A DNA stretch of 64,000 bases, from NCBI GenBank assembly GCA_031390425.1, contig JANMTL010000297.1, positions 1,055-65,054 of the forward strand, written 5' to 3'. The translations under genes were made by a program, and so were the position numbers. Shown piece after piece: positions 1-64,000 of this stretch. Numbering within the stretch: the first letter of the stretch is position 1; each line of letters starts with the position of its first letter. The notes beneath the pieces were generated by a model, which worked only from the letters and a program-made list of their open reading frames with translations, was not told the DNA's origin and searched no databases. This DNA comes from Rhizobacter sp. Its GTDB lineage: Bacteria; Pseudomonadota; Gammaproteobacteria; Burkholderiales; Burkholderiaceae_C.

Positions 1-353
1 GTGACGGCGAACGCCACGTCTTTCTGGCGCGTGGCGTTGTTGGTGGTCGATCCGCATTCGATGTCGACGGTGCCGTTTTGCACCAGCGGAATGCGGTTTT
101 GCGACGTGACCGGCTGGTACTTGATTTCCATCTTGGCGAGGCCCAACTGCTTTTGGACATCCGCCAGCACCTGGGTGCAGATCTCGACGTGGTAGCCCAC
201 GTACTTGCCGTCACCGAGCGTGTAGCTGAGGGCGCCGGACGACTCGCGCACGCCCATCGTGACAGCGCCGCTTTCCTTGATCTTCGACAGGGTGTCGGCT
301 TGGGCAACGCCCAGGGACAGCAGGGCAGCAAAAGCAATGACGATTCTTTTCAT
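1..353 (-). CDS. amino-acid ABC transporter periplasmic substrate-binding protein, N-terminal part (gene runs off the window start)
   Basis: Absent from the ORF track because truncated. Reverse-complement from ATG at 353-351 reads MKRIVIAFAALLSLGVAQADTLSKIKESGAVTMGVRESSGALSYTLGDGKYVGYHVEICTQVLADVQKQLGL... This is a Sec signal peptide plus the N-terminus typical of family-3 (GltI/glutamate-aspartate type) solute-binding proteins. Confidence 0.7.
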   Translation of the reverse strand, partial: MKRIVIAFAALLSLGVAQADTLSKIKESGAVTMGVRESSGALSYTLGDGKYVGYHVEICTQVLADVQKQLGLAKMEIKYQPVTSQNRIPLVQNGTVDIECGSTTNNATRQKDVAFAV

Positions 354-515
354 GACAGCTCCCGATGAATGTTGATTCCACATAGGTCCGACGCCTGTCA
401 ACACAAGCAGCTCGGTTTGCATAGTCAGCCGACTACGCATATCGGCGCAGTTCGCCGCAGGTGGGCGGGCCCGCCGACCGCGCACAACCTTCGTGCCACC
501 GATGCGGTCGGCGGC

Positions 516-2405
516 TCAACTCGGTGCGGTCGGCGCATCGACATCCCAAGGGATGTCCGCCCCGTTCGGCGACAGCGGGCTCTCGCTGCGGCTTTGCTGC
601 AGGCGCCACATCTGCGCATAGCGTGCGTTCAGCGCCAGAAGTTCGGCGTGCGAGCCGCGCTCGAGGATGCGGCCGTGCTCCATCACCAGGATCTGGTGGG
701 CATCGACCACGGTGGACAGCCGGTGCGCAATCACCAGCGCCGTCTTGTTGCGTGCGACGCCTTGCAACTCGGCCTGGATCGCGCGCTCGTTCGCCGAATC
801 GAGCGCCGAGGTCGCCTCGTCGAAGATCAGGATCGGCGGGTCTTTGAGCAGCGTGCGGGCGATCGCCACCCGCTGCTTCTCGCCGCCCGAGAGCTTCAAC
901 CCGCGCTCGCCGACCATCGTGTCGTAGCCCTTCGGCGTCGAGCTGATGAACGCATGTACGTGCGCTGCCTGCGCCGCCGCTTCGACCTCGGCGCGCGGCG
1001 CGCCGGTGCGGCCGTAGGCGATGTTGTATTCGACGGTGTCGTTGAACAGCACCGTGTCCTGCGGCACGATGCCGATCGCCTGGCGCAGGCTGTGCTGGGT
1101 GACGGCGCGGATGTCCTGGCCGGCGATTTCGATGCGGCCCGCCGACACGTCGTAGAAGCGGAACATCAGCCGCGCCAGCGTGCTCTTGCCCGAGCCCGAC
1201 GGGCCGACCACCGCCACCGTCTTGCCTGCGGGGATGTCGAAGCTGATGTCGTGCAGGATGACTCGATCGGGGTCGTAGCCGAAGCGCACATTGCGAAAGC
1301 GCACCTCGGCGCCTGCTGCGGCCTCGATCACCAACGGCTGCGCGCCCGGCGCATCGGCCACTTCGCGGTTCTGGCCCAGCAGCGCGAACATCTTCTCCAT
1401 GTCGATCATCGACTGCTTGATCTCGCGGTAGATCACGCCGAGGAAATTCAGCGGGATGTAGAGCTGGATCATCAGCGCGTTGACCAGCACCAGATCGCCC
1501 AGCGTCATCGTTGCGGCCACCACGCCTTCCGTGGCCCGCCACACCAGCAGCGTGACCGCCGTGGCGATGATCAGGCTCTGGCCCAGGTTCAGCACCGACA
1601 GCGAGGTCTGCGACTTGATCGACGCGCGCTCCAGCCGCTGCAGGTTCTCGTCGTAGCGCGCCTGCTCGAACGCTTCGTTGCTGAAGTATTTGACGGTTTC
1701 GTAGTTGATCAGCGCGTCGACCGCCTTGGTGCTGGCCTTCGAGTCCTGCTCGTTCATCGCACGGCGGAAGGCGGTGCGCCACTCGGTCACCGTGACCGTG
1801 AACACGATGTACAGCAACAAAGCGCTGAAAGTAATAACCGCGAACCAGCCGTCGAACTTGGCGGTCAGCAGGGCGATCACGAGGGTGATTTCGACCAGCG
1901 TCGGAACGATGTTGTAGATCAGGTAGTTGAGCAGCGACTGGATCGAGCGCGAACCGCGGTCGATGTCGCGCGAGACGCCGCCGGTCTGCCGCTCCAGATG
2001 AAAGCGCAGGCTCAACGACAGCAGGTGGTCGAAGGTTTCGAGCCCGACCCGCCGGGCGATGCGCGCGGCCACCGGGTAGAACAAAAATTCGCGCAACTCG
2101 GTGAACAGCGTGATCGACAGGCGCAAGGCGCCGTAAGCCAGCAGCAGCGCCACCGGCACCACCAGCACCGCACGCGGGTCGCCGGGTTTCAGCGCCAGCG
2201 CGTCGACCAGGTCTTTCAACACCAGCGGCACACCGATGTTGCAGACCTTGGCCGCGATCAGACAGGCCAGCGCAAGCGCCACCCGGTGCCGCCACTGCCA
2301 CACGTAGGGCAGCAGTTTCTTCAACACCGACCAGTCGGAGCGCGGCGCGGCGGTAGGCGCGTCGGCGGGAGCGGGTGGGGTCAGTGTCGCGGGGCGCATG
2401 GGCAA
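516..2405 (-). CDS. ABC transporter permease/ATP-binding fusion, Atm1/ABCB7-type exporter
   Basis: 629-aa ORF. N-terminal multi-helix membrane domain, then an NBD with Walker A GPSGSGKST, signature LSGGEKQRVAIAR and Walker B ILIFDEATSALD. Confidence 0.85.
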   Translation of the reverse strand: MPMRPATLTPPAPADAPTAAPRSDWSVLKKLLPYVWQWRHRVALALACLIAAKVCNIGVPLVLKDLVDALALKPGDPRAVLVVPVALLLAYGALRLSITLFTELREFLFYPVAARIARRVGLETFDHLLSLSLRFHLERQTGGVSRDIDRGSRSIQSLLNYLIYNIVPTLVEITLVIALLTAKFDGWFAVITFSALLLYIVFTVTVTEWRTAFRRAMNEQDSKASTKAVDALINYETVKYFSNEAFEQARYDENLQRLERASIKSQTSLSVLNLGQSLIIATAVTLLVWRATEGVVAATMTLGDLVLVNALMIQLYIPLNFLGVIYREIKQSMIDMEKMFALLGQNREVADAPGAQPLVIEAAAGAEVRFRNVRFGYDPDRVILHDISFDIPAGKTVAVVGPSGSGKSTLARLMFRFYDVSAGRIEIAGQDIRAVTQHSLRQAIGIVPQDTVLFNDTVEYNIAYGRTGAPRAEVEAAAQAAHVHAFISSTPKGYDTMVGERGLKLSGGEKQRVAIARTLLKDPPILIFDEATSALDSANERAIQAELQGVARNKTALVIAHRLSTVVDAHQILVMEHGRILERGSHAELLALNARYAQMWRLQQSRSESPLSPNGADIPWDVDAPTAPS

Positions 2406-2466
2406 AAAGACAATGAGAACAGCATGAAAGAATCAATCGACGACACACCAAAGCAGGTCACGCAAT

Positions 2467-2973
2467 ATGCCCGAGATCACCGACCACCCCGATGACGCCC
2501 AGGGCAGCACACGCGGGCCCGACGCGTCGGCCGCTGCGGGAGCCAGCACACCGACGACGCGCGCCGAGCGGTCGCACCTCAGTGCGCCAGCCGATCTGCC
2601 CGCCGATTCGAGCTTGGTGCTGCGGGTGATGCCGATGCCGGCCGACACCAACATGAGCGGCGGCGTGTTCGGCGGCTGGATCATGGCGCAAGTGGACATC
2701 GCCGGGGCGGTGCTGCCAGCGCGCATTGCGCGCGGGCGCATCACCACGGTGGCGGTGAACCGTTTCATCTTCAAGCAGCCGGTCAGCGTGGGGGATCTGC
2801 TGAGCTTTTATGCCCGCATCGAGCGCATCGGCACCACCTCGATCACGGTGCACGTCGAGGTCTACGCCGAACGCAACCCGTCGAATCCGCACATCGTCAA
2901 AGTGACCGATGCCAGCCTGACCTATGTGGCGATCGACAAGGACGGCCAGCCGCGCGCGGTACCGAGAGATTGA
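2467..2973 (+). CDS. acyl-CoA thioesterase (YciA-like hotdog fold)
   Basis: 168-aa ORF. The core VLRVMPMPADTNMSGGVFGGWIMAQVDIAG...VSVGDLLSFYA resembles YciA-type thioesterases. A low-complexity N-terminal ~45 aa makes the exact start uncertain. Confidence 0.75.
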   Translation: MPEITDHPDDAQGSTRGPDASAAAGASTPTTRAERSHLSAPADLPADSSLVLRVMPMPADTNMSGGVFGGWIMAQVDIAGAVLPARIARGRITTVAVNRFIFKQPVSVGDLLSFYARIERIGTTSITVHVEVYAERNPSNPHIVKVTDASLTYVAIDKDGQPRAVPRD

Positions 2974-3003
2974 TCTCCACCGACGAGGCGCGCTGCGCAA
3001 GCG

Positions 3004-3768
3004 TCAGCAGAAGGTCGAAAAATCCGGCTTGCGCTTCTGGAAAAAGGCGCTGAAGGCCTCGGTCGCTTCCGGGCTCGACAACCGCTGCCGAAACACCTCG
3101 GCCTCGACCTCGATCGCAGCGAGCACGCTTTGCAGGGTGGCCCGACGCATCAGGCGCTTGGACTCGCGCACCGCGCCGGGCGGCAGCGCATTGAAGCGCT
3201 CTGCCATGCGGCGCGCGTGGCGCACCACCTCACCAGCAGGCAGCACCGCATTGGCGATGCGCATCTCGACCGCCTCTTCGGCGGTGAACGGGTCGCCGAG
3301 CAGCAGTTTCTCGGCCGCCTTCGCGTGGCCGACCAGCGCGGGCAAGATCAGGCTGGATGCGAACTCGGGCACCAGCCCCAGGCTGGCGAACGGCATCGCC
3401 AGCCGCGCCTCGTCGGACACATAGACCAGGTCGCAGTGCAGCAGCAGCGTCGTGCCGATGCCGATGGCCGCGCCGGTGACCGCCGCCACCACCGGCTTGC
3501 TGCACGACACGAGCGCGCGCATGAAGTCGAACACCGGCGCATCGGGGGTCGCGGGCGGGCGGTTCATGAAGTCGTCGATGTCGTTGCCCGACGTGAAGAC
3601 GCCGGGCTGGCCTGCGATCAGCACCGCGCGCACCGACGCATCGACATCGGCCGCACGCAGCGCTGCGGCCATCGCCGAATACATCTCGGCGGTCAGCGCG
3701 TTCTTCTTTTGCGGCCGCGCGATCTCGATCGTGGCAACGCCGTTCAAGGTGGCGGTCTTGATGTTCAT
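3004..3768 (-). CDS. enoyl-CoA hydratase/isomerase family protein
   Basis: 254-aa ORF with crotonase-fold motifs (VLIAGQPGVFTSGNDI, AAVTGAAIGIGTTLLLHCD). Sits directly downstream of a thiolase gene. Confidence 0.85.
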   Translation of the reverse strand: MNIKTATLNGVATIEIARPQKKNALTAEMYSAMAAALRAADVDASVRAVLIAGQPGVFTSGNDIDDFMNRPPATPDAPVFDFMRALVSCSKPVVAAVTGAAIGIGTTLLLHCDLVYVSDEARLAMPFASLGLVPEFASSLILPALVGHAKAAEKLLLGDPFTAEEAVEMRIANAVLPAGEVVRHARRMAERFNALPPGAVRESKRLMRRATLQSVLAAIEVEAEVFRQRLSSPEATEAFSAFFQKRKPDFSTFC

Positions 3769-3775
3769 GCGTCGC

Positions 3776-4972
3776 TCACACCCTTTCGAAGATGCCGGCT
3801 GCGCCCTGGCCGGTGCCGACGCACATCGTCACCATCCCGTACTTCAATTGATGGCGGCGCAGCGCGTGGACGACGGTGGCGGCGCGGATCGCGCCGGTGG
3901 CGCCCAGCGGGTGGCCGAGCGCGATCGCACCACCCAGCGGATTGACGCGGGTGCGGTCGAGGTTCAGCGTGCCGAGCACCGCCAGCGCCTGCGCGGCGAA
4001 GGCTTCGTTCAGCTCGATCCAGTCCATGTCGGCCGCCTGCAGACCGGCGTAGCGCAGCGCCGCCGGAATGGCCTCGATCGGGCCGATGCCCATGATCTCG
4101 GGCGGTACGCCGCGGCTGGCAAAGCTGACGAAGCGGGCCAGAGGCGTCAGCCCGAAGGTTTTCATGGCGCGTTCGCTGGCGAGGATCAGGCAGGCCGCGC
4201 CGTCGCTGGTCTGCGAGCTGTTGCCTGCGGTCACCGAACCCTTCGCCGAGAACACCGGCCGCAGCTTGGCGAGTGCGTCGAGCGTGGTGTCGGCGCGCGG
4301 GCCTTCGTCGGTGCTGGCCCATTGCGTTTTCAGGGTGACCTGGCCGGTTTGCAGGTTCGGCGAGCGGTCGATCACTTCGACCGGCGTGATTTCGTCGCTG
4401 AACTCACCGGCCGCGATCGCCTTCAGCGCCGACAGGTGCGACTGCAGCGCGAACGCGTCCTGCGCCTCACGCGTCACCTTCCACTGCTGCGCGACGCGCT
4501 CGGCGGTCATGCCCATGCCGTAGGCGATGCCGACGTTCTCGTCGCGCAAGAAAACAGCCGGGTTGAACGACGGCTTGTTGCCGCTCATCGGCACCATGCT
4601 CATGCTTTCGACGCCGCCCGCAATCATCACCTCGGCCTCACCGACGCGGATGCGATCGGCTGCCATCTGGATGGCGGTCAGCCCCGACGCGCAGAAGCGG
4701 TTCACGGTGACGCCGCCGACGCTGTTCGGCAGCCCAGCCAGCAGCGCGCCGATGCGCGCCACGTTCAATCCCTGCTCGCCCTCCGGCATCGCGCAGCCGA
4801 TGACCGCGTCCTCGATCGCTTTCGCATCGAGCGTCGGCACCTGCTTCAGCGCCCCGTGGATCGCTGCGACCAGCAGGTCGTCGGGCCGCGTGTTGCGGAA
4901 CACGCCGCGCCCGGACTTGCCGACCGGCGTGCGGGTCGCGGCGACGATGTAGGCGTCTTGGAGTTGCTTCAT
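3776..4972 (-). CDS. acetyl-CoA C-acyltransferase (3-ketoacyl-CoA thiolase)
   Basis: 398-aa ORF. Active-site Cys context VNRFCASGL, NPLGGAIALGHPLGATG, C-terminal MCVGTGQG. Confidence 0.9.
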   Translation of the reverse strand: MKQLQDAYIVAATRTPVGKSGRGVFRNTRPDDLLVAAIHGALKQVPTLDAKAIEDAVIGCAMPEGEQGLNVARIGALLAGLPNSVGGVTVNRFCASGLTAIQMAADRIRVGEAEVMIAGGVESMSMVPMSGNKPSFNPAVFLRDENVGIAYGMGMTAERVAQQWKVTREAQDAFALQSHLSALKAIAAGEFSDEITPVEVIDRSPNLQTGQVTLKTQWASTDEGPRADTTLDALAKLRPVFSAKGSVTAGNSSQTSDGAACLILASERAMKTFGLTPLARFVSFASRGVPPEIMGIGPIEAIPAALRYAGLQAADMDWIELNEAFAAQALAVLGTLNLDRTRVNPLGGAIALGHPLGATGAIRAATVVHALRRHQLKYGMVTMCVGTGQGAAGIFERV

Positions 4973-5040
4973 GGACCGTCCTTGTCAGGTACGAGCAGCG
5001 GATTCTTGACTTTCTGCCCCGCTGGGGAAAGCAAACATTC

Positions 5041-5340
5041 ATCTCCCTCCCCCGCTGGGGGAGGGTCGGGGTGGGGGCCTCTGACCAACACATCAACGAT
5101 GCAACTGACCACCGCATCCGTCTGCGACAACACTTCATTCGCCCAAAACCGATGCTGCCTCCGGAATTTGACGCCGAGTTGCTCGCTGCGCAAACGTGAC
5201 CACAGCCTGCGTTCCGCATCGGTCATACCGATGCGCAGCGTGATCGCATGGCGTCGTGCGTTGGTGCTGGCTTGGTGTTGCATTTGTGCGTTGTACGAAG
5301 AGGCCCCCATCCCTGCCTTCCCCCAGCGGGGGAAGGGGCA
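5041..5340. repeat. MITE-like element with ~38-bp imperfect terminal inverted repeats enclosing a DUF559 gene fragment
   Basis: The left end 5041-5079 (atctccctcccccgctgggggagggtcggggtgggggcc) is similar to the reverse complement of the right end 5302-5340 (ggcccccatccctgccttcccccagcgggggaaggggca). Each end contains a 9-bp GC hairpin (5045-5065 and 5316-5336). The element fills most of the 374-bp gap between the thiolase and dehydrogenase genes. Confidence 0.55.
5152..5262 (-). pseudogene. DUF559 (Vsr-like endonuclease domain) N-terminal fragment
   Basis: The minus-strand translation NARRHAITLRIGMTDAERRLWSRLRSEQLGVKFRRQH matches the conserved N-terminal helix region of DUF559 proteins. The sequence then diverges and the catalytic part is missing. 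The ORF-track ORF 4969-5310 runs into the thiolase start. Confidence 0.5.
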
Positions 5341-5346
5341 AACACT

Positions 5347-7785
5347 TCAATTCCGAACCGGTTTTCCGGTGCTCAGCATGCCCATGATCCGCTCCTGCGT
5401 TTTCGGGTGTTCCAGCAAGCCGCAGAAATGCTGTCGTTCCAACGCCATCAGATAGCCCTCGCTGACCAGCGATCCGGCATCGACATCGCCGCCGCACAGC
5501 ACGTCGGCAATCAGCGACGCGATGTGGAAATCGTGCGCGCTGATGAAGCCGCCTTCGCGCATGTTGACCAACTGACCCTGGATCGTCGCGGCGGCGCTGC
5601 GTCCCGCCACCGGGAACAGCGTCTTCGCCGGAGGGCGATATCCGCTGTCGAACAGTGCCTTCGCCTGCGTCGACGCGACGAACAGCAGCTCGTCCTTGTG
5701 CGGCACGATCACGTCGCTGTAGAGCAGGTAGCCGAGCTGGCGGCTGTCGATCGCGCTGGTGCCGACCTTGGCCATCGCGGCCGCAGCGAAGCCTTCTTTC
5801 AGGAAGGTCAGCAGGTCGGCTGCGGGTTGAACATTCGCTCCGCCCGCTCCCGCCATCTCTGCCGCACGGCGCGCGATGTAGGTCAGCCCGCCCGCCCCCG
5901 GGATCAGGCCGACGCCGACCTCGACCAAGCCGACGTAGCTCTCCATCGCCGCGACGCGCTTGGCGCAATGCACGGCCAGCTCGCAACCCCCGCCGAGCGC
6001 AAGACCGCGGATCGCGGCCACCACCGGCACCGTTGCATAGCGCACGCGCAGCATCGCGTCTTGCAGCTTCTGCTCTTCCGGCGCGATGCCCTTCGCGCCG
6101 CTTTTCATGAAGACCGGCATCAGTGCTTCGAGGTTGGCACCGGCCGAGAACACATCGTCGGGCGACCAGATCACCAGGCCCTTGTAGCCTTCTTCGGCGA
6201 TGCCCACCGCCCGCACCAGACCTTCGGTGACGGCCGAGCTGATGAGGTGCAGCTTCGAGGTGATGCTGACGATCAGCACCTCGCCGTCGAGCGTCCACAC
6301 GCGCATCTCGTCGGTCTTGAACACCTCGGTGCCCGACTGCAGCGCAGCGACAGCGTCCGAGCCGAACACGCGTTCGCGGAAATGCTGGCGCGCGTACACC
6401 GGCAGCGCACTCTCGGCGACGAAGCGCGACTCGGAGGCGCTCCACGAGCCTTCGGGCTGATGCACGCCCTCGCGCTCGGCGACCGGCCCGGCGAACACCC
6501 ACGATGGCAACGGCGCAGCGCAGAGCGCCTTGCCCGCGTCGATGTCGTCTTGCACCCAGCGCGCGACGGCCTTCCAGCCCGCCGCCTGCCACAGCTCGAA
6601 CGGGCCCTGCTGCATGCCGAAGCCCCAGCGCATCGCAAAATCGACGTCGCGCGCGCACACCGCCACGTCGGCCAGGTGCACCGCGTTGTAGTGGAAGCTG
6701 TCGCGCAGCACCGCCCACAAAAACTGCGCCTGCGGGTTGCTCGATTCGCGCAGCAGCTTCAAGCGCTCGGCCGGGGGCTTTTTCAGAATGCGCGCGATCA
6801 CCTCATCCGCCACGCCGCCGCCCGCCACGTACTCGCCAGTGGAGGGATCCTCTTTTGGGTCGTAACGCAGGATGTCCTTGCCGACCTTCTTGTAGAAACC
6901 CGCGCCGGTCTTTTGGCCCAGCGTGCCCTTGGCGATCAGCGCGCTGAGCACCGGCGGCGTGCCGTAGCTGCCGTAGAACGGGTCGTTCGATTGCTCTGGC
7001 CCCAAGTTGTCTTGCAGCGTCTTGATGACATGCGCCATCGTGTCCAGCCCGACGACGTCGGCGGTGCGGAAGGTGCCGCTGCTGGCGCGTCCGAGCTTCT
7101 TGCCGGTCAGGTCGTCGACCACGTCGTACGTCAGGCCGAACTGGTCGGCTTCTTTCATCACCGCCAGCATGCCGGCGATGCCGACGCGGTTGGCGATGAA
7201 GTTCGGCGTGTCTTTCGCGCGCACCACGCCCTTGCCGAGCTCCGTGGTGACGAACGCTTCCAACTGATCCAGGATTTCGGGCTGCGTGGCAGGCGTCGGG
7301 ATCAGCTCGACCAGCGACATGTAGCGCGGCGGGTTGAAGAAGTGGATACCGCAAAAGCGCGGCTGGATCGCTGCGGGCAGCACCGCAGCGAGCTTCGTGA
7401 TGCTCAGCCCCGACGTGTTGCTGGCGACGATCGCGTGTGGCGCGACGAAGGGCGCAATTTTTTCGTAGAGCGCCAGCTTCCAGTCCATCCGCTCGGCGAT
7501 CGCCTCGATGATGAGGTCGCAGTCGCGCAACTGCTCCAAGTGTTCCTCGTAGTTGGCCTGACCGATCAGCACCGCGTCGTCGTTGATGCCCAGCGGCGCG
7601 GGTTTGAGCTTCTTCAGGCCCTCGACCGCCTTGGTGACGACGCCGTTCTTTGCCCCTTCTTTGGCAGGCAAGTCGAACAGCACCACCGGCACCCGCACGT
7701 TGGCGAGGTGGGCTGCGATCTGGGCACCCATGACACCGGCACCGAGCACGGCGACCTTGCGGACGGGGAAACGTTTCATGGGCAC
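5347..7785 (-). CDS. bifunctional 3-hydroxyacyl-CoA dehydrogenase / enoyl-CoA hydratase (FadB/FadJ-like)
   Basis: 812-aa ORF. N-terminal Rossmann motif VAVLGAGVMGAQIAAHLA (3-hydroxyacyl-CoA dehydrogenase) and a C-terminal crotonase domain (VVAAIRGLALGGGCELAVHC). Confidence 0.9.
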   Translation of the reverse strand: MPMKRFPVRKVAVLGAGVMGAQIAAHLANVRVPVVLFDLPAKEGAKNGVVTKAVEGLKKLKPAPLGINDDAVLIGQANYEEHLEQLRDCDLIIEAIAERMDWKLALYEKIAPFVAPHAIVASNTSGLSITKLAAVLPAAIQPRFCGIHFFNPPRYMSLVELIPTPATQPEILDQLEAFVTTELGKGVVRAKDTPNFIANRVGIAGMLAVMKEADQFGLTYDVVDDLTGKKLGRASSGTFRTADVVGLDTMAHVIKTLQDNLGPEQSNDPFYGSYGTPPVLSALIAKGTLGQKTGAGFYKKVGKDILRYDPKEDPSTGEYVAGGGVADEVIARILKKPPAERLKLLRESSNPQAQFLWAVLRDSFHYNAVHLADVAVCARDVDFAMRWGFGMQQGPFELWQAAGWKAVARWVQDDIDAGKALCAAPLPSWVFAGPVAEREGVHQPEGSWSASESRFVAESALPVYARQHFRERVFGSDAVAALQSGTEVFKTDEMRVWTLDGEVLIVSITSKLHLISSAVTEGLVRAVGIAEEGYKGLVIWSPDDVFSAGANLEALMPVFMKSGAKGIAPEEQKLQDAMLRVRYATVPVVAAIRGLALGGGCELAVHCAKRVAAMESYVGLVEVGVGLIPGAGGLTYIARRAAEMAGAGGANVQPAADLLTFLKEGFAAAAMAKVGTSAIDSRQLGYLLYSDVIVPHKDELLFVASTQAKALFDSGYRPPAKTLFPVAGRSAAATIQGQLVNMREGGFISAHDFHIASLIADVLCGGDVDAGSLVSEGYLMALERQHFCGLLEHPKTQERIMGMLSTGKPVRN

Positions 7786-7851
7786 TCCGGGTGTTTGAGA
7801 TTCGATTCAAGGCGCGGAGCAAATGCCGCGCCGGGTGATGTCAGGGCGCCA

Positions 7852-9642
7852 TCAGAACCAGGATTCGTCCATCTCCATCAGCGGCTTGGCACCGGCGCGC
7901 GCGCTGCGGATCAGCCCCGCAGTTTCCGGCAGCAACTTGGCAAAGTAGAAGCGCGCGGTGGCGAGCTTGGCACGGTAGAACGGATCGGCTTCGGCAGCGT
8001 GGTCGAGCGCGACCTTCGCCATGCGCGCCCAGAAGTACGCGAACACCAGGTGTCCGACCACGCGCAAATAGTCGACCGCTGCGGCGCCCACTTCGTCGGG
8101 GTTGCCGAACGCCTTCATGCCCAGTTCGGTGGACAGCTTGGTGACCTTGTCGCCCAGGTCGGCCAGCGGGTTGATGAACTCGATCATCGCCTCGTTGACG
8201 CCTTCGTCTTCGATCAACTGCTGCACGAGCGCACCGAATTTCTTCAGCTTTTTGCCGTTGTCCTGCAGCACCTTGCGGCCGAGCAGGTCGAGCGACTGGA
8301 TGGTGTTGGTGCCCTCGTAGATCATGTTGATCCGCGCATCGCGCACGAACTGCTCCATGCCCCATTCGCGCACATAGCCGTGGCCGCCGAAGACTTGCAG
8401 GCAGTGCGAGGTGGCGATCCAGGCGTTGTCGGTGAGGAAGGCTTTGACGATCGGCGTCAGCAGCGCGACCATGTCCGTAGCGTCCTGTTTCACCGCCGCG
8501 TCGGGGGACGAGAGCTCCAGGTCGAGCTGCAGCGCGGTGAACACCGCCAAGGCCCGGCCGCCTTCGGCGTAGGCGCGCGCGGTCAGCAGCATCTTGCGCA
8601 CATCGGGGTGCACGATGATCGGATCGGCGGGCTTGTCGGGCGCTTTCGGGCCGGTCAGCGAGCGCATTTGCAGGCGGTCTTTCGCATATGCCGCCGCGTG
8701 CTGGTACGCCACCTCGGTCAGGCCCAGCGACTGCATGCCGACCCCCAACCGCGCCGCGTTCATCATCACGAACATGGCATTCAGCCCCTTGTGCGGCTGC
8801 CCGACCAGCCAGCCACGCGCACCGTCGAGGTTGATCTGGCAGGTCGCGTTGCCGTGAATCCCCATTTTGTGTTCGAGCGCGCCGCAATAAATCGGGTTGC
8901 GCGCGCCCGGCGAGCCGTCGGCGGCGACCAGGAACTTCGGCACCACGAACTGCGAAATGCCCTTGCTGCCGACGGGCGCTTCGGGCAGCCGCGCCAGCAC
9001 CAGGTGCACGATGTTGGCGGCCAGGTCGTGCTCGCCGGCGCTGATGAAGATCTTGTTGCCGGTGATGCGGTGGCTGCCGTCTTGATCCGGCTCGGCTTTC
9101 GTGCGCAGCAAGCCCAGGTCGGTGCCGCAGTGCGCTTCGGTCAGGCACATCGTGCCGCTCCATTCGCCGCTGGTGAGTTTGGGCAGATAGGTTTTCTGCA
9201 ACTCGGGCGTGCCGTGCGCGTGCAGACATTCGTAAGCGCCGTGGGTCAGGCCGGGGTACATCGTCCAGGCCTGGTTGGCGCTGTTGAGCATCTCGTACAG
9301 GCACTGGTTCAACGCGACGGGCAAGCCCTGTCCGCCGTAGGCCGGATCGCAGCCGAGAGAGGGCCAGCCGCCCTCCACGTACTGCGCATACGCCGCTTGG
9401 AACCCCTTGGGCGTGGTGACCTCGTGCGTGTCGCGGTCGAGCGTGAAGCCTTCGATGTCACCGCTCTGATTCAACGGAGCGATCACCTCCCGAGCGAACT
9501 TGCCGCCTTCTTCCAGCACCGCGTTGACGGTGTCGACGTCCACCTCGGCGTGCGGCGGCAGCGACTTGAAGGTGTCGGTCACGTTCAGCAACTCGTGCAA
9601 CACGAAATGCATGTCGCGCAACGGGGGCGTGTAGTGGGCCAT
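7852..9642 (-). CDS. acyl-CoA dehydrogenase (long form with C-terminal extension)
   Basis: Start chosen at ATG 9642 (MAHYTPPLRDMHFVLHELL). The ORF-track start 9816 adds 58 junk-like residues. Motifs: LTEAHCGTDLG and FGGHGYVREWGMEQFVRDARINMIYEGTN. Confidence 0.9.
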   Translation of the reverse strand: MAHYTPPLRDMHFVLHELLNVTDTFKSLPPHAEVDVDTVNAVLEEGGKFAREVIAPLNQSGDIEGFTLDRDTHEVTTPKGFQAAYAQYVEGGWPSLGCDPAYGGQGLPVALNQCLYEMLNSANQAWTMYPGLTHGAYECLHAHGTPELQKTYLPKLTSGEWSGTMCLTEAHCGTDLGLLRTKAEPDQDGSHRITGNKIFISAGEHDLAANIVHLVLARLPEAPVGSKGISQFVVPKFLVAADGSPGARNPIYCGALEHKMGIHGNATCQINLDGARGWLVGQPHKGLNAMFVMMNAARLGVGMQSLGLTEVAYQHAAAYAKDRLQMRSLTGPKAPDKPADPIIVHPDVRKMLLTARAYAEGGRALAVFTALQLDLELSSPDAAVKQDATDMVALLTPIVKAFLTDNAWIATSHCLQVFGGHGYVREWGMEQFVRDARINMIYEGTNTIQSLDLLGRKVLQDNGKKLKKFGALVQQLIEDEGVNEAMIEFINPLADLGDKVTKLSTELGMKAFGNPDEVGAAAVDYLRVVGHLVFAYFWARMAKVALDHAAEADPFYRAKLATARFYFAKLLPETAGLIRSARAGAKPLMEMDESWF

Positions 9643-9814
9643 GCGTTTTCCTGGTGACGATTCATCCGAGTCTGCACAAAGGCTTCGTATCGACTGCCGT
9701 GCGGATATTGTCGAAATCCGGCCGAGCGGCAACCCCGCGCAGTGTGGCAGGCCAGCGGCATTGAAGCCCGTGAAAGGACGGCAAGCATCGCGGCATGCGA
9801 ATATCCGCGTTGTC

Positions 9815-10411
9815 ATGTGGATTGGTTACGCTCGGCAGGTAGGAGTGTTGATCTTGGAAGTTCTGCAACTCGATGTGTCTGGACGGCCGCAATCCTGGCT
9901 TTCGGCCAAGGAGGCTGCCGTGCTGTACGCCAGCGACGGTGTCGCCTGGACGCTGGGGGACGCGTTCTACGTGCTGCGCGGCGGCGTGCAACGCCGCACC
10001 GGGCTGCAGTCGCGCATCGAGGTGCATCCGATCATCGCGGTGCGCGGCGCCATCCCGACCCGCGCCTGGCGGCAAAGCCCCGCCCTGTCGAATCCCAAGC
10101 TGTTCGTGCGCGACCGACATGTGTGCGCTTACTGCGGTGGCTATTTTCATGCCGACGACCTGACACGCGAGCACATCGTCCCGACCTCGCGCGGCGGCCA
10201 TGACACCTGGATGAACTGCATCACCGCCTGCCGAACCTGCAACGGCAACAAGGGCAGTCGCCTGCCCGAAGAGGCCCGCATGACGCTGATGTACCTGCCT
10301 TACGTGCCCAGCCTGCACGAGGACATGATCCTGCGCGGCCGCCGCATCCTGGCCGACCAGATGGAGTTTTTGCTCGCCAGCGTGCCGCGGCACAGTCGGC
10401 TGCGCGCCTGA
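9815..10411 (+). CDS. HNH endonuclease
   Basis: HNH motif CAYCGGYFHADDLTREHIVPTSRGGHDTWMNCITACRTCNGNKG. The ORF-track start 9641 is rejected. ATG 9815 is used, but GTG 9845 or TTG 9854 behind the GGTAGGAG Shine-Dalgarno at 9838-9845 are alternatives. Confidence 0.7.
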   Translation: MWIGYARQVGVLILEVLQLDVSGRPQSWLSAKEAAVLYASDGVAWTLGDAFYVLRGGVQRRTGLQSRIEVHPIIAVRGAIPTRAWRQSPALSNPKLFVRDRHVCAYCGGYFHADDLTREHIVPTSRGGHDTWMNCITACRTCNGNKGSRLPEEARMTLMYLPYVPSLHEDMILRGRRILADQMEFLLASVPRHSRLRA

Positions 10412-10567
10412 GCGCGGTGGTGGGCGGCTGATCGCTGAACGAACGGCAACACTTTTTTCCGCTCGAAGCTGGAACATCACCAGGCAGGTCGGATCGAAGT
10501 GTTTCTCCTGCGCGTCAACCTGATCGTGAATCAGCCCGTTGTCAGCCCAGGACCAAGGAGCTCCATC

Positions 10568-11056
10568 ATGAAAAAAACCCTCGCTACTCTGGCGCTCGTC
10601 GCCGTTCTGGTCGGTTGCTCCACCACCAGCCCGGACGTCATCCAGCGCGGTGACGCGCAACGCCTGTCACAGGTGCAAGACGCCACCGTGCTGTCGGTGC
10701 GCGCCGTCACCGTCGACGGTAGCCAGAGCGGCGGCGGCGGCGTCACCGGCGCGGTCGTCGGCGGCGTGGCCGGCTCGCAGGTTGGCGGCAACAAGGTGGG
10801 CGCCGTGGTCGGCGTGCTCGGCGCGGTGGCCGGCGCGGTGATCGGCAACTCGGTCGAACGCTACGCGACGTCGGAAGATGCGGTCGAGATCCTGATTCAA
10901 ATGCGCAACGGCGACCGCCGCGCCATCGTGCAGGCCAAGGGCAGCGAAACCCTGCTGGCCGGTGAGCCGGTGATCCTGGTCACCACCGGCGGCAAGACCC
11001 GCGTCACCCGCGCGCCGTCCATCACCCCGGCTGCACCCACCGCTCCCAGAAGCTGA
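10568..11056 (+). CDS. glycine-zipper outer-membrane lipoprotein (SlyB/Pcp-like)
   Basis: AAGGAG RBS before ATG 10568. Signal peptide with lipobox LVGC (MKKTLATLALVAVLVGCSTT). Gly-zipper stretch GGGGVTGAVVGGVAGSQVGGNKVGAVVGVLGAVAGAVIG. Confidence 0.7.
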   Translation: MKKTLATLALVAVLVGCSTTSPDVIQRGDAQRLSQVQDATVLSVRAVTVDGSQSGGGGVTGAVVGGVAGSQVGGNKVGAVVGVLGAVAGAVIGNSVERYATSEDAVEILIQMRNGDRRAIVQAKGSETLLAGEPVILVTTGGKTRVTRAPSITPAAPTAPRS

Positions 11057-11070
11057 CCGCCGGAGGCGCG

Positions 11071-12786
11071 TCATGCGCCCACCGCAGGCCCGATGTCGAA
11101 CGCGATGCAGATGCGTTCTTCGGCGGCGCTGAACGGCAGGGTCCGGTGGAACAGCGACGAGGGGAACAACACGATGTCGCCGACCGCAGGCGATACGCGC
11201 TGCACCGGAAAGTTGCATCCACGCTGCGGGTAGCCGTCACCGTGGGTGCTGAATTCGATGCTGCCGTCGTCGCTGCCCTCGGCACGCGGCGGGATCGCCA
11301 AATACACCACGCCGCTGAGCCAGCCGGTTTCGTGGATGTGTGACGTGAGGTGCCCCCCGGTTTGCATCTTCACGTACCACGAGCTGCTGAATTCCGTGGT
11401 CGGCGGAAAAGCCTGTATGAAGAGGCCATCGGCACGGGCGTGCAGCTGCCGGTAGCGCTCGATTTGCTGGGCGATCAATCCGGCGAGCGTACGAAACGAC
11501 GCCTCCGGGCGCCTGAACAGATTGCCCGACGATTGCACCCCGTGGTGCAGCCGCCCCTGCTGGCGCGCGGCGATCTCGGCCGAATCGATGTCCATCAGCA
11601 ACTGCGCGCGCAGCGTGCTGCCCGCAGCGGCAAGCGCCTCGATGCGGCCGTGGAACATGAGGTCCAGCGGCGCGCGGCAGAAATCGCATTCGTCGGCGAT
11701 ACCGAAATTGAATGCGTGGTGCGCCGACAGCGTGGCGAGCAGCGGCGAGACGTGCGCAGCAGGCGTGGTCAACAGGCGATCCAGGCCGCTCTTGAACGCC
11801 TCGTAGCGCTCGCTCTTGTAAAGGCAGTGCAACACCCGCGCTTGCCAGTCGCGCAGGCGTGATCTCTCGAAACCCGCGATCGCCTCGTCGAGTCGGCCGC
11901 CGTCGACCCGCAACACCGCGAGGTTGTAAAGGGCCTCGGCGGTGTCCGGCGCTTGTGCCAGCGCGCGCTCGAAACTCGCCACCGCGTCGTCGATCCGGCC
12001 CAGGTCGCGCAGCACCTCGCCCAGGTTGTTCAGCGCGTCGGGGTAGATCGGTTGCAGCGCCAGCGCGCTGTCGAAGCTGCCCGCTGCGGCGGCAAGCCGC
12101 CCTTGGTTGCGCAGCGCCGTGCCGAGGTTGAAATGCACCTTCGCGTCGGGCTGGATCGCCAGCGCGGTGCAATAGCTTTGCACTGCAGCGTTCAGATTCC
12201 CCTGGGCCTGCAGCACCGCACCGAGGTTGCTGTGCGCATCGGCACGGTCGGGTTGCAAGGCGAGCACCCGCCGGTAGCTCTGCGCCGCGTCGTCGAGCCG
12301 CCCCAATGCCTGCAAGGCGGTGCCCCGGTTGTAGTGCGCCATCGCCAGCGTCGGCTTGGCCGCCACCGCCTGCGCATAGCTGTCGGCCGCTTCCGCGTGT
12401 CGGCCCAGCCGACCCAGCAGAATGCCGAGGTTGCAGTGCAGCTCGGCGAAATCGGGCTTCAGCGTCACCGCCTTGCGATAGCTGGCCACCGCCTCGTCGT
12501 GTCGGCCCAGTTGCGAATACAGCATGCCGAGCTGGCTGTGCGTCTCCATCGACTGCGGCGCGATCGCGGCCACTTGCCTGAAGCTGTCGATCGCCTCGGC
12601 CCACCGGCGCTGACCGGCCAGCGCCGAGCCCAGCACGTTGTGCAACGCCAGGGCTTGCGGATGCGCCGCCAGCCCCTTCCTGGCGGCCACTTCTGCCTGC
12701 GCCCACTGCCCTGCGTTGAGCAGCGCCAGCAGCGCATGAACCTCAGCAGCGGCGGGCTGTCGTGTGGATTGGAAAGTTTTTTTCAT
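11071..12786 (-). CDS. TPR-repeat protein fused to a putative 2OG-Fe(II) oxygenase domain
   Basis: 571-aa ORF. The N-terminal ~300 aa are tandem TPR repeats. The C-terminal ~200 aa carry the pattern LTSHIHETGWLSGVVYLAIP...GSIEFS...LFPSSLFHRTLPF, reminiscent of the PF13759-type 2OG-Fe(II) oxygenase family. Confidence 0.7.
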   Translation of the reverse strand: MKKTFQSTRQPAAAEVHALLALLNAGQWAQAEVAARKGLAAHPQALALHNVLGSALAGQRRWAEAIDSFRQVAAIAPQSMETHSQLGMLYSQLGRHDEAVASYRKAVTLKPDFAELHCNLGILLGRLGRHAEAADSYAQAVAAKPTLAMAHYNRGTALQALGRLDDAAQSYRRVLALQPDRADAHSNLGAVLQAQGNLNAAVQSYCTALAIQPDAKVHFNLGTALRNQGRLAAAAGSFDSALALQPIYPDALNNLGEVLRDLGRIDDAVASFERALAQAPDTAEALYNLAVLRVDGGRLDEAIAGFERSRLRDWQARVLHCLYKSERYEAFKSGLDRLLTTPAAHVSPLLATLSAHHAFNFGIADECDFCRAPLDLMFHGRIEALAAAGSTLRAQLLMDIDSAEIAARQQGRLHHGVQSSGNLFRRPEASFRTLAGLIAQQIERYRQLHARADGLFIQAFPPTTEFSSSWYVKMQTGGHLTSHIHETGWLSGVVYLAIPPRAEGSDDGSIEFSTHGDGYPQRGCNFPVQRVSPAVGDIVLFPSSLFHRTLPFSAAEERICIAFDIGPAVGA

Positions 12787-12833
12787 CGTTCACTGCGGGC
12801 TGTCACAGACACGCACAAGCTTTGCGCGTTCGA

Positions 12834-14668
12834 CTACTCGTTGACCAAAGCCTTCACCGTTTCGTACAAGCGGTCGGAGTTGAACTTCGGGTTGTCGAGG
12901 TCAAAGGCAAACTGGTACGCAGCACCAGACGGTACGCCTCGCAACTTCTGCATCTTGAGAAAAAACGACAAGAACTGCGCCCCGCCGGTTCGGTGATGTT
13001 CGAACATCACGCGCGCCTCATCGAGCGATATCGCTCGCAGCGGATGAACCTCGGTGATGCCGTAGGTCTGGTGCTTCGAGCGGGCATACCAGTCGAAGAA
13101 CGACGCGCCATAGGTCGGCTCGCCATACAAACTGACGCCCAGGCGCATGCCGGCCTGTGGTTGAAGCGAGGCATCGACCGCAAACTTGTTGACGTCCCAG
13201 CTTGGATTGGTGAACGGCGTGATCTGGTGGACGTAGGTGTCGACCTCGGCCAGACAGGATCGACGAACACGCTGATCGAAAAAACGAAGGTAGCTCACGA
13301 CCTGAGTCGCCCGGAACTGATGCCACAGCGGTACCAACGGATTGAAGTAATACGACGCCTGGTCCACCGGGAAGTCGACAGACCACCGCAACGTTGACCG
13401 GGCGCCACCGTCGGCGGCAGGTCCTTTTGGGGCAAGGCGATCGGCGTGGCCTGGTTGCGTTCCATTGCGGAGACGTACGGCGTCCCGAGATGCACCCAGC
13501 GATCGGGTTGGTCTCCCAGGATGGTATCGAGGCGATGAATACCGCGCGCAAATGCAGGAAAATTCAGATCGAAGCGCCAGCCCACATCAGCGGTTCCGAA
13601 TTCCGGATGCGCTTCGTGCACGTCTTGCCGACTCAGGTTCACGGGCACACGGTCCACGAAATTCCCGTTTCGGTAGAGGCGAATCCAGCGCAAGGCCGCA
13701 GGCTGCTGTGTCGGTGCGTACAGCCAACCCGATATCGGCAGGGTACCGTGAGCATAGGAATCGATGTGCTCGGTATAGCGCGTCAACGGCTGAGTCCGGA
13801 TCTCCTTCGAGGGCGGGTCGACCGCCGCGAACGAGGGATAGTCGCTCCCCAACGCGATGTTCAGCGAGGCCACGCTGTCGAAGCGAGTCACCAGAAAGGC
13901 TCGAAGACCAGCGGTCGACGCGCCGCTGTAATCGGAAACCAGGTACTTCTCCTGACACCCCATGCCGCCCTGGAAGTTCGGGAACGGGTGGTGCAACTCA
14001 CCGAGCAGGGTGACCCCACGTATCTTGTCGCCATCGCGCTGCGGCAGCCGGCATATTTCGTCTACCACCGCGTCGATGACCTGCACGCGCCGTCGGGTCA
14101 GGTCGTCGTCGGTGGTGGCAAACGTACACGGGTAGATGTCATGCTCGTAGAACCGGTCTCGTCGCATCGGGCCCGCCGGCGACACGGCCAGATTGCGGAC
14201 GTCGCCAGCCAGTACCGGCTCGATGGGCGCGTCGACGCCGAAGTGAGTCGAAAAGAAGCAGACGACCGCCCGCCTGTCGTCTTCGTGCAAAGTGTCGACC
14301 ATGCGCTTGATGACCGGGAGATCGACGACCCAGTCGCTGCCTTGCTGTTTCAAAAGGCGGAAAAGTGGAAACTGCATGGTGTAGCCCAACTCGAATCGAC
14401 CGTTGGGGCGAATACGGGGACCGAGGCCCGAGAGGGTGCTTTCGGTCAGTGGGGCCGCTGATCCGCCAAGTCGATTGCAGTTGCCTATTCCGGCCGGCGG
14501 CTCCAGCATGTCGTTGCACGGATCCAAGACGTTGATCATCGGCGCCAGCAGCAACGGCTTGGTGTGCGAGCCGAATCGGGCCCATCCGAACCAGAGAGCC
14601 GAGCCGGCAAGGGCCGCCACAACAACCACCCGTGCCCATAGACTGCTTCGGGACATCATCATCTGCAA
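12834..14668 (-). pseudogene. membrane-anchored glycoside-hydrolase-like protein, apparently frameshifted (ORFs 13295-14668 and 12834-13391)
   Basis: The 457-aa ORF has an N-terminal TM anchor (SLWARVVVVAALAGSALWFGW) and a GH42-like segment (DYSGASTAGLRAFLVTRFDSVASLNIALGSDYPSFAAVDPP). After ...LPPTVAPGQ its tail turns into Arg/Cys-rich junk. Protein-like sequence continues in the -1 frame (LRWSVDFPVDQASYYFNPLVPLWHQ...) to the stop at 12834. Confidence 0.5.
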
Positions 14669-14761
14669 GCAACGACAATCACCGGCCCGATGCGAAGCGA
14701 GCTTCAGACCGATTGCCCGGCCGGTTTCAAAGAGTCGTCGAAGACAATAACTCCGAATATC

Positions 14762-15718
14762 ATGAATTCAAGTTCACCGACTTTGGCCACCAGCATATAT
14801 ACGGTTCAATTCGACATCGTTCACGGCTGTCAGCTTCGCTGCGTCGGCTGCCCGAACTCGACCTTGCTTCCGGATATCAAGCGCATTGCCGTCGACGATT
14901 TCGACCGCGCGCTTCGCAATATCGACGTCGATCACATTCACACCTTGCGCCTTTTCAATTTTGGCGAGCCCCTGCTGCACCAGCACCTGGCTGAAATTGT
15001 CGATTGCATCCCGCGCCAGCGATGGAAAGTATCGGTCGTCGAGTTGTCCACCAATGCCCAAAAAGTCAATTGGGATGATTTCGAGGAGATGATCAAGCGA
15101 GAGGTGATCACCCGTCTGGTGGTGAGTTGCGATGGCGACGGCACTCCCGATGATTACGAGCGCTTGCGGCCACCTTCTCGGTGGGATCGTTTCATCGAAT
15201 TCCTGGAGCGTGCCCGGGCACTCAGAGACCGGTGGGCACCGGGGATGCAACTGGTGACCCGCAACGTGTGCGAGGCAGAGCCGCCGGAGAATCGTCGGCG
15301 CTGGCGAGACCTGTTAATCCCGAAGGGCTGGACACCGGAGTTCCGCCTGTGGATGGCGCTGCCCGAGGCAGTCGCGAACATGACCGGACGCCGGATCGAA
15401 GTGCCGAAGAAAGCCTGCGCGTTTCTTCAGGATGCCAGCGAGTTCAAAGGCCATCCGTGGTACGGACAAATCAACCTTCTCTATGTCGATGCTGACGGTA
15501 CGGTCGTGCCCTGCTGCCTCCATCCGCAGGCCGGCAACCTTGGAAACCTGCTGATCAACACGTTTAACGAAATCCTGGCGAGTCAGAAGCGCGCGGATTT
15601 CATTCGATTCATGAACCGCGAACGCGCGAGCATGCCCGTGTGTGGAAAGTGCGAGATGGGGCCCGTCGGCGCCGAGGGGAAGTCTTTCTGGGCCGCCATG
15701 GATGTCGGCCAGTTGTGA
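14762..15718 (+). CDS. radical SAM / SPASM-domain enzyme
   Basis: CX3CX2C cluster motif HGCQLRCVGCPNS near the N-terminus. C-terminal Cys-rich auxiliary-cluster region (GTVVPCCLHP...MPVCGKCEMG). Start taken at ATG 14762 (MNSSSPTLATSIY). Confidence 0.75.
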   Translation: MNSSSPTLATSIYTVQFDIVHGCQLRCVGCPNSTLLPDIKRIAVDDFDRALRNIDVDHIHTLRLFNFGEPLLHQHLAEIVDCIPRQRWKVSVVELSTNAQKVNWDDFEEMIKREVITRLVVSCDGDGTPDDYERLRPPSRWDRFIEFLERARALRDRWAPGMQLVTRNVCEAEPPENRRRWRDLLIPKGWTPEFRLWMALPEAVANMTGRRIEVPKKACAFLQDASEFKGHPWYGQINLLYVDADGTVVPCCLHPQAGNLGNLLINTFNEILASQKRADFIRFMNRERASMPVCGKCEMGPVGAEGKSFWAAMDVGQL

Positions 15719-15832
15719 AGATGTCGGCCGGGTTGCAAGCGAAATTCGGAGGTCAACCGCCGACCACTGAGTTTCGGCTCGGTGTCGCAACGAGTCATTC
15801 GTGATCTGACATTGCGCCTTCGCGTTCGGATC

Positions 15833-16927
15833 ATGAAATATTTCGATCGAACCATCGGATCGATATTTGCCGAGAACAAGGGCATCGGCCCCGGCTTCAG
15901 CGCGATGCGCATCGTCCTGTCGCTCAGTGTTCTCGCTCTTCACTGTGTGCCGCTGTCCAAAGGCATCGAATACCTTCGGTTCTCGGGTTCTTGGTATGAG
16001 CCGATCGTTTTGAGTCGGTTGCCTATTTTCTTTGCCCTAAGCGGCTTTCTGGTGATGCGCAGTGCGTCTCGCGCGGACTCTCTGCTCAACTTTCTTGCCT
16101 ATCGAGGACTGCGCCTGCTTCCCGCGCTGATCGTGACTGTCATCCTTTCAATCCTGGTGGTGGGCGCCCTGTTCACGACCCTGCCTTTAGGCGAATATCT
16201 CACCCAATGGACAACGTGGCGATACCTCGGAAACGCCTTCGGTTTCATCCAGTTCGATCTACCCGGCGTTTTCGAATCGAACCCCTTTCCTCGATCCGTC
16301 AACGGAAGTCTGTGGACCCTTCAACTGGAGCTGTACTGCTACGGAATATTGACCTTGCTGTTTGCCACGAAACTTATATTCAGTCGGCAAATTTTCACCG
16401 CCCTGGTTGTTTCAGTTTCCATCGCCATGACCTTCTTGAATCTGACGACAGGCTGGAGTGCTCCCGGCCTGCACATGCCAGCGCCGGTTTTGATCTACTA
16501 CTTCATGATCGGCGCGCTAGCTTACCAGTGGCACTTTTCGATGCCGTACTCCAAGATTCTGTTTTTTTCTTGCCTGGCGATGAGCTATTTGTTGATTCCG
16601 ACCCGAAATTTTGTATTCATTGCTGCGTGGCCACTGGTCTACATCATGATATTTATCGGATCGACTGAAATTCGGTTGCCTGCCGTTTTAAAGGGTCGCG
16701 ATTTGTCCTATGGCATCTATCTGTTCGGCTTTCCCGTGCAGCAAGCTCTGGTCGCGTCCGTGGCGGCGCTGAGAGAGCCCGTGGCTTTGTTTTTTACATC
16801 CGCACCGATCGCAATTTTGCTTTCCGTACTCTCTTGGAAGTACATTGAAAAACCGACCATGGCGCTGCGTCGCCACTTGAAACCGCCGAGGAAAACAAGC
16901 CACTACGCCTCTGTCAACAGCAAATGA
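15833..16927 (+). CDS. acyltransferase family 3 (OafA/NolL-like) integral membrane O-acyltransferase
   Basis: About ten hydrophobic helices. Has the N-terminal AMRIVLSLSVLALH and RLPIFFALSGFL pattern typical of acyltransferase_3 proteins. Visibly AT-richer than its flanks. Confidence 0.75.
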   Translation: MKYFDRTIGSIFAENKGIGPGFSAMRIVLSLSVLALHCVPLSKGIEYLRFSGSWYEPIVLSRLPIFFALSGFLVMRSASRADSLLNFLAYRGLRLLPALIVTVILSILVVGALFTTLPLGEYLTQWTTWRYLGNAFGFIQFDLPGVFESNPFPRSVNGSLWTLQLELYCYGILTLLFATKLIFSRQIFTALVVSVSIAMTFLNLTTGWSAPGLHMPAPVLIYYFMIGALAYQWHFSMPYSKILFFSCLAMSYLLIPTRNFVFIAAWPLVYIMIFIGSTEIRLPAVLKGRDLSYGIYLFGFPVQQALVASVAALREPVALFFTSAPIAILLSVLSWKYIEKPTMALRRHLKPPRKTSHYASVNSK

Positions 16928-16948
16928 TTGTCAAAGACTGAGTTTCTA

Positions 16949-18340
16949 ATGGCTGAGTTCATCATGAAGAAGGCGCCTGCGGAGGATGCAGGGCGCCGCC
17001 CGTCGCGAACCTTGTCGGCATTTCTGCTCGTGCTGACGGCCATCGCTGCGAGTTACGGTGCCTGGCTGTTGGTTTTTTGGCCTGGAATTCTCGGGGAAGA
17101 CAGCCTTGCGGTGCTCTACGAAATAGAGTCCAACGGCAGTTTTCAATCAGGCAAACCCACGCTCTGGTATTACTTCGTCAAGTTGCTGTACAGCCCGGGT
17201 CGGTTGGTGGAAATTCCGATCGCGGTACAGATGTCGATCGCTGCACTTGTATTCTCGAGAATATTGACATGGTGCTGGCTGCACGGATTCAAGAAAATAT
17301 TTCTATTCGGGCTGATATTTATATGCCTCGCTCCGAACATGATCTACTTCGTCGGCATGCTTTATTCGGATGGGGTCTTTGCCAGTTGCACCGTAGGTTT
17401 GCTTTTCGAGTTCTGGTTCATCGCAAAGCATCGGAGAGCAAGTCTTGCATCGTTGGCAGTGGTTGCCATCACCTTCCCATTCGCCGTGTTTGCGCGTCCT
17501 AACGGCGCTGTTTTTCTGGCTGCACTGCTGGCGCTGCTGTTCGTCGTCCCCCGGTGGGATCGCGTCAAGCTGCTGGTCGTCGCCATCGTTTGGGTTGTGC
17601 TGGTTTTCATCGGCGCTAAAGCGCACCCCACGGCAAAACACGGCGTTCTATTTCCGCTTGCCCTGTTTGAAACGGTCAACTTCTTGCAGCCCCGCCCTAT
17701 GAACCTCTGGATGGAGTCACCACGGGTTTCTCAGAAATCAATCGATCTACTGACGAAGCAACATCCCTTGCCGAAGATTGTCGAAAACTACGATCCCGAC
17801 TACTGGGATCCGCTGGTTTACAAGGTGGATGGTGCGAATCTTCTGTCCATGCAGCGACCTGACCAAAGAAAACTGGTTTTAGAATTCTTTTCTTATAATA
17901 TTTGGCATAATATTCCGGATTTCCTTGCCAGCCGTGTCAATATTTTCATGGTAGCGGTACTGGCTGAAGGCGGTATGCCCTCGTTTGAGTACGCATCCCA
18001 CATTATCAAGAAAACGCGGTCGCAATCCGAATTTCGCTGGTTTAATATGTCGAGGACTGCAGTTTTCCTGGAGAAGATGCACAAGCTCAGCTTCAGCCTG
18101 CGGTGGATTCTGTGGAGTCCGTTGCTTGGAATTTTCCTGATGTTCTCGTTGCTGCTTTCAGGCTGGAAGCGACGAGATTTCCCGACCCTGCTGGTCACCG
18201 TTCCCATGGTCGCTCAACTGGGTGGGATATTCCTCTTCTCGATCGCAGGCGAATACCGCTACCTTCTTCCCTACTTCGTGTTGCCGCTCGTTCTGCTCCC
18301 GATCCTTGCCATGCAGCGTCGGCAAACCGAGGCGGTGTAA
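16949..18340 (+). CDS. polytopic membrane protein, GT-C-like glycosyltransferase candidate
   Basis: About 460 aa with ~11 predicted helices, an acidic first-loop motif (WPGILGEDSLAV) and a ~130-aa soluble loop. Lies next to a GtrB-like GT2. Lowest-GC stretch of the window. The start could be TTG 16928, ATG 16949 or ATG 16964. Confidence 0.5.
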   Translation: MAEFIMKKAPAEDAGRRPSRTLSAFLLVLTAIAASYGAWLLVFWPGILGEDSLAVLYEIESNGSFQSGKPTLWYYFVKLLYSPGRLVEIPIAVQMSIAALVFSRILTWCWLHGFKKIFLFGLIFICLAPNMIYFVGMLYSDGVFASCTVGLLFEFWFIAKHRRASLASLAVVAITFPFAVFARPNGAVFLAALLALLFVVPRWDRVKLLVVAIVWVVLVFIGAKAHPTAKHGVLFPLALFETVNFLQPRPMNLWMESPRVSQKSIDLLTKQHPLPKIVENYDPDYWDPLVYKVDGANLLSMQRPDQRKLVLEFFSYNIWHNIPDFLASRVNIFMVAVLAEGGMPSFEYASHIIKKTRSQSEFRWFNMSRTAVFLEKMHKLSFSLRWILWSPLLGIFLMFSLLLSGWKRRDFPTLLVTVPMVAQLGGIFLFSIAGEYRYLLPYFVLPLVLLPILAMQRRQTEAV

Positions 18341-18341
18341 G

Positions 18342-19286
18342 GTGAGCCGCCCGAGCCCGACATCCATCGCCGTCATCCTGCCGTGTTTCAACGAGGCATT
18401 GGCCATCGGGCAGGTGCTGGACGAGTTCAAGCGCGCCTTGCCTGAAGCCGCACTGCACGTCTTCGACAACCGGTCCACCGATGACACCGCCGCCGTGGCG
18501 CGGGCGGCAGGCGCTGCCGTCACCCCTGTGCAGTTGCGCGGCAAAGGCAACGTGGTTCGTCGCATGTTTGCCGATGTGGAAGCCGACGTGTACGTGATGG
18601 TCGATGGCGACGCGACCTACGACGTCTCCAACATCCGCCAGCACATCGACCTGCTGCTGCATGATCGGCTCGATATGGTCGTCGGCTACCGTGAGGACGA
18701 CGGCCTCAACCCCCAGACCTACCGCCTCGGTCACCGCTGGGGCAACCAGTTGCTTACGCGGTCGGTGAGCCAGATCTTCGGCGGACAGTTCACCGACATG
18801 CTGTCGGGCTATCGGCTGTTCTCTCGGCGTTACGCCAAATCGTTTCCAGCCGCCACCCAGGGCTTCGAAACCGAAACCGAACTGAGCGTTCACGCCTTGG
18901 AACTTCGCATGCCGTATGCCGAGGTGGCCATCTCGTATCGCTCGCGGCCGGAAGGCTCGGTCAGCAAGCTGTCTACCTTCCGCGACGGTCGTCACATTTT
19001 AATGACGATCCTGAAGCTGTTCATCAGCGAGCGGCCGCTGGCTTTCTTCTCGGTCGTGGCGGCCCTGTTGGCGCTGCTGTCGATCGTCCTCATCGTCCCT
19101 TTGGCGGCGACCTACGTCGACACTGGGCTGGTGCCTCGACTGCCGACGGCAGTGCTCGCCACCGGCTTGATGCTGTGCGCGATGCTGGCGCTGGTCTGCG
19201 GCGCGGTGCTGCGCACTGTGACGATGGGCCGGCGCGAGGTCAAGCGCTTCGCCTACCTCGCGATTCCCGCCCCCTCGCGGAGCTGA
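18342..19286 (+). CDS. GT2 polyprenyl-phosphate glycosyltransferase (GtrB/ArnC/DPM1-like)
   Basis: GTG start 2 nt after the upstream stop. IAVILPCFNE...FDNRSTDDT...MVDGDATYD motifs plus two C-terminal TM helices. Confidence 0.8.
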   Translation: MSRPSPTSIAVILPCFNEALAIGQVLDEFKRALPEAALHVFDNRSTDDTAAVARAAGAAVTPVQLRGKGNVVRRMFADVEADVYVMVDGDATYDVSNIRQHIDLLLHDRLDMVVGYREDDGLNPQTYRLGHRWGNQLLTRSVSQIFGGQFTDMLSGYRLFSRRYAKSFPAATQGFETETELSVHALELRMPYAEVAISYRSRPEGSVSKLSTFRDGRHILMTILKLFISERPLAFFSVVAALLALLSIVLIVPLAATYVDTGLVPRLPTAVLATGLMLCAMLALVCGAVLRTVTMGRREVKRFAYLAIPAPSRS

Positions 19287-19316
19287 AGTGCCGGGGGTCT
19301 CCGTCAACGGACTGAG

Positions 19317-19338
19317 CGGATAATTTCCTATCCGTTTT
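19317..19338 (+). terminator. weak rho-independent terminator candidate after the GT2 gene
   Basis: 6-bp stem cggata/tatccg with a 6-nt loop, followed by TTTT. Confidence 0.3.
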
Positions 19339-19437
19339 CGCCGGTGGAATCAATCGCCGCGCCGGACTGCCACAGGCGATTCGTCGACCGCCTCATCGAC
19401 TGCGGGCTTCGTCCTGTGTTTTTGAAGAAGGACCTCC

Positions 19438-21156
19438 TTGACTCTGAATTCATCCATGCTGTCAGCCGTTGACGCCCCCGCGTCCGATCTGGGTGCATAC
19501 CTGGTCAGCGAGGGGAAACTCAAGTCCCGCGATCTGGAGCGTGCGCTGTCGGCGCAGACCGAGATGGGCGGCACGATCGAGCGCGTGCTGGTCGGCCTCG
19601 GGCTGGTGTCCGAGATCGATGTCGCGACGGCGACCTCGCAATTGCTGAACATCCCGTTCGCCCCGGCTGCCGAGTTCCCCGCCGTGCCGCCCGAGGTCGA
19701 GGGCTTGCTGCCGGACTTCCTGGTGGCCAACAGCGTCTACCCGCTGCGCCGCGAGTCCGATCGGCTCGATGTGGCCATGGCGGACCCTGGCGATGCGTAT
19801 GTGCTGAAGGCGCTGCGGCTGGCCACCGGCCTCGCGATCCGTGCACATGTCGGGCTGCCCAGCGAGATCGACAAAGCGCTGTCGCAGTTGGTCGAAGACA
19901 GCAACGCCACCGCGTCGCGCGACGAGTTCGACGACCTGAAGAACTCCGGCGATTTCGTCGAGCATTTGAAGGACCTGGCCAGCGAGGCGCCGGTGATCCG
20001 GCTGGTCAACGCGATCATCGGGCGCGTCACCGACCTGCGCGCGTCGGACATCCACCTCGAACCGTTCGAAGACGGTCTGCATGTGCGCTACCGGGTCGAC
20101 GGCGTGATCCATGCGGGCGAGACGATCGGCCTCAAGCACAGCGCAGCGGTCGGCTCGCGCATCAAGCTGCTGGCGCACCTCGACATCGCCGAGCGGCGGC
20201 TGCCGCAAGACGGCCGCATCCAGACGCGGGTCAAGGGCCACGAGCTCGACCTGCGCTTGTCCACCGTACCCACCGTTCACGGCGAGAGCCTGGTGATGCG
20301 CGTGCTCGACCGCGCCAGCATCCGCTTCAGCCTCGAAGACATGGGCTTCGAGCGTGACAACCTGGCACGCTTCAACGCGCTGCTGGCGCGCCCGCACGGC
20401 ATCTTGCTGGTCACAGGGCCCACCGGCTCGGGCAAGACGACGACGCTGTATGCAGCGCTGTCGAAGCTCGACTCGGCGACGCAGAAGATCATCACCGTCG
20501 AAGACCCGGTCGAGTACCAACTGCCGTCGATCAACCAGATCCAGGTGCATCCGCAGATCGGCCTGACCTTCGCCGGTGCGCTGCGCAGCATCCTGCGCCA
20601 GGACCCGGACATCATCATGATCGGCGAGATGCGCGACGGAGAAACCGCGCAGATCGCGGTGCAATCGGCACTCACCGGTCATCTGGTGCTGTCGACGCTG
20701 CACACCAACACCGCCGCCGGTGCGGTGGCGCGGATGCAGGACATGGGCGTCGAGAGCTACCTGATCACCTCGGCCGTCAACGGCGTGCTGGCGCAGCGAC
20801 TGCTGCGCACGCTGTGCACGCTGTGCAAAGTGCCCTACGAGCCGTCGGCCGAGCTGATCGAAAGCTCGGGGCTGGCGCGCTTTTCGGCGCCGTCGAAGCG
20901 GCTGTACCGGGCCGTCGGCTGCGAGCAGTGCCGGGGCTCGGGCTATCAGGGCCGCACCGGCATTCACGAGTTGCTGGTGCTGGAAGAGCCGATCCGCAAG
21001 GCCATCATCGAAGGCGTCGATGCCAGCGTGCTCAACACCATCGCGATCCGCGGCGGCATGCACACGTTGTACGAAGACGGCCTGCTGAAGGTCGCGGCCG
21101 GCGTCACCAGCCTCGACGAGTTGTTGCGCGTCACCCAGGACCAGTCGGATGACTGA
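19438..21156 (+). CDS. gspE: type II secretion system ATPase GspE
   Basis: N-terminal T2SSE_N-like domain, Walker A GPTGSGKTT, IIMIGEMRD, and tetracysteine CTLCKV...CEQCRGSGYQGRTG. The start is TTG 19438 or ATG 19456. Confidence 0.9.
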   Translation: MTLNSSMLSAVDAPASDLGAYLVSEGKLKSRDLERALSAQTEMGGTIERVLVGLGLVSEIDVATATSQLLNIPFAPAAEFPAVPPEVEGLLPDFLVANSVYPLRRESDRLDVAMADPGDAYVLKALRLATGLAIRAHVGLPSEIDKALSQLVEDSNATASRDEFDDLKNSGDFVEHLKDLASEAPVIRLVNAIIGRVTDLRASDIHLEPFEDGLHVRYRVDGVIHAGETIGLKHSAAVGSRIKLLAHLDIAERRLPQDGRIQTRVKGHELDLRLSTVPTVHGESLVMRVLDRASIRFSLEDMGFERDNLARFNALLARPHGILLVTGPTGSGKTTTLYAALSKLDSATQKIITVEDPVEYQLPSINQIQVHPQIGLTFAGALRSILRQDPDIIMIGEMRDGETAQIAVQSALTGHLVLSTLHTNTAAGAVARMQDMGVESYLITSAVNGVLAQRLLRTLCTLCKVPYEPSAELIESSGLARFSAPSKRLYRAVGCEQCRGSGYQGRTGIHELLVLEEPIRKAIIEGVDASVLNTIAIRGGMHTLYEDGLLKVAAGVTSLDELLRVTQDQSDD

Positions 21157-22390
21157 TTTTTCATGGCGCGCAGCCGATGCGGGCGGCAAGCTGGTCGAGG
21201 GTCACATCGACGCCAGCAGTCCCGCCCAGGCGATGCAGTTGCTGCGCCAGCGCGGGTTGCTGCCGCTGCGCATAGATGCTTCGTCAAGGGCTGGCGCGGC
21301 GGCCGACGCCAGCTTGCCGGGCCTGGCGCGCGGCAAGGGATCGACCGGCAAAGGCCCGGTCAACAGCGCCGATGTGCTGGCGATCACCTCCGAGCTGTCG
21401 GTGATGCTGCGCGCCGGTCTGGCACTCGACAACGCGCTGCGCGTGCTGGTCGAGATGGGGCACCGGCCGACAGTCGCCGAGATGCTGCAAGGCATCCTCG
21501 AAGACGTGAAAGGCGGCAAGCCCTTGAGCCGCGCGCTCGAAAATCGACGCCGAGTGTTCGGCGATTTCTACATCAGCATGATCCGCTCGGGTGAACTCAG
21601 CGGCCAGATATCGACCGTGATGGAGCGCCTGGTCGAGCACATGGAGCGCCTGCGCGCACTGCGCGAAAACGTCATTTCGGCGTCGATCTACCCGGCCATC
21701 CTGCTCGGCGTCGCGGTGCTGTCGATGATCGGCATGCTGGGCTTTGTGGTGCCGCAGTTCGAGAAGCTGTTCGTCGACATGGGCGATGCGCTGCCACTGC
21801 CGACGCAGCTGGTCATGGGCCTGGGGCGCGGGTTTTCCGAGTACGGTGTGATCGGCGCGCTGCTGCTGTTCGCGGTGATTTTTGTGACCGCACGCTGGCT
21901 GCGCTCGCCCCCCGGGCGGCTGTGGTGGCAATCGTCCGTGCTGCGGTTGCCGATCGTCGGGCCGCTGCTCGTCAAGTACGAACTGACGCTGTTTTCCCGC
22001 TCGCTCGGAACCTTGCTCGGCAACGGCGTTCCGATGGTGGCGGCGCTCAACATCGCGACCGAGACCGTCAGCAACATCGTGCTCAGGAACGCACTCTCGC
22101 GCGTCACACCGCTGGTCAAGGGCGGCACCCGGGTGGTGGATGCGATGTCGGCCACCCAGGTGTTCGAGCCGTTGGCCATCAACCTGATGCGCGTCGGCGA
22201 GGAAACCGGCCGCATGGGCACGATGATGCTGGAGTTGGCCAACATCATGAATCGCGATGTCGAGACCGGCATCAAGCGCGGCCTCACGCTGATCGAGCCC
22301 GCGCTGATCGTGGTGCTGGGCCTGTTGATCGGCGCCATCATCGTGTCGATCCTGCTCGGCATCCTGTCCATCAACGACCTCGCGGTCTGA
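21149..22390 (+). CDS. gspF: type II secretion system inner-membrane platform protein GspF
   Basis: 413 aa with two GspF/PilC repeats and three TM segments. Overlaps gspE by 8 nt. Confidence 0.9.
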   Translation: MTDFSWRAADAGGKLVEGHIDASSPAQAMQLLRQRGLLPLRIDASSRAGAAADASLPGLARGKGSTGKGPVNSADVLAITSELSVMLRAGLALDNALRVLVEMGHRPTVAEMLQGILEDVKGGKPLSRALENRRRVFGDFYISMIRSGELSGQISTVMERLVEHMERLRALRENVISASIYPAILLGVAVLSMIGMLGFVVPQFEKLFVDMGDALPLPTQLVMGLGRGFSEYGVIGALLLFAVIFVTARWLRSPPGRLWWQSSVLRLPIVGPLLVKYELTLFSRSLGTLLGNGVPMVAALNIATETVSNIVLRNALSRVTPLVKGGTRVVDAMSATQVFEPLAINLMRVGEETGRMGTMMLELANIMNRDVETGIKRGLTLIEPALIVVLGLLIGAIIVSILLGILSINDLAV

Positions 22391-22426
22391 TGCCTCGACT
22401 TGCTGAATTTCACCAAGGATTTCTCC

Positions 22427-22867
22427 ATGCTTTCCCCGACACGACGCATCCGCGAAACGCCCAGCCACCGGGGCTTCACCTTGATCGAACTGCTGGTGGT
22501 GCTGGCGATCCTGACCTTGCTGATCGGCCTCGTCGGCCCGCGCGTGCTAGGCCAGTTGGGCGGCGCGAAATCGAAGACAGCTGCGGTGCAGATTGCCGAC
22601 CTGGAAAAGACGCTCGAGCTCTACAAGCTCGACGTCGGCCGCTTCCCGACCACCGAAGAAGGTCTCGATGCGCTCGTCAAGCGCCCCGCCACCGCCAACG
22701 GCTGGGCCGGCCCGTACCTGAAGGGCGGCGCGGTCCCGTCTGACCCGTGGAGCAAGCCGTACAAATACACCGCCACTGGCGACAGCCAGATCGAGATCGT
22801 GTCGTTCGGCTCCGACGGCGCCGCCGGTGGTGAAGGCGAAAGCGCCGACGTGCGCAACACGAAGTAA
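22427..22867 (+). CDS. gspG: major pseudopilin GspG
   Basis: Prepilin leader ending G|FTLIELLVVLAIL with Glu+5. Has the GspG core DPWSKPYKY...IVSFGSDG. Confidence 0.9.
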   Translation: MLSPTRRIRETPSHRGFTLIELLVVLAILTLLIGLVGPRVLGQLGGAKSKTAAVQIADLEKTLELYKLDVGRFPTTEEGLDALVKRPATANGWAGPYLKGGAVPSDPWSKPYKYTATGDSQIEIVSFGSDGAAGGEGESADVRNTK

Positions 22868-22895
22868 GCGCTGCAAGCGATTGCCAGAGTCCGTT

Positions 22896-23345
22896 GTGCG
22901 CCAGGAACGCGGCTTCACGCTGATCGAGTTGCTGGTGGTGTTCGCCATCGCGGCGCTGCTGATCGCGCTGGTACCCAGCGCGTACGGCAAGCTGCGTGAA
23001 TCGGTGCAGTACCGCGACGCGCTGCGCACCGTGATGAGCGACTTGCGTCAGGCCCGGTTCCGAGCCACCTCGCAAGGCACCGACGTGAGCTTCAACGTCG
23101 ATCTGGCCACCGGCCGCTACGGCCTCGATGGTGCGCCGCCGCGAACCCTGCCGCCACCGCTGAAGTTTCGCGTGGTCGTTGCCGATGTCGAACTCGCGCC
23201 GAGTGAGCTGGCATCGATTCGATTCCTTGCCGCGGGCGGCGCGACCGGTGGCAGCGTCGATGTGGTCCGGCCCGCTGGCAACGGCGCGCGCGTCCGCGTC
23301 GATTGGCTCTCGGGCAGCGTTGCGCTGCTCGGCTTGCCGCCATGA
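22896..23345 (+). CDS. gspH: minor pseudopilin GspH
   Basis: GTG start. Leader MRQERG|FTLIELLVVFAIAALL. Size and position fit GspH. Confidence 0.7.
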   Translation: MRQERGFTLIELLVVFAIAALLIALVPSAYGKLRESVQYRDALRTVMSDLRQARFRATSQGTDVSFNVDLATGRYGLDGAPPRTLPPPLKFRVVVADVELAPSELASIRFLAAGGATGGSVDVVRPAGNGARVRVDWLSGSVALLGLPP

Positions 23346-23743
23346 ACGGCCGCATGCAGCGCGGTTTCTCTTTGCTCGAACTGCTGGTAGCGTTTTCGAT
23401 TCTGGCGCTGTCGCTCGGCGTGCTTTACCAGGCCAGCGGCGGCAATGTGCGCGACCTGCAGCAGAGCGAGCAGCACCAGCGCGCCGCCGTGTTGGCCGAA
23501 TCGCTGCTCAGCCTGCGAGACACCGTGCCGTCGGTGGGCTGGGAACAATCCGGCCAGTCCGCTAGCTATGGATGGCGCATCCGCAGCAGCCCGTACCCGA
23601 CTCAGGTCTCCAGTCTCAGTGCGCCGAAATTGCACGAGGTGCAGATCACGATCGACTGGAACAGCGGATCAACGCCTCACCAGTTCGAAGTGGTGACCTT
23701 GCTGCCCGAGCGACAACCGATCGAGCCGAACGGGCCGCCATGA
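23342..23743 (+). CDS. gspI: minor pseudopilin GspI
   Basis: ATGA overlap with gspH. Leader MNGRMQRG|FSLLELLVAFSILAL. 133 aa. Confidence 0.65.
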   Translation: MNGRMQRGFSLLELLVAFSILALSLGVLYQASGGNVRDLQQSEQHQRAAVLAESLLSLRDTVPSVGWEQSGQSASYGWRIRSSPYPTQVSSLSAPKLHEVQITIDWNSGSTPHQFEVVTLLPERQPIEPNGPP

Positions 23744-24420
23744 TGGGGCGCGTGAGACTCGCGTCAAGCAGATCGTGCGCCCGCGGATTCACGCTGGTGG
23801 AAATCCTGGTCGTGATTTCGCTGCTGTCGGTGGTGATGCTCGCATTGGGTACGGCGTTTCGAACCTTCGCACAGACCGAAGTCCGTCTGGATCGCCGCCT
23901 GGAGCTGACGGACGAGTTTCGGATTGCCACAGGTTTCATCAGAACCACCCTCAGCCGAATATCCATCCGCAAACCTGAGCCGGCTTCCGCGGCGGCCGAC
24001 CGCAAAGTACTGTTTAGCGCGGACGCCCGGTCGATCGCCTGGGTTGGGGTGATGCCCGCACGGTATGGCGCCGGGGGTTTGTATTATTTCAGGCTCGCTG
24101 TTGAAAATATCGACAATGACAATACGCTGGTGATCCGATTCAAGCCCTGTAATGATTCGGCGGCATTCCCGAACTGGGCCGAGGTGGAATTCAGAACCTT
24201 GATTTCGAAAATCACTTCTTTCGAAGTTCGATATCAGGACAGCCGCCTGTCGTCGGGCTTGTGGTCAGCGAACTGGAGTCGAACCGACCGTCCTCCAGAC
24301 CGTTTGCAGATTCTCGTCCAGACCCGCGGAGTCGAATGGCCCGAGATCGTGATACCCACCCGCGTGCTTCCCGGGGCCGGTGATCGATCGAGTGCGTTTG
24401 TAATCGGAGGAGGACGATGA
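23740..24420 (+). CDS. gspJ: minor pseudopilin GspJ
   Basis: ATGA overlap with gspI. Leader ...SCARG|FTLVEILVVISLLSV. 226 aa. Confidence 0.65.
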   Translation: MMGRVRLASSRSCARGFTLVEILVVISLLSVVMLALGTAFRTFAQTEVRLDRRLELTDEFRIATGFIRTTLSRISIRKPEPASAAADRKVLFSADARSIAWVGVMPARYGAGGLYYFRLAVENIDNDNTLVIRFKPCNDSAAFPNWAEVEFRTLISKITSFEVRYQDSRLSSGLWSANWSRTDRPPDRLQILVQTRGVEWPEIVIPTRVLPGAGDRSSAFVIGGGR

Positions 24421-25283
24421 GCCGGCTTCCTACAAACACCCCGCTTCACCGAGGCTTCGCTCTGGTGGCGGTGCTCTGGATGGTCGCTGCCTTGAGCATC
24501 ATGGTCGTCGGCATGTTCTACGGGGTGCGTGGAGAAACGCGCCGGGTGTCCCTGTCGCGGCAAAGCGTCGTTCTGGGGGCTCTCGGAACGGCGGCCATTC
24601 ACGTGGTTCTGCAAGAAATGCTGGCTTCGCCGGAACCGATCACGCGCCTTTCCTACAAAGAGGTTGCTTATCAAGGCCGACTGATCCGGGTTGAAATACT
24701 CCCTCTCAACGGGTTGATCGATATCAACAATGCGTCCGAAGCATTGCTCATGAAACTGATTTCTGTTCAAGGTGGCGTCGACTCCGATCAGGCGTTGAAG
24801 CTGGCTCGAAAGACCATTGAAATACGCTCTACCAAAGATCCGTCAGGACAAGTACGAGGATTTGAATCGGTCGAAGACTGGCTCAAGGTTCCGGGTATCG
24901 ACTACACGCTGTACGCTAGAATGAATGGGTTGGTCAGCGTTGATTTGTTGGGTGTCGGGTCGGGTCGCGTCAACGCCCTCGCCGCACCCCGAGAGGTGTT
25001 GACCCTGTTGACTGGCGGCCAGGCGGAACAAGCCTTCCGAATCGCTTCTGATCGAGACGCCGGCCGCATCGGCATCGACACCACCATGCTGAATGCCAAC
25101 GACGTCGAGACGGCCTCCACCAACCGGTATCGCATCTCCGCCCGGGTGCCCGCATCGACCGACACGCAACTCTGGACGACTCAAACCGTCGACATCGCCC
25201 CGATCAAGCGCGACGGCCTGCCCTGGCGCGTCTTCAACGTTGAGCGCCATTTCGAACCCGCACGCCTCGATCGCCTGAACTGA
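24417..25283 (+). CDS. gspK: minor pseudopilin GspK
   Basis: ATGA overlap with gspJ. Leader HRG|FALVAVLWMVAAL without Glu+5, as in GspK. 288 aa with the ING/helix-hairpin-helix-like middle domain. Confidence 0.7.
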   Translation: MSRLPTNTPLHRGFALVAVLWMVAALSIMVVGMFYGVRGETRRVSLSRQSVVLGALGTAAIHVVLQEMLASPEPITRLSYKEVAYQGRLIRVEILPLNGLIDINNASEALLMKLISVQGGVDSDQALKLARKTIEIRSTKDPSGQVRGFESVEDWLKVPGIDYTLYARMNGLVSVDLLGVGSGRVNALAAPREVLTLLTGGQAEQAFRIASDRDAGRIGIDTTMLNANDVETASTNRYRISARVPASTDTQLWTTQTVDIAPIKRDGLPWRVFNVERHFEPARLDRLN

Positions 25284-25295
25284 CCCCACACCACC

Positions 25296-26426
25296 ATGTC
25301 CGCGACGCTGCCCCTGCCTGATTCGCCGCGATCAGAAGCTCAAAGCCTGTGGGCGCGGCTCATCAGCATGATCGGCCGGCGCTATCGCGAGCCGATGCTG
25401 GACGGTTTGACGCCCGACCTGCCGGTGCGTGTGCTGCTCGCCGACGGCGAGGACGCGATGTGGCGCCGGGATGCACCGCTGCAGCCCGCGCCGCCACTGT
25501 TTGCCGCCAACCCGAGCCTGGGCCTCACGGCCATCGAATACCCCGAAGATCGACTGCTGAGGCGTCAGTTCACGCTTCCGGACATGTCCTCTGCCGAGGT
25601 CACGCAAGTCGCCGCGCTCGACGCAGTCACGTCGAGCCCCTTCCGATCGGACGACCTCGTGTGGGGCCATCGCTGCGTCCCGCTGACGCCGGGGAAACTG
25701 CAAATCGACATCGTGCTGGCCTCGCGAAAGCAGGTTCAGCAACACCTGGATCAGTTGGACGGGCGACTGGCGGGCCAGAAGCATCCCGAGGTGTGGGCCG
25801 AAGTGTGGGCATTTGCAGGCGGCTCGACACCTGTAGTCATCCAGGGCTTCGGCGAAGGTCGGAGGGCTCGCCAGCAGGCCTATCAACGCTGGCTGCTGTG
25901 CGGCCTGCTTTTCCTGGCCCTTGGACTGTTGATGGGCATCGCGCTCACCCCCACAGCCCAGTTGAGGATGCGAGCGATCGAGGCCATCGACGCGTTCGAA
26001 TCCCTTCGTCTGAGAACCGCTGCACTGGTGCTGAAACGAGAATCGCTGTCGAAAGCCGCCGGCCAGGTCACGGCCATGGATGAAGTCCTGTCGGATCGCG
26101 TGCGCGCGCTCGAGATCGTGGGACTGCTGACGCGTGCACTGCCTGACGATTCATCCTTGCTCACATTGCAGATCCAAGGCTCGACGGTCAGGCTCACCGG
26201 CCAGACCTCCAACACCGCCGATCTGATGCAAAAGCTGAGCGCTTACCCAGGCCTGCGTGACGTCAAAGCACCCTCTGCCGCGACCCGTCCTTTGGGAGCG
26301 AACAAGGAGAGCTTCTCGATCGAACTCGAACTGACCCCAGAGGGGCTTCGGGATGCTGGATCGAACTGGGCCGCATCGCTTGGTAGCGGTGCAGTCTTGC
26401 CGCAGCAGAAAGCGTCGTCGCCATGA
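25296..26426 (+). CDS. gspL: GspL-like bitopic assembly protein (C-terminal PilN-like domain)
   Basis: 376 aa. Cytoplasmic N-domain, single TM (WLLCGLLFLALGLLMGIAL), and a periplasmic ferredoxin-like end (VRLTGQTSNTADLMQKLSAYPGLRDV). Position is between gspK and gspM. Confidence 0.6.
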   Translation: MSATLPLPDSPRSEAQSLWARLISMIGRRYREPMLDGLTPDLPVRVLLADGEDAMWRRDAPLQPAPPLFAANPSLGLTAIEYPEDRLLRRQFTLPDMSSAEVTQVAALDAVTSSPFRSDDLVWGHRCVPLTPGKLQIDIVLASRKQVQQHLDQLDGRLAGQKHPEVWAEVWAFAGGSTPVVIQGFGEGRRARQQAYQRWLLCGLLFLALGLLMGIALTPTAQLRMRAIEAIDAFESLRLRTAALVLKRESLSKAAGQVTAMDEVLSDRVRALEIVGLLTRALPDDSSLLTLQIQGSTVRLTGQTSNTADLMQKLSAYPGLRDVKAPSAATRPLGANKESFSIELELTPEGLRDAGSNWAASLGSGAVLPQQKASSP

Positions 26427-26977
26427 AGGGCGCCTTTCGTGCGGAACGCATTCCGCTGATCCTCCCGACGATGTTGCTGTTCATGGTGTTGTTTGCTGTC
26501 GGCTTTTATTACCTCAAGGGCAAACACGACTGGGCCACCGACCGCTTGCAGGATGTCGATCAACGCCATGCACGCTTGGCCGGTCTCGAATCCAGTCGCG
26601 CTGAGCTCGACAAGGCCGAATCGACGGCGCGTTCGTCGCTGGCCGTTGGCGTCTACCCCGCGAGCCAGGATGTGAGTCAGGCCGGCAACGACGCGCAGCG
26701 ACGCGTCCGGGATACCTTCACGAAAGCGGGACTTCAGGTGATGAGCAGCCAGGTGCTTGCCGCAAAGATCGACCGGGCGTTCGACCGCATACCGATGGCG
26801 GTTCGCCTTGAAGGCGAGTTGGTGGCATTGCAAGGCGCGTTGACGGTCATTCCAGAACTGTCACCCGCGGTCATCATCGACGGCGTGACGGTGCAAACCA
26901 TCGGCGCCGTCAAGGCCGATGCACCTCAACGTTTGGCGATCCAGTTCAGCCTCTCCGTGTTGCGGGCACGTCCATGA
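26423..26977 (+). CDS. gspM: GspM-like protein
   Basis: 184 aa with an N-terminal TM (LILPTMLLFMVLFAVGFYYL). 4-nt overlap with the upstream gene. Positional equivalent of GspM/XpsM. Confidence 0.6.
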   Translation: MKGAFRAERIPLILPTMLLFMVLFAVGFYYLKGKHDWATDRLQDVDQRHARLAGLESSRAELDKAESTARSSLAVGVYPASQDVSQAGNDAQRRVRDTFTKAGLQVMSSQVLAAKIDRAFDRIPMAVRLEGELVALQGALTVIPELSPAVIIDGVTVQTIGAVKADAPQRLAIQFSLSVLRARP

Positions 26978-27636
26978 GGCGCTACACCTCCCACGCGTTG
27001 ATCGTGTTAAGCCTGATGCTGGTCGGAGTTCTTGCGTGGCTCTGGGTCGACCCGGACGGACAACTGCGTGACGTGAGGTGGACGCCACCAACGGCCATCA
27101 AACCGGAGTTTTTGACGGTGCCACGCGCATTGGCCAAGCGCCAGTCGGCCGACGTGACGCTGGCACTGGAAATATTGGAACGGCCGTTGTTTTCGCCCAG
27201 CCGGCGACCGCCTCCCCCTGTCGTTGTGGCCCCGGTTGCGGCCGAGCCCGCCCCCGATCCGTTGGGTAATGTCTTGATACAGGGCATTTACTCGGGCACC
27301 GAGATGGGAGGCATCATCGCCAATGTCGGTGGCGTGTCGAAGCGCATTTCCATCAATGAGAAGATTGGTGACTGGACCTTGAAAGCCATCGACGAACGCG
27401 ATGTGAAATTCGTGCGTAACGATGAGAGTCGCGTCATTCAGTTGCTGCGTGCACGCCCGGTGCAACCCGCAGTGGCGGGAACCGCCGCCCCGAATCGTTC
27501 GACATCGCAGCCCGCGTCCAACGTATCGCAATCTCAGCTCTCCGTTGTCCAGAAGATGGAGGACGAAGCCCGCGAACTTCTGCGCCGTCGCAACGAGTTG
27601 CGAGCCCGGGCCGGAAGGCCCCCGATCGCCCAATAA
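26974..27636 (+). CDS. GspC/XpsN-like bitopic protein
   Basis: 220 aa. N-terminal TM, Pro-rich linker (SRRPPPPVVVAPVAAEPAPDP), then a small beta domain (LIQGIYSGTEMGGIIANVGGVSKRISINEKIGDWTLKAI) resembling the HR/PilP-like secretin-contact domain. Sits where xpsN sits in Xanthomonas. Confidence 0.5.
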   Translation: MRRYTSHALIVLSLMLVGVLAWLWVDPDGQLRDVRWTPPTAIKPEFLTVPRALAKRQSADVTLALEILERPLFSPSRRPPPPVVVAPVAAEPAPDPLGNVLIQGIYSGTEMGGIIANVGGVSKRISINEKIGDWTLKAIDERDVKFVRNDESRVIQLLRARPVQPAVAGTAAPNRSTSQPASNVSQSQLSVVQKMEDEARELLRRRNELRARAGRPPIAQ

Positions 27637-27647
27637 CCCACGCCAAC

Positions 27648-29930
27648 ATGCTCATTCAACGTCACGTCTTCGCGGTCATCGCCTTGGTGGTTTGCCAGAT
27701 TTCCTGCGCCACCCGAGGGGCAGAGACCGGAGGATTGTCCGCAAAAGACCGGTTGATGGCACAAGAGGCTGCAGCACCCACGTCGCCGACCGAAGCTGCT
27801 CCGGCCGCACCGCTCGTGCGGACGCTTGACGGCGCTCCGCCAGCAGCAGCGTTCGACGACTCGCCTGTTAGCAAGTCCGTCGCCGTTCGCGGCACCGATC
27901 GGGTAATCGCGCCCCCGGCGGCGACGCCTGGCTTGGAAGGCCCTGAAAGCGCATTCAAGTTCGAGGAAACGCCGATCGCCGATGTGGCGCATCTGATCCT
28001 TGGCCAGATACTCAAAGTCGACTACGTGCTGCACAAGCCACTCACCGGCACCGTGACGCTGTCAACCAAAGCAAGCGTGTCTGCCGACCAGGCCGTGGCC
28101 CTCCTTGAAGGCGCACTGCAGGCCAACGGGTTGCTGATGGCGCGGGACTCCCGAGGCGTCTACCACGTCGGTCGGGCAGAGGCTCTCAAAGGCATCGTTT
28201 CAACGCCCCGGCAGGCCGGCGGAGGCGGCCCTTTACCGCCAGGCTACGGCACCGTGATCGTGCCGCTTGAAAACATCGGCGCAGCAGAAATGGCGACGAT
28301 CCTGCGCCCGATGATTGCGCCCGAAGCGCTGGTGCGGGTCGACACGTTGCGCAATCTGCTGGTGCTGGTCGGCACCCGAAATCAGGTCGAAGGTTGGCTT
28401 GAAATGGTGTCGACCTTCGACATCGACTTGCTGAAGGGCATGTCGATCGGTGTCTTTCCGCTGAAGTACGCCTCCATTCGAGACGTCGAATCAACGCTGC
28501 GCATGATCACTCCCGGGTCCGCCACGCCACCAGCGGCCAGCGGGAACGCCCAGAGCCCACTAACGACACCTGGCACGTCGCCCACGGCATTGATCGACAC
28601 GCCGACACTGCTGGGTGGCGTGCGCCTGATCCCGATTGAAAGAATCAACAGCATCATCGTCGTCACCCCGAAAGCCGCCCGCCTCGAAGACATGCGTCGC
28701 TGGATCGACCGCCTGGATCAACCGACCAACAGTGCCGAATCGCAGCTTTTCGTGTACCCCGTTCAGAACGGCTCGGCGCGGCATTTGGCCAAAGTGTTGA
28801 ACGGGATTTTCGGGACGGAGTCCAGCCCGACTGATTCCAACGAATCGAGCTCCGGCGTAGCGCCCGGACTGTCATCCGTCACCGCGGGTCAAGGCGCTCC
28901 ATTGGGTGCCGGCTTTGCGTATTCCGGCGGCGGCGGTACAGGAGGCGGTGGCGGGATCAATGCGGGCACGTCGCGTCAGGCGGGTTCTGCGGCGTCGAAT
29001 GCTCAGTCGGTGACGGCTGTCGCCCTGGGACTCGGCACGCGCCTGATTGCGGACAACCTCAATAACGCAATATTGGTGTATGGAAGCCGCGGCGACTACA
29101 AGAAAATCGAAGACACGCTGCGCAAACTCGACGTGCCGCCGACCCAGGTCCTGATCGAGGCGAGCATCATCGAAGTCACCCTCAACGATGACCTGCAATA
29201 CGGCGTGCAGTGGTTGTTCACGGACAGTTCGTCTGGCAGCACCAATGGCACGGGCGTCCTCAGCACACGCGGCGGCGGCATCCTCGGCGGCCCGTTGGCC
29301 GGGTTTTCTTACACGCTGCGCAACTCTCTCGGCAATGTGCGGGCCGTGTTGAATGCGCTCGCGGAGAAGTCGCTGGTCAAGGTCATTTCGAGCCCCTCTT
29401 TGATGGTTCTCGACAACCACACGGCGGCCATTGCGGTTGGCAATCAACAACCGATCCGCTCTGGCGAGACCGTCTCGACGGGCGGCTTCGCAACGACTAC
29501 GATCCAGTACAAAGATACGGGCGTGTCACTCGCAGTCACGCCGTCGGTGAACGCCGGCAACATCGTCACGATGCAAATCAATCAAGGCGTCACGGACGTA
29601 GGGCAGGTCGATAGCGCGACCGGCCAGCGAACCTTTCTGCAGCGACGCATCGACAGCAAAGTGGCCATTCGCTCCGGCGAGACCCTGGTGCTGGGCGGAT
29701 TGATCCGCGACAACACGACCAACGGCAAGAGCGGGATACCGCTGCTGCAAGACATCCCCGTACTCGGCACACTGTTCGGGAGCAACAACGCGAACAAGGT
29801 TCGAACGGAGTTGCTAGTGGTCATCACGCCACGCGTAGTGCGGTCAGATCAGGACGTCAGGGAGGTCAGTGGGGAAATGCGTCAACGCATGAAGAGCTTC
29901 TCAGCCATCGAGGAGTTGCGTGATCGCTAA
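27648..29930 (+). CDS. gspD: type II secretion system secretin GspD
   Basis: 760 aa. N0 domain starting FKFEETPIADVAHLILGQILKVDY. Secretin core VISSPSLMVLDNHTAAIAVGNQQP...GIPLLQDIPVLGTLFG. The ~100 aa before N0 form a Pro/Ala-rich extension. Confidence 0.9.
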   Translation: MLIQRHVFAVIALVVCQISCATRGAETGGLSAKDRLMAQEAAAPTSPTEAAPAAPLVRTLDGAPPAAAFDDSPVSKSVAVRGTDRVIAPPAATPGLEGPESAFKFEETPIADVAHLILGQILKVDYVLHKPLTGTVTLSTKASVSADQAVALLEGALQANGLLMARDSRGVYHVGRAEALKGIVSTPRQAGGGGPLPPGYGTVIVPLENIGAAEMATILRPMIAPEALVRVDTLRNLLVLVGTRNQVEGWLEMVSTFDIDLLKGMSIGVFPLKYASIRDVESTLRMITPGSATPPAASGNAQSPLTTPGTSPTALIDTPTLLGGVRLIPIERINSIIVVTPKAARLEDMRRWIDRLDQPTNSAESQLFVYPVQNGSARHLAKVLNGIFGTESSPTDSNESSSGVAPGLSSVTAGQGAPLGAGFAYSGGGGTGGGGGINAGTSRQAGSAASNAQSVTAVALGLGTRLIADNLNNAILVYGSRGDYKKIEDTLRKLDVPPTQVLIEASIIEVTLNDDLQYGVQWLFTDSSSGSTNGTGVLSTRGGGILGGPLAGFSYTLRNSLGNVRAVLNALAEKSLVKVISSPSLMVLDNHTAAIAVGNQQPIRSGETVSTGGFATTTIQYKDTGVSLAVTPSVNAGNIVTMQINQGVTDVGQVDSATGQRTFLQRRIDSKVAIRSGETLVLGGLIRDNTTNGKSGIPLLQDIPVLGTLFGSNNANKVRTELLVVITPRVVRSDQDVREVSGEMRQRMKSFSAIEELRDR

Positions 29931-30004
29931 AAATAAGAGTGCGTCTGCGCAGACGCCGGACAAGACATCAGAAATTTACAACCGATTGAAAGATTCATTC
30001 CAAA

Positions 30005-30442
30005 ATGATGCTCAAGGTTCAATGTGTGCGACCGAAATCCAGAGGCGCAGTGTTCTATTCCTTAATTTCCGCAGTCGTTGTGTTGGTCGGAGGGTGCGCC
30101 AGTTTCACGTCGTCCACGCCGGAAGACACCGTTCGAGAACGCGCGAAACAGCGCTGGGTGGCTTTGATGAGCGGCGACACTCAAAAAGCTTACGACCTCA
30201 CCACACCGTCGTTCCGCTCGATCTCCAGCTTTAATTCGTACAAAGCCAAGTTCGGTAACAGAGTCAACTTGCTGGCCGCAGAAGTGGTTTCAGTCACCTG
30301 CGAAACAGAAAAATGCACGGCTGTCGTGCGTGTCGACGCCAGGCCATTGCTCGGTGGTGGATTCGGCAATACACTTACGACCCATGTTGACGAGACTTGG
30401 CTCTTAGAAGATGGCCATTGGTGGTTTTTTCAGAAGCTTTGA
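30005..30442 (+). CDS. small lipoprotein of unknown function (pilotin candidate)
   Basis: 145 aa. Signal peptide with lipobox LVGGC|ASF. No recognisable catalytic motifs. Located 75 nt after gspD. Confidence 0.55.
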   Translation: MMLKVQCVRPKSRGAVFYSLISAVVVLVGGCASFTSSTPEDTVRERAKQRWVALMSGDTQKAYDLTTPSFRSISSFNSYKAKFGNRVNLLAAEVVSVTCETEKCTAVVRVDARPLLGGGFGNTLTTHVDETWLLEDGHWWFFQKL

Positions 30443-30623
30443 CGATGGACCCGCATGGGAGGCCTGCATATCGAAATAAACTGACACGTGTTGCCATTGA
30501 GCAACGTTTCGCATTTGCCAGGCACTCTACCAAACAACCCGTTTTAAGCATGTGCTAGCATTTCCCAGCGCTATCAACGTCGTCAGTAGCTGCGCTGATC
30601 AACTTTTTAAATCTGGAGTTTTC

Positions 30624-32366
30624 ATGAGAAAAAATATTCTCGCTTTGAGTATCACCGCCATCGGTGGGATGGTCATGTCTGGTGCGGCATTCGCTGGCGT
30701 GCAGATTGATGCCAATGGATCAATAGTTCCGGCTTTGCCAACTGCTTCTACTGCTGTCAATTTGGCTATTAGCGCGGATGGCGCAGGGCACATTTTGTTG
30801 GTTCCTTATTTTACCGTTCAAAACGGCAATGCAACGTTGATCAACTTGGTCAATACCGATAAAACTTTCGGTAAAGCTGTGAAGGTTCGCTTCCGCGGCG
30901 CTGCGAATTCCGACGATGTTTTTGACTTCCAAGTTTTCTTGTCGCCTGGTGACGTCTGGTCTGCCAACGTGAGCAAGGGTGCTGACGGTCGTGCAGCATT
31001 GACTACCACGGACAAGTCATGCACTTTGCCCAAGAATGTAAACACGTCCTTTGTGACCGACCGATTGCCGTCGACCTATACCGCTGCTCAAAAAGCTCTT
31101 CAAACGAATGAAGGCTATGTTGAGATTTTTAACATGGGCGACATTCCTAAATCGCGTTACAGCGCGCAGACTGGTCTTGCGCCGTCGGCTTCGTCGTCAC
31201 CAGTCGGCACTGGCGATAATCCGCTGTACCAGGCCATTAAGCACGTCGGCGGTGTAGCACCATGTAACAGCACCGATTCGGTAGTTGCAGCCCAGGCAGC
31301 CGCTACGTTGGCCAGAACCGCAGTTGACACGACTGTTCATGACAACACTACCACTCCATCCAACGCCGCCTTCCAAGGTTTGGCTTTGCCATCCACCGGC
31401 TTGTTTGCAAACTGGACGATCGTCAATGTTCCAGGAACATTGACCTGGACTGGTACAGCAACGGCGATCGTTGCAACGACCAGCGCTGGTACTGCTGGCG
31501 TCGGCAATTTGGTTATGCACCCACAAACGAATGCGCTGATTGGCGCAGCCGCGGCCACAGCTCGTACCAGTGACCCACTCTTGGCCGGTGGCTTTAGAAC
31601 ATTGTCTTCTGCCGGGGTCGGCAGTGATGCAATTGCTGCTCCAATCCAGGCGGCGTTGTTCGATTTTCCTGATTTGTCGACACCTTACATCAGGGTTGCA
31701 CCCGCTGGTGCTGCTGTCACGCCGACAGGGCAGGCTTTGCAACTCACGCAATCACTTGCAGCGACTTCATTCATCAATGAGTATTTGACTGAACCCACGA
31801 TCAATGCCAAGACGGATTGGGTGTTTTCAGCGCCAACGCGCCGGTACAGTGTCGGTTTGAACTATGCAATCGTTTCTCCGGATACGACGTTTACCCGGGT
31901 CTTTTCTAGCTTGGGCGGTGCAGCACAGACGTACCTTTTCAGCGGCAACACCAGCGTGGATACCGGCTTGGGTCAGATCTGTGTATTGAATATCAACCCG
32001 ACCTACCAGGATAGGGAAGAGAATGTTCCTGTCGACGTCACGGATTTCGTGATTTCCCCGGGCGCGCTTGGCGCACCATTGACGTTTTGTGGTGAGGTCA
32101 GTGTGTTGAGTTTCAACAATACGGCCGGAACGTCGGTTCTTGGTGCGTTGATTGCACGTAAGGATATTGATCTGGCGTTTAAGAATGGCTGGGCAACCAT
32201 CGCCACCCCGGGTAACGGAGGTAACGGCTTGGCAGTGATCGGCGCTTCATTCATGAGCGCCTTCAACGGCAATGCCACCCCGGGTGTCTCAGGTAATTAT
32301 GGTTTGTCGTTCCAGCATCGGTACGAGCGTGTGGCTCCTGTAGCGGCACCAACACCAGCACCTTGA
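30624..32366 (+). CDS. 580-aa secreted Ala/Thr/Gly/Ser/Asn-rich protein of unknown family (candidate T2SS cargo / surface-layer-like protein)
   Basis: GGAG RBS 7 nt before ATG 30624. Sec signal MRKNILALSITAIGGMVMSGAAFA|GVQ. Few charged residues and few Cys. Followed by a strong terminator. AT-richer than the surrounding genes. Confidence 0.7.
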   Translation: MRKNILALSITAIGGMVMSGAAFAGVQIDANGSIVPALPTASTAVNLAISADGAGHILLVPYFTVQNGNATLINLVNTDKTFGKAVKVRFRGAANSDDVFDFQVFLSPGDVWSANVSKGADGRAALTTTDKSCTLPKNVNTSFVTDRLPSTYTAAQKALQTNEGYVEIFNMGDIPKSRYSAQTGLAPSASSSPVGTGDNPLYQAIKHVGGVAPCNSTDSVVAAQAAATLARTAVDTTVHDNTTTPSNAAFQGLALPSTGLFANWTIVNVPGTLTWTGTATAIVATTSAGTAGVGNLVMHPQTNALIGAAAATARTSDPLLAGGFRTLSSAGVGSDAIAAPIQAALFDFPDLSTPYIRVAPAGAAVTPTGQALQLTQSLAATSFINEYLTEPTINAKTDWVFSAPTRRYSVGLNYAIVSPDTTFTRVFSSLGGAAQTYLFSGNTSVDTGLGQICVLNINPTYQDREENVPVDVTDFVISPGALGAPLTFCGEVSVLSFNNTAGTSVLGALIARKDIDLAFKNGWATIATPGNGGNGLAVIGASFMSAFNGNATPGVSGNYGLSFQHRYERVAPVAAPTPAP

Positions 32367-32398
32367 TGTGACTGCTTAATCGCGTAAACTGCGATTGT

Positions 32399-32426
32399 AA
32401 AGGGCGGGGTTTCCCCGCCCTTTTTC
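32399..32426 (+). terminator. rho-independent terminator after the secreted-protein gene
   Basis: Stem gggcgggg/ccccgccc (32402-32409 and 32413-32420) with a short loop, followed by TTTTT. Confidence 0.8.
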
Positions 32427-32494
32427 TATTGTCGGTGCCCTATTTGACTCAGTTGGGCGACTGGCTCAACCAAACAACGCAACCTATTGCTTAC

Positions 32495-33373
32495 ATGTTC
32501 AACCTATCTGTCAACTCACTCAAATCAGCGCTGCTTGTCGTCTGCATGGCGCACACGGTGGCCATGGCAGAACCGGCCGTCGTGGTCTCAGGCCCCGGTG
32601 TCAGCGTTGACAGCTCAGACTTGAGCGCCGATGCGCAACGGATTCCCGCGGAGTCCCGAAAGAAGCTGTTGAACAAGCCCGAGAATGTAGTTCAGATGGC
32701 GTCGAACTTGTACGTCCGTCGTGCGTTGGCGGCGGAAGCTGAAACTGCCGGACTGGGCAATGATCCTATAGTCGCCGCAGCAATCAGGCTGGCCAAGGAA
32801 CGCATCCTGTCGGACGCTCGGATGGCGCAACTGGATCTGAAAAACACCCCGCCCAACGACGCGTTGGATCAATTTTCGTTGGCCCGGTATCGAAGCAACA
32901 TCAATCAATATGAAACACCCGCTCAACTCAGCGCGCGACATATTCTGATCAAATCAAAAACCGCAGACGCCCGGGCAAAGGCGGAGAAACTACTTTCCGA
33001 GTTGAAAAGGGGCGCCGATTTCGAGAGTTTGGCAAAGGCAAACTCAGAAGACGCCTCGGCGTCGAAAGGCGGAGACCTGGGTTTCTTTCCACGCGGACGC
33101 ATGATCGCCCCGTTCGAAGCAGCAGTTTTTGCGCTGGCCAAACCCGGTGATCTCAGCGGGATCGTAGAAACAGAAGTCGGCTTTCATATCATCAAACTCG
33201 AGGCCAAGCAAGAAGCGACGGTCAAGCCATTTGAAGAAGTGCGTGATCAATTGCGCAAAGAGACCTTGGCCAATCTATTGAGTGACGCCCGCGGAAGAGA
33301 ATCGCAGCGCGTGCTCAACGGCGCCAAGTTTGAGGCAGCGGCAATCGAAGCGTTTGCAAACAGCCAGCAATGA
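32495..33373 (+). CDS. secreted parvulin-type peptidyl-prolyl cis-trans isomerase (PpiC/EpsD-like)
   Basis: Signal peptide ...VVCMAHTVAMA|EP. SurA-like N-terminal chaperone region. Parvulin core SARHILIKS...GGDLGFFPRGRMIAPFEAAVFAL...GFHIIKLE. Confidence 0.8.
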   Translation: MFNLSVNSLKSALLVVCMAHTVAMAEPAVVVSGPGVSVDSSDLSADAQRIPAESRKKLLNKPENVVQMASNLYVRRALAAEAETAGLGNDPIVAAAIRLAKERILSDARMAQLDLKNTPPNDALDQFSLARYRSNINQYETPAQLSARHILIKSKTADARAKAEKLLSELKRGADFESLAKANSEDASASKGGDLGFFPRGRMIAPFEAAVFALAKPGDLSGIVETEVGFHIIKLEAKQEATVKPFEEVRDQLRKETLANLLSDARGRESQRVLNGAKFEAAAIEAFANSQQ

Positions 33374-33446
33374 GAAGATCTGCCAACGATTTCTGATCCC
33401 CTCAAATACCTTCGATTGACGCCCACCGCCCTGCGCATCCTGATAC

Positions 33447-34241
33447 ATGCTTTGGACTGAAATCAGGGCTTTGTGGCAAGCGCGCGGGTTGGTTTGGGTA
33501 CTTACCCGGCGGGAACTTTCCGCGCGCAACGCGGGGTCGATCGCAGGCACACTGTGGTTGTACGTGCCACCGTTGATGACGATCGCTGCCTATTACCTGG
33601 TGTTCGAAATCGTCTTTTCGATGCGCCTCGGTCAACATGCTCCGGTCGAATCGGTCGGGGCGTACTTGGTGGTCGGCGCCTTGCCGTGGATGGCGTTTTG
33701 CGACGCCATCAACCGCAGCATGAGCAGCCTGATTGACGCGGGCGGCTTGCTCCAGAAAAATCCGCTTCCTCCCGCTTTGTTTCCCGCACGATCGGTGCTC
33801 GCGAGTGCGGTCGTGTTCGGGCCCTTGATTGGTTTGGTCACCATGGCGTACTCACCGATGCATCGGTGGACACCGGCCCTGGTCGCACTGTTGCCGCTCG
33901 CGCTTTTGCAGATGGCACTGTGCTGGTCGATGGGTTACTTGCTGGCGTTGCTGGCGGCTGCCTTGCGCGACGTGCTCGCCGTAGTCGGATTCATGCTGAC
34001 GGTGGGTATTTATCTATCGCCGGTACTCTTTCCCGTCACGATGTTTCCTCCCGACTGGCGCTGGATACTGTGGCTGAACCCCATGGCACCGTTGATCGGA
34101 GGTTATCAGTCGGTGCTGCTCACAGGACATTGGCCCGAGTTGAGCACCTGGGCGGTCACCGTCGTTTGGATCGTCCTGACCGTGTTGCTCCTGGAGGCGG
34201 TCGTCAAGCGCAGTCGCGATCAACTGGCGGATTGGCTGTGA
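33447..34241 (+). CDS. wzm: ABC-2 type polysaccharide export permease Wzm
   Basis: 264 aa with six hydrophobic helices and the ABC-2 family N-terminus (LVWVLTRRELSARNAGSIAGTLWLYVPP). Confidence 0.85.
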   Translation: MLWTEIRALWQARGLVWVLTRRELSARNAGSIAGTLWLYVPPLMTIAAYYLVFEIVFSMRLGQHAPVESVGAYLVVGALPWMAFCDAINRSMSSLIDAGGLLQKNPLPPALFPARSVLASAVVFGPLIGLVTMAYSPMHRWTPALVALLPLALLQMALCWSMGYLLALLAAALRDVLAVVGFMLTVGIYLSPVLFPVTMFPPDWRWILWLNPMAPLIGGYQSVLLTGHWPELSTWAVTVVWIVLTVLLLEAVVKRSRDQLADWL

Positions 34242-35500
34242 AGTCCACCGAAGTGCCTAATGCCGAGGCGAACGTCGTTCTGCGCGTGGCGCACGTAGGC
34301 AAGGAATACAAGCTCTACGACGCCCCGAAAGATCGATTTCTGGCTCTGCTGACGGGGCGCTCCAACCATCGCAGCCACTGGGCGCTGCGCGATGTCGACT
34401 TCACGGTGCATCGCGGGCAGTGCATGGGTGTAATTGGCGACAACGGCGCCGGGAAAAGCTCGCTGTTGAAGCTGATCGTCGGCACCTTGCAGCCGACCGA
34501 AGGCCGCGTGACGCGAGTCGGCCGCGTGACTGCCATCCTTGAGCTGGGCGCCGGATTCCATCCCGAATTCAGCGGCCGCGAAAACCTTTACTTCGGCGGT
34601 AGCCTGATCGGCATTTCGCACGCTGAGATGGCCCTGCTCGAACGCGAGATTCTCGATTTTTCGGAGCTGGGCGAGGCCATCGACCGGCCGGTAAAAACAT
34701 ACTCGTCGGGCATGGCGGTGCGGCTGGCGTTTGCGTTGGTCACGGCCGTGGAGCCCGACTTGCTGATCATCGACGAAGCACTCGCCGTAGGCGACCAGAA
34801 CTTCCAGAAGAAGTGCGTGCAACGCATCGACACGTTTCGTCGAAATGGCTGCACGATCCTGTTTTGTTCGCACAGCCTGTACCACATCAGACACCTGTGC
34901 GATGTGGCGCTGTGGCTGGACAAAGGCAGGGTGAAAGCATTCGGCGATACCGAAGCGGTGCTGCCGTCCTACGAGGCTCATGTGCGTGCGGGCGATCCGA
35001 CCACTGCAGAGACGGTCGATGCGTCCGACACCGGATTCAGCCGCTTGTCGACTCCGGCCGACAATCCTCCCGCGCCCGCCAAGCAGGCGGCCGAAGGCTC
35101 GGTCGCGCAACTCGTGTCCGTCGAGGTGGCGCACCTCGGCGCCGGTGAACCCCCGCTGCTCCAATCGCGCGATCTGGTGGTGACCGTCACCGCGCAGATC
35201 GAATCCGACGAGCAGCCGAGCATCGCCGTCATGCTGCAGCAGTCGCACGGTGTCGGCATCACCGCCGTGGCGACACACACCGAGGGCATCGCACCCGCAT
35301 GCCTGGGATCCGGGCGCTGGCAATCGACGCTGACTTTCCCGGAATTGCCACTGCACTCGGGCGACTACGTGGTCAGTGCCTACCTGTTCGACACGCCGGG
35401 TTTGGTTGTCTACGACGAGTGGCTGCGTTGCGTGGAATTCAAGCTGGTCTCGCCGAGTCGCCTGCCCGGTTTGGTGCGCCTGCCGCATCGTTGGTCCTGA
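34238..35500 (+). CDS. wzt: polysaccharide export ATP-binding protein Wzt with C-terminal glycan-binding-type extension
   Basis: GTG start overlapping the wzm stop (GTGA). Walker A GDNGAGKSS, signature YSSGMAVRLAFA, Walker B LLIIDEALAVGD. A ~170-aa beta-rich C-terminal domain follows. The ORF-track start 33866 is rejected. Confidence 0.85.
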   Translation: MKSTEVPNAEANVVLRVAHVGKEYKLYDAPKDRFLALLTGRSNHRSHWALRDVDFTVHRGQCMGVIGDNGAGKSSLLKLIVGTLQPTEGRVTRVGRVTAILELGAGFHPEFSGRENLYFGGSLIGISHAEMALLEREILDFSELGEAIDRPVKTYSSGMAVRLAFALVTAVEPDLLIIDEALAVGDQNFQKKCVQRIDTFRRNGCTILFCSHSLYHIRHLCDVALWLDKGRVKAFGDTEAVLPSYEAHVRAGDPTTAETVDASDTGFSRLSTPADNPPAPAKQAAEGSVAQLVSVEVAHLGAGEPPLLQSRDLVVTVTAQIESDEQPSIAVMLQQSHGVGITAVATHTEGIAPACLGSGRWQSTLTFPELPLHSGDYVVSAYLFDTPGLVVYDEWLRCVEFKLVSPSRLPGLVRLPHRWS

Positions 35501-35506
35501 CAGCTG

Positions 35507-36400
35507 ATGCCCGGCGCCGTCGAACGCCTGCGAGCCGAAGCGCGCGATCTCGTCGAGCTGGTGCTGGTGCCCGGGCTGGCAGCGGTGCTGCCGTGGCGCT
35601 GGTGCTTTCGCGTTTTTCGCTGGCTCTGCTTTCACACCCGATTTCTCTACCGCGGGCCGTGCGAACGCGCGCTGACCCAAGCCCAAGCTCGCGGCTGGGT
35701 CGACGATCCGCACACCTGGCTCGCCCATCGCCGATTGGTCACGCTGATCGACCATGCGGATTACTTTCTCGAACGCACCCGCAGCGATGCCTGGATGCGC
35801 AAGCACCTGCACGTCGATGGCGCCTGGCCGGCACCCAATCAGCCCGCCGTGCTGTGCACCTTTCACTGGGGCGCCGGCATGTGGGCACTTCGGCACGCCC
35901 CATCAGCCGGGCTGCGCGCGCACATGATGGTGGCACCGCCGCGTGGTGCGCATTTCGACGGGCGCACGGTTTCGCGGTTGTATGCGGTGGAGCGCACCGC
36001 CAGTATCGCGCGAGCACTCGGCCGCCCGACGCTCGATGTGTCGGCTTCGTTGCGGCCGGCGCTGCGTGCGCTGAGCCAGCGTGAGCAGGTTATCGCTGTG
36101 GTCGACGTGCCGGCCGATCAGGTGGCCGTCAGCCAGGCCATCGAATTGCTGGGCATGAAGGCTCGCGTACCGCGCGCCCTGTTTCGACTGGCAGTGGAAC
36201 AGGCGATTCCCGTGAGCGTCTTCCTGACCGGCATCTGCCTTGCCAGCGGCAAGCGCGTCCTGCGGCTCAGAGAGCTCGGCGTCTACACCGAAGTCGATGC
36301 GCTGATTCGTGACGTGTTCGCCGAACTGGAGCAGGCGATCATCGAGAGCCCGCCTGCCTGGCATTTCTGGAGCGAGTCGGAGCGGTTCTTTCGGGCTTGA
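35507..36400 (+). CDS. lysophospholipid/lipid A (LpxL/HtrB-family-like) acyltransferase
   Basis: 297 aa. N-terminal hydrophobic anchor, and a CTFHWGAGMWAL segment resembling the H-x4-E region of LpxL-family enzymes, though the acidic residue is not obvious. Confidence 0.45.
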   Translation: MPGAVERLRAEARDLVELVLVPGLAAVLPWRWCFRVFRWLCFHTRFLYRGPCERALTQAQARGWVDDPHTWLAHRRLVTLIDHADYFLERTRSDAWMRKHLHVDGAWPAPNQPAVLCTFHWGAGMWALRHAPSAGLRAHMMVAPPRGAHFDGRTVSRLYAVERTASIARALGRPTLDVSASLRPALRALSQREQVIAVVDVPADQVAVSQAIELLGMKARVPRALFRLAVEQAIPVSVFLTGICLASGKRVLRLRELGVYTEVDALIRDVFAELEQAIIESPPAWHFWSESERFFRA

Positions 36401-36403
36401 GGC

Positions 36404-38644
36404 TCACCTGGCAAGTGCGCCCTCCGCACCGATCGGCACCACGTCGAAGGCGGCCGGCGCCAGACCTTGAAGGTGACGTTTCCACATCGACAAGTAAGCG
36501 CTTTCGAGGTGCCGCCTGAACCGCGCGGTGTCGAACAGCGGATGCGTGTGACATTGCGAACCGAGGCGGCGTCGCAGATCGTGCAAACGCGCCGGATCGG
36601 TCGCCAGTTCGAGTGCTGCGGCCTCGTAGCCTGCGAGGCTGTCGGTGATCAGTTCGGGCAGCCCGGCGGCCCGCAGCAGGCTGGCCGCCACGCGCCCGGC
36701 GAAGGTCGATCCCGCACAGGTCAGCAGCGGCAATCCCGCCCACAGTGCGTCGCTGGCAGTGGTGTGCGCGTTGCACGGCAGGGTATCGAGAAACAGGTCG
36801 GCCTGACGATGCCGGGCCAGATGCTCGGGCAGCGCCACGCGCAGGGCGAAGACCAGCCGCTCCGGCGCCACACCACGTGCCCGGGCTTCTCGACGCAGAT
36901 TGCGTGACGCCGCCGAGTTGTCTTCCAGCAACCACAACACGCTGCCGTCCACCGCCTGCAGCAGACGCATCCAGATGTCGAATATCTCGGGCGCGATCTT
37001 GTAATTGTTATTGAAGCAGCAGAAGACGAACCCCACGTCGGGCAGCCCGCAATCAGCGCGGCTGGGCGTGTGCTCGGCCACCACGCGACTGCGCGCGTTG
37101 ACCTGGTACGAGTCGGGCAGGCGCACCACCTTTTCACTGTAGGCGCCATCGTGGCCTTCTGGAATCACGGTGGCATCGGCGATCAGGTAATCGATGGCTT
37201 CGTGGCCCAGGGTGCCGGGGAAGCCGAGGTAGCTGACCTGCAGCGGCGCCGCGCGATGGGCAAAGATGCCGGGACGGCTGTCGCGCGTGAAGCCCTTCAG
37301 GTCGACGGCGATGTCGATTTCGAGCTCGCGCATCGCCAGTGCCACCTGGCGGTCGTTCAGCGTACGAGCATCGATGAGGTGTTCGAACGATCGCTTCAAG
37401 CGCTCGCGCATCTCGCTGGGCCGATCGGGGCCAAGCGAGATGGCCCAGATCTCGAACTGCTCACGGTCGTGCGATTCGAACAGGTCGATCATCAGGTGGG
37501 CCGTTGCGTGGTCGTGGAAATCGGCCGAAACGTAGGCGAGCCGGATGCGATCGTGACCAGGACGAGGCAGCGCAAACTCACCCGGCAGCACGTCGAGAGG
37601 ATGCTGGTCGGCCGCGAAGACCCGTGCGCAGGCCCACTGTCTCGCCGCGTCGCCGCACAGCGCCACGGCCGAAAACGGCGCCGCTGCCTTGCCTCCCCGA
37701 TCGATGGCGCTCTCGAGCTGCTGGATCGATAGCGCATGCTCTACCCAGTCACAAATATTCAAACGGCTGAACAACAGATTGCCGAGCGCATAGGGATGGT
37801 CCGGCTTCAGGTCGAGCACACGCGCGCACGCTTGCGCTGCCTGGTCATGCCGGCCGAGCCGCCCGAACACGGCGGCCCGGTTGGCCATGACGGCGACGGC
37901 GTGGGGCTCGAGGGCCAATGCCCGGTCGTAGCACGCGAGCGCTTCATCGGGACGATGCAGGTCGTCGAGCACGCTGCCCAGGTCGCTGAGCGCCTCCGCA
38001 TCGTCGGGCGCCAACATCACCGCGCGCGCATGGCTGGACCTCGCTTCGTCGAGTCGTTGCAACGCTTCGAGCGCACGGCCGCGTGCTTTCAGCGCTTCGA
38101 CGTAATCCGGCTTCAGCACCAGGGCTCGATCGTGACTGGCCACAGCCTCGTCGATGCGCCCCAGTTCGCGCAGCACCAGCCCGCGGTTGTGGCAGGCCTG
38201 CGGGTTGGTCGACTTCAGCGCCAACGACTGGTCGTAGCAAGCGAGTGCGTCGGCATGACGCTGCAAATCGCGCAGCACGTTGCCTTTGTTGTTGAACGCG
38301 TCCGCATGGTCGGGTTGAAGCCGCAGCGCGCTGTCGTAGCGGACCAGCGCCTCGTCGAAACGCTTCAACTCGCGCAAGGCGATGCCGCAATTGTTGTACA
38401 GGGGCGCAAAGCTGTCGTTGACCGCGATGGCGCGTTCGAGCAGCGCCAGCCCGGGCTCCCAGGCCTTGCGTCGCAGATGACTCAGGCCGAGCAGGTGCAG
38501 GCCGTCGAAATGCTGCGGATCGCGCGTCAGCAGGTCGTTCAGCACTCGCTCGGCCTGCGCGCTGTTCCCCTGCTGCATCAATGTCAGCGCGCGCTGGAAC
38601 AAGCCCTGAATCGGCTCCGGCGCGTTGCGTCGCTGCTTTGCCAT
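36404..38644 (-). CDS. TPR-repeat protein fused to SPINDLY/OGT-type (GT41-like) glycosyltransferase
   Basis: 746 aa. N-terminal TPR array. C-terminal motifs RLAYVSADFHDHATAHLM, VSYLGFPGTLG, FCCFNNNYKIAPEIFDIW and CNAHTTASDALWAGLPLLTCAGSTFAGRVAASLL, typical of bacterial SPY/OGT-like enzymes. Confidence 0.8.
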   Translation of the reverse strand: MAKQRRNAPEPIQGLFQRALTLMQQGNSAQAERVLNDLLTRDPQHFDGLHLLGLSHLRRKAWEPGLALLERAIAVNDSFAPLYNNCGIALRELKRFDEALVRYDSALRLQPDHADAFNNKGNVLRDLQRHADALACYDQSLALKSTNPQACHNRGLVLRELGRIDEAVASHDRALVLKPDYVEALKARGRALEALQRLDEARSSHARAVMLAPDDAEALSDLGSVLDDLHRPDEALACYDRALALEPHAVAVMANRAAVFGRLGRHDQAAQACARVLDLKPDHPYALGNLLFSRLNICDWVEHALSIQQLESAIDRGGKAAAPFSAVALCGDAARQWACARVFAADQHPLDVLPGEFALPRPGHDRIRLAYVSADFHDHATAHLMIDLFESHDREQFEIWAISLGPDRPSEMRERLKRSFEHLIDARTLNDRQVALAMRELEIDIAVDLKGFTRDSRPGIFAHRAAPLQVSYLGFPGTLGHEAIDYLIADATVIPEGHDGAYSEKVVRLPDSYQVNARSRVVAEHTPSRADCGLPDVGFVFCCFNNNYKIAPEIFDIWMRLLQAVDGSVLWLLEDNSAASRNLRREARARGVAPERLVFALRVALPEHLARHRQADLFLDTLPCNAHTTASDALWAGLPLLTCAGSTFAGRVAASLLRAAGLPELITDSLAGYEAAALELATDPARLHDLRRRLGSQCHTHPLFDTARFRRHLESAYLSMWKRHLQGLAPAAFDVVPIGAEGALAR

Positions 38645-38671
38645 GCGTGTCAGCCCGACCGACGTCGACCG

Positions 38672-41600
38672 TCAGGCGTTAAGCCAGCTCTTAACCCGCG
38701 TCTGCCAGCGCAGCGGAATCGCCCGGGCGAGGCGGCTGAAAACCGGCGCGGATCGCAATCGCAGCACCGTCATGAACAAGGTCTGCTTGATGCCGTGGCG
38801 CAGCGCGTCGACCCCGTGCGAGCGATTCAACCGGTGCGCGGCGAGGAATTCGGGGCTCAGGGCCACCGCATGATCCGGTGTACGGACGCCGGCCAGATAG
38901 TCCCGTTCATACGACCACGAACGAATTCGCGAATCGTGCGTCACGGCCTGCAAACGATGCGTCGGCGCCGGCCCATCGGCGGTGACGAAATTACGCTCTC
39001 GCAGTTCGAGAAAGAACGCCAGCCCATCCGCTGCGGCGGCGTTCCAGGGCCGAATCCAGCTCCACGCGCGGCCGCTGAGGCGCTCTGCAAACGCGCCGAG
39101 GTCGGTCGCGACGACGGGCAGGCCACGCTCCAGGCAGGCGCTCAGGGTGTAGCTGTATGTCTCGGGCCACTGTGCGGGGAACCAGGCCAGATCAGGCTGG
39201 AGCTGATCGAGCAAGCGGGCAAGATCGGCTTCGTCGTATGGGCCGTGCACCGTGAGCCTGGCGCCCGGCGCGCTGCGCAGGCTGCGGTAGGCGAACCCGA
39301 GCAGGTGGAAGTCGATCGGCGCGGCCTGCTGTGCGGCCAGCGTGGCGACGTCTTCGAGCACGTCGGCGCCCTTGATCGGGCTGAGCGCGCCGATGACCAC
39401 GACCTTCAACGGCGCCGCTGCACCGAGCGCGCGGGGCGATGGCATCGGGTGCGGCAGGCGATCGAGCAGATCGTCGTGCGGCGCGTAGCGCACATCGGCC
39501 GTCGGCGCATAACGCAGCAGGCGCTGCGCCGCATCGCGGCTGGGCACCAGCACATGGCGGGCCCCGGCGATCAGGTTGCCGTGGCTGGCGCGCCACTGCT
39601 CTATCGACACACCACCCGGTGCGGGCGACCGGACCAGGCAGGTGCGGCACTGCTCGACGCCTTGTTCGCCGCAATAGGCGTTGTCGGTGCCGGTCAGGCT
39701 GATCTGCGGGCAGAACGCGTGGTAGTCGTGCGCGGTGAAGTCGTGGCGCACCCCCAGGTGCGCAGGCAGCGCGAGCACGTCGGCGCTGTGGCCGAGCAGG
39801 TGGTGGAAATGAATGTGGCCCACGCCGATCGCGCGCAGCGCTTCGAGCAGTGCCGGGAACTCCGACGGCAGCTGAAACGACAGTTGAAAGCCTTCGTTCG
39901 CGCCGTGCAGGCTGAGTGCGACCGACGGTCCGCGCGCCGGTTTGAGCACGAAGAAAACGGCATTGCTGCGCCAGCGGTCGGCCAGTTCGTGCACATGCCG
40001 CAGCGTGCCGCCTTCGCGGTCGTGAATCACCAGCAGCACCACCGGTTTGACGGCAGCCGCCACGCGCGCCAGGTCGATCGTGTGGCGGGCCTGCCGGGCA
40101 GGGTCGTGCGCAATGAAGCGGTGCACCTGCGGCTCGTAGTCGGGGTGCAGCCGACGCAGCGTTTCCATGGCGGCGATTTCACGCGGGCGCTTCAGCGCGC
40201 CGAAGCTGACGCCGCCCGCATGCAGCACGAAGGTGTCGAGTGCGTGCAGGTTGCGCCAGCCTGCCTGCTGGGCGCGCTGGCAAAAGTCGTTTTCTTCGCC
40301 GTAGCCCTTGCCGAATTGCTCGACATCGAACAGCCCCACCTGCGTCAGGCAGTCGCGCCGGATGTACATGCAAAAGCCGACGCCGGTGGGCACATCGACC
40401 ACTTGGCCGGACAGCGTGCGCGCGAACAGCGCGTCCAGCGACGCGGTGTCGTGGCCCTCGGGCAGGGTGTTGCCTTCGCAGGTGCGCGGGTAGCTGCAAA
40501 TGGTCGCGTTGTTCGAGAACGGTGTGACCGTGCCGACGCGGGTGTCCGAATACGCGGCGCGCTTGAGGCGATCGAGCCAGTCGTTGGCGACCTCGGTGTC
40601 GCTGTTGAGCAGCACCACGTCGTGCGCATCGCTGAGTGCCATGCCGCGGTTCACCGTGCCGACGAAGCCGAGGTTGCTGTCGTTCTCGACCAACAGGATG
40701 CGGCTGTCGCGGGCGGCCAGCTCGCGCAGCCAGGTCGTCACATCAGGTTCCGGGCTGGCGTCGTTGATGACGATCAGGCGGAACGCGGTTGCGTTGCTGG
40801 CGGCCAGCGCCGATTGCAGGCAGCGCTGCGTGTCACCCAGGCCGCGGTAGACCGGCACGATCACATCGACCGGCCACGCGGTGGGCGTGATGGCGGTCGG
40901 CGTCGGTGCGGCGGGCATCGCCGCACCGGCAGCGGGATGCAGCAGGCTGGGCCGACCGAGCAGCCGATCGATGCGGCCTTTCAGGCGCGACAGCGGCCGC
41001 GTCAGGCGGAACGATTTCGACTGCTCGATGCGCTGCACGTAGCCGTACAGGCCATCGAACTCGCCGCGCAAGGTCTGATGCGCCTGCTGCAGCTCCCGCT
41101 TTTCGTCGAGCAGCAGGTTCTTTTGGGCAAGCAGTTCAACACGCTGGTCGAGCAGCTTGAGTTCGCTGTCGGCCAACTGGGTGGCCAACGCCGACAGCCG
41201 CTGTTGCTGTGCCTGCCGCCGACATTCGCTGCCTTCTAGCGCAGCGGATAGCGCATCTCGCTGCAGGGCCAGGGCGTGTCCGCAGTCGCCGCTGGCGGCG
41301 AGTTCGTGCTCCAGTCGATCGCGCGCTTCGGACTGTTGAATCAGCGCCGGCTCGATGCGGGACAGCCGATCCTGCAGGGGTTGGACCACATCCTTCAGAG
41401 CCAGGTAGTCGGCCGACATCGGCCAGCCGAGTTCGACTTCGAGCGAGCCGCCGCGCCGTTGCTCCCACGCCGCCAGCGCGGCCGGCCCGATCGGCAATTC
41501 GATCCACGGGTCGTCGCCGTACAGCAGCGCCAGTGCGGGGGCGCCGTCGGGCCACGGCGCGCGCAGCAGCACCTGCTGAGTCGATGCGGTCGCGGCCCAA

Positions 41601-42676
41601 GAAAAATCGTCGACGCCGCAGCGCCATTGCCACACCGTGGCGCCGTCGGCGTCCTTCACCGTGAGGCGGTGCAGGTGCAGGAAGCCGGGGCGATCGGCCA
41701 CATCGAGCCGCAGCGCGCTCCACGGCGCCACGTCGTCGCCCCAGCGGAACTGCAGGGTCTGGCGCGGCTGGCCGATCACACCGGTGGCGGTGAGTTTGTC
41801 TTGCTGGAGGTAATCGCCCCGGTGCCCGATGAACAGTTCGGCGGAGAACAGCGCCTGGCTGACGGCCGGAGGCGTGGCGCCAGTGCCGGTTGAACTGGCG
41901 GTTGAACTGGCGGTTGAAGTGCCGACCGAAGTGCCGACGACACAGAGGGCCGCCGTCGGCAGGCTGTGTACGCTCACCGCCGCGTCCGGCGGTGCGACGA
42001 CCGCGACGAACTGATAGGTCAGCGCTTCGGGCACCGCCAGCAGATAACGACCGACTGCGGGCGGCAGCGTGTCGAACGGCACGCGGAATTCCGATTCGGT
42101 CAGCGGCCGGCTGAGCGACTGCACCGACTGCAGCGCCCAGCCGGCGGTGTCGATGAAGCGCGCCAGCGAGCGGCGCGTGAAAAAGCGCAGATGCGTGCGG
42201 TCGAGCAGGCCTTCGGGGCGGTACTCGAACTCACCTTGCAGCAGCTCGGCCACCAGCCCGCAGTAAGCGACGTTGGGCACCGAGATCAGCAGCCGACCGT
42301 TCGGCGACAGCAACGCGTGGCAAGCGCGCAGCACCTGGTCGGGCTGCTTCAGGTGTTCGAGCACGTCGGCGCAGACGATGGCGTCGTAGGGCCGGCCTGC
42401 GAACAGCGCGGCCAGCGGCGCCGAGTCCAGATCGGCCACCTCGATGCGGCGGTAGTGCGGTCGGGCCAGCGCGGCTTCGGCGTCGTTGTAGGTGACGCCG
42501 TCGACCACGCAAGCCCGCTGCGACTGCAGGTGCTGGCCGAGAGCGCCACTGCCGGTGCCCAGGTCGAGCACCACGCTGCCCGGCTCGATCAGGCCTGCGA
42601 TGACCGACAGCGAGGTGGGCTCGGTGCCCGAAATGGTGCGTCGGTATACGTGCAAAGGCCCGTCGTTGCTGATCAT
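38672..42676 (-). CDS. 1334-aa multidomain glycan assembly protein: SAM-methyltransferase, beta-rich domain, coiled coil, GT2, GT4-like
   Basis: Start at ATG 42676 (MISNDGPLHVYRR). Methyltransferase motifs VLDLGTGSGALG and DAIVCADVLEHL. A ~130-aa heptad-rich segment (LSALATQLADSELKLLDQRVELLAQKNLLLDEKRELQQAHQTL). GT2 motifs VDVIVPVYRG...IVINDASPEP...LLNSDTEV. C-terminal GT4-like segment (PAQWPETYSYTLSACLERGLPVVATDLGAFAERL). Confidence 0.8.
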   Translation of the reverse strand: MISNDGPLHVYRRTISGTEPTSLSVIAGLIEPGSVVLDLGTGSGALGQHLQSQRACVVDGVTYNDAEAALARPHYRRIEVADLDSAPLAALFAGRPYDAIVCADVLEHLKQPDQVLRACHALLSPNGRLLISVPNVAYCGLVAELLQGEFEYRPEGLLDRTHLRFFTRRSLARFIDTAGWALQSVQSLSRPLTESEFRVPFDTLPPAVGRYLLAVPEALTYQFVAVVAPPDAAVSVHSLPTAALCVVGTSVGTSTASSTASSTGTGATPPAVSQALFSAELFIGHRGDYLQQDKLTATGVIGQPRQTLQFRWGDDVAPWSALRLDVADRPGFLHLHRLTVKDADGATVWQWRCGVDDFSWAATASTQQVLLRAPWPDGAPALALLYGDDPWIELPIGPAALAAWEQRRGGSLEVELGWPMSADYLALKDVVQPLQDRLSRIEPALIQQSEARDRLEHELAASGDCGHALALQRDALSAALEGSECRRQAQQQRLSALATQLADSELKLLDQRVELLAQKNLLLDEKRELQQAHQTLRGEFDGLYGYVQRIEQSKSFRLTRPLSRLKGRIDRLLGRPSLLHPAAGAAMPAAPTPTAITPTAWPVDVIVPVYRGLGDTQRCLQSALAASNATAFRLIVINDASPEPDVTTWLRELAARDSRILLVENDSNLGFVGTVNRGMALSDAHDVVLLNSDTEVANDWLDRLKRAAYSDTRVGTVTPFSNNATICSYPRTCEGNTLPEGHDTASLDALFARTLSGQVVDVPTGVGFCMYIRRDCLTQVGLFDVEQFGKGYGEENDFCQRAQQAGWRNLHALDTFVLHAGGVSFGALKRPREIAAMETLRRLHPDYEPQVHRFIAHDPARQARHTIDLARVAAAVKPVVLLVIHDREGGTLRHVHELADRWRSNAVFFVLKPARGPSVALSLHGANEGFQLSFQLPSEFPALLEALRAIGVGHIHFHHLLGHSADVLALPAHLGVRHDFTAHDYHAFCPQISLTGTDNAYCGEQGVEQCRTCLVRSPAPGGVSIEQWRASHGNLIAGARHVLVPSRDAAQRLLRYAPTADVRYAPHDDLLDRLPHPMPSPRALGAAAPLKVVVIGALSPIKGADVLEDVATLAAQQAAPIDFHLLGFAYRSLRSAPGARLTVHGPYDEADLARLLDQLQPDLAWFPAQWPETYSYTLSACLERGLPVVATDLGAFAERLSGRAWSWIRPWNAAAADGLAFFLELRERNFVTADGPAPTHRLQAVTHDSRIRSWSYERDYLAGVRTPDHAVALSPEFLAAHRLNRSHGVDALRHGIKQTLFMTVLRLRSAPVFSRLARAIPLRWQTRVKSWLNA

Positions 42677-42713
42677 CCCGCCGATTATCGCTTTGCGATA
42701 CTGCGGGCCCCGT

Positions 42714-43679
42714 ATGCAGACTGCACCACCCGCACCAGCCCCGCACCCGCCGCGCCAGCCGCCCGACGTGGCGGTGCTGATGTGCACCTATCAGGGCAAG
42801 CGCCACCTCGCCGAACAGCTCGACTCGATCGGCCGCCAGACGCACCCTCGGTGGACGGTGTGGGTGTCCGACGACGGCTCGACCGATGGCACCCAGGCGA
42901 TCCTGGAGGGCTATCGATCGCAGTGGGGCGCCGATCGCCTGTCCATCCAGCGCGGTCCGGGCGCCGGTTTTGCGGCCAACTTCCGGTCGCTGACCTGCCG
43001 CGCAGACATCGATGCCGACTGCTTTGCCTGGGCCGACCAGGACGATATTTGGGAGTCGGCCAAGCTGGAGCGGGCGCTGGCCTGGTTGCAATCGGTGCCG
43101 GTGGACGTGCCCGCGCTTTACGGCACCCGCACGCTGCTGACCGACGAGGACAACCAGGCGATCGGGATGTCGCCGCTGTTCACTCGGCCACCCTGCTTCC
43201 CGAATGCGCTGGTGCAGAGCATTGCCGGCGGCAACACGATGGTGTTCAACCGCGCGGCTCGAGGGTTGTTGATGCAAGCGAATTCCCAGGACGACGCGGT
43301 GGCGCCCGACTGGCTGGCCTACCTGGTGGTCAGCGCGTGCGGCGGCCGCGTGCGCTACGACCCGTGGCCGAGCGTTCGGTACCGGCAACACGATGGCAAT
43401 CTGAGCGGCTCGAACCTGAGCCTGCCCGGTCGCTGGCGACGGGCCCGCTTGCTGGTCGACGGGCAGTTCAAGGGCTGGATCGACGCCAACCTCGCGTTGC
43501 TGGAGCGGGTCAAACCGCAGATGCCCGATGACAACCGGCGGATCCTGGACCGCTTCACCGAGGCGCGTCGGCGGCCTGCGGCTCGCCGTTTGATGGGGTT
43601 TCTACACACAGGCATTCATCGGCAAACGGCGCTCGGCAACATCGGGCTGGCGGTCGCCGCATGGCTGAACCGGCTCTGA
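42714..43679 (+). CDS. GT2 glycosyltransferase (rhamnosyltransferase-like)
   Basis: Start at ATG 42714. VAVLMCTYQG...VSDDGSTDGT...WADQDDIW motifs. Diverges from the giant gene across only 37 nt. Confidence 0.8.
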   Translation: MQTAPPAPAPHPPRQPPDVAVLMCTYQGKRHLAEQLDSIGRQTHPRWTVWVSDDGSTDGTQAILEGYRSQWGADRLSIQRGPGAGFAANFRSLTCRADIDADCFAWADQDDIWESAKLERALAWLQSVPVDVPALYGTRTLLTDEDNQAIGMSPLFTRPPCFPNALVQSIAGGNTMVFNRAARGLLMQANSQDDAVAPDWLAYLVVSACGGRVRYDPWPSVRYRQHDGNLSGSNLSLPGRWRRARLLVDGQFKGWIDANLALLERVKPQMPDDNRRILDRFTEARRRPAARRLMGFLHTGIHRQTALGNIGLAVAAWLNRL

Positions 43680-43814
43680 CGCCACCGGCTGAACCACGCC
43701 GGAGCGATAGCCAAAACAAATCCCTTTGATTTTTTCAATTCATAAACAACATCAGTCAGCGCACCTATCATTTGCGGGCCATTTCACGGCGACCCACCGC
43801 AACAGGAGACTCCC

Positions 43815-44378
43815 ATGTCATTGATCAACACCACCATCAAGCCATTCACCGCCACCGTTTACCAAAACGGCAAGTTCTTCGACATCACGCAAGACACACT
43901 CAAGGGCAAATGGTCGGCCTTCGTTTTCTACCCGGCCGACTTCACCTTCGTGTGCCCGACCGAACTGGAAGACCTGGCCGACAACTACGCGCACTTCCAG
44001 AAGCTGGGCGTCGAGATCTACGGCATTTCGACCGACACGCACTTCACCCACAAGGGCTGGGCCGACGCGTCACCGGCGATCAAGAAGGTCAAGTACCCGC
44101 TGGTCGGCGACCCGACCGGCACGCTGTCGCGCAATTTCGGCGTGATGATCGAAGAAGCCGGCCTCGCGCTGCGCGGCACCTTCGTGATCAACCCCGAAGG
44201 CCAGATCAAGGTGCTGGAAGTGCTGGATCTGGGCATCGGCCGTGACGCGCAAGAGTTGCTGCGCAAGATCAAGGCGGCCCAGTACGTGGCCTCGCACCCG
44301 GGTGAGGTCTGCCCTGCCAAGTGGAGCGAAGGCGCCAAGACGCTGACCCCGTCGCTCGACCTGGTCGGCAAGATCTGA
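43815..44378 (+). CDS. ahpC: alkyl hydroperoxide reductase subunit C (2-Cys peroxiredoxin)
   Basis: [11 protein letters not shown]..., peroxidatic Cys in FTFVCPTEL and resolving Cys in EVCPAKW. AGGAGA RBS. Confidence 0.95.
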
Positions 44379-44404
44379 TCGGAAACCCCGGTCGCAGGTG
44401 ATCG

Positions 44405-44430
44405 CCCGGTGAACCTCATCGGGTGGTTTT
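44405..44430 (+). terminator. possible attenuating hairpin between ahpC and ahpF
   Basis: 8-bp stem cccggtga/tcatcggg (one G-U pair) with a 3-nt loop, then TGGTTTT. Confidence 0.3.
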
Positions 44431-44519
44431 CATCCGCCGCGCGCCCACAAAGCGGGCGGCGGACCTGAATGGCGTTTGATCGAGGCGCAGGCATTCGTCA
44501 CCGCACAAGGACACACACC

Positions 44520-46100
44520 ATGTTGGAAGACACCCTCAAGGCCCAATTGCAGGCCTACCTCGAACGCGTGAAGATTCCGTTCGAGATCGTCGCTTCGCTG
44601 GACGACAGCGACGCTTCGCAGGAGATGCGCGGCTTGCTGGAAGACGTCATCGGCCTGTGCGACAAGATCACCCTGAAGACCGATGGCAGCGACGCCCGAA
44701 AGCCGTCGTTCACGCTGGCCCGCATCGGCGAGGCGCCGCGGGTGCGTTTTGCCGCGATCCCGCTGGGGCACGAATTCACGTCGCTGGTGCTGGCGCTGCT
44801 GCAGGTGGGTGGACACCCGGCGAAGGTCGAGGCCGAGCTGATCGAGCAGATCAAGAACCTCGAGGGCGATTTCCGCTTCGAGACCTACGTCTCGCTGAGT
44901 TGTCACAACTGCCCGGACGTGGTCCAGGCGCTGAACCTGATGGCGGTGCTGAACCCGCGCATCCAGCACGTCACGATCGACGGCGGGCTGTATCAGAACG
45001 AAGTCGAGGACCGCCAGGTGTTGGCGGTGCCGATGGTGTTTTTGAACGGCGAACATTTCGGCCAGGGCCGCATGGAAGCCGAAGAAATCGTCGCCAAGCT
45101 CGACACCGGCGCGGCGGCCCGCGATGCGATCAAGATGAGCGCCAAAGCGCCGTACGACGTGTTGATCGTCGGTGGTGGCCCGGCCGGTGCGGCGGCGTCG
45201 GTGTACGCGGCGCGCAAGGGCATCCGCACCGGCGTGATGGCCGAACGATTCGGTGGCCAGACGCTGGACACGCTTGGCATCGAAAATTTCATCTCGGTGC
45301 TGGAGACCGACGGCCCCAAGTTTGCGATGGCGCTCGAGCAGCACGCAAAACAGTACGGCGTCGAGATCATGAATTTGCAGCGTGCCGACAAGCTGATGCT
45401 GCCCGACCCGGCGACCGGCCTGATCGAGGTGAAGCTCGCGAATGGCGGATCGTTGAAAAGCAAGACGGTGATCCTGTCGACCGGCGCGCGCTGGCGCGAA
45501 ATCAATGTGCCCGGCGAGCAGGAATACCGCAACCACGGCGTGGCCTACTGCCCGCACTGCGACGGCCCGCTGTTCAAGGGCAAGCGCGTCGCAGTGATTG
45601 GCGGCGGCAATTCCGGCGTCGAGGCAGCGATCGACCTCGCCGGCATCGTCGGCGCGGTGACGCTGATCGAATTCGGCGAGCAGCTTCGCGCAGATGCGGT
45701 GCTGGTCAGCAAGCTGAAGAGTCTGGCCAACGTGACCATCCACACGCAAGCGCAGACGACCGAGATCACCGGCGACGGCGCCAAGGTCAACGGCCTGAGC
45801 TACACCCACCGCACCAGCGGTTCGGCGCACCACATCGAACTCGAAGGCGTGTTCGTGCAGATCGGTCTGGTGCCGAACTCCGAGTGGCTCAAAGGAACGC
45901 TCGAGCTGTCGCGCCACGGGGAGATCGTCGTCGATGCGCGTGGCCAGACCTCGGTGCCCGGCGTCTTCGCGGCCGGCGACGTGACGACCACCCCGTTCAA
46001 GCAGATCATCATCGCCACCGGCGAGGGTGCGAAGGCCGCGCTGAGCGCGTTCGACCACCTGATTCGGTCGTCGGTGCCGGAGGCGGCTGTCGCGGCTTGA
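44520..46100 (+). CDS. ahpF: alkyl hydroperoxide reductase subunit F
   Basis: Start at ATG 44520 ([17 protein letters not shown]). N-terminal CHNCPD, FAD motif [17 protein letters not shown], redox CPHCDG, NADH motif [10 protein letters not shown]. Confidence 0.9.
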
Positions 46101-46132
46101 ATCGCGGCAGACGGCTCACGGCGACCGATGCC

Positions 46133-46160
46133 AAAGGCCACCCTCGGGTGGCCTTTTTTT
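46133..46160. terminator. rho-independent terminator shared by convergent ahpF and the PIN-toxin gene
   Basis: aaaggccaccc / gggtggcctt hairpin flanked by an A-run and TTTTTTT. Usable in both orientations. Confidence 0.75.
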
Positions 46161-46583
46161 CTAGCGCGGCGTCAGCAGCGGAATGACCTTGCGGCCGTGC
46201 CGTCGGTAGACCTGGAAATCGGCATCCAGCGTGAAGATGCGGCAGCGCGGGTACAGCTCGCTCATGCGCACCAGGCACGCATCGGCCAGCGATGCGGGAA
46301 CGTTGTCGTAGCGCTCGAACAGCGACTGCACCGCCGCGATCTCGTCGCCCAGCGCCATGCCCACGCACACCACACCACGCGCCATCAGGTTCAATGCCTT
46401 GGCGGGGTCGTGACCGCCACGCGCCAGCAAAAAGCAGGTTTCCGCCACCACCGCTTCACAGGTCAGCAGCGGGCCGGTGATCTGTGCGAACTGGGCGCGC
46501 GACCATTCGTGAAACGCGTCGTCACGGCAGTGCAATGCCACCCACGGCCCAGTGTCCAGCAGCACCGTGGCCGCATCGCTCAC
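46161..46583 (-). CDS. vapC: PIN-domain toxin (VapC family)
   Basis: 140 aa. Acidic PIN residues in LLDTGPW, CEAVVAE, LADACL and TLDADF. 4-nt overlap with the upstream antitoxin gene. Confidence 0.75.
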   Translation of the reverse strand: MSDAATVLLDTGPWVALHCRDDAFHEWSRAQFAQITGPLLTCEAVVAETCFLLARGGHDPAKALNLMARGVVCVGMALGDEIAAVQSLFERYDNVPASLADACLVRMSELYPRCRIFTLDADFQVYRRHGRKVIPLLTPR

Positions 46584-46837
46584 CGTTCGCCGAAGCCGTC
46601 GAGGTGACGCGGGTGGCTGGACAAGTCGGTCGGGCCGCCGCCGAAGCAGCCCACGAGGTCGCCTGCCAGCGCCAGCGCAGACGGCGGCAGCGTGCCGCCG
46701 TCCTGCGGCCCGCCGGGCACCAGGTAGGCGGTCACCGCGCGGCGCACCAATTCAGATTTGGTGAGCTGGGCCCGCGTGCTGGCCGCAGACAGGGCGGCGT
46801 CCAATCCGGCCGACAGTTTGATGGTCAAGGTGTTCAT
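46580..46837 (-). CDS. ribbon-helix-helix (CopG-like) antitoxin
   Basis: 85 aa from ATG 46837. MNTLTIKLSAGLDAALSAASTRAQLTKSELVRRAVTAYL fits an RHH fold. Overlaps the PIN gene. Confidence 0.65.
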   Translation of the reverse strand: MNTLTIKLSAGLDAALSAASTRAQLTKSELVRRAVTAYLVPGGPQDGGTLPPSALALAGDLVGCFGGGPTDLSSHPRHLDGFGER

Positions 46838-46867
46838 GGGGAATGTCCTACCTGTAGGCAAGCGATC

Positions 46868-49800
46868 TTACCGTGACACAACGCTCCGCGCCAGCACCGG
46901 CCGCAGCGCGACACCGGTGTGGCTGGCGGCGACCGTCACCAAGCCTTCCGGCGTCGCGGCGGCCACCACGCGGCCACCGTGCGTGCCGCCTTCGGGACCG
47001 AGGTCGATCACCCAATCCGCTTCGGCGATCACGTCCAAATCGTGCTCGATCACCACCACGCTGTGGCCGCCATCGACCAGCCGGTGCAGCACGCGGATCA
47101 GCTTTTCGACATCGGCCATGTGCAGGCCGACCGTCGGCTCGTCGAGTACGTACAAGGTGTGTGGTGATCTGTTGCCGCGTTTGCCGACATCGTCGCGCAC
47201 CTTGGTCAGCTCGGTGACCAGCTTCAGGCGCTGCGCCTCGCCGCCACTCAATGTCGGTGACGGCTGCCCCAGCGTCAGGTAGCCCAGGCCCACGTCCTTC
47301 ATCAAGCGCAGCGGGTGGCTGATGGTGGGCATGCTGGCGAAGAAATCGACGGCCTCGTCGATTTCCATTTTCAGCACGTCGCCGATGTTCTTGCCGCGCC
47401 ACGTCACCGCCAGTGTCTCGGGATTGAAGCGCTGACCGTGGCACGCCTCGCACGGCACCTTCACATCGGGCAGAAAGATCATCTCGATCGTGCGCATGCC
47501 CTGGCCCTCGCAGGCTGGGCATCTTCCTTCGCCGGTGTTGAAGCTGAAGCGATTCGGTGCGTAGCCGCGCGCGCGCGACTCCAGCGTGTCGGCAAACAGC
47601 TTGCGGATCGTGTCCCAGAAACCGATGTAGGTGGCCGGGCAGCTGCGCGGGGTCTTGCCGATCGGCGTCTGGTCGACTTCAAGCACCCGGTCGATGTAGC
47701 CCCAGCCGTCGATCTGCTCGCAGCCTTGCCACTTCGGCGAGCCACCCTTCAGGTTGATGAACTGCAGGTTCGCCAGCAGCACATCGCGCGCGAGCGTGGA
47801 TTTGCCCGAGCCGCTGACACCGGTAATCGCGACCAGCCGCTTCAGCGGCACGTCGATCGTCACCTGCTGCAGGTTGTGTAGCGTCGCGCCTTGGATGGTC
47901 AGCCGCCGGTTGGCCTCGGACTCGCGTGGCCCGGCTGCGTCGGCTGCCGACACCTCGCGCCGCTTTTGCAGCGGGTGGATCAGCGGGTGAGCCAGCAAGC
48001 GGCCGGTCTGCGAATCCGGCGCATTCGCCAGATCGGCGACCGTCCCCTGCGCCACCAGCCGACCACCCCGGCTGCCCGCACCGGGCCCGATGTCGATCAG
48101 GTGATCGGCGCGGCGGATCGTGTCCTCGTCGTGCTCGACCACGACCAGCGTGTTGCCCTTGTCGCTGAGCGTCTTCAGCGCCTTCAGCAAAATCTGGTTG
48201 TCGCGCGGGTGCAGACCGATCGTCGGCTCGTCGAGCACGTAGCACACGCCCTGCAGGTTGCTGCCGAGCTGCGCAGCCAGCCGTATGCGCTGCGCCTCGC
48301 CGCCGCTGAGCGTCGGCGCCGCGCGGTCGAGCGTCAGGTAGCCGAGTCCGACTTCTTCGAGGAATTCGAGCCGGCCGCGGATCTCGCTGACCACGTCGCG
48401 CGCGATCTCCGCATCACGGCCGGTGAGCTTCAGCGAATCGATCCATTCGCGTGCGCCGGCCACCGACCACTGCGCGATCCACGCGATCGAGTGGCCCTCG
48501 AACGTGACCTTGCGCGACACCGGGTTGAGCCGGGTTCCGGCGCAGTCGGGACACGGTTCATCAATGAGTCCTTCGGCCTCGCTTTCCTCCGACGGAAAGC
48601 TCTGTTCGCGGCCTTTGTCGCTGTCGTCGCGCACCGAGTCGTCGTAGACCTTGCGCTGTTCGCGCGTCAGCGCCAGCCCCGTGCCGACGCAGGTGCAGCA
48701 CCAGCCGTGCTTGCTGTTGTAGCTGAACATGCGCGGGTCGAGCTCGGGGTAGCTGGTGCCGCAGGTGGGGCACGCGCGTTTGGTCGAAAACACCTTGACG
48801 CGACCGATGCCTGCTGTGGACGACGCGTTGCGCATCGCTTCGGTCAGGCCGTTCAGCGGCGTCAGCAGGTGCATCACGCCCTTGCCGATGTCGAGCGCCT
48901 TTGCCAGCGCGGCGCGCAGCTCGCGCTCGCGGTCGGCGCTGATGAGGATGTCGGCGACCGGCAGTTCGAGTGTGTGTTCCTTGAAGCGGTCGAGCCGCGG
49001 CCATGGCTCGACCGGCAGGAACTCGCCATCGACGCGCAGGTGGGTGTGGCCGCGGGCCTTCGCCCATTTTGCGAGGTCGGTGTAGACGCCTTTGCGTGCC
49101 ACGACCAGCGGCGCGAGCAGGCCGACATGCTCGCCCAGATATCCACCCAACTTCGGATCTCGCAACAGTTGCGCGGCGATGCTCTCGGCCGACTGCGGCC
49201 GCACCTCGGCACCGTCCTTCACGCAATGCTGCAGCCCGAGCTTGACGTACAGCAGCCGCAGGAAATGCCACACCTCGGTGGTCGTCGCGACCGTGCTTTT
49301 GCGCCCGCCGCGGCTCAAGCGCTGCTCGATCGCGACCGTCGGCGGGATGCCGTACACCGCATCGACCTCGGGCCGCCCGGCCGGCTGCACGATGCTGCGC
49401 GCGTAGGCGTTCAGGCTTTCGAGGTAGCGGCGCTGGCCCTCGTTGAACAGGATGTCGAAGGCCAGCGTGCTTTTGCCCGAGCCCGACACGCCGGTGACGA
49501 CGGTGAACCGGCCGCGCGGGATGTTCACGTCCAGCGACTTCAGGTTGTGCTCGCGCGCATTGACGATGCGGATGCAATCGTCATTCAGGTTCTCGATGCG
49601 GAGGGACTCATCAACAACGGCCCGCTCGGAGCGCGCCGCCTTCAGCAGCAATTGCAACGGCACGCCTTCTTCGACCGCCAACCCGCCCAGCCCCATGGCC
49701 CGGTCGTAATCGACCAGCGCCTTGCCCGTGTGCGAAGTCGGGTGCCGCTTCACATCGGCCGGCGTGCCGGTGCACACGACCAGCCCGCCGCCCTCGCCGC

Positions 49801-52675
49801 CTTCCGGGCCCAGATCGATCAGCCAGTCCGACGCGTTGACGACGTCGAGGTTGTGCTCGATCACGATGATCGAATGGCCCGCGTCCAGCAGCTTGCGGAA
49901 CGCGCGCATCAGCTTCGCGATGTCGTCGAAGTGCAGGCCGGTGGTCGGCTCGTCGAACATGAACAGCGTGCCCTTCTTCGCCACCGGCTGGCGGCTCGAG
50001 GTCGCGCGGTTCGCTGATTCGGCGAGAAAGGCCGCCAGCTTCAAGCGCTGCGCTTCGCCACCGCTCAACGTCGGCACCGGCTGGCCGAGCTTCACGTATT
50101 CGAGGCCGACATCGACGATCGGCTGAAGCACGCGCAGCACTTCGCGGTCGCTGGCGAACAACTGCACCGCTTCGCTGACGGTGAGGTCAAGCACGTCGGC
50201 CACCGACAGGTCGCGCGTCACTTCGCCGGGCAGGCGCCGATCGATCTTGACTTCGAGCAGCTCGCGTCGAAAGCGCCGACCGTCGCAATCGGGGCAGCGC
50301 AGATACACGTCGCTGAGGAATTGCATCTCGACATGCTCGAAGCCCGAGCCGCCGCAGGTCGCACAGCGCCCGTCGCCCGCGTTGAAGCTGAACATGCCGG
50401 GCCCGTAGCCGCGCTGCTGCGCCAACGGCGACGCGGCGAACAGCTTGCGGATCTCGTCGAACGCGCCGACATAGCTGGCCGGATTGGAGCGCGCGGTCTT
50501 GCCGATCGGCGACTGGTCGACGAACACCGCTTCGCTGAGCCAGTCTGCGCCCAGCAGCCGGTCGTGCGCACCCGGCGCATCGCTGGCCTTGCCGAAGTGG
50601 CGCGCCAGCGCGGGGTACAGCACGTCCTGGATCAAGGTCGATTTGCCCGAGCCCGACACGCCAGTGACGGTGACCAAGTGCTGCAAGGGGAACTCGACGG
50701 TCACGTCGCGCAGGTTGTGGTCGCGCGCGCCTTCGACGATCAGCCTCGGCGTCGCGGCCGTGACAAGGCGCGTGAAGCCGCTGCCGATGTGCTTGCGCCC
50801 GCCGAGGTAGGCGCCGGTCAGCGTGTCGGCGTCGCGGATGGCCTCGGGCGTGCCGTCGAAGACGATCTGCCCGCCGCGCTCGCCCGGGCCCGGGCCCATG
50901 TCGATCAGCCGGTCGGCGGCCAGCATCACCGCCGGGTCGTGTTCGACCACCACCAGCGTGTTGCCCGCGTCGCGCAGCCGGTGCATCGCTTCGATGATGC
51001 GGTTCATGTCACGCGGGTGCAGGCCGATGCTGGGCTCGTCGAGCACGAACATCGTGTTGACGAGGCTCGTGCCCAGCGCGGTGGTCAGGTTGATGCGCTG
51101 CACCTCGCCGCCGCTGAGCGTGCGGCTTTGCCGATCCAGCGTCAGGTAGCCCAGGCCGACATCGCAGAGGTATCTGAGTCGGGTGCGGATTTCGTCGAGA
51201 AGCAGCGTCAGTGCTGCGTTGACTCCGTCGGCCTTTTGGCGGGAGGGGTCCAACGCAAACAGCCGATCGAAAAATCGCCGCAAGCGGGCTATCGGCAGCA
51301 GCATCAGGTCATGCACCGTCAGCCCAGGCAGCGCTTCGAGCTGCTCGCGCGACCAGGCGGCACCGGCAGGTAAAGAGCGCAGCGACGGCGCCATCACCGC
51401 ATCGGCATCGGCCTGCGTGCCGAGCCGCCACAGCAGCGCTTCGGTCTTCAAGCGCGCGCCGCCGCAACTGCCGCAGGGCGTGTAGCTGCGGTACTTCGAC
51501 AGCAGCACGCGGATGTGCATCTTGTAGGCCTTGCTCTCCAAATACTCAAAGAAGCGCTTGACGCCGTACCACTGCTTGTTCCAGTTGCCCTTCCACTGCG
51601 GCGAGCCGCCGATGACGAAGTCGCGCTGCGCTTCGTTGAGCTGCGACCACGGCGTGTCACGCGGGATGCCGGCCTCTCCCGCGTACTTCAGCAGGTCCTC
51701 GAAAGCGTCTTTCCAGGCGGGCGTCATCAGGGTCTTGATGGCGCCCGAGCGCAGCGTCTTGCGGGGGTCGGGGATCACCAGGTCGTAGTCGACGCCGATG
51801 ACGCGGCCGAAGCCACGGCAGGTCTCGCAGGCGCCCATGGCCGAGTTGAAACTGAAGAGCGACGGCTGCGGATCGGTGTAGCGCAGGTCGCTGTCGGGGC
51901 AGTGCAGGCCGGTGGAGAAGCGCCAAATTTCTGGAGTGGCTTCTTCGCCCGCCAGCGCATACACGTTGACGCGTCCGCCGCCGCGCTTCAGCGCCAGCTC
52001 GATCGCTTCGACGACGCGGATCTTCTCGGTGGTGTGGATGCGGAAGCGATCGGCCACCACATCCAACACCTTGCGCGGCCCGGTCGGCGTCGTCACCTCG
52101 CGCTCGCCCTGCACCCGGGTGAAGCCGCTGGCGGAGAGCCACTGCTCGACCTCTTCCGCCGTCGACGCGGCCGGTAACTCGACCGGAAAGGTCAGCACCA
52201 ACCTCGGGTCGCCTTCAACAGTCCGCGCCATCAGCTCCGCGCAGATCGTCTCGGGCGTGTCGTGCCGCACCGGCTGCGCAGTGTGGCGGTCGAACAAATC
52301 GGCACCGCGCGCGAACAACAGCTTCAGGTGGTCGTTCAGTTCGGTCATCGTGCCGACCGTCGAGCGCGAGGTGCGCACCGGGTTGGTCTGGTCGATCGCA
52401 ATGGCGGGCGGTACGCCGTCGACCCGGTCGACGGCCGGGCGGTCCATGCGGTCGAGAAACTGCCGCGCATAGGCGCTGAAGGTCTCCACATAGCGCCGCT
52501 GGCCTTCGGCGTACAGCGTGTCGAACACCAGGCTCGACTTACCCGATCCGCTGGGCCCGGTGACCACCGTCATCTCGCCGGTGCGAATGTCGAGGTCGAG
52601 GTTCTTCAGGTTGTGCTGGCGGGCGCCGCGGATCCGGATCAGACCCGTCGAGGGGCGGTGGACACCTGAGGACAT
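46868..52675 (-). CDS. tandem-duplicated UvrA-like ABC ATPase (1935 aa, four nucleotide-binding modules)
   Basis: Start at ATG 52675 (MSSGVHRPSTGLIRIRGARQHNLKNLDL). Four Walker A sites (GPSGSGKSS plus three GVSGSGKST). Four signatures (TLSGGEVQRINL, TLSGGEAQRLKLAAFL, TLSGGEAQRIRLAAQL, TLSGGEAQRLKLVTEL). A second UvrA-like start IRIVNAREHNLKSLDVNIPRG lies near 49600. Confidence 0.85.
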   Translation of the reverse strand: MSSGVHRPSTGLIRIRGARQHNLKNLDLDIRTGEMTVVTGPSGSGKSSLVFDTLYAEGQRRYVETFSAYARQFLDRMDRPAVDRVDGVPPAIAIDQTNPVRTSRSTVGTMTELNDHLKLLFARGADLFDRHTAQPVRHDTPETICAELMARTVEGDPRLVLTFPVELPAASTAEEVEQWLSASGFTRVQGEREVTTPTGPRKVLDVVADRFRIHTTEKIRVVEAIELALKRGGGRVNVYALAGEEATPEIWRFSTGLHCPDSDLRYTDPQPSLFSFNSAMGACETCRGFGRVIGVDYDLVIPDPRKTLRSGAIKTLMTPAWKDAFEDLLKYAGEAGIPRDTPWSQLNEAQRDFVIGGSPQWKGNWNKQWYGVKRFFEYLESKAYKMHIRVLLSKYRSYTPCGSCGGARLKTEALLWRLGTQADADAVMAPSLRSLPAGAAWSREQLEALPGLTVHDLMLLPIARLRRFFDRLFALDPSRQKADGVNAALTLLLDEIRTRLRYLCDVGLGYLTLDRQSRTLSGGEVQRINLTTALGTSLVNTMFVLDEPSIGLHPRDMNRIIEAMHRLRDAGNTLVVVEHDPAVMLAADRLIDMGPGPGERGGQIVFDGTPEAIRDADTLTGAYLGGRKHIGSGFTRLVTAATPRLIVEGARDHNLRDVTVEFPLQHLVTVTGVSGSGKSTLIQDVLYPALARHFGKASDAPGAHDRLLGADWLSEAVFVDQSPIGKTARSNPASYVGAFDEIRKLFAASPLAQQRGYGPGMFSFNAGDGRCATCGGSGFEHVEMQFLSDVYLRCPDCDGRRFRRELLEVKIDRRLPGEVTRDLSVADVLDLTVSEAVQLFASDREVLRVLQPIVDVGLEYVKLGQPVPTLSGGEAQRLKLAAFLAESANRATSSRQPVAKKGTLFMFDEPTTGLHFDDIAKLMRAFRKLLDAGHSIIVIEHNLDVVNASDWLIDLGPEGGEGGGLVVCTGTPADVKRHPTSHTGKALVDYDRAMGLGGLAVEEGVPLQLLLKAARSERAVVDESLRIENLNDDCIRIVNAREHNLKSLDVNIPRGRFTVVTGVSGSGKSTLAFDILFNEGQRRYLESLNAYARSIVQPAGRPEVDAVYGIPPTVAIEQRLSRGGRKSTVATTTEVWHFLRLLYVKLGLQHCVKDGAEVRPQSAESIAAQLLRDPKLGGYLGEHVGLLAPLVVARKGVYTDLAKWAKARGHTHLRVDGEFLPVEPWPRLDRFKEHTLELPVADILISADRERELRAALAKALDIGKGVMHLLTPLNGLTEAMRNASSTAGIGRVKVFSTKRACPTCGTSYPELDPRMFSYNSKHGWCCTCVGTGLALTREQRKVYDDSVRDDSDKGREQSFPSEESEAEGLIDEPCPDCAGTRLNPVSRKVTFEGHSIAWIAQWSVAGAREWIDSLKLTGRDAEIARDVVSEIRGRLEFLEEVGLGYLTLDRAAPTLSGGEAQRIRLAAQLGSNLQGVCYVLDEPTIGLHPRDNQILLKALKTLSDKGNTLVVVEHDEDTIRRADHLIDIGPGAGSRGGRLVAQGTVADLANAPDSQTGRLLAHPLIHPLQKRREVSAADAAGPRESEANRRLTIQGATLHNLQQVTIDVPLKRLVAITGVSGSGKSTLARDVLLANLQFINLKGGSPKWQGCEQIDGWGYIDRVLEVDQTPIGKTPRSCPATYIGFWDTIRKLFADTLESRARGYAPNRFSFNTGEGRCPACEGQGMRTIEMIFLPDVKVPCEACHGQRFNPETLAVTWRGKNIGDVLKMEIDEAVDFFASMPTISHPLRLMKDVGLGYLTLGQPSPTLSGGEAQRLKLVTELTKVRDDVGKRGNRSPHTLYVLDEPTVGLHMADVEKLIRVLHRLVDGGHSVVVIEHDLDVIAEADWVIDLGPEGGTHGGRVVAAATPEGLVTVAASHTGVALRPVLARSVVSR

Positions 52676-52875
52676 GCGGTACTTTCTGACTGCGACTGCG
52701 GCGAAACGCCGGATTCTAAAAGTCTGGTGAAACCGCACATCGCCACGCGAATAGACATCGCTGGCGGCGTTTGTTACCTGGTTGTTGCACATCGCTGCGC
52801 GAAAAGCCCCAGCGGTGGCACACCATCGGTCTAGGGTTCGCCCTGACTTTTGATCGATTCCGAGACGCAAGCACC

Positions 52876-54909
52876 ATGGCGGATTCCACGGCCGATTCGT
52901 TTGAGCTGGCGCGCTTTAACCGCGCGCTGGAGGCGTCTTCGGAAGCGCATTTCGAGTACAGCGCCGCGTGCGGCGACTTCTTCATCAGCGACCGGATCTG
53001 CGTTTTGCTGGGTTACCCCGGCGGCACCCCCGCGCCGACTCGCGAGGTGTACTCCAGCTGGGTGCATCCGGAAGATCGGGCTGCGCTGAAGGCACAACTC
53101 GCCTCGACCCACGTCGCCCCGGGCCCGTGGGAGTCGGCGTATCGACTGCGCCACCGCGACGGCAGCTTCAGGTGGTTCCGGGCCCGTGGCCGCGCCGAGT
53201 TCGACGCGCAAGGCCGCATGCGCCTGACCGGCATGCTCAGCGACACCCATGAGCAGACGCTGGTGCGCCGCGACATCGACCAGCAGCGTCGGCATCTGGA
53301 GGCGATGGTCGAGGAGCGCACGGCCCGGCTCGAAACCGCGCTGGCCGAAGCGCAGCGCCAGCGCGAGCAGGCCGAGCGCGCCAACGAATCGAAATCGACC
53401 TTCCTCGCCCACATGAGCCATGAGATCCGCACCCCGCTGAACGGCGTGCTGGGCCTGAACGAACTGGCACTGCGTGAAGCGACCAGCACGCAACAAAAGC
53501 GCTACCTGAAGCTCGCGCTGCAGTCCGGTCGCAACCTGCTCGGCATCATCAACGACGTGCTCGATTTCTCGCGTCTGTCGGCCGGTGCGCTGACGCCGGC
53601 TGAGCAACCGTTCGACCTCTGCGACGCCCTCACCGAGTCCCTGCGCGCGGTGATGCCGGCCGTGCGCACGCAGGGCCTGAGCCTGCTCTACGACCACGTC
53701 GGCGCGATCAGCCGCGTGATCGGCGACCGCCAGCGCATTCAGCAGATCGTCACCAACCTGCTGTCGAATGCGGTGAAGTACACCGAGCAAGGCCACATCG
53801 AACTCGTCACCCACCTGCACGCGGTGTCGGCCGAGCAGTGCGTGGCACGCATCGTCGTGCGCGACACCGGCGGCGGCATGAGCGCCGAGGTGGCCACCCG
53901 CGTCTTCCAGCCCTTCGTTCAGGGCGACGACAGCCTGGGGCGCCGCCATGGAGGCACCGGGCTCGGGCTGTCGATCGCGCTGGGCCTGGCGCAATCGATC
54001 GGCGGCACGCTGACGCTCGACACTGCGCCCGGCCGCGGATCGAGCTTCGCGCTCGAACTGCCGCTGCGCGTGCAGCCGGGCGAGCAGCCTGCATCGGGGC
54101 TGCCGCCTGCGGGATCGGCCTGGCTGGTCCACACGCGGGCGCTGCCGGCGCAATCGGTGCAACGGCGGCTGCAGCGTCTGGGATGGAACTGCGAAGTGGT
54201 CGGCGGCACAGTCGACGTGATGGCGCGTGCTGTCGCAGCGGGTGACTCACCGGACCTGGTGCTGCTGAGCGAGTCGGCGCTCGAACCCGACACCGATCTG
54301 GCCGCGCTGCGCGGCCTGCTGCCGCACGCCAACATCGTGCTGCTGGCCCGCCCGGACTGGAACGAGCCGATGCTCGAAGCGGCGGCGCGGCTGGCGCAGA
54401 TGCCGTTGATCTTCATGCCGGTGACACCCGCTGCGCTGCTGGATCTGCTGTGCATGCACGGCCCGCAGTCGGACCGCATCGTGTCCGGCTTCAGCACGCT
54501 GGCCGGTCTGGCCGCGCCGGTGGAAAGCAAACCCGAATCGGACGTGCTGGTGGTCGAGGACAACATGGTCAATCAGGTCATCGTCTGCGAGATGATCGAC
54601 GCACTCGGGCTGCGCACTCGACTGGCCGAGGACGGCGGCACGGCGGTCGAAGCGTGCCGGGCAAAGGCGCCGGCGCTGGTGCTGATGGACTTGCAGATGC
54701 CCGGCGTCGATGGACTGGAGGCGACGCGTCAACTGCGTTCGCTGCAACAGCGGGGTGTCATTCCGACCTTCCCGATCATCGCGCTGACGGCGCATGCGAC
54801 GCCGCAGGACAGGGACAGTTGTTTGGCCGCTGGCATGGTGGGGTACTTGACCAAGCCGGTGGCTATGGCGGATTTGCGCAATGAGTTGTCGCGGTGGTTG
54901 AGGTGCTGA
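52876..54909 (+). CDS. PAS-domain hybrid sensor histidine kinase / response regulator
   Basis: Start at ATG 52876. PAS region (WVHPEDRAALKAQL...YRLRHRDGSFRWF), H-box FLAHMSHEIRTPLNG, G-box GGTGLGLSI, a degenerate receiver-like spacer, then a true receiver (VLVVEDNMVNQ...LMDLQMPGVDG...LTKP). Confidence 0.85.
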   Translation: MADSTADSFELARFNRALEASSEAHFEYSAACGDFFISDRICVLLGYPGGTPAPTREVYSSWVHPEDRAALKAQLASTHVAPGPWESAYRLRHRDGSFRWFRARGRAEFDAQGRMRLTGMLSDTHEQTLVRRDIDQQRRHLEAMVEERTARLETALAEAQRQREQAERANESKSTFLAHMSHEIRTPLNGVLGLNELALREATSTQQKRYLKLALQSGRNLLGIINDVLDFSRLSAGALTPAEQPFDLCDALTESLRAVMPAVRTQGLSLLYDHVGAISRVIGDRQRIQQIVTNLLSNAVKYTEQGHIELVTHLHAVSAEQCVARIVVRDTGGGMSAEVATRVFQPFVQGDDSLGRRHGGTGLGLSIALGLAQSIGGTLTLDTAPGRGSSFALELPLRVQPGEQPASGLPPAGSAWLVHTRALPAQSVQRRLQRLGWNCEVVGGTVDVMARAVAAGDSPDLVLLSESALEPDTDLAALRGLLPHANIVLLARPDWNEPMLEAAARLAQMPLIFMPVTPAALLDLLCMHGPQSDRIVSGFSTLAGLAAPVESKPESDVLVVEDNMVNQVIVCEMIDALGLRTRLAEDGGTAVEACRAKAPALVLMDLQMPGVDGLEATRQLRSLQQRGVIPTFPIIALTAHATPQDRDSCLAAGMVGYLTKPVAMADLRNELSRWLRC

Positions 54910-54950
54910 CGGAGCGTCTGCTTCTGTCTGGTTGCCCTGCTGAGACCGCG

Positions 54951-55386
54951 CCGGGTTTCGGCCCGGCTGCCGAGTAACTTTCTTCTGCTGGCACAGAAGA
55001 AAGTCACCAAAGAAGAGTGCCTGAACACCAGACATTTGAGTGTCACGCTGCGGCTACACGCCTACGTCAACGGCTCTGGCACGAGAACACACGCCGAACT
55101 ACCGCGTCGGTTTCCTCGCTCACGTTCAGCCGCTCAAGTTCGACACGGCTCGACCCTGCGGGTCGTCGTAGCGATGACCCGCAGGGTCGAGCCTTTGCGA
55201 CAACAAGCGGATTGACGTTAGCGAGGTACCCGTGGCCGGGGTCCGGTGACCGTTCTCGTGCCAGAGACTCTGCCGTAGGCGTGTAGCCGCAGCGTGACAC
55301 TCAAATGTCTGGTGCTCGGGGCCTCTTTTGGGTTACTTTTTCTGGCCCCGCAGAAAAAGTGACTCGGCAGCCGGGCCGAGACCCGG
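54951..55386. repeat. ~436-bp nested imperfect palindrome (MITE/REP-like element)
   Basis: Perfect 41-bp inverted repeat 55026-55066 / 55274-55314. Perfect 18-bp central hairpin 55147-55164 / 55176-55193. Near-identical outer arms 54951-54988 / 55350-55386. Local hairpins at 54974-55007 and 55332-55363. Confidence 0.8.
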
Positions 55387-55462
55387 CGGGGTTTACCGAA
55401 GCCAGGTCAGCCTCGCTGCGCGAAAATCACAGCGTTTGAACACGCAGAAATTCAGCGCCGAC

Positions 55463-57019
55463 ATGAACGACAACCTCTATTGCGCGTTACGCGAAGCCTT
55501 CCCCGAAGACATCGACAAAACCGCCATCGAAACCGCCGACGGCGAACCACTGTTCTACACCTGGCGTGACCTCGATCGCAGCAGCGCGATGATCGCCAAC
55601 CTGCTGACGGCGCTTGCGCTTCCAGCGGATTCAAGGGTCCTGGTGCAGACCGACAAGTCGGTCGAAGCGCTGATCCTGTACCTGGCCGTGCTGCGCGCCG
55701 GGCTGGTCTACGTGCCGCTGAACGGCGCGTATCAAGCGAGTGAATTGGGCTACTTCATCGGCGATGCCGAGCCCGCCGTGGTGGTGTGCGCATCAAGAGA
55801 CTTCGGCTGGATTTCCAAGATCGCGTTTCGCGCTGGCACCCGCCACGTCTACACCCTCGACGACAACCGCAGCGGCAGCCTGCTGCAACGCGCGCTGAAC
55901 CAGCCGGACACGCAGACACCGGTGCAGCGGTCGACCACCGATGTGGCCAGCATCATCTACACCAGTGGCACCACCGGCCACAGCAAGGGCGCGATGCTCA
56001 GCCACGGCAACCTGCTCTGCAATGCGCAGGTGCTGAAGACGCTGTGGGGCTGGCGCGCCGAGGCCGAAGGCGGCGATGTGTTGCTCCACGCCTTGCCGCT
56101 GTTCCATGTGCACGGCCTGTTCGTCGCCTCGCACGGTGCATTGCTCAGTGGCAGCAAGATGCTGTGGTTCGCGAAGTTCAGTGCGCGCGCGGTCACCGCC
56201 CGGCTGCCCGAGGCGACCGTGTTCATGGGAGTGCCGACGCTGTACGTGCGGCTGCTTGCCGAGCCGACCTTCAACGCCGACGCGTGCCGAACCATGCGCC
56301 TGTTCATCAGCGGCTCGGCACCGTTGCTGGCCGGGACCTTCCGACAGTTCGTCGAGCGCAGCGGCCACACCATCCTGGAGCGCTACGGCATGAGCGAGAC
56401 GGTGATGCTGACCTCGAATCCCTACTCGACACCTCCCGACGCGCCGCAGCTCGGCCGCATCGCGGGCACGGTGGGCTTTGCCTTGCCGGGTGTCGATCTG
56501 CGGGTGAGCGACGACGCTGACTCATCCGCTGAGCCAGGCGAAATCGGCGCCGTCGAAGTGCGCGGTCCGGGCATTTTCCAGGGCTACTGGCGGATGCCCG
56601 AGAAGACGACAGAAGAGTTCACCGCCGACGGCTGGTTCAAGACCGGGGACGTCGGCCAGCTCGACGTGCATGGCCGCTTGACGCTGATCGGTCGCAGCAA
56701 GGACCTGATCATCAGCGGTGGCTACAACGTCTACCCGGCCGAAGTCGAGGGCTACCTCGACGAGTTGCCCGGCATCGACGAAAGCGCAGTGATCGGCGTG
56801 CCGCATCCCGACTTCGGCGAAGCGGTGATCGCAGTGGTGGTGCCGCGCGTCGGGGCCATCATCGATCCCGAGGCCTGCATCGCGGCGCTGAAGCAGCGCA
56901 TCGCGGGATTCAAGGTGCCCAAGCAGGTGATGGTGGCAGCACAGTTGCCGCGCAACGCGATGGGCAAGGTGCAAAAGGCGCTGCTGCGAGAGCAGCACCG
57001 GGCGGTGTTCGCAGACTGA
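55463..57019 (+). CDS. matB: malonyl-CoA synthetase-like AMP-dependent acyl-CoA ligase
   Basis: Start at ATG 55463. The ORF-track start 55328 lies inside the palindrome. The N-terminus MNDNLYCALREAFPED...SVEALILYLAVLRAGLVYVPLNGAYQASELGYFIGDAEP closely parallels rhizobial MatB. AMP motifs IIYTSGTTGHSKGA, GWFKTGD and GKVQK. Confidence 0.75.
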   Translation: MNDNLYCALREAFPEDIDKTAIETADGEPLFYTWRDLDRSSAMIANLLTALALPADSRVLVQTDKSVEALILYLAVLRAGLVYVPLNGAYQASELGYFIGDAEPAVVVCASRDFGWISKIAFRAGTRHVYTLDDNRSGSLLQRALNQPDTQTPVQRSTTDVASIIYTSGTTGHSKGAMLSHGNLLCNAQVLKTLWGWRAEAEGGDVLLHALPLFHVHGLFVASHGALLSGSKMLWFAKFSARAVTARLPEATVFMGVPTLYVRLLAEPTFNADACRTMRLFISGSAPLLAGTFRQFVERSGHTILERYGMSETVMLTSNPYSTPPDAPQLGRIAGTVGFALPGVDLRVSDDADSSAEPGEIGAVEVRGPGIFQGYWRMPEKTTEEFTADGWFKTGDVGQLDVHGRLTLIGRSKDLIISGGYNVYPAEVEGYLDELPGIDESAVIGVPHPDFGEAVIAVVVPRVGAIIDPEACIAALKQRIAGFKVPKQVMVAAQLPRNAMGKVQKALLREQHRAVFAD

Positions 57020-57045
57020 GTGCGCGACCGCGTGAGGCGCCCGCG

Positions 57046-57086
57046 AAAAAGCCGACGGATCTCGCAATCCGTCGGCTTCGTCTTTT
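57046..57086. terminator. bidirectional rho-independent terminator between convergent matB-like and MFS operons
   Basis: 10-bp stem gccgacggat/atccgtcggc (57051-57060 and 57067-57076) with AAAAA upstream and a T-rich tail downstream. A second hairpin cttcgcc/ggcgaag lies at 57090-57108. Confidence 0.65.
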
Positions 57087-57113
57087 CAACTTCGCCGTTC
57101 AGGCGAAGCGGAT

Positions 57114-57284
57114 TTACTGGCTCGCAGCCGGTGCCGGGGTGGCCGGCGCCGACGCACTCGCCGGTGCCTCATGAGCGGCATCCATGCCGTGCTTTTCGCC
57201 GCTCATGTCGATGTCCCCGCCCTTCATCAGCACGAAGATCGCCAGCGCCGCGAACAGCGCGAATCCAACGGCCAGTTTCCACAT
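57114..57284 (-). CDS. 56-aa single-pass small membrane protein (possible MFS accessory subunit)
   Basis: GAGGAG RBS overlapping the MFS stop codon, then ATG 57284. MWKLAVGFALFAALAIFVLMKGG followed by an Ala/Pro-rich tail. A terminator follows. Confidence 0.4.
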   Translation of the reverse strand: MWKLAVGFALFAALAIFVLMKGGDIDMSGEKHGMDAAHEAPASASAPATPAPAASQ

Positions 57285-57297
57285 GGTCGGGTACTCC

Positions 57298-59001
57298 TCA
57301 GTCCTGGGCGTAGATGTCCACGTCCTTGGTTTCCTTGACGAACAGCATGCCGATGACGAAGGTCGCGCCGGCGATGACGATCGGGTACCACAGACCGTTG
57401 TAGATGTTGCCGGTCTGCGCCACGATGCCGAAGGCGATGGTCGGCAGCAGGCCACCAAACCAGCCGTTGCCGATGTGGTACGGCAGGCTCATGGAGGTGT
57501 AGCGGATGCGGGTCGGGAACAACTCGACCAGCATCGCCGCGATCGGGCCGTAGACCATCGTCACGTAGATCACCAGCAGCGTCAGGATCGCCACGACCAG
57601 CGGCTTGTTGATCTTGGCCGGATCGGCTTTCGGCGGATAGCCAGCGGCCTTGGTGGCTTCGGCGACGGCCTTCTTGAACTCGGCGATCTTGGCCTTGCTT
57701 TCGGGCTCGAACGAGTTGCCGTCTGCGGTCAGCGTGGCGTTCAGCGACGAGATCTCGACCCCGCCCAGCTTGACGCTGGCGACGGTGCCTGCTGGGGCCT
57801 CGATGATTTCGTAGTTGACGGCGGCCTGTGCCAGGGTGCGCTTGGCGATGTCGCACGAAGTGCGGAAATTCACCTCACGCGCGATCGGGCTGCCCTGGAA
57901 CGAGCATTGGGCCTGGTCGACCACCAGCGTGACCGGCACGTCTTTCTGCGCCTTCGCCAGGTCGGGGTTGGCCGCCGCAGTCAACGCGTTGAACAGCGGG
58001 AAGTAGGTCAGCGCAGCGATCAGGCAGCCAGCCATGATGATCGGCTTGCGGCCGATCTTGTCGGAGAGCGAACCGAACACCAGGAAGAACGGCGTGCCGA
58101 TCAGCAGCGATATCGCGATCAGGATGTTGGCGGTCGCACCGTCGACTTTCAGCGCCTGCGTCAGGAAGAACAGCGCATAGAACTGGCCGGTGTACCAGAC
58201 CACGGCTTGGCCGGCAGTCAAGCCCACCAGCGCAATGATCACGATCTTCAGGTTCTTCCACTCGCCGAAGGATTCGGTCAGCGGCGCCTTCGAGGTTTTG
58301 CCCTCTTCCTTCATCTTCTTGAAGGCCGGCGACTCGTTCATGCTCAGCCGAATCCACACGCTGATGCCGAGCAGGATGATCGACAACAAGAACGGAACGC
58401 GCCATCCCCAATCGGCGAATTTTTCCTCGCCCAGCAGGGTCCGCGTGCCCAGAATCACCATCAAGCTCAGGAACAGGCCCAAGGTGGCTGTGGTCTGGAT
58501 CCACGAGGTGTAAGCACCGCGCTTGCCCTGCGGGGCGTGCTCGGCAACGTAGGTCGCAGCCCCCCCGTATTCACCGCCGAGCGCCAGGCCTTGCAACATG
58601 CGCAGGCCGATCAGGATGACCGGCGCCGCCCAGCCGATGGCAGCGAAGTTGGGCAGGATGCCGACGATGAACGTGGACAGGCCCATGATCAGAATCGTGA
58701 CCAGGAAGGTGTACTTGCGGCCGATCATGTCGCCCAGGCGCCCGAACACCAGCGCACCGAACGGCCGCACGATGAAGCCGGCGGCAAATGCCAGCAACGC
58801 GAAAATGAACGCCGCACCAGCATCGAGGCCGGAGAAGAACTGCTTGGCGATGATGGCTGCGAGTGATCCGTACAAATAGAAGTCGTACCACTCGAACACC
58901 GTTCCGAGACTCGAAGCGAAGATGACTTTCTTCTCGGTCGGAGTCATCGGTGCTTTGTCGGGCACCGCGCCCTTGAGGTTGTTTGCTGTTGTCGTTGCCA
59001 T
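57298..59001 (-). CDS. MFS transporter, metabolite:H+ symporter (MHS) family, with ~125-aa inserted loop domain
   Basis: Start at ATG 59001 behind a GGAGA RBS. MHS-type N-terminus SSLGTVFEWYDFYLYGSLAA and GRLGDMIGRK. 12 TM segments with an extra soluble segment between TM9 and TM10. Confidence 0.85.
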   Translation of the reverse strand: MATTTANNLKGAVPDKAPMTPTEKKVIFASSLGTVFEWYDFYLYGSLAAIIAKQFFSGLDAGAAFIFALLAFAAGFIVRPFGALVFGRLGDMIGRKYTFLVTILIMGLSTFIVGILPNFAAIGWAAPVILIGLRMLQGLALGGEYGGAATYVAEHAPQGKRGAYTSWIQTTATLGLFLSLMVILGTRTLLGEEKFADWGWRVPFLLSIILLGISVWIRLSMNESPAFKKMKEEGKTSKAPLTESFGEWKNLKIVIIALVGLTAGQAVVWYTGQFYALFFLTQALKVDGATANILIAISLLIGTPFFLVFGSLSDKIGRKPIIMAGCLIAALTYFPLFNALTAAANPDLAKAQKDVPVTLVVDQAQCSFQGSPIAREVNFRTSCDIAKRTLAQAAVNYEIIEAPAGTVASVKLGGVEISSLNATLTADGNSFEPESKAKIAEFKKAVAEATKAAGYPPKADPAKINKPLVVAILTLLVIYVTMVYGPIAAMLVELFPTRIRYTSMSLPYHIGNGWFGGLLPTIAFGIVAQTGNIYNGLWYPIVIAGATFVIGMLFVKETKDVDIYAQD

Positions 59002-59179
59002 GTCTGATGTCTCCTGTGGGATCTCGGCTCCGCCCCTCGACGGAACCACCGTGGATGATCACCACAGGCTCTGACCCCGTCCTGACGCGGTGCTGAACGA
59101 ATCCTGACGAATTGCGTAGAAACCCGTGATACCGGTTTCTCTATGTGGAATTTTTATCGATCTTCGTCGGGCGGTGGGC

Positions 59180-59404
59180 TCACGAGTCAGGCCATTGAAC
59201 CGGCGCAGACCCTTCTTTGCGGCGCTGCGTCAACCGCCGCCACAGCATGAGCTTGTCGCGGTCGACCAGCTTGCCCCAGTCTGCGATCTCCCCTCGGGTG
59301 CGCAGGCAGCCGTCGCACCAGCCGGTCGCGTCGTTCATGCGGCAGACACCGACGCACGGGCTGGGGACGTAAGAATAGGCGGTGGGTGACGGGGGCAGGT
59401 TCAT
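59180..59404 (-). CDS. DUF1289 (YdhL-like) cysteine-motif protein
   Basis: 74 aa from ATG 59404. SPCVGVCRMNDATGWCDGCLRTRGEI is the DUF1289 signature. Confidence 0.7.
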   Translation of the reverse strand: MNLPPSPTAYSYVPSPCVGVCRMNDATGWCDGCLRTRGEIADWGKLVDRDKLMLWRRLTQRRKEGSAPVQWPDS

Positions 59405-59510
59405 GACGACCCAGGGTGACGGCGCGGTGACGGCTGGCGGCGATTGTGACTGCGGGCCGCGCCGTCGCCGCTGCGCCGCGCTTTGCAACGGCAGTCGCAG
59501 GCGATGCCGA

Positions 59511-60134
59511 TCAACCTGGTTGCTCGGCCGGGCGACCCCAAGCGGTGACGCGCGTGGCCAACTGGCGCAGGAAGCGCCCGAGCACCCAGATCAGCCCGAC
59601 CATCGCCGCCACAGTCACCAGCAACAGCGCGGCGAACAGCAGCGGATGCGTCCACGACAGCCACAGCGCGGTCGGCACCAGCGCATCGCCGAGCAGCGAC
59701 ATGCCGACGTTGGAGAACGGTTCGGGCGACGTGTTGACGGCTGCGCGGGTGGTGGCCTTGGCGAGGTGACTGGTCGTGGCCAGCGTGCCGCCCATCAAGG
59801 CGGCGGCCAGCGCCCAGCTCGGTTGGTCGGCACCAAACACCGCCGCCGCCAGCGCGGCGCCGGCCGGAATGCGCACCAGCGTGTGAATCACATCCCACAG
59901 GGTGTCGAGCCCCGGAATCTTGTCGACGAAGAACTCGATGAACAGCATGAAGCCGCTGGCCCCGAGCATCAACGGGCTTTGCAGCAGCTTCAGACCGGTC
60001 GGCAGATCGACCCAGCCCAACGTGCCCGCCAGTCCGGTCAGGAACACGACCGCGTAGAGCCGCAGCCCGCTGGCCCAGCCGAGAGCTGCGGCGATCGCCA
60101 GCAGTTGCGTGGTGTCGAGCGGGGGCAACGTCAT
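59511..60134 (-). CDS. DUF4126 family membrane protein
   Basis: 207 aa with multiple helices. The N-terminus LLAIAAALGWASGLRLYAVVFLTGLAG is typical of DUF4126. Confidence 0.65.
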   Translation of the reverse strand: MTLPPLDTTQLLAIAAALGWASGLRLYAVVFLTGLAGTLGWVDLPTGLKLLQSPLMLGASGFMLFIEFFVDKIPGLDTLWDVIHTLVRIPAGAALAAAVFGADQPSWALAAALMGGTLATTSHLAKATTRAAVNTSPEPFSNVGMSLLGDALVPTALWLSWTHPLLFAALLLVTVAAMVGLIWVLGRFLRQLATRVTAWGRPAEQPG

Positions 60135-60164
60135 GGCTTCAGGTCACGGTCGTTCAGTTCGACG

Positions 60165-60566
60165 TCAATGGCGCCAAACGCGCAAACCGCGCAACCGCTC
60201 GAAAGCGTCGAAATCGGCGTCGCGGTGCAGCAGCGCCTGATCGTGCTCGATGCAGAAGGTGGCGATCAACACATCGATGCCACTGCGGACGGTGCAGCCC
60301 GACGCGCGCAGTGCGCGGTCGTGCCCCGCTGCGGCGAGCGACAGCGCCTCGCCGCCGCTGGTTTCGACCGACAGCGACCGCGTCAGCCGCTCGGCTTGGC
60401 GGTAATCCCGTTCACCGCGAAAGCCACGCAACACCACGAACAGCACCAGATCGGGCACGACGATCTCCACCTCACCATCGTCCAGCAGCCGACGCAAGGC
60501 GGCACGCGCCGGATTGGGCGTGCCGTTGAAGAAATCGATCCAGACGCTGGAATCCACGACGACCAC
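60165..60566 (-). CDS. vapC: PIN-domain toxin VapC
   Basis: 133 aa. MVVVDSSVWIDFF..., IDVLIATFCIEH..LLHRDADFD. Confidence 0.8.
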   Translation of the reverse strand: MVVVDSSVWIDFFNGTPNPARAALRRLLDDGEVEIVVPDLVLFVVLRGFRGERDYRQAERLTRSLSVETSGGEALSLAAAGHDRALRASGCTVRSGIDVLIATFCIEHDQALLHRDADFDAFERLRGLRVWRH

Positions 60567-60590
60567 AGACAGGGGCTCCGATGAACAGCG

Positions 60591-60866
60591 TCAGCGCGGC
60601 GAGCGGTGCCCGCCAGACGCCACGCTGTCTTGCGCCAACACGGGCTCAGGTGCGCGAGCGCTCTCGTCCCCGGTGGCCGACACCGTCGCGGTGGCGGCTT
60701 CAGCATCCCACGGCAACTTGCCCTCCCAGCGCAGGATCTCCCGGTACGCCGCCTGACGCGCCAGCAACTTCAAGCCCGCTTCGACCGCGTCTTTCTTGGT
60801 CTTGTATGGACCAGCGCGCATCGCAGCGTCCAGCAGGCCGGGATCGATGACGATGTTGGTTCGCAT
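60591..60866 (-). CDS. vapB: VapB-family antitoxin
   Basis: MRTNIVIDPGLLDAAMRAGPYKTKKDAVEAGLKLLARQAAY matches the short type II VapB antitoxin family. Has a longer low-complexity C-terminal tail. Confidence 0.7.
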   Translation of the reverse strand: MRTNIVIDPGLLDAAMRAGPYKTKKDAVEAGLKLLARQAAYREILRWEGKLPWDAEAATATVSATGDESARAPEPVLAQDSVASGGHRSPR

Positions 60867-60995
60867 GATGTGTATTGAGTATCAACCTTGTGCGCATCAT
60901 ACTCGTCGACACGGCGCAGCGGAAGGTCCGAACACACCGGCGCCGATCGCCGCTCGGCCGCACCGAAGCTCGTACACACCCCACCGGATCGACTG

Positions 60996-61604
60996 CTAAC
61001 GCGCAGTTCGACCCTGCGGAGAATGACTTTTTCTACCGGCCCGGGTCGGACCGGGTGCCTGACCGCACACCGCCGGAGCAAACCATTCGGTGATCAGCAG
61101 CGGCACGCCGCGCCGGGTGAAAACCGATCGGCGGTACCACAGCGGCATGCCGCTCCATTTCAGGCGCTCACCAAGGCGGCGCGCGCGCAGCGGCGGCATG
61201 CGGCCGCTGCCGAGGCGGTTGCAGCAAGCGGCCCGCAGACCGAACAGCAAGTCGGCCAGTGGTCGGCTGCCCAGGCCGCGCAGGGCGCGCCAGGTGAGCA
61301 GCGACTGCACTGCGGGCAGCACGGTGCGGGCATGCACCAGCGCCTGCCCATCGCCCCACAGCATCACCTCGCGCACATGGCAGCGAAGCACCCGCGCGCA
61401 GGGTCGGCCTGCGCGGCGCAAGGCCCGCAGTTCATCGGCCCGTGCGGGCGCAGCACCCTGCTTCAGCACCTGCACCTCGAACCCACCAAACGCCTGTGCG
61501 AGGCGCCGACTGAGCGAGCCATCGGACTCCAACCAGGCGCGCAAGGCCCGATCGACCGGTGCGGCCCGAGCCGTTGGATGCCCGCCAGGTGTGGCCGGGT
61601 GCAT
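60996..61604 (-). CDS. ubiC: chorismate--pyruvate lyase
   Basis: Start at ATG 61604. WLESDGSLSRRL, REVMLWGDGQALVHARTVLP, LGSRPLADLLF and WYRRSVFTRRGVPLLITEWFAP parallel E. coli UbiC motifs. Confidence 0.7.
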   Translation of the reverse strand: MHPATPGGHPTARAAPVDRALRAWLESDGSLSRRLAQAFGGFEVQVLKQGAAPARADELRALRRAGRPCARVLRCHVREVMLWGDGQALVHARTVLPAVQSLLTWRALRGLGSRPLADLLFGLRAACCNRLGSGRMPPLRARRLGERLKWSGMPLWYRRSVFTRRGVPLLITEWFAPAVCGQAPGPTRAGRKSHSPQGRTAR

Positions 61605-61611
61605 CACAAGA

Positions 61612-62064
61612 TCATGCCGCCAGGTCCTTGACGAGGATGGTTCCGCGTGACACCAGTGCAGGCTTTGCGTGGGCGACCGACGCGCTGCCGTCCAGGTGCA
61701 CCAGCAACCCGTGCAGCCTGTCGTTCCACTCGGCGGTGGCAACCCGCCATTGCAGCACGATGTCCTGGTCCGCGAACACCGGGCCCTTGAAGGCGAAGTT
61801 CATGTTCAGGCACAGCATCTCGCGCTTGATGCCATCGTCGTCGCGCGAGAAATGCGTGGCCAGCAAACCCATCATGATGGCGCTGGTGTGCTGGCCGCTC
61901 GCGATGATTTCGCCGAAGCGCGCGCGTTGCGCCATCGAGGTGTCGGTGTGCAACGGGTTCCGGTCGCCGCTGAGTTGGGCGAACGCAGCGATGTCCTCGC
62001 GCGAGTAACGCATCACCCGGGACACTTTCTCTCCCACAACGACGAGCGGGTTCTTGTCGGTCAT
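61612..62064 (-). CDS. MaoC-like (R)-hydratase hotdog-fold protein
   Basis: 150 aa. FAQLSGDRNPLHTD...FGEIIASGQHT is the MaoC dehydratase signature. Confidence 0.75.
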   Translation of the reverse strand: MTDKNPLVVVGEKVSRVMRYSREDIAAFAQLSGDRNPLHTDTSMAQRARFGEIIASGQHTSAIMMGLLATHFSRDDDGIKREMLCLNMNFAFKGPVFADQDIVLQWRVATAEWNDRLHGLLVHLDGSASVAHAKPALVSRGTILVKDLAA

Positions 62065-62092
62065 CTCGATTCGCCAAAAAGTTCAAGGCCGT

Positions 62093-63895
62093 TCAGCTGG
62101 CACCCGCGTTCGCCACGGCGAGCAACTGCATCTTGCGTTGGTGCTCGAACCGCTTGGTCGACTCGTACGGAAAAACGTCGTGTACGTGGCCCGCGAGGAT
62201 GCGTTCCTTGTGCTCTTGCCAGAACGCGGCGTCGAGCAGGTCGGCGTGATGCTTCAGGAACACCTCGCGCACCTTGGCGTTGCAGAGCAGGAAGGGGCGA
62301 AAGGTCTCCGGAAACACGTCTTTCGGACCGACGGTGTACCAGACCTCGCCGGACATTTCCTCCTCTTCGTTGCGTGGCTCGGGCACGCGGCGGAACTGGC
62401 AGTCGGTGATGTATTCGATCTCGTCGTAGTCGTAGAACACCACCTTGCCATGCCGCATCACACCGAAGTTTTTCCACAGCATGTCGCCCGGAAAGATGTT
62501 GGCGGCCACCAGGTCCTTGATCGCATTGCCGTACTCGATCACCGCCTGCGTGATTTGTACGGGCGAGGCTTCTTGAAGGTAGATGTTCAGCGGGATCATG
62601 CGCCGCTCGATGTAGACATGGCGGATGACCAAATCGTCGCCGTCTTCTTCGAGCAGGCTGGGGCAGAACTTCTTCAGCTCATCGACCAGTTCGTCGTCGA
62701 AGCGCGCGCGCGGGAAGGCCACATTGCTGTACTCCAGCGTGTCGGCCATGCGGCCCACGCGGTCGTGTTGCTTGACCAGCAGGTACTTGCTCTTGATGAT
62801 TTCGCGCGTCGTTTCCTTTTGCGGCGGGTAGTAGTCCTTGATGACCTTGAACACATACGGGAACGACGGCAGGTCGAACACCAGCATCACCATGCCCTTG
62901 ATGCCGGGTGCGATGCGGAACTGGTCGGACGAATGCCGCAGGTGCGCGAGAAAGTCGCGGTAGAACAAATTCTTGCCCTGCTTTTGCAGGCCGAGCGCGC
63001 TGTAGATCTCGCTGCGCGGCTTGCGCGGCATCATCGACCGCAGGAATTGCACAAAGGCAGACGGCACCTCCATGTCGACCATGAAATAAGCGCGCGCAAA
63101 GCTGAACAGCAGCAGCAACTCTTCCTCACCGAACAGCACCGCATCGATCGCGATCGATCCCGTCGGCGTGTGCAGGATCGGCAGCGCAAACGGCGTTTCC
63201 CGGTAGCCATTGATGACCTTGCCCACCAGGTACGCGCCCTTGTTGCGAAAGAACAGCGAGTTCAGCACCTGGATCTGGAAATTGGCGCGCGGCCGGTAGT
63301 CGCCCAACTGCTGCTCGACGGCTGCCAGCACGTGGTCGATGTCGCGGTCGAGGTCTGCGAACGGGCGCTGCAAGTCGAAGTGATCGACGATGCGCCGCCA
63401 GGTGTCGCGCAGCGTCTCCTTGGTCGGGTAGTAGGCGAAGTACGACGGCTTCGCGGCGGGCTCGACGTTCTCGATGTACTCGGTCGACACCGCGGGCCGC
63501 ACGAAGATGAAATCGTTGTTGAAGTAGCTGCGGTGCAAGATTTTGGTCGTGACCGAGTTGAAGAAGGTCTCGGCGAGTTCGGGCTGGTGGTGGTTGATCA
63601 ACAGCCCGATGTAATGCAGCTTGACCTGCTGCCATACCTCCGAGCTGAGCTCGCTGGCCTTGAACTCGGTCTGCAGGCGTTCGGCGGCTTCGTCGACGCG
63701 CGCGTCGTAGTACTCGATGCGCTCGCGCTGCCCGCGCTGCTGGCCGTGCCAGTCGGCTTCCTCGAAGCGGCGCTTGGCGGCGGCACTGGCCTCGCGGAAC
63801 AGCCGGTAGTGGCGATTAAATCCATCGAGCATCGCCTGAGCGATGTCGAACGCGCGCGCATCGGTCAGCGCCGGCGGGAACACGGCCCCCTGCAT
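62093..63895 (-). CDS. aceK: isocitrate dehydrogenase kinase/phosphatase
   Basis: 600 aa from ATG 63895. [18 protein letters not shown]..., VFKVIKD and [24 protein letters not shown] are AceK hallmarks. Confidence 0.9.
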
Positions 63896-64000
63896 CACAG
63901 CGCCCCCGTCGGCGCGGCACCGCCGACCGGCGTGCGGCGTGCATGCACCGCGTCCAGCGCCAGCTGGTAGGCGTCACGCACCTGGTCGGGCCGCGATACG
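63895..64000 (-). CDS. C-terminal end of an unidentified gene (continues beyond window end)
   Basis: Open frame ...[34 protein letters not shown] ending at a TGA that overlaps the aceK ATG (TGATG). Too short to assign. Confidence 0.3.

Follow-up and report, generated by a model that had tools for sequence, protein, structure and literature searches.

The closest described counterparts of the present locus are the NpdA S-layer systems of Paracidovorax citrulli and Delftia acidovorans. Deletion of npdA abolished the P. citrulli S-layer as viewed by cryo-EM (PMC10765051), and disruption of npdA by allelic exchange abolished that of Delftia in thin-section EM (PMC3110197). The former study also reports cryo-EM of 16 additional npdA-carrying cultures, where an NpdA-like layer was seen in 15 and none in one (PMC10765051). 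Conservation of a gsp cluster upstream of npdA across Beta- and Gammaproteobacteria has been reported, together with two gsp clusters in P. citrulli, of which gsp1 lies beside npdA (PMC10765051). Work by Engelhardt, as cited in PMC3110197, indicated that in vitro reassembly of the D. acidovorans S-layer required LPS.

Two further S-layer systems show a similar arrangement. The S-layer T2SS genes (sps/aps) and vapA of Aeromonas salmonicida are located between wzm and wzt in the wb(salmo) O-antigen cluster; the A-layer is tethered by LPS, and a separate housekeeping T2SS exists in this species (PMC4483657). The S-layer gene of Pseudoalteromonas tunicata, slr4, lies directly downstream of a conserved T2SS operon that its authors propose to be dedicated to Slr4, the precursor of which has a Sec signal peptide (PMC7821379; PMC11094555).

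The window (the whole 64,000-nucleotide stretch of Rhizobacter sp. DNA that was analysed) carried an npdA-family S-layer protein gene at 30624-32366 on the forward strand, and its sequence identifies the product as a member of the published NpdA family. The alignment of the 580 amino acid protein with the orthologue at P. citrulli locus L037 of our set covered its full length (47% identity, E 2e-130). It is homologous to NpdA of P. citrulli AAC00-1 and D. acidovorans Cs1-4 (PMC10765051; PMC3110197) and longer than P. citrulli NpdA (533 aa). The computed mature mass of the L037 orthologue, 52,399 Da after removal of a 25-aa signal peptide, agreed with the 52,394 Da published for NpdA AAVE_RS20655 (PMC10765051). 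The present protein has a signal peptide ending at AFA/GV and a mature form of ~56.9 kDa with a pI of 5.2, and its acidic composition, with much Ala, Thr, Gly and Ser and little Cys or Met, is typical of S-layer proteins. An alignment of 18 family sequences contained about 90 invariant positions, including four cysteines that suggest two disulfides. A Pfam search of the protein returned no family, and its structure model was mediocre (mean pLDDT 60, with a low-confidence C-terminal half) and had no significant neighbour in a structure search of the PDB. Clustering at 50% identity nevertheless left at least 3538 representatives of the family, and NCBI names some members 'cell surface protein', which contradicts the preliminary description of this protein as an orphan. 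That description had also given the gene its own ribosome binding site and terminator after the gsp genes; we found GGAG 7 nt upstream of the ATG and, at 32399-32423 on the same strand, a terminator-like hairpin (11-bp stem, 8 of its pairs G-C, then a T run) that is a consensus match only.

Upstream of npdA, eleven co-directional T2SS genes in the order gspE-F-G-H-I-J-K-L-M-C/N-D spanned 19438-29930 on the forward strand. The claim of an eleven-gene T2SS in Xps order was upheld by Pfam and NCBIfam matches, some of them weak, and each of its listed junctions (21149, 23342, 23740, 24417, 26423 and 26974) proved to be an ATG overlapping the previous stop codon. The reported lack of a prepilin peptidase gene also agreed with our scan of larger ORFs of the window, in which no Peptidase_A24/prepilin peptidase was found. 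The T2SS ATPase gene gspE (19438-21156) encodes an N-terminal MshEN-type region (T2SSE 2.5e-139; MshEN 8.3e-15), scored 625.8 bits against TIGR02533, slightly below the cut-off of 630.25, and matched the c-di-GMP motif model NF053729 with 39.1 against a cut-off of 38. The inner-membrane platform gene gspF (21149-22390; T2SSF 2.2e-53) matched TIGR02120 (2.9e-105) and XpsF (4.4e-76), in each case below the equivalog cut-off. The major pseudopilin gene gspG (22400-22867; T2SSG 2.6e-36 plus N_methyl) exceeded the TIGR01710 cut-off (142.6 against 88.85 bits). Minor pseudopilins are encoded by gspH (22827-23345; start codon uncertain; N_methyl and GspH; XpsH 8.3e-14), gspI (23342-23743; N_methyl; XpsI 1.3e-16; TIGR01707), whose ORF opens at 23303, a prepilin leader of normal short length resulting from the ATG at 23342, and gspJ (23740-24420; N_methyl; PRK08808 GspJ 1.2e-12), whose start is the same in the gene call on an identical Logan contig (L001). 

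The putative gspK, gspL and gspC/N genes were identified mainly by position, with weak family matches. The gspK-like minor pseudopilin gene (24417-25283) matched GspK at its N-terminus only (2.7e-7), its size and position being kept in related loci, and the gspL-like assembly-platform gene (25296-26426), with a PilN domain only (2.4e-9), was assigned because of its conserved position between gspK and gspM. The gspC/xpsN-like product (26974-27636; GspC_delta 2.7e-4; Pfam T2SSC 0.02) has an N-terminal TM segment followed by a Pro-rich linker, and its counterparts in related loci shared 30-54% identity. Firmer assignments were obtained for gspM of the XpsM type (26423-26977; T2SSM_b 1.4e-23; 63.6 bits against the NF040576 GspM_XpsM cut-off of 60) and for the outer-membrane secretin gene gspD (27648-29930; Secretin 2.1e-48, Secretin_N and N0; 446.6 bits against the TIGR02517 cut-off of 351.35).

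Pseudomonas aeruginosa Hxc is a second, cargo-dedicated T2SS encoded beside its substrate LapA, which is a phosphate-regulated alkaline phosphatase rather than a structural lattice protein, and it is not known to have a glycan cluster. Its secretin HxcQ is a liposecretin, whereas a canonical lipobox was present in only a minority of the orthologues of the present GspD. In Caulobacter crescentus, also cited in PMC10765051, the S-layer gene rsaA likewise lies together with the genes for its secretion system, and LPS O-antigen anchors the lattice, but RsaA is not known to be related to the NpdA family and is secreted by a type I route with an uncleaved C-terminal signal rather than by Sec and a T2SS.

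Two genes flank npdA, and the earlier claim that a lipoprotein and a signal-peptide parvulin follow gspD was correct, as both have signal-peptide-type N-termini. The first (30005-30442, forward strand) corresponds to the ORF that the published account of the npdA neighbourhood calls 'X' and encodes a small outer-membrane lipoprotein with a signal peptide and lipobox, in which the lipobox cysteine (Cys31) and Cys99/Cys104 were invariant in 21 homologues. Pfam and NCBIfam searches returned no family for this protein; its AlphaFold core had pLDDT values above 90, Foldseek matches were NTF2-like domains (best E 2.4e-5) and an NTF2-like fold is predicted. The second (32435-33373, forward strand) encodes a secreted parvulin-type peptidyl-prolyl isomerase (Rotamase_3 3.6e-28; Rotamase 3.6e-24).

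Synteny was surveyed in the best 80 of 220 npdA matches, drawn from Comamonadaceae, Sphaerotilaceae and Rhodocyclaceae/Thauera, where Burkholderiales are over-represented because these loci are the closest of the 220. Each locus was fetched with 10-kb flanks, ending at gspE/F, and denominators count loci with enough flank. Among these best 80 of 220 matches, gspD adjoined npdA in 66 of 70 loci, so that the cargo family held its synteny with T2SS genes in relatives, and the NTF2-like lipoprotein (72/76), parvulin (69/75), wzm (64/74), wzt (64/73) and a methyltransferase-glycosyltransferase (MT-GT) protein (55/65) were also frequent. The gsp cluster was inverted yet still beside npdA in two of the 80 (L075 and L083). 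Adjacency is not obligatory, since four npdA paralogue loci in the same sample had no neighbouring T2SS (L019, L025 and L045 from one MAG, and L031). The nearest loci among the 80 came from two MAGs, one of Rhizobacter and one of Burkholderiaceae, and Acidovorax sp. Leaf160 showed an identical gene order according to precomputed Pfam labels.

Glycan genes were found on both sides of this core, as had been stated for 14762-19286 and 33447-43679; the flanking stands, but the upstream limit does not, as the longest ORF opens at 14690. Four forward-strand genes make up the upstream block (14690-19286): a radical SAM/SPASM gene (14690-15718), an acyltransferase_3 gene (15782-16927), a gene for a membrane protein of about 9 TM-like segments (16928-18340) and a GT2 gene whose product is similar to polyprenyl-phosphate hexose synthases (18222-19286). 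Downstream on the forward strand are wzm (33447-34241; ABC-2 permease for polysaccharide export; ABC2_membrane 2.2e-13; weak matches to KpsM and Wzm models), wzt (34238-35500; ABC ATPase; ABC_tran 2.5e-20), whose Wzt_C carbohydrate-binding domain (2.2e-6, 28.2 bits) scored slightly below the cut-off of 30.4, and a gene for a 297-aa protein (35507-36400) to which domain and family searches assigned no family. The reverse strand encodes a TPR and GT41 glycosyltransferase (36404-38644; Glyco_transf_41 2.5e-79 plus TPR repeats) and a 1371-aa methyltransferase-GT2-GT4/GT1 protein (38672-42787; Methyltransf_23 1e-20; Glycos_transf_2 2.2e-13; Glyco_trans_1_4), a candidate for the enzyme that polymerises and chain-terminates an O-polysaccharide. 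A forward GT2 glycosyltransferase gene (42492-43679; Glycos_transf_2 7.3e-16) probably starts after 42787.

These glycan genes could instead form an ordinary O-antigen or capsule locus with no tie to an S-layer, surface genes having simply gathered in a variable low-GC island, and we regard this as possible but rather unlikely. GC3 fell to 0.54-0.75 across the island against 0.86-0.89 in the flanks, a dip typical of exchangeable surface-polysaccharide loci, and the 2023 NpdA paper mentions neither LPS nor O-antigen (PMC10765051). Among the best 80 of 220 matches, nine loci with enough flank had no wzt nearby, and the 297-aa gene (29/70) and TPR-GT41 (7/65) were patchy; the latter is a lineage-specific accessory gene, and the suggestion that TPR-fused enzymes belong to the module was not sustained. 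Against this reading, wzm/wzt followed npdA-parvulin on the 3' side in 64 of 73-74 loci of the same sample, the median offset being about 2.8 kb, the S-layers of A. salmonicida and Caulobacter are LPS-anchored, with the Aeromonas S-layer genes inside a wzm/wzt cluster (PMC4483657), and the Delftia reassembly work cited in PMC3110197 required LPS.

It is less probable still that the gsp genes encode a general-purpose T2SS for many enzymes, with NpdA as one abundant substrate encoded nearby by chance. The window alone cannot reveal a second T2SS, the paralogues distant from any gsp cluster require export in trans, and the sole reported P. citrulli T2SS mutant, with gspG deleted in both clusters, had pleiotropic virulence defects (PMC10765051). 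However, the adjacency to gspD among the best 80 of 220 matches extended over at least three families and included the inverted clusters, no hydrolase-like secreted protein genes were found beside the cluster in the window, P. citrulli has its second gsp cluster (PMC10765051) and Aeromonas provides established cases of a T2SS dedicated to the S-layer (PMC4483657; PMC7821379). A diverged NpdA-like adhesin or soluble exoprotein that forms no lattice is very improbable, for the 47% identity to the nearest experimentally characterised member, the low-confidence C-terminal half of the model and the single layerless culture reported in PMC10765051 are set against full-length collinearity with the invariant cysteines, matching gene position and order, S-layer-typical composition and the layer visible in the other 15 cultures.

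We therefore prefer, with a probability of roughly 0.8, to read this stretch as an island for S-layer biogenesis in a Burkholderiales bacterium, with NpdA as cargo, a T2SS for export and an O-polysaccharide as anchor; export and anchoring of the NpdA-family protein are most likely the task of the T2SS, the helper proteins and the sugar-polymer genes. The original proposal, in which a dedicated T2SS and an ABC-transporter glycan serve an S-layer-like cargo, is well supported by NpdA identity and by the gspD adjacency in the best 80 of 220 matches. The combination itself is not undescribed, as had been supposed, given the published npdA with its upstream gsp cluster (PMC10765051) and the A. salmonicida S-layer T2SS within a wzm/wzt cluster (PMC4483657). 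The present locus shares with P. citrulli L037 the upstream gsp order, an ORF 'X' in the gspD-npdA interval and the parvulin, wzm, wzt and MT-GT genes downstream. It differs from P. citrulli and Delftia in its source, a different, uncharacterised Burkholderiales lineage, and in its extra lineage-specific TPR-GT41 and 297-aa protein and, perhaps, the upstream radical SAM/acyltransferase block. A. salmonicida shares a T2SS run (spsE to spsL onward), an S-layer gene directly after it and a surrounding ABC-2 Wzm/Wzt O-antigen cluster, but its S-layer genes separate wzm from wzt, which here lie together downstream of the cargo, and its paper reports neither the parvulin nor the NTF2-like lipoprotein present here (PMC4483657); VapA is presumably unrelated to NpdA. 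Slr4 resembles NpdA in lying directly downstream of a T2SS operon, but it belongs to another protein family, was itself threaded onto RsaA whereas NpdA had no PDB neighbour, comes from marine Gammaproteobacteria and has no linked wzm/wzt cluster described (PMC7821379; PMC11094555).

Under the S-layer reading, the precursor crosses the inner membrane through Sec and loses its ~25-aa signal peptide, a step shown by its sequence. NpdA would then fold in the periplasm, possibly with two disulfides at the invariant cysteines, where the downstream parvulin probably aids folding or delays premature assembly. Synteny and the Aeromonas precedent suggest that the neighbouring Xps-order T2SS drives NpdA out through the GspD secretin, GspG-K presumably being processed by a prepilin peptidase encoded elsewhere. 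Surface NpdA would crystallise into a lattice attached to LPS, with the anchor probably the O-polysaccharide made through the neighbouring Wzm/Wzt route. The chain end of this polymer may be methyl-capped and recognised by the Wzt_C domain. More speculatively, the NTF2-like lipoprotein could be a conserved accessory factor that assists the secretin or fixes the lattice. Conserved adjacency is what points to these roles of the glycan, parvulin and lipoprotein.

The core of this system, npdA with its gsp cluster, was already known, and its layout is real and widely conserved. What is modestly new is the conserved accessory set of NTF2-like lipoprotein, parvulin and O-polysaccharide genes. By analogy with characterised NpdA layers, the product would likely form a coat that protects this bacterium, from Bdellovibrio for instance, and would encase its nanopods.

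The cargo gene beside the type II secretion system (T2SS) genes, npdA (30624-32366, + strand), codes for a 580-aa protein with a Sec signal peptide, and is preceded by a GGAG ribosome-binding site and followed by an 11-bp, G+C-rich hairpin and a T run (32399-32423). No Pfam or NCBIfam family matched the protein and no domain was recognised in it besides the signal peptide. The preliminary description regarded it as an orphan; homology searches instead placed it in a large family. Word-indexed searching returned more than 2789 relatives, a few of them named 'cell surface protein' (Burkholderiales), and exhaustive profile searching gave 3538 cluster representatives (50% identity) at E <= 1e-3, including 1062 at E <= 1e-30. 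Alignment of 18 sequences showed a conserved signal peptide, approximately 90 invariant positions and four invariant cysteines. The signal peptide is of the cleavable Sec type and about 25 aa long, and the N-terminus, with MRKNILALSITAIGGMVMSGAAFA before the cleavage site and GV after it, is conserved family-wide.

The orthologue at the P. citrulli DSM 17060 locus is 533 aa long, and its mass without the 25-aa signal peptide is 52,399 Da in comparison to the 52,394 Da published for NpdA (PMC10765051); because of this agreement we take the orthologue to be NpdA. Its alignment with the window protein spans the full length (residues 1-569) at 47% identity (E 2e-130), and the cargo is identified by this homology as an NpdA-family S-layer protein. 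The earlier functional guess of a surface-layer-like export system was therefore right, with dedicated export by the adjacent T2SS retained as a candidate. In Delftia sp. Cs1-4, disruption of the gene, immunogold labelling and expression in a heterologous host identified NpdA, or 'nanopod protein A', as the S-layer protein (PMC3110197), and deletion, proteomics and cryo-EM demonstrated that the S-layer protein of P. citrulli AAC00-1 is also NpdA (AAVE_RS20655; PMC10765051). The family is characterised by a paracrystalline surface lattice and an SDS-resistant oligomer of >150 kDa, which the window member would be expected to share. The AlphaFold monomer of NpdA had a mean pLDDT of only 60, with a confident N-terminal beta-sandwich. 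The NpdA alignment profile had no match to PDB sequences at E <= 1, and Foldseek comparison of the model with the PDB returned none at E <= 0.001. The only matches were weak ones to galectin/LamG-like beta-sandwiches (E 0.02-0.1; TM 0.1-0.13 relative to query), and these were not taken to indicate a lectin fold.

Upstream of npdA, family searches with Pfam and NCBIfam confirmed eleven co-directional T2SS genes (19438-29930) in the order E, F, G, H, I, J, K, L-like, M, C/N-like and D. This is the Xanthomonas xps order (E-F-G-H-I-J-K-L-M-N-D), as had been proposed, and at each of the six junctions listed for the cluster (21149, 23342, 23740, 24417, 26423 and 26974) an ATG overlaps the upstream stop codon. 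XpsF, XpsH, XpsI and XpsM models were among the best NCBIfam matches. Family assignment is clear for eight genes (gspE, F, G, H, I, J, M and D), while gspK, L and C/N had weak or partial family matches and were assigned mostly from size and position. The core components E, F, G and D gave strong Pfam matches (T2SSE, T2SSF, T2SSG and Secretin); GspG and GspD scored above the NCBIfam equivalog cut-offs, and GspE (625.8 versus 630.25) and GspF (352.8 versus 424) fell just under theirs. The N_methyl motif is present in the minor pseudopilins H, I and J along with XpsH, XpsI and GspJ matches, and GspM passed the XpsM cut-off (63.6 bits versus 60). For the remaining components, GspK showed a weak match restricted to its N-terminus (GspK, 2.7e-7) and was placed mainly by position, the GspL-like protein had a PilN domain as its sole match, and the GspC/N-like protein matched GspC_delta (NCBIfam, 2.7e-4) and T2SSC (Pfam, 0.02) weakly. 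A prepilin peptidase gene (gspO/pilD) had been reported absent, and indeed no Peptidase_A24 match occurred among the larger ORFs scanned in the 64-kb window. As this enzyme is expected to be supplied in trans, by analogy with Xanthomonas-type systems, its absence is no argument against a working T2SS.

The N-terminus of GspE (window 19438-19900) is an MshEN-type region, where residues 18-68 matched the NCBIfam model 'c-di-GMP-binding domain, MshE-related' (39.1 bits; cut-off 38); the 24-residue motif xLGxxLVxxGxLxxxxLxxALxxQ is legible in its first copy and degenerate in its second. This match together with the legible first motif suggests that S-layer protein secretion might be responsive to c-di-GMP. 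For the secretin, an HxcQ-like self-piloting liposecretin was rejected as a general property, since a canonical lipobox was found in only about six orthologues and most npdA-linked GspD orthologues carry ordinary AxA-type signal peptides. Canonical lipoboxes (e.g. LLSGC, LITGC, LAGC) were observed in GspD of loci L011, L013, L038, L055, L060 and L066, and this minority of npdA-linked secretins could be liposecretins as judged from the motif. The N-terminus of the window GspD (27648-27720; 'VVCQISCA') contains 'QISC', which is ambiguous as a lipobox.

The gspD and npdA genes are separated by 693 nt that hold a single lipoprotein gene (30005-30442). The lipobox cysteine and two further cysteines of this lipoprotein are invariant, its structural model is confidently NTF2-like (core pLDDT above 90), and its best structural neighbours found with Foldseek are NTF2-like domains, e.g. 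RPA3114 and the PBP2a N-terminal domain. Identification as a known pilotin was rejected on the basis of the NTF2-like model and of the top 50 matches, which included no PulS/AspS-type pilotin; the protein may nevertheless act as a helper. Downstream of npdA, a gene at 32435-33373 encodes a secreted PrsA/SurA-like peptidyl-prolyl isomerase of the parvulin type with a signal peptide, which scored under every equivalog cut-off.

To place this gene order in a wider context, 185,579 species genomes were scanned with the cargo alignment, giving 220 confirmed loci; the 80 best of these were retrieved together with 10 kb of flanking sequence. These came from Acidovorax, Paracidovorax, Diaphorobacter, Curvibacter, Rhodoferax, Ramlibacter, Xylophilus, Caenimonas, Giesbergeria, Simplicispira, Comamonas badia, Rubrivivax, Rhizobacter, Azohydromonas, Thauera and many MAGs. 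All window proteins were compared with the 80 loci by tblastn, and frequencies are given relative to the loci with enough flank. Synteny of T2SS and cargo, on which the preliminary description had staked its reading, was present: gspD was found near npdA in 66 of 70 informative loci, gspM in 62/67 and gspG in 58/64. Comparable frequencies were obtained for the lipoprotein (72/76) and parvulin (69/75) genes, followed by wzm (64/74), wzt (64/73) and the gene for a 1371-aa methyltransferase-glycosyltransferase (55/65), while a 297-aa protein was encoded near npdA in 29 of 70 loci. Acidovorax sp. Leaf160 showed identical gene order in an independent view based on precomputed Pfam labels. The Giesbergeria and Simplicispira loci (L075 and L083) have an inverted gsp block that still adjoins npdA, an arrangement also noted in PMC10765051. 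At four loci, namely L031 and three from MAG JAAFIW01 (L019, L025 and L045), the 10-kb flanks of the npdA homologue (43-46% identity) contain none of the gsp, lipoprotein, parvulin and wzm genes. As one genome holds at least three such gsp-less copies, these sequences suggest paralogous or alternative S-layer genes that are exported in trans.

Family matches also upheld the claim that the T2SS is flanked by glycan genes, and the whole island (~11-43.7 kb) is bounded by fatty-acid oxidation genes and ahpC/ahpF. The Wzt_C domain of the window Wzt scored just below the Pfam cut-off and is clearer in Acidovorax. In ABC-transporter-dependent O-antigen systems methylation terminates the polysaccharide and supplies the cap that is recognised for export, and by analogy the methyltransferase-GT2-GT4 protein would fit such a role in chain termination. 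PMC3110197, in a passage citing Engelhardt, gives LPS as a requirement for reassembly of the Delftia S-layer. Considering this requirement together with the linked methyltransferase-glycosyltransferase and wzt pathway, the NpdA lattice would, on the most economical reading, be anchored by the glycan. TPR-fused enzymes bracket the island, namely a TPR + 2OG-Fe(II) oxygenase (11071-12786, - strand) and a TPR + GT41 protein (36404-38644, - strand). The preliminary description had counted them as part of the system, but their candidacy as conserved S-layer-modifying enzymes was not supported: TPR-GT41 was found in 7/65 loci, its recurrence being confined to some of the closer relatives (L008, L042, L043, L044, L047 and L059), and matches to TPR-2OG at other loci coincided with TPR cross-matches.

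The window has approximately 64% G+C, and true reading frames were distinguished by third-position G+C (GC3). GC3 was 0.86-0.89 in the housekeeping flanks and gspE/F, dropped in gspD (0.74), the lipoprotein gene (0.60), npdA (0.54) and the parvulin gene (0.62), and then rose again. This trough fits either an exchanged or fast-evolving cargo end of the cassette or the special codon usage of a very highly expressed gene. A second trough was seen at 15.8-18.3 kb, in the acyltransferase gene and the gene for a ~9-TM protein. Outside the island, the ORFs at 52831-54162 (-) and 54247-55035 (-) were discarded as Arg-rich antisense shadows without family, the real gene being that of a 712-aa hybrid histidine kinase (52771-54909, +; PAS, HisKA, HATPase_c and receiver domains). 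A 2000-aa protein (46868-52870, -) matched the UvrA interaction domain twice, also contains a UvrA DNA-binding domain and several ABC ATPase P-loops, and resembles a UvrA paralogue of double length. Two small toxin-antitoxin-like pairs were observed at 46161-46861 (-; PIN + ribbon-helix-helix) and 60165-60866 (-; PIN + VapB antitoxin).

The combination of genes had been thought undescribed, but its core of npdA and a gsp cluster is already published: PMC10765051 described an upstream cluster of 12 gsp genes beside npdA that is 'largely conserved' in Beta- and Gammaproteobacteria, marked a hypothetical ORF 'X' in a figure legend and reported two clusters in P. citrulli, gsp1 and gsp2, with npdA adjoining gsp1. 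The same paper likened this layout to vapA/T2SS of Aeromonas and slr4/T2SS of Pseudoalteromonas. The words LPS, O-antigen and glycosyl are absent from its text, and its supplement makes no mention of isomerase, lipoprotein or ABC genes. In A. salmonicida, wzm and wzt of an ABC-2-dependent O-antigen cluster are separated by an insertion that comprises the T2SS genes of the S-layer (spsE to spsL and onward) together with vapA, and LPS tethers the layer (PMC4483657). Our window has the same architecture around an S-layer protein unrelated to VapA, and its T2SS genes are likewise contiguous with the S-layer gene and an ABC-transporter O-antigen cluster, for which the Aeromonas Sps/Aps type provides the precedent (PMC4483657). 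Also expected of that type are a second, housekeeping T2SS elsewhere in the genome and a T2SS loss that would block S-layer export and spare general secretion. The locus adds one uncharacterised member to the NpdA/gsp1 kind, and represents no new kind of system.

Beyond this assignment, the T2SS, NTF2-like lipoprotein, npdA, parvulin and Wzm/Wzt genes may form one self-contained, horizontally exchangeable S-layer cassette with dedicated accessory roles, a tentative reading to which we give a probability of roughly one in three. Under it, NpdA would be kept secretion-competent by the parvulin as its dedicated chaperone, the lipoprotein would represent a novel type of secretin helper or of lattice anchor, the lattice would have its specific receptor in the methyl-capped O-polysaccharide, and c-di-GMP might gate secretion via the MshEN-like GspE N-terminus. 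No description of such accessory roles was found in the NpdA literature searched.

In summary, the NpdA S-layer island provides a firm annotation for a locus whose central genes carry no Pfam or NCBIfam name. With at least 3538 cluster representatives at 50% identity, the NpdA family extends far beyond the 111 species listed in 2023, and the lipoprotein, parvulin and Wzm/Wzt pathway accompany npdA nearly as consistently as the T2SS does. Both this family size and the near-universal co-travel go beyond the NpdA literature searched, and the co-travelling genes are concrete candidates for the export, folding and anchoring steps of NpdA. As NpdA layers occur in plant pathogens (Paracidovorax) and wastewater bacteria and appear to be protective against Bdellovibrio predation, the annotation is also of some practical interest.

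Follow-up and report, generated by a model that had tools for sequence, protein, structure and literature searches.

NpdA is the closest described counterpart of the protein studied here, and its role has been established experimentally in Delftia and Paracidovorax citrulli. In Delftia, NpdA is both the surface-layer (S-layer) protein and the nanopod protein, and deletion of npdA removes the S-layer (PMC3110197). NpdA of P. citrulli AAC00-1 forms an S-layer, as demonstrated by deletion, proteomics, and cryo-EM, and cryo-EM also revealed an S-layer in 15 of 16 other cultures that carry npdA (PMC10765051). Loss of the paracrystalline layer upon npdA deletion has been shown only in Delftia and P. 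citrulli (PMC3110197, PMC10765051). NpdA is an SDS- and LiCl-resistant oligomer of more than 150 kDa that reassembles in an LPS-dependent manner (PMC3110197, PMC10765051); a requirement for LPS in the reassembly of the D. acidovorans S-layer is attributed to Engelhardt, as cited in PMC3110197. A gsp cluster beside npdA has been reported as conserved (PMC10765051).

Other S-layer systems share parts of this arrangement with the window, which is the whole stretch of 64,000 nucleotides analysed here. In the A-layer of Aeromonas salmonicida and A. hydrophila (VapA/AhsA), a Sec-dependent S-layer gene lies beside its own type II secretion system (Sps T2SS), as in the window. Both loci are placed within an O-antigen cluster that depends on an ABC transporter (wzm/wzt), and in A. 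salmonicida the sps-T2SS and vapA lie between wzm and wzt (PMC4483657). The gene order described there differs from that of the window, and the likeness is one of locus logic only. A comparison at the family level found no link between VapA/AhsA and the window protein in Pfam, NCBIfam, or the PDB, and the part of the A-layer gene table of PMC4483657 that was covered contains no PPIase or NTF2-like lipoprotein. Caulobacter crescentus RsaA is likewise a Gram-negative case with secretion genes beside the structural gene, and its S-layer is anchored on the O-antigen (PMC6978808, PMC10765051); the window protein may be anchored on LPS. RsaA is an RTX-type protein with type I export and an uncleaved C-terminal signal, whereas in the window protein the Sec signal is N-terminal and cleaved, RTX repeats are absent (no RTX/HemolysinCabind match in Pfam), and the neighboring system is a T2SS. 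In the Proteobacteria, the gene for Slr4 of Pseudoalteromonas tunicata also lies beside a T2SS cluster, and Slr4 is described as a protein family separate from NpdA (PMC7821379, as cited in PMC10765051).

Membership of the NpdA family

The gene was found in an uncultured Burkholderiales close to Rhizobacter sp. and Burkholderiaceae MAGs, whereas most sampled NpdA orthologues come from Comamonadaceae. Its coding features are as follows.

30624-32366, + strand: npdA-family S-layer protein gene, 580 aa (ORF, translation, and homology)
30624-30695, + strand: signal peptide, residues 1-24 (alignment with P. citrulli NpdA)

The open reading frame runs from an ATG at 30624 to a TGA at 32364-32366, is intact, and retains every family-invariant residue; the ORF and its translation were checked. 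Two independent sequencing runs yielded assemblies with exactly this protein. The Sec signal, MRKNILALSITAIGGMVMSGAAFA followed by GV (MRKN...AFA before the cleavage site), aligns column for column with the 25-aa signal peptide predicted by SignalP6 for P. citrulli NpdA (PMC10765051), which agrees with the clean Sec signal proposed in the initial annotation. The mature protein has 556 aa, a computed mass of 56.9 kDa, and a pI of 5.2. Its composition is as had been claimed: A, T, G, S, N, and V make up 57.6% of the residues and D, E, K, and R only 11.3%, and there are four cysteines, at positions 133, 214, 453, and 489, all of which are family-invariant in the homologue alignment. The protein also contains ten N-x-S/T sequons, and a TPR-GT41 gene is nearby. 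The absence of a sorting tag would be explained by NpdA being a Sec-dependent substrate of the T2SS.

The initial annotation described the protein as an orphan, which is wrong, as at least 2,789 homologues exist (clusters at 90% identity, E <= 1e-3). Among the best 120 of these, most are near full length at 44-85% identity, and several carry the name 'cell surface protein'. A relative of the window protein is encoded at 270 places in species-representative genomes. The window protein is 46% identical over residues 1-571 to NpdA of P. citrulli AAC00-1 (WP_011797163.1, E 1e-129; sequence as printed in the supplement of PMC10765051), 47% identical to the orthologue of P. citrulli DSM 17060, and 44% identical to NpdA of Delftia tsuruhatensis (WP_275825027.1, E 3e-123), so that homology to validated NpdA extends over the full length. 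The DSM 17060 orthologue (locus L034) reproduces the published 1,602-bp gene, 25-aa signal peptide, and mature mass of 52.4 kDa. Eleven compared loci correspond to organisms in the orthologue list or neighborhood figures of PMC10765051, for example Rubrivivax sp. SCN 71-131 (L075).

The NpdA proteins of Delftia acidovorans Cs1-4 and P. citrulli AAC00-1 (Shetty et al. 2011, PMC3110197; Gajbhiye et al. 2023, PMC10765051) and the window protein are homologous over their full length and share a Sec signal of 24-25 aa, the absence of known domains, a mass of about 52-61 kDa, the motifs KVRFRGAxNSDD, D(L/F)PD(L/M)STPY, and TDWVFSxPTRRY, and four conserved cysteines. Their genes share a gsp cluster directly 5' and the same leader motif before the ATG. 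The window protein differs in its longer variable loops (residues 181-200, 221-240, and 321-340) and its Pro/Ala-rich C-terminal tail, and its gene differs in a GC3 far below that of its own genome and an unusual preference for TTG. NpdA has experimental status in Delftia and P. citrulli, whereas the window copy is known from sequence alone. The window protein is one more member of an already described family, and its gene very probably codes for a surface-layer protein of the NpdA family. The initial guess of an S-layer subunit, made from composition alone, is supported by homology to validated NpdA and by the published gene neighborhood. At 46% identity to a validated NpdA, the window protein is also likely to form a lattice.

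Domain and structure searches agreed with the earlier statement that no enzyme motif is present. Pfam contained no family at E <= 0.1, and the only NCBIfam match, to the PhrK pheromone (E 0.0045), was far below the cut-off, fell on the signal peptide, and was rejected as spurious. No curated S-layer domain (SLH or other S-layer families) was found in Pfam or NCBIfam, and no PDB entry was matched by sequence or by family profile. The AlphaFold and Foldseek check suggested in the initial annotation was run with an alignment built from database homologues, and it gave a confident AF2 model (pLDDT 88.6, pTM 0.90) with no significant match in the PDB (best E 0.024, query TM-score <= 0.14). Resemblances to galectins, glutamic peptidases, jelly-roll capsids, and neprosin were rejected as non-significant (Foldseek E 0.02-0.1). 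Judging from the model, the NpdA fold appears to have no counterpart among solved structures.

The secretion and glycan locus around npdA

The genes around npdA are listed below in the order of their coordinates.

14690-15718, + strand: radical SAM/SPASM protein (Pfam)
15782-16927, + strand: acyltransferase_3 (Pfam)
16928-18340, + strand: 470-aa ORF of unknown kind
18222-19286, + strand: GT2 glycosyltransferase (Pfam)
19438-29930, + strand: Xps-type T2SS operon of 11 genes (Pfam and NCBIfam), consisting of the next 11 entries
19438-21156, + strand: gspE
21149-22390, + strand: gspF
22400-22867, + strand: gspG
22827-23345, + strand: gspH
about 23342-23743, + strand: gspI
23740-24420, + strand: gspJ
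24417-25283, + strand: gspK
25296-26426, + strand: gspL
26423-26977, + strand: gspM
26974-27636, + strand: gspC/N-like gene
27648-29930, + strand: secretin gene gspD
30005-30442, + strand: small lipoprotein of 145 aa with the lipobox LVGGC, encoded between gspD and npdA
32429-33373, + strand: periplasmic PpiC/parvulin-type PPIase (Rotamase domains, Pfam E 3.6e-28)
33447-34241, + strand: Wzm, ABC-2 exporter of the O-polysaccharide type (Pfam, NCBIfam)
34238-35500, + strand: Wzt with a Wzt_C carbohydrate-binding domain (Pfam, NCBIfam)
36404-38644, - strand: TPR-GT41 glycosyltransferase (Pfam; frame by GC3)
38672-42787, - strand: 1371-aa methyltransferase-GT2-GT4 protein (Pfam; frame by GC3)

The four genes at 14690-19286 belong to glycan modification, and the two minus-strand genes at 36404-42787 are glycan-synthesis genes of the island that also holds npdA. 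By G+C and GC3, the interval 15782-18340 is a second low-G+C patch of the window.

The gsp cluster ends 694 nt 5' of npdA, and the order gspEFGHIJKLM(C/N)D, lipoprotein, npdA, PPIase, wzm, wzt is found in most loci. GspD adjoins npdA in 64 of the 69 evaluable genome loci, as does the lipoprotein gene (64/69). The PPIase gene is directly 3' of npdA in 66 of 73 loci, and wzm/wzt lie 4-5 kb or less downstream in 61 of 73. No description of the lipoprotein, the PPIase, or the Wzm/Wzt exporter was found in the NpdA papers (PMC3110197, PMC10765051).

The lipoprotein sequence had no match in Pfam, NCBIfam, or the PDB, and an LVGGC-type lipobox is kept in 70 of its orthologues. Its AF2 model (pLDDT 79) matched NTF2-like structures in Foldseek, including 2jq5 (E 2.6e-5), the N-terminal domain of PBP2a, and 3k7c. 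A role as a classical T2SS pilotin was considered and is not supported by this NTF2-like fold, which is not known as the fold of PulS/GspS-type pilotins. The PPIase probably starts at the ATG at 32495, which would give it the signal peptide MFNLSVNSLKSALLVVCMAHTVAMA followed by EP; this start is based on the sequence and on the gene calls in three other loci (L083-L085). When compared with the nearest genomes (L003 and L004), GspE and GspF are 94-96% identical, whereas the GspC/N-like protein, the lipoprotein, NpdA, and the PPIase are only 50-58% identical. The lipoprotein, putatively of the outer membrane, and the PPIase, which diverge together with NpdA and the GspC/N-like protein, could be dedicated factors for S-layer biogenesis or anchoring.

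Expression signals and codon usage

The non-coding stretch upstream of npdA is 181 nt long (30443-30623; 180 nt in the initial annotation), and the ribosome-binding site reported there was found as GGAG, 5 nt 5' of the ATG. The signals around the gene are as follows.

30443-30623, + strand: conserved non-coding leader (comparative alignment, covariance model)
30490-30505, + strand: inverted repeat GTTGC-N6-GCAAC
30551-30561, + strand: extended -10, TGTGCTAGCAT (comparative alignment)
near 30567-30568, + strand: putative transcription start
30566-30597, + strand: 5'-terminal stem CAGCGC/GCGCTG
30615-30618, + strand: GGAG, preceded by a U-rich tract
32399-32430, + strand: intrinsic terminator of npdA; 11-bp stem (32399-32423) with 8 G-C pairs, 3-nt loop, and T run

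The claim that npdA has its own expression signals held in full for the terminator, which ranks second in stability among the hairpin-plus-T-run structures of the window (-20.8 kcal/mol by scan), as its reported strength had implied. For the promoter it held only in part: a sigma-70 consensus scan of the leader found none, and the extended -10, without a recognizable -35, emerged from the comparative alignment of leaders. On the terminator hairpin, Rfam gave matches to sraA, L20-leader, and DapZ (39.5 bits, where the gathering score is 56); they were below the gathering score and were rejected as look-alikes.

The extended -10 and leader motif was found across genera. Mean column identity in the leader is 89% for six loci among which NpdA identity is only 54-85%, and mean pairwise identity is 63% in the leader compared with 47% in the coding sequence and 30% further upstream. 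The covariance model (R1) gave one match per locus, always abutting the npdA ATG, and none elsewhere in 1.63 Mb. By these alignments, no other DNA of the locus is as well conserved as the leader of about 57 nt with its extended -10; this leader is npdA-specific, and it appears to be conserved across Burkholderiales and Rhodocyclales, better than the coding sequence. Its 5' stem is 97.5% paired with modest covariation. Rfam returned no match to the leader, and single-sequence folding was no more stable than shuffles (z +0.8 to -2.0). For a second hairpin, many of the sequences admit the registers UGGUA/UACCA and AGUUG/CAACU, and no claim is made for it because these do not occupy the same alignment columns across all clades. 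The leader could be a new cis-regulatory or mRNA-stabilizing RNA element that drives S-layer-level expression.

The initial annotation noted that npdA is richer in AT than its flanks, and a recount of the two quoted lines gave the same values (27/60 and 38/60 G+C). The G+C content of npdA is 53.2% compared with 63.9% for the window, and its GC3 is 0.54 compared with about 0.87 in gspE, gspF, ahpF, and uvrA-like genes. T-ending codons in four-fold boxes reach 0.30 in npdA compared with 0.11 in the flanks, a difference found in 100% of 75 loci, and C-ending codons in two-fold boxes reach 0.79 compared with 0.71 (75 loci). Across the family, the npdA codon signature is that of a very highly expressed gene. 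The codon usage of the window copy is not a clean high-expression signature, because the preference for C-ending two-fold codons is absent (about 0.5 compared with 0.8 in housekeeping genes) and TTG makes up 73% of its Leu codons; NNT and A-ending codons are also raised. The window contains no ribosomal protein genes, the reference set named in the initial annotation for a codon adaptation index. Translational selection alone was rejected as the cause of low G+C here, since this copy, in contrast to the other family members, is poor in C-ending two-fold codons. Of the two explanations offered for the AT-richness, foreign origin and a distinct codon regime of a very highly expressed gene, each is right in part: the codon signature of high expression is family-wide, and a general AT shift is added in this copy.

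Proposed route to the surface and alternative readings

Together with the observed homology to validated NpdA, synteny, sequence signals, and codon signature, a route to the cell surface can be proposed. The NpdA precursor would be exported by Sec, with removal of the 24-residue signal peptide, and would fold in the periplasm with two disulfides formed by the four invariant cysteines (candidate pairs C133-C214 and C453-C489), possibly assisted by the periplasmic parvulin PPIase of the same locus. The Xps-type T2SS, whose genes lie just 5', would then move NpdA across the outer membrane, and the protein would assemble at the surface into a paracrystalline lattice held on lipopolysaccharide. By analogy with D. 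acidovorans, p4 symmetry would be expected of this lattice. The anchoring glycan may be made by the surrounding glycosyltransferases and exported by the downstream Wzm/Wzt pair; these genes are the one feature of the window that agrees with the LPS-dependent reassembly known for NpdA. Very high expression would result from the extended -10, the leader of about 57 nt with its stem-loop, U-rich tract, and strong SD, and the tight terminator.

Alternatively, the window protein may be an NpdA homologue that the T2SS secretes but that builds no cell-covering lattice in this organism, serving as shed matrix material, an adhesin, or a nanopod sheath. NpdA does build nanopods, which are tubes around chains of outer-membrane vesicles, as well as bridges between biofilm cells (PMC3110197, PMC10765051), one of the 16 additional npdA-carrying cultures had no visible NpdA-like S-layer (PMC10765051), and the related T2SS-linked Slr4 is a biofilm matrix component. 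However, nanopods are outgrowths of the S-layer itself in every characterized case (PMC3110197), and the window keeps the full set of accessory genes, the LPS genes, and the leader intact, which makes this reading unlikely. A soluble enzyme or binding protein, secreted by the T2SS and resembling S-layer proteins only in composition, is a very improbable reading. T2SS substrates are usually enzymes, and the model has a faint beta-sandwich likeness to galectins, glutamic peptidases, and jelly-roll capsids, but these Foldseek matches are non-significant, and the homology to proven S-layer proteins is strong. No enzyme family or fold was matched in Pfam, NCBIfam, PDB profiles, or Foldseek, and none of the outcomes named in the initial annotation as contrary to its reading was seen.

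The low G+C content could also mark a foreign cassette that was recently imported and is poorly expressed or decaying. The depressed GC3, the excess of TTG, NNT, and A-ending codons, the same AT shift in the lipoprotein and PPIase genes, and the 54% identity of NpdA where GspE and GspF are 94-96% identical are consistent with such an origin. Against this, the ORF is intact with its family-invariant residues, the promoter, leader, SD, and terminator match those conserved in the family, and the protein was recovered identically from independent runs. The G+C trough is also present in the relatives L083, L003, and L004 and in 96% of 76 loci; therefore, the trough is a long-standing trait of the locus, and an import that happened recently and only in this genome was rejected. 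A foreign cassette is thus very unlikely, and the gene is best read as a member of the NpdA S-layer family.

This S-layer assignment extends the known NpdA family to one more uncultured Burkholderiales lineage. The family is large and environmentally abundant, with at least 2,789 clusters at 90% identity, and its proteins are mostly still annotated as 'hypothetical', with no Pfam or NCBIfam model for the family. The useful leads are the leader and the accessory genes. It is a tentative proposal, somewhat more doubtful than probable, that the leader, the accessory genes, and the NpdA fold are three real and apparently undescribed things around an ordinary NpdA gene. The genes for the T2SS, NTF2-like lipoprotein, PPIase, and Wzm/Wzt form a defined set of candidates for exporting and anchoring the S-layer. 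The confident model, whose fold is absent from the PDB, may serve lattice modelling and studies of how cells withstand predators such as Bdellovibrio (PMC12827227). The conserved promoter and leader may account for very high expression in high-G+C Betaproteobacteria, or could be adopted to obtain it there.

The npdA gene and its protein family

npdA encodes a 580-amino-acid protein by translation, with an intergenic region of 181 nt ahead of it and GGAG located 5 nt before the ATG. The N-terminus reads MRKNILALSITAIGGMVMSGAAFA/GV, a typical Sec signal. The mature protein (556 aa, 56.9 kDa, pI 5.2) consists of 57.6% A/T/G/S/N/V and 11.3% charged residues, and contains ten N-x-S/T sequons, which may be glycosylated, and four Cys, which are invariant in the 60 sequences aligned. 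Downstream of the gene, a hairpin with an 11-bp stem (8 G-C pairs) followed by a T run ranks second among terminator-like sites in a scan of the whole window. These data agree with the initial annotation, which had described a clean Sec signal, an A/T/G/S/N/V-dominated composition with few charged residues and a handful of Cys, a GGAG ribosome-binding site, a 180-nt non-coding leader, and one of the strongest terminators in the window.

The same annotation had called the protein an orphan, which proved incorrect. A database search returned at least 2,789 homologues, the best 120 of which are mostly near full-length with 44-85% identity, and relatives are encoded at 270 places in species-representative genomes. 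Some homologues carry the name "cell surface protein". Over its full length, the window protein can be aligned with the NpdA sequence published for Paracidovorax citrulli AAC00-1 (46% identity, E 1e-129) and with a Delftia orthologue (44% identity, E 3e-123). In Delftia sp. Cs1-4, immunogold labelling, proteomics, and gene disruption established that NpdA forms the S-layer and nanopods (PMC3110197); in AAC00-1, deletion, proteomics, and cryo-EM established it as the S-layer protein, and an NpdA-like S-layer was visible in 15 of 16 additional cultures carrying an orthologue (PMC10765051). One fetched locus, L034, is npdA of P. citrulli DSM 17060, and its gene length, 25-aa signal peptide, and 52.4-kDa mature mass equal those in that paper; several further loci come from organisms in its orthologue list or figures. 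The window gene is thus an additional member of the known NpdA family, and homology to these proven proteins supports an S-layer function for this copy, as had been proposed from composition.

The initial annotation had recognized no enzyme motif, and Pfam, NCBIfam, and PDB family searches likewise gave no family match. The AlphaFold model, built with 60 homologues, is confident and mostly beta (pLDDT 88.6, pTM 0.90); a Foldseek comparison with 350,542 PDB chains gave no significant match, to an enzyme fold or otherwise (best E 0.024). Conservation is blockwise, with cores at residues 41-180, 261-320, and 341-560, and variable, indel-rich loops at 21-40, 181-200, 221-240, 321-340, and 421-440, plus the C-terminal tail.

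Four other fetched loci, L016, L022, and L042 (three different contigs of one Comamonadaceae MAG, JAAFIW01) and L028, carry NpdA homologues at 43-46% identity with no adjacent T2SS, PPIase, or wzm and a weak or absent leader match. Possible explanations are paralogy, silent cassettes, or an artefact of binning.

Gene neighbourhood and accessory proteins

npdA lies in an island that extends from about 10.5 to 43 kb of the window and is flanked by beta-oxidation genes and ahpCF.

Features of the npdA island and its surroundings (window coordinates)
9641-10411, +: candidate HNH endonuclease domain ORF, 256 aa (E 4.6e-16), left edge of the island
Upstream of the T2SS: radical SAM, acyltransferase, and GT2 genes
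19438-29930: complete Xps-type T2SS operon, gspE-F-G-H-I-J-K-L-M-(C/N-like)-D, directly upstream of npdA
30005-30442: 145-aa lipoprotein, between gspD and npdA
30624-32366, +: npdA, ATG to TGA
32399-32423: downstream hairpin of npdA
32429-33373: parvulin-type periplasmic PPIase, directly past the npdA terminator
Around npdA: wzm and wzt, Wzt bearing a Wzt_C domain
36404-42787, -: TPR-GT41 glycosyltransferase and 1371-aa methyltransferase-GT2-GT4 protein, downstream, beside wzm/wzt
46868-52870, -: double UvrA paralogue, a 2000-aa ORF in which the UvrA-like ABC ATPase modules are duplicated, downstream of ahpCF

The HNH ORF partly overlaps the end of the acyl-CoA dehydrogenase gene (7852-9816, -). 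Long plus-strand ORFs in 1-10000 and 37700-43500, such as 5248-9657 (1469 aa) and 37736-41239 (1167 aa), only shadow genes of the opposite strand, a usual effect of high G+C. By GC3 and Pfam, the actual minus-strand genes encode an ABC exporter, enoyl-CoA hydratase, thiolase, a FadB-like protein, and acyl-CoA dehydrogenase.

Among the evaluable fetched loci, GspD and the lipoprotein each adjoin npdA in 64 of 69, the PPIase does so in 66 of 73, and Wzm/Wzt lie within 4-5 kb in 61 of 73. The wzm/wzt, Wzt_C, GT41, and fusion genes look like an ABC-dependent O-polysaccharide system, possibly of the end-capped type, which Wzt_C and the methyltransferase-glycosyltransferase protein presumably fit. 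The gsp cluster beside npdA is described in PMC10765051, the main text of which does not mention the PPIase, ABC transporter, or lipoprotein. In Aeromonas salmonicida, the O-antigen cluster is interrupted between wzm and wzt by vapA and the genes of the Sps T2SS (PMC4483657); the window locus repeats this logic of an S-layer gene and T2SS with wzm/wzt.

The lipobox of the lipoprotein (LVGGC) is kept in 70 orthologues, which supports the 145-aa form. A 91-aa protein (P0124) matches 63% of it at 100%; its blank source and name mark it as a product of the window's own record, in which the start of this gene is therefore probably placed further downstream. The predicted fold is NTF2-like (AF2 pLDDT 79; Foldseek 2jq5, E 2.6e-5), which to our knowledge is not that of known pilotins. 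The true start of the PPIase is probably ATG 32495, past the npdA terminator; from there the protein has a clean signal peptide (…VAMA/EP), indicating a periplasmic location. Compared with L003 and L004, the loci of the nearest genomes, GspE and GspF are 94-96% identical, whereas the GspC/N-like protein, lipoprotein, NpdA, and PPIase are just 50-58% identical. These four therefore diverge together, as would be expected of interacting partners or one exchangeable cassette.

Base composition and codon usage

npdA is AT-richer than its surroundings, as had been noted: its G+C is 53.2%, compared with 63.9% over the window, and its GC3 is 0.54, whereas gspE, gspF, ahpF, and the uvrA-like gene have about 0.87. 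It also fails a simple GC3-based coding test. The initial annotation had considered the AT-richness to fit either foreign origin or the codon regime of a very highly expressed gene. Across the family, npdA GC3 is below that of the flanks in 96% of 76 loci (mean difference -0.10), and the drop is due to T-ending four-fold codons.

Codon fractions in npdA and flanks (75 loci)
T-ending, four-fold boxes: npdA 0.30, flanks 0.11; npdA higher in 100% of loci
C-ending, two-fold pyrimidine boxes: npdA 0.79, flanks 0.71; npdA higher in 77% of loci
A-ending, four-fold boxes: npdA 0.08, flanks 0.08

Translational selection on highly expressed genes classically leaves this family-wide pattern. Such bias is an established general rule, of which the C-over-U measure of Sharp and colleagues is reportedly an example. 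The window copy adds a general AT shift to the T-ending enrichment: NNC is only about 0.5, compared with 0.8 for housekeeping genes, the share of A-ending codons is raised, and TTG makes up 73% of Leu codons. The shift extends to the lipoprotein and PPIase genes. The related loci L083, L003, and L004 have the low-G+C trough as well, so it is a long-standing property of the cassette in this lineage; it would fit earlier exchange from relatives of lower G+C, and not a recent import. A second low-G+C patch (15782-18340; 52% G+C, GC3 0.64) lies in the glycan block that precedes the T2SS, where it spans an acyltransferase_3 gene and an ORF of 470 aa without a family match.

The npdA leader and a proposed export route

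The intergenic region (30443-30623) is 89% conserved over six loci whose NpdA proteins are just 54-85% identical. Far upstream, it contains an inverted repeat (GTTGC-N6/7-GCAAC, 30490-30505) whose arms are invariant around a variable spacer in these six closest loci; this repeat, observed only in the close clade, may be an operator or hairpin. The cross-genus block is shorter: TGTGCTAnnAT, about 5 nt, (A/G)GCG...TTGCGCT...CAACTTTTT..GGAG..ATG, present upstream of npdA in the window (30551-30623) and in loci L003-L085. A covariance model of the leader gave exactly one match in each locus, in every case immediately next to the npdA ATG, with no other match in the 1.63 Mb scanned. Mean pairwise identity is 63% in the leader, 47% in coding DNA, and 30% in the 100 nt further upstream.

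TGTGCTAGCAT (30551-30561) is a predicted extended -10 promoter. It would place the transcription start near 30567-30568, so that the mRNA would open with the stem CAGCGC/GCGCTG (30566-30597), and the predicted 5' UTR of about 57 nt would comprise this stem, a U-rich tract, and GGAG. Within the stem, 97.5% of cells are paired. Most pairs are invariant and covariation is modest (outer pair AU 30, GU 14, GC 5; inner pair UG 47, CG 5, UA 2); among 500 shuffles, only 3 reached the observed score. Folding energies of the leader as a whole do not stand out, and an Rfam search found no family for the leader. Other S-layer genes have long stabilising 5' UTRs, which serves here as a lead only.

The evidence gathered comprises family membership, signals, and synteny; the S-layer subunit role was shown in relatives, and we infer the remaining steps. 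NpdA would be exported by Sec and its signal peptide cleaved. It would then fold in the periplasm, where the four invariant Cys fit two disulfides and the PPIase, with a signal peptide of its own, might assist folding or serve as a holdase. Export via the adjacent T2SS would follow, and NpdA would finally assemble on LPS; LPS was needed for reassembly of the D. acidovorans S-layer, as cited in PMC3110197. Worthwhile subjects for follow-up are the motif in the leader, the two accessory proteins (lipoprotein and PPIase), and the NpdA fold, which is still unsolved.

Follow-up and report, generated by a model that had tools for sequence, protein, structure and literature searches.

A predicted methyltransferase, helical spacer and glycosyltransferase fusion that accompanies NpdA-family S-layer genes in Burkholderiales

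The principle that a molecular ruler sets sugar-chain length is established in enterobacteria, where coiled-coil rulers have been demonstrated in both E. coli O9 and Klebsiella O12 (PMC11231755). One gene in a 64,000-nucleotide stretch of Rhizobacter sp. DNA (the window) raises the question of whether a single protein could build, measure, and cap a surface glycan outside that group. We find that its product is most likely the builder of a cell-surface sugar chain, with a rigid helical spacer to measure the chain and a methyl group to cap it.

Domain anatomy of the fusion protein

The gene (38672..42676, minus strand) is an intact frame that encodes 1334 amino acids and a stop codon, with no stop within the translation. 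The frame is open further upstream to a GTG at 42787; in the alignment, the N termini of relatives line up with the ATG at 42676. About 2000 full-length relatives share 50 to 75% identity, and together with the open frame they define a fusion of methyltransferase, beta-sandwich, coiled-coil, GT2, and GT-B modules. A preliminary description of this DNA had read the gene as one 1334-residue multidomain polypeptide, and both the intact frame and the order that it gave for the domains were confirmed. Pfam matches, the AF2 fold, and a fold search likewise agreed with the methyltransferase, beta-rich domain, and GT2 that it had named.

Residues 1 to 235 (41972..42676, minus strand) form a class I SAM methyltransferase, the predicted chain terminator, recognized by PF13489, the AF2 model, and sequence motifs. 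Methyltransf_23 (PF13489) matches residues 27 to 184 (E = 9e-21; 74.7 bits versus a gathering threshold of 27), pLDDT exceeds 90 in the modeled fold of residues 1 to 235, and the nearest solved structure is 3cc8 (E = 2e-34 against the family profile). The SAM-binding motifs DLGxGxG, D59, and C102-A-D-V-L-E-H108, whose loss the preliminary description had named as grounds for abandoning its reading, are intact and are invariant in 52 relatives. By its sequence, the domain would occupy the terminator place seen in proteins of the WbbB and O7 ORF6 type, and a terminating activity is predicted for it.

A disordered Ser/Thr/Ala linker follows (residues 237 to 270; 41867..41968, minus strand; pLDDT below 50), encoded in part by 12-bp tandem repeats at 41887 to 41938 (Tandem Repeats Finder). 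In the AF2 model, just this 34-residue linker lies between the methyltransferase (1 to 235) and the beta domain (276 to 417), and the protein contains no kinase domain. Because there is no space for one, the predicted cap is methyl alone and not methyl-phosphate. The beta domain (residues 276 to 417; 41426..41851, minus strand) is a family-specific sandwich that is modeled entirely as strands (pLDDT 85 to 94) and that has no sequence match in Pfam or the PDB. It is found in 233 protein clusters, where it starts nearly always at about residue 240 to 280, directly after the methyltransferase. The family adds a recurrent, unclassified beta domain, which is likely a substrate-holding partner of the methyltransferase and possibly a carbohydrate-binding module.

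The C-terminal part holds two glycosyltransferase modules. Residues 603 to 875 (40052..40870, minus strand) are a GT2 enzyme of the GT-A fold: PF00535 (Glycos_transf_2) matches residues 605 to 713 (E = 2e-13; 51 bits versus a gathering threshold of 23.3), PF13641 also matches (603 to 828), Foldseek returns GT-A enzymes, and the acidic motifs NDAS, NSDTE, and GEENDF are conserved. Residues 876 to 1260 (38897..40051, minus strand) are assigned to a GT4-like GT-B glycosyltransferase from the model and from ordered, near-threshold Pfam matches, PF13439 (Glyco_transf_4; 27.9 versus a threshold of 28.5) and then PF13692 (Glyco_trans_1_4; 26.7 versus 27), both of which are present in many relatives. 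The GT4-like module of the preliminary description corresponds to these two matches, which stand in the right order and each fall just short of the Pfam threshold. The module shows an alternating beta/alpha pattern (model pTM 0.82) and four invariant cysteines (C989, C1002, C1010, and C1013); it gave no sequence match in the PDB and no GT-B structure among its top fold matches. At the C terminus, residues 1288 to 1334 (38675..38815, minus strand) are modeled by AF2 as conserved basic helices with the consensus ...RLRSAP.LR.VARAIPLRWQTRVK.WL.A and a hydrophobic moment of up to 1.9, a candidate segment for membrane association.

A helical spacer of variable length

Between the beta-sandwich and the GT2 module lies a coiled-coil-like helical spacer (residues 423 to 572; 40961..41410, minus strand), recognized from its AF2 helices, a heptad test, and its length variation. 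The helices span residues 423 to 461, 468 to 552, and 554 to 572, giving 143 helical residues within 423 to 572, with a kink at 462 to 467. Proline and glycine account for 3.1% of the spacer versus 12.9% of the whole protein. In a local heptad-register test the spacer reached a z score of 3.9, a value attained by 0 of 500 shuffles, and four control domains scored near 0; the median local z in 87 relatives was 3.5. Over the spacer helix as a whole, a Fourier test for 3.5-residue periodicity was not significant. Since the heptad pattern is only local, register shifts are needed. The preliminary description had placed a coiled coil of about 130 residues at 41370 to 40960 (residues 436 to 572) and had staked its reading on this segment being one; what lies there is a long, heptad-patterned helix by the local test, though not by the global one. 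The AF2 models are of the monomer only, so that oligomerization of the coil is assumed. A flexible Pro/Ala-rich linker (residues 573 to 602; 40871..40960, minus strand; pLDDT below 50) leads on to the GT2 module.

Among 87 relatives, the spacer measures 79 to 273 amino acids between strictly conserved anchors. This threefold range with conserved flanks is what one would expect, from sequence comparison, of a tunable spacer. Natural relatives of about 690 amino acids consist of methyltransferase, beta domain, and GT2 without the coil, and thus the coil is not essential to the family. A further 55 of 150 cluster representatives have the methyltransferase and beta domain and neither glycosyltransferase module (median, 493 amino acids, with about 100 residues past the beta domain). 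Theirs is a WbdD-like layout, and the one that we inspected (L091) ends in a coil. Natural proteins that differ in coil length, or that have no coil or no glycosyltransferases, are therefore at hand for comparison.

Exporter genes and linkage to an S-layer gene

The window encodes an ABC-2 permease, Wzm (33447..34241, plus strand; PF01061, E = 2e-13), and a Wzt (34238..35500, plus strand) that joins a nucleotide-binding domain (PF00005) to a Wzt_C domain (31.4 bits versus a threshold of 30.4), the sole Wzt_C of the genome. The preliminary description had spoken of an adjacent Wzt with an extra C-terminal domain. The domain is there, but the gene is not adjacent: wzm and wzt lie 3 to 9 kb from the fusion gene and converge on it from the other strand, with two genes between wzt and the fusion gene. 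Of 46 related loci, 43 have a Wzm/Wzt exporter that includes a carbohydrate-binding domain; the fusion-type gene of at least one genome lies away from wzm/wzt.

After wzt comes a gene for a conserved 297-residue protein (35507..36400, plus strand) that has no match in Pfam, NCBIfam, or the PDB; of 80 related loci, about 22 carry it. An accessory glycosyltransferase with TPR repeats and a GT41 domain (36404..38644, minus strand; PF13844, E = 2.5e-79) is encoded 27 nucleotides downstream of the fusion gene on the same strand, and is present in only about 8 of the 80 loci. On the other side, a stand-alone GT2 of 321 amino acids (42714..43679, plus strand; PF00535, E = 7e-16) diverges from the fusion gene at a distance of 37 nucleotides from its start. 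Relatives carry a small GT2 in the equivalent position, followed by WecA, and we regard this enzyme as a candidate adaptor or priming transferase. An rmlB-D-A-C-wecA operon lies on contig C181; through the placement of wecA, its only link to this locus, the chain sugar is possibly rhamnose. Upstream in the window, at 13 to 19 kb, are genes for a GT2, an acyltransferase, a radical SAM enzyme, and a membrane protein.

The most consistent companion of the fusion gene by co-occurrence and synteny, and one to which the preliminary description drew no connection, is a gene 6 kb away for an NpdA-family S-layer protein (30624..32366, plus strand; PMC10765051). Among 201 genomes, a set with a single genome for each genus and the genome of the window in addition, npdA is present in all 22 that carry the fusion protein, against a background of about 23/201. 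The two genes share a contig and lie no more than 16 kb apart in 16 of the 22, and are on separate contigs in the other 6. Their order is conserved in Acidovorax, Caenimonas, Paracidovorax, and Delftia, and the sampled genome of the same genus has neither gene. In vitro, NpdA forms its sheets again only when LPS is present (PMC3110197), and neither the window nor the 80 related loci yielded a gene for a ligase or an oligosaccharyltransferase. The complete co-occurrence suggests that the glycan is probably an LPS chain that holds the S-layer, most likely an O-polysaccharide tethering NpdA. Many Comamonadaceae and related Burkholderiales share the fusion format. Because its co-occurrence with NpdA is nearly one to one and NpdA assembly in Delftia needs LPS, the gene is an obvious handle on Gram-negative S-layer tethering and on whether glycan length sets spacing. 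A tentative and rather doubtful extension is that the coil is itself an S-layer gauge: the length of the capped O-polysaccharide would set the height above the outer membrane at which NpdA crystallizes, the methyl cap would be the docking epitope, and the coil range of 79 to 273 residues would adjust S-layer spacing and nanopod geometry from one genus to the next.

Proposed mechanism, alternatives, and known systems

We put at roughly 70% the probability that the fusion protein is a single-polypeptide assembly machine (terminator, ruler, and polymerase) of an ABC-transporter-dependent polysaccharide pathway whose product tethers NpdA. The basic C-terminal helices would dock the protein on the inner membrane from the cytoplasmic side, where the adjacent GT2 and GT-B modules would elongate a chain linked to undecaprenyl diphosphate, forming two linkages in alternation. 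The small GT2 encoded divergently, together with an enzyme of the WecA type, would probably prime the chain. With its length of about 150 residues, the helical coiled coil would keep the methyltransferase and beta-sandwich roughly 20 nm off, so that only chains spanning the spacer could reach the methyltransferase. O-methylation of the nonreducing end would then stop growth, and the carbohydrate-binding domain of Wzt would read the cap and commit the chain to export. The preliminary description had arrived at the same terminator-ruler-polymerase reading, and each of its sequence-level predictions (SAM motifs, a variable heptad spacer, two glycosyltransferase modules, and a Wzt_C exporter) has its counterpart in our data; of the objections that it had listed, none arose where the sequence could speak to them.

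Could the glycan instead be transferred onto NpdA itself, as a glycoprotein glycan like that of the Geobacillus S-layer pathway and not an LPS O antigen? WsaE of that pathway has the same logic of a methyltransferase with two glycosyltransferases, and its cluster, which adjoins an S-layer gene, also encodes Wzm, Wzt, and a TPR protein; the TPR-GT41 gene is also at our locus, and the five Wzy_C-domain proteins of the genome could include an O-oligosaccharyltransferase. However, the Geobacillus cluster has its own transferase, WsaB, whereas neither the window nor the 80 related loci contain a Wzy_C gene, and the NpdA papers report LPS-dependent assembly and do not mention glycosylation. We therefore consider transfer onto NpdA unlikely. 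It is just as improbable that the methyltransferase decorates internal sugars and that the helix serves only for oligomerization or as a scaffold, in a multifunctional polymerase with no ruler function. Some related loci do encode additional stand-alone methyltransferases, so that methylation could be internal, and the relatives of about 690 amino acids, which have no coil, fit this idea. Yet the methyltransferase occupies the distal end of the spacer, a position common to all characterized terminators, a Wzt_C that would read the cap accompanies the protein, the spacer varies threefold in length between conserved flanks, and the 55 WbdD-like representatives have methyltransferase and beta domain without glycosyltransferase modules.

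The least probable of the alternatives, and one to which we give very little weight, would make the polymer an exopolysaccharide, capsule-like or free and lipid-linked, that has nothing to do with the S-layer, with npdA nearby merely as part of a shared envelope island. The genes at 13 to 19 kb suggest a wider glycan island, and the fusion gene and npdA are on different contigs in 6 of 22 genomes. Against this stand the 22 of 22 co-occurrence, the gene order conserved across genera, the joint absence of both genes from the genome of the same genus, and the lack of capsule-type export genes (KpsD/E-like) among the genes examined.

A fused methyltransferase-ruler-polymerase design is not new. 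The preliminary description could match its combination to no characterized enzyme, but Klebsiella pneumoniae O7 ORF6 (PMC11231755) and Geobacillus WsaE (PMC2943079) are such precedents. O7 ORF6 combines methyltransferase, kinase, CBM, coiled coil, and two GT2 modules (Kelly et al. 2024, J Biol Chem, PMC11231755). Compared by description, it too is a single protein of about 1400 amino acids with an N-terminal methyltransferase, a beta domain (Ig-like, CBM) before the central coil, and two C-terminal glycosyltransferase modules, and it acts alongside Wzm/Wzt and a small stand-alone GT2 that serves as adaptor. It differs in having a 223-residue kinase and a methyl-phosphate cap where our protein has the 34-residue linker, and two GT2 modules where ours has GT2 and GT-B. 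WbbB (Klebsiella O12/Raoultella) likewise unites, with the same N-to-C polarity, a terminator, a coiled-coil ruler, and the two glycosyltransferases of the polymerase in a single chain, but its terminator is a GT99 beta-Kdo transferase and not a methyltransferase; a search of the PDB with our family profile found no WbbB chain at E ≤ 0.01. WbdD (E. coli O8/O9a, Klebsiella O5/O3) shares the N-terminal methyltransferase and the coiled coil, a ruler there and a predicted one here, with a methyl-only cap in O8/O5, and also a C-terminal membrane-binding helix and a cap-reading Wzt domain, both of them putative in our case. It lacks the beta domain and the glycosyltransferases of our protein, recruiting the polymerase WbdA separately, and no WbdD chain was found by phmmer at E ≤ 1, by profile at E ≤ 0.01, or in the top 50 fold matches.

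WsaE of Geobacillus stearothermophilus unites a methyltransferase with two rhamnosyltransferase domains and makes a methyl cap (PMC2943079). The N-terminal position of its methyltransferase (2-O- in WsaE), the two glycosyltransferase domains, and the nearby wzm/wzt, TPR, and S-layer genes recall our locus, whereas its host is Gram positive and its glycan becomes covalently attached to the S-layer protein through a transferase that the cluster itself encodes. For our protein, the Wzy_C survey of the window and the 80 loci gave no support to a WsaE-type synthase with a cluster-encoded oligosaccharyltransferase. In Acidovorax oryzae, an O-polysaccharide ABC cluster includes a methyltransferase-coiled-coil protein, and a wzt mutant is phage resistant (PMC11597636). 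For the proposed tether, the parallel is RsaA of Caulobacter crescentus, a Gram-negative S-layer held noncovalently at the tip of the LPS O antigen; that S-layer protein is a different one, secreted by a type I system versus type II for NpdA, and the text consulted describes no fused ruler-polymerase protein for it. What sets our protein apart from its precedents is the combination of a kinase-free N terminus, a family-specific beta domain, and a GT2 and GT-B polymerase pair. The family would thus extend the ruler principle to a methyl-only, kinase-free, GT2-plus-GT-B format.

Domain architecture of the 1334-residue protein

The preliminary description proposed that one polypeptide joins a methyltransferase, a beta-rich domain, a coiled coil, a GT2 module, and a GT4-like module. 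This was confirmed: the minus-strand frame at 38672-42676 of the window has no internal stop and encodes 1334 residues, and Pfam searches and AlphaFold2 modeling agree with that composition. The same frame is open upstream as far as a GTG at 42787. We rejected this GTG as the start in favor of the ATG at 42676, because the N-terminus encoded from that ATG is common to the 51 relatives aligned (consensus, MT.....LHVY). The G+C content of the target region is 62 to 68%, and the window is part of contig C21 in a 3.5-Mb genome bin (319 contigs, 92% complete).

Pfam placed Methyltransf_23 at residues 27 to 184 (E value, 9e-21), Glycos_transf_2 at residues 605 to 713 (E value, 2e-13), Glyco_tranf_2_3 at residues 603 to 828, and, both near threshold, Glyco_transf_4 at residues 889 to 1057 and Glyco_trans_1_4 at residues 1091 to 1202. 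AlphaFold2 models were built for two halves of the protein from alignments of 52 sequences. The model of residues 1 to 600 (mean pLDDT, 80.6) contains a Rossmann-type methyltransferase (residues 1 to 235), a disordered Ser/Thr/Ala linker (237 to 270), an all-strand domain, here called the beta domain (276 to 417), three helices (423 to 461, 468 to 552, and 554 to 572), and a disordered Pro/Ala linker that follows them. The model of residues 561 to 1334 (pLDDT, 83.7; pTM, 0.82) contains a GT-A domain, a two-lobed beta/alpha domain whose predicted structure is consistent with GT-B, and three C-terminal helices (residues 1288 to 1333). In Foldseek searches, the N-terminal half matched SAM methyltransferases, 3cc8 best of all, and the C-terminal half matched GT-A transferases, including ppGalNAc-T, WrtF, and K4CP. 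Matches to the methyltransferase and GT-A domains dominated these searches of the half-models, which left the beta domain and GT-B unassigned by fold.

We checked the SAM-binding residues of the methyltransferase. A set of 52 sequences shows no variation in the glycine loop D38-L-G-x-G-x-G44, in D59, in C102-A-D-V-L-E-H108, or in the acidic motifs of GT2. Four cysteines (C989, C1002, C1010, and C1013), also invariant in these sequences, lie in one loop of the GT-B N-lobe (window 38897-40051) and may form a zinc site, which would be unusual among GT4-like enzymes. The Ser/Thr linker that joins the methyltransferase to the beta domain is encoded by two 12-bp tandem repeat arrays (41887-41938), and in-frame slippage in these repeats could alter its length.

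The helical segment and the modularity of the family

A global Fourier test at period 3.5 over residues 423 to 572 was not significant. We also applied a local test that allows register change, scoring core-residue enrichment at positions a and d in 21-residue windows with the best of seven registers. Residues 423 to 572 scored z = 3.9, a value reached in 0 of 500 composition-preserving shuffles, and segments of equal size from the methyltransferase, beta, GT2, and GT-B domains scored between -0.5 and -0.1. The coiled-coil-like character claimed for this segment thus held up. The corresponding segment in 87 relatives had a median z of 3.5 and exceeded 2 in 85% of them, and proline plus glycine make up 3.1% of the helical segment versus 12.9% of the whole proteins. 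We conclude that residues 423 to 572 are a predicted coiled-coil-type spacer with register shifts.

The length of this spacer varies widely. It is 125 aa in the target and 79 to 273 aa across relatives, measured between the strictly conserved anchors WPMSADY and IE.S...R..RP, and the linker from the spacer to GT2 stays within 33 to 52 aa. Spacer lengths modulo 7 fall mostly into classes 0, 2, 3, and 6 among sequences that are related and not independent; this is only a hint, but these classes would fit insertions or deletions of 3, 4, or 7 residues, sizes that keep the hydrophobic seam.

The beta domain had no relative among PDB sequences in a profile search, no Pfam match at an E value of ≤10, and no detectable similarity by hhalign to the Wzt_C domain of the locus's own Wzt. 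Because these comparisons were empty, its label as a putative carbohydrate-binding module rests on its fold class and on analogy with ORF6 of Klebsiella O7. Used alone as a query, the domain retrieved 233 clusters among 1.84 billion representatives. Among the best 150 of the 233 clusters, it starts near residue 240 to 280 nearly always. Within those 150, 55 have the methyltransferase and beta domain with neither GT module (median, 493 aa; a WbdD-like layout), 23 have methyltransferase-beta-GT2-GT-B, 20 have methyltransferase-beta-GT2, 10 have GT-B-beta, and 37 have the beta domain only and are for the most part fragments. Loci that we read directly include further short forms. Four of them (L083, L085, L088, and L089) encode methyltransferase-beta-GT2 proteins of ~690 aa with a short linker and with neither coil nor GT-B, and in a Competibacter locus (L091) the protein stops after the coil. 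These combinations and short forms indicate that the constant unit is the methyltransferase-beta pair, with the coil and polymerase modules gained or lost. The natural short forms are possible natural controls for the idea that the coil acts as a ruler.

Gene neighborhood and pairing with the S-layer protein NpdA

The giant gene lies near a plus-strand block that encodes an NpdA-family S-layer protein (30624-32366), a parvulin (32429-33373), the ABC exporter proteins Wzm (33447-34241) and Wzt (34238-35500), and a 297-aa protein (35507-36400). The last gene starts 6 nt after wzt and is found in ~22 of 80 related loci; its product had no match in Pfam, NCBIfam, or PDB, and an identity as an LpxL-like acyltransferase was therefore not supported. 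The preliminary description placed a Wzt with an extra C-terminal domain next to the giant gene. The domain is present, since the C-terminal 170 residues of Wzt clear the Pfam Wzt_C threshold (31.4 versus 30.4 bits), and in the genome it is unique to this Wzt; the gene is in the locus but not adjacent to the giant gene. A TPR-GT41 (OGT/HMW1C-like) glycosyltransferase gene (36404-38644, minus strand) follows the giant gene after 27 nt, and the two converge on the NpdA-to-297-aa block from the opposite side. Because it occurs in only ~8 of 80 related loci, TPR-GT41 is an accessory gene; its product could add a side branch or, in the cytoplasm, glycosylate a protein such as NpdA.

On the other side, a stand-alone GT2 gene (42714-43679, plus strand) starts 37 nt upstream of the giant gene. 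Scans for promoters and terminators in and near the operon found nothing better than chance. We found no sigma-70-like promoter in the 37-nt gap between the divergent starts (42677-42713), and therefore the promoters are inside coding sequence or of another type. Beyond the stand-alone GT2 are ahpCF and a gene (46868-52870, minus strand) for a protein of ~1935 to 2000 aa with two UvrA-like halves; both also lie beside the giant gene in L010, the closest related locus.

Elsewhere in the window, 16928-18340 (plus strand) encodes a 470-aa polytopic membrane protein with 9 hydrophobic segments, a large loop, and no Pfam match. Its gene lies within a low-GC (0.52) patch, with one gene each of the radical SAM/SPASM, Acyl_transf_3, and GT2 families on its flanks; this region (14690-19286), upstream of type II secretion genes, may be a second glycan-modification block. 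Another gene (11071-12786, minus strand) fuses TPR repeats to a 2OG-Fe(II) oxygenase.

We found ~2,000 full-length relatives with 50 to 75% identity and an identical Pfam set in all, annotated only as "methyltransferase domain-containing protein" or "O-antigen biosynthesis protein." Their hosts include Delftia acidovorans, Paracidovorax avenae, P. valerianellae, Comamonas, Ottowia, Alicycliphilus, Azoarcus, and Rhizobacter-like bins, the last holding the closest relatives (70%). The genes of Acidovorax sp. NCPPB 2350 and Caenimonas terrae are arranged as follows: secretin, small protein, ~580-aa protein, parvulin, Wzm, Wzt, variable genes, giant gene, small GT2, and WecA. Among 80 related loci, where the flank suffices, the parvulin-Wzm-Wzt(-NpdA) block is convergent and mostly 4 to 9 kb beyond the giant gene, and 43 of 46 such loci have a Wzt with a C-domain like that of the target locus (median length, ~417 aa).

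We asked how often the giant gene and NpdA occur together in 201 genomes, namely, the window's own and one for each genus of the family; these counts are descriptive, as kin genomes are not independent. A full-length ortholog was present in 22 of 201 genomes and a strong NpdA match in 23, namely, the same 22 and one at a contig end. In 16 of the 22, both are on a single contig, 0.3 to 15 kb apart, and the other 6 genomes are fragmented assemblies or have several NpdA copies. Neither gene is present in the other genome from the genus of the target. A distance of ~7 kb separates the two genes in D. acidovorans NBRC 14950. The co-occurrence counts support the proposal that the glycan is probably an LPS chain to which the NpdA S-layer is tethered. 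NpdA sheets re-form in vitro only with added LPS (PMC3110197), and the NpdA papers that we searched make no mention of glycan genes. Multiple NpdA copies occur in several related genomes (G055, G157, and G026), and the window's own genome has a second NpdA-like gene (contig C165:1301-2905; 42% identity) with a TAA stop within the match.

Candidate polymer and comparison with known systems

We searched the literature for O-antigen structures from Delftia or Acidovorax and found none that was usable. The only non-MraY PF00953 gene of the genome is the wecA of an rmlB-rmlD-rmlA-rmlC-wecA operon (contig C181:13851-18645). The initiating transferase of this genome is linked to dTDP-rhamnose synthesis and not to the giant gene; in relatives, wecA adjoins the giant gene. 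These placements hint at a polymer that contains rhamnose and is primed on GlcNAc. A search for a Wzy_C gene encoding an O-antigen ligase or oligosaccharyltransferase was negative for the window and for 80 related loci; all five Wzy_C genes of the genome lie outside the window.

Sequence, structure prediction, and context support a reading of the protein as terminator, ruler, and polymerase in one chain. This reading is not new in principle. Coil length sets chain length in WbdD of E. coli O9 and WbbB of Klebsiella O12 (restated in PMC11231755), to whose structures the target has no sequence similarity. ORF6 of Klebsiella O7 has been shown experimentally to unite a methyltransferase and a 223-aa kinase with an Ig-like CBM, a coiled coil, and two GT2 domains (Kelly et al. 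2024, PMC11231755). Geobacillus WsaE, encoded in an S-layer glycan cluster, joins a 2-O-methyltransferase to two rhamnosyltransferase domains (PMC2943079), and the O-polysaccharide cluster of Acidovorax oryzae encodes a methyltransferase-coiled-coil protein that its authors regard as a terminator (PMC11597636). The main contributions here are the natural range of coil lengths and a tight pairing with the NpdA S-layer that had not been published before. The target follows the same logic as ORF6, WsaE, and the A. oryzae protein but differs from the known systems in lacking a kinase, in having a beta domain of its own, and in its pairing of GT2 with GT-B.
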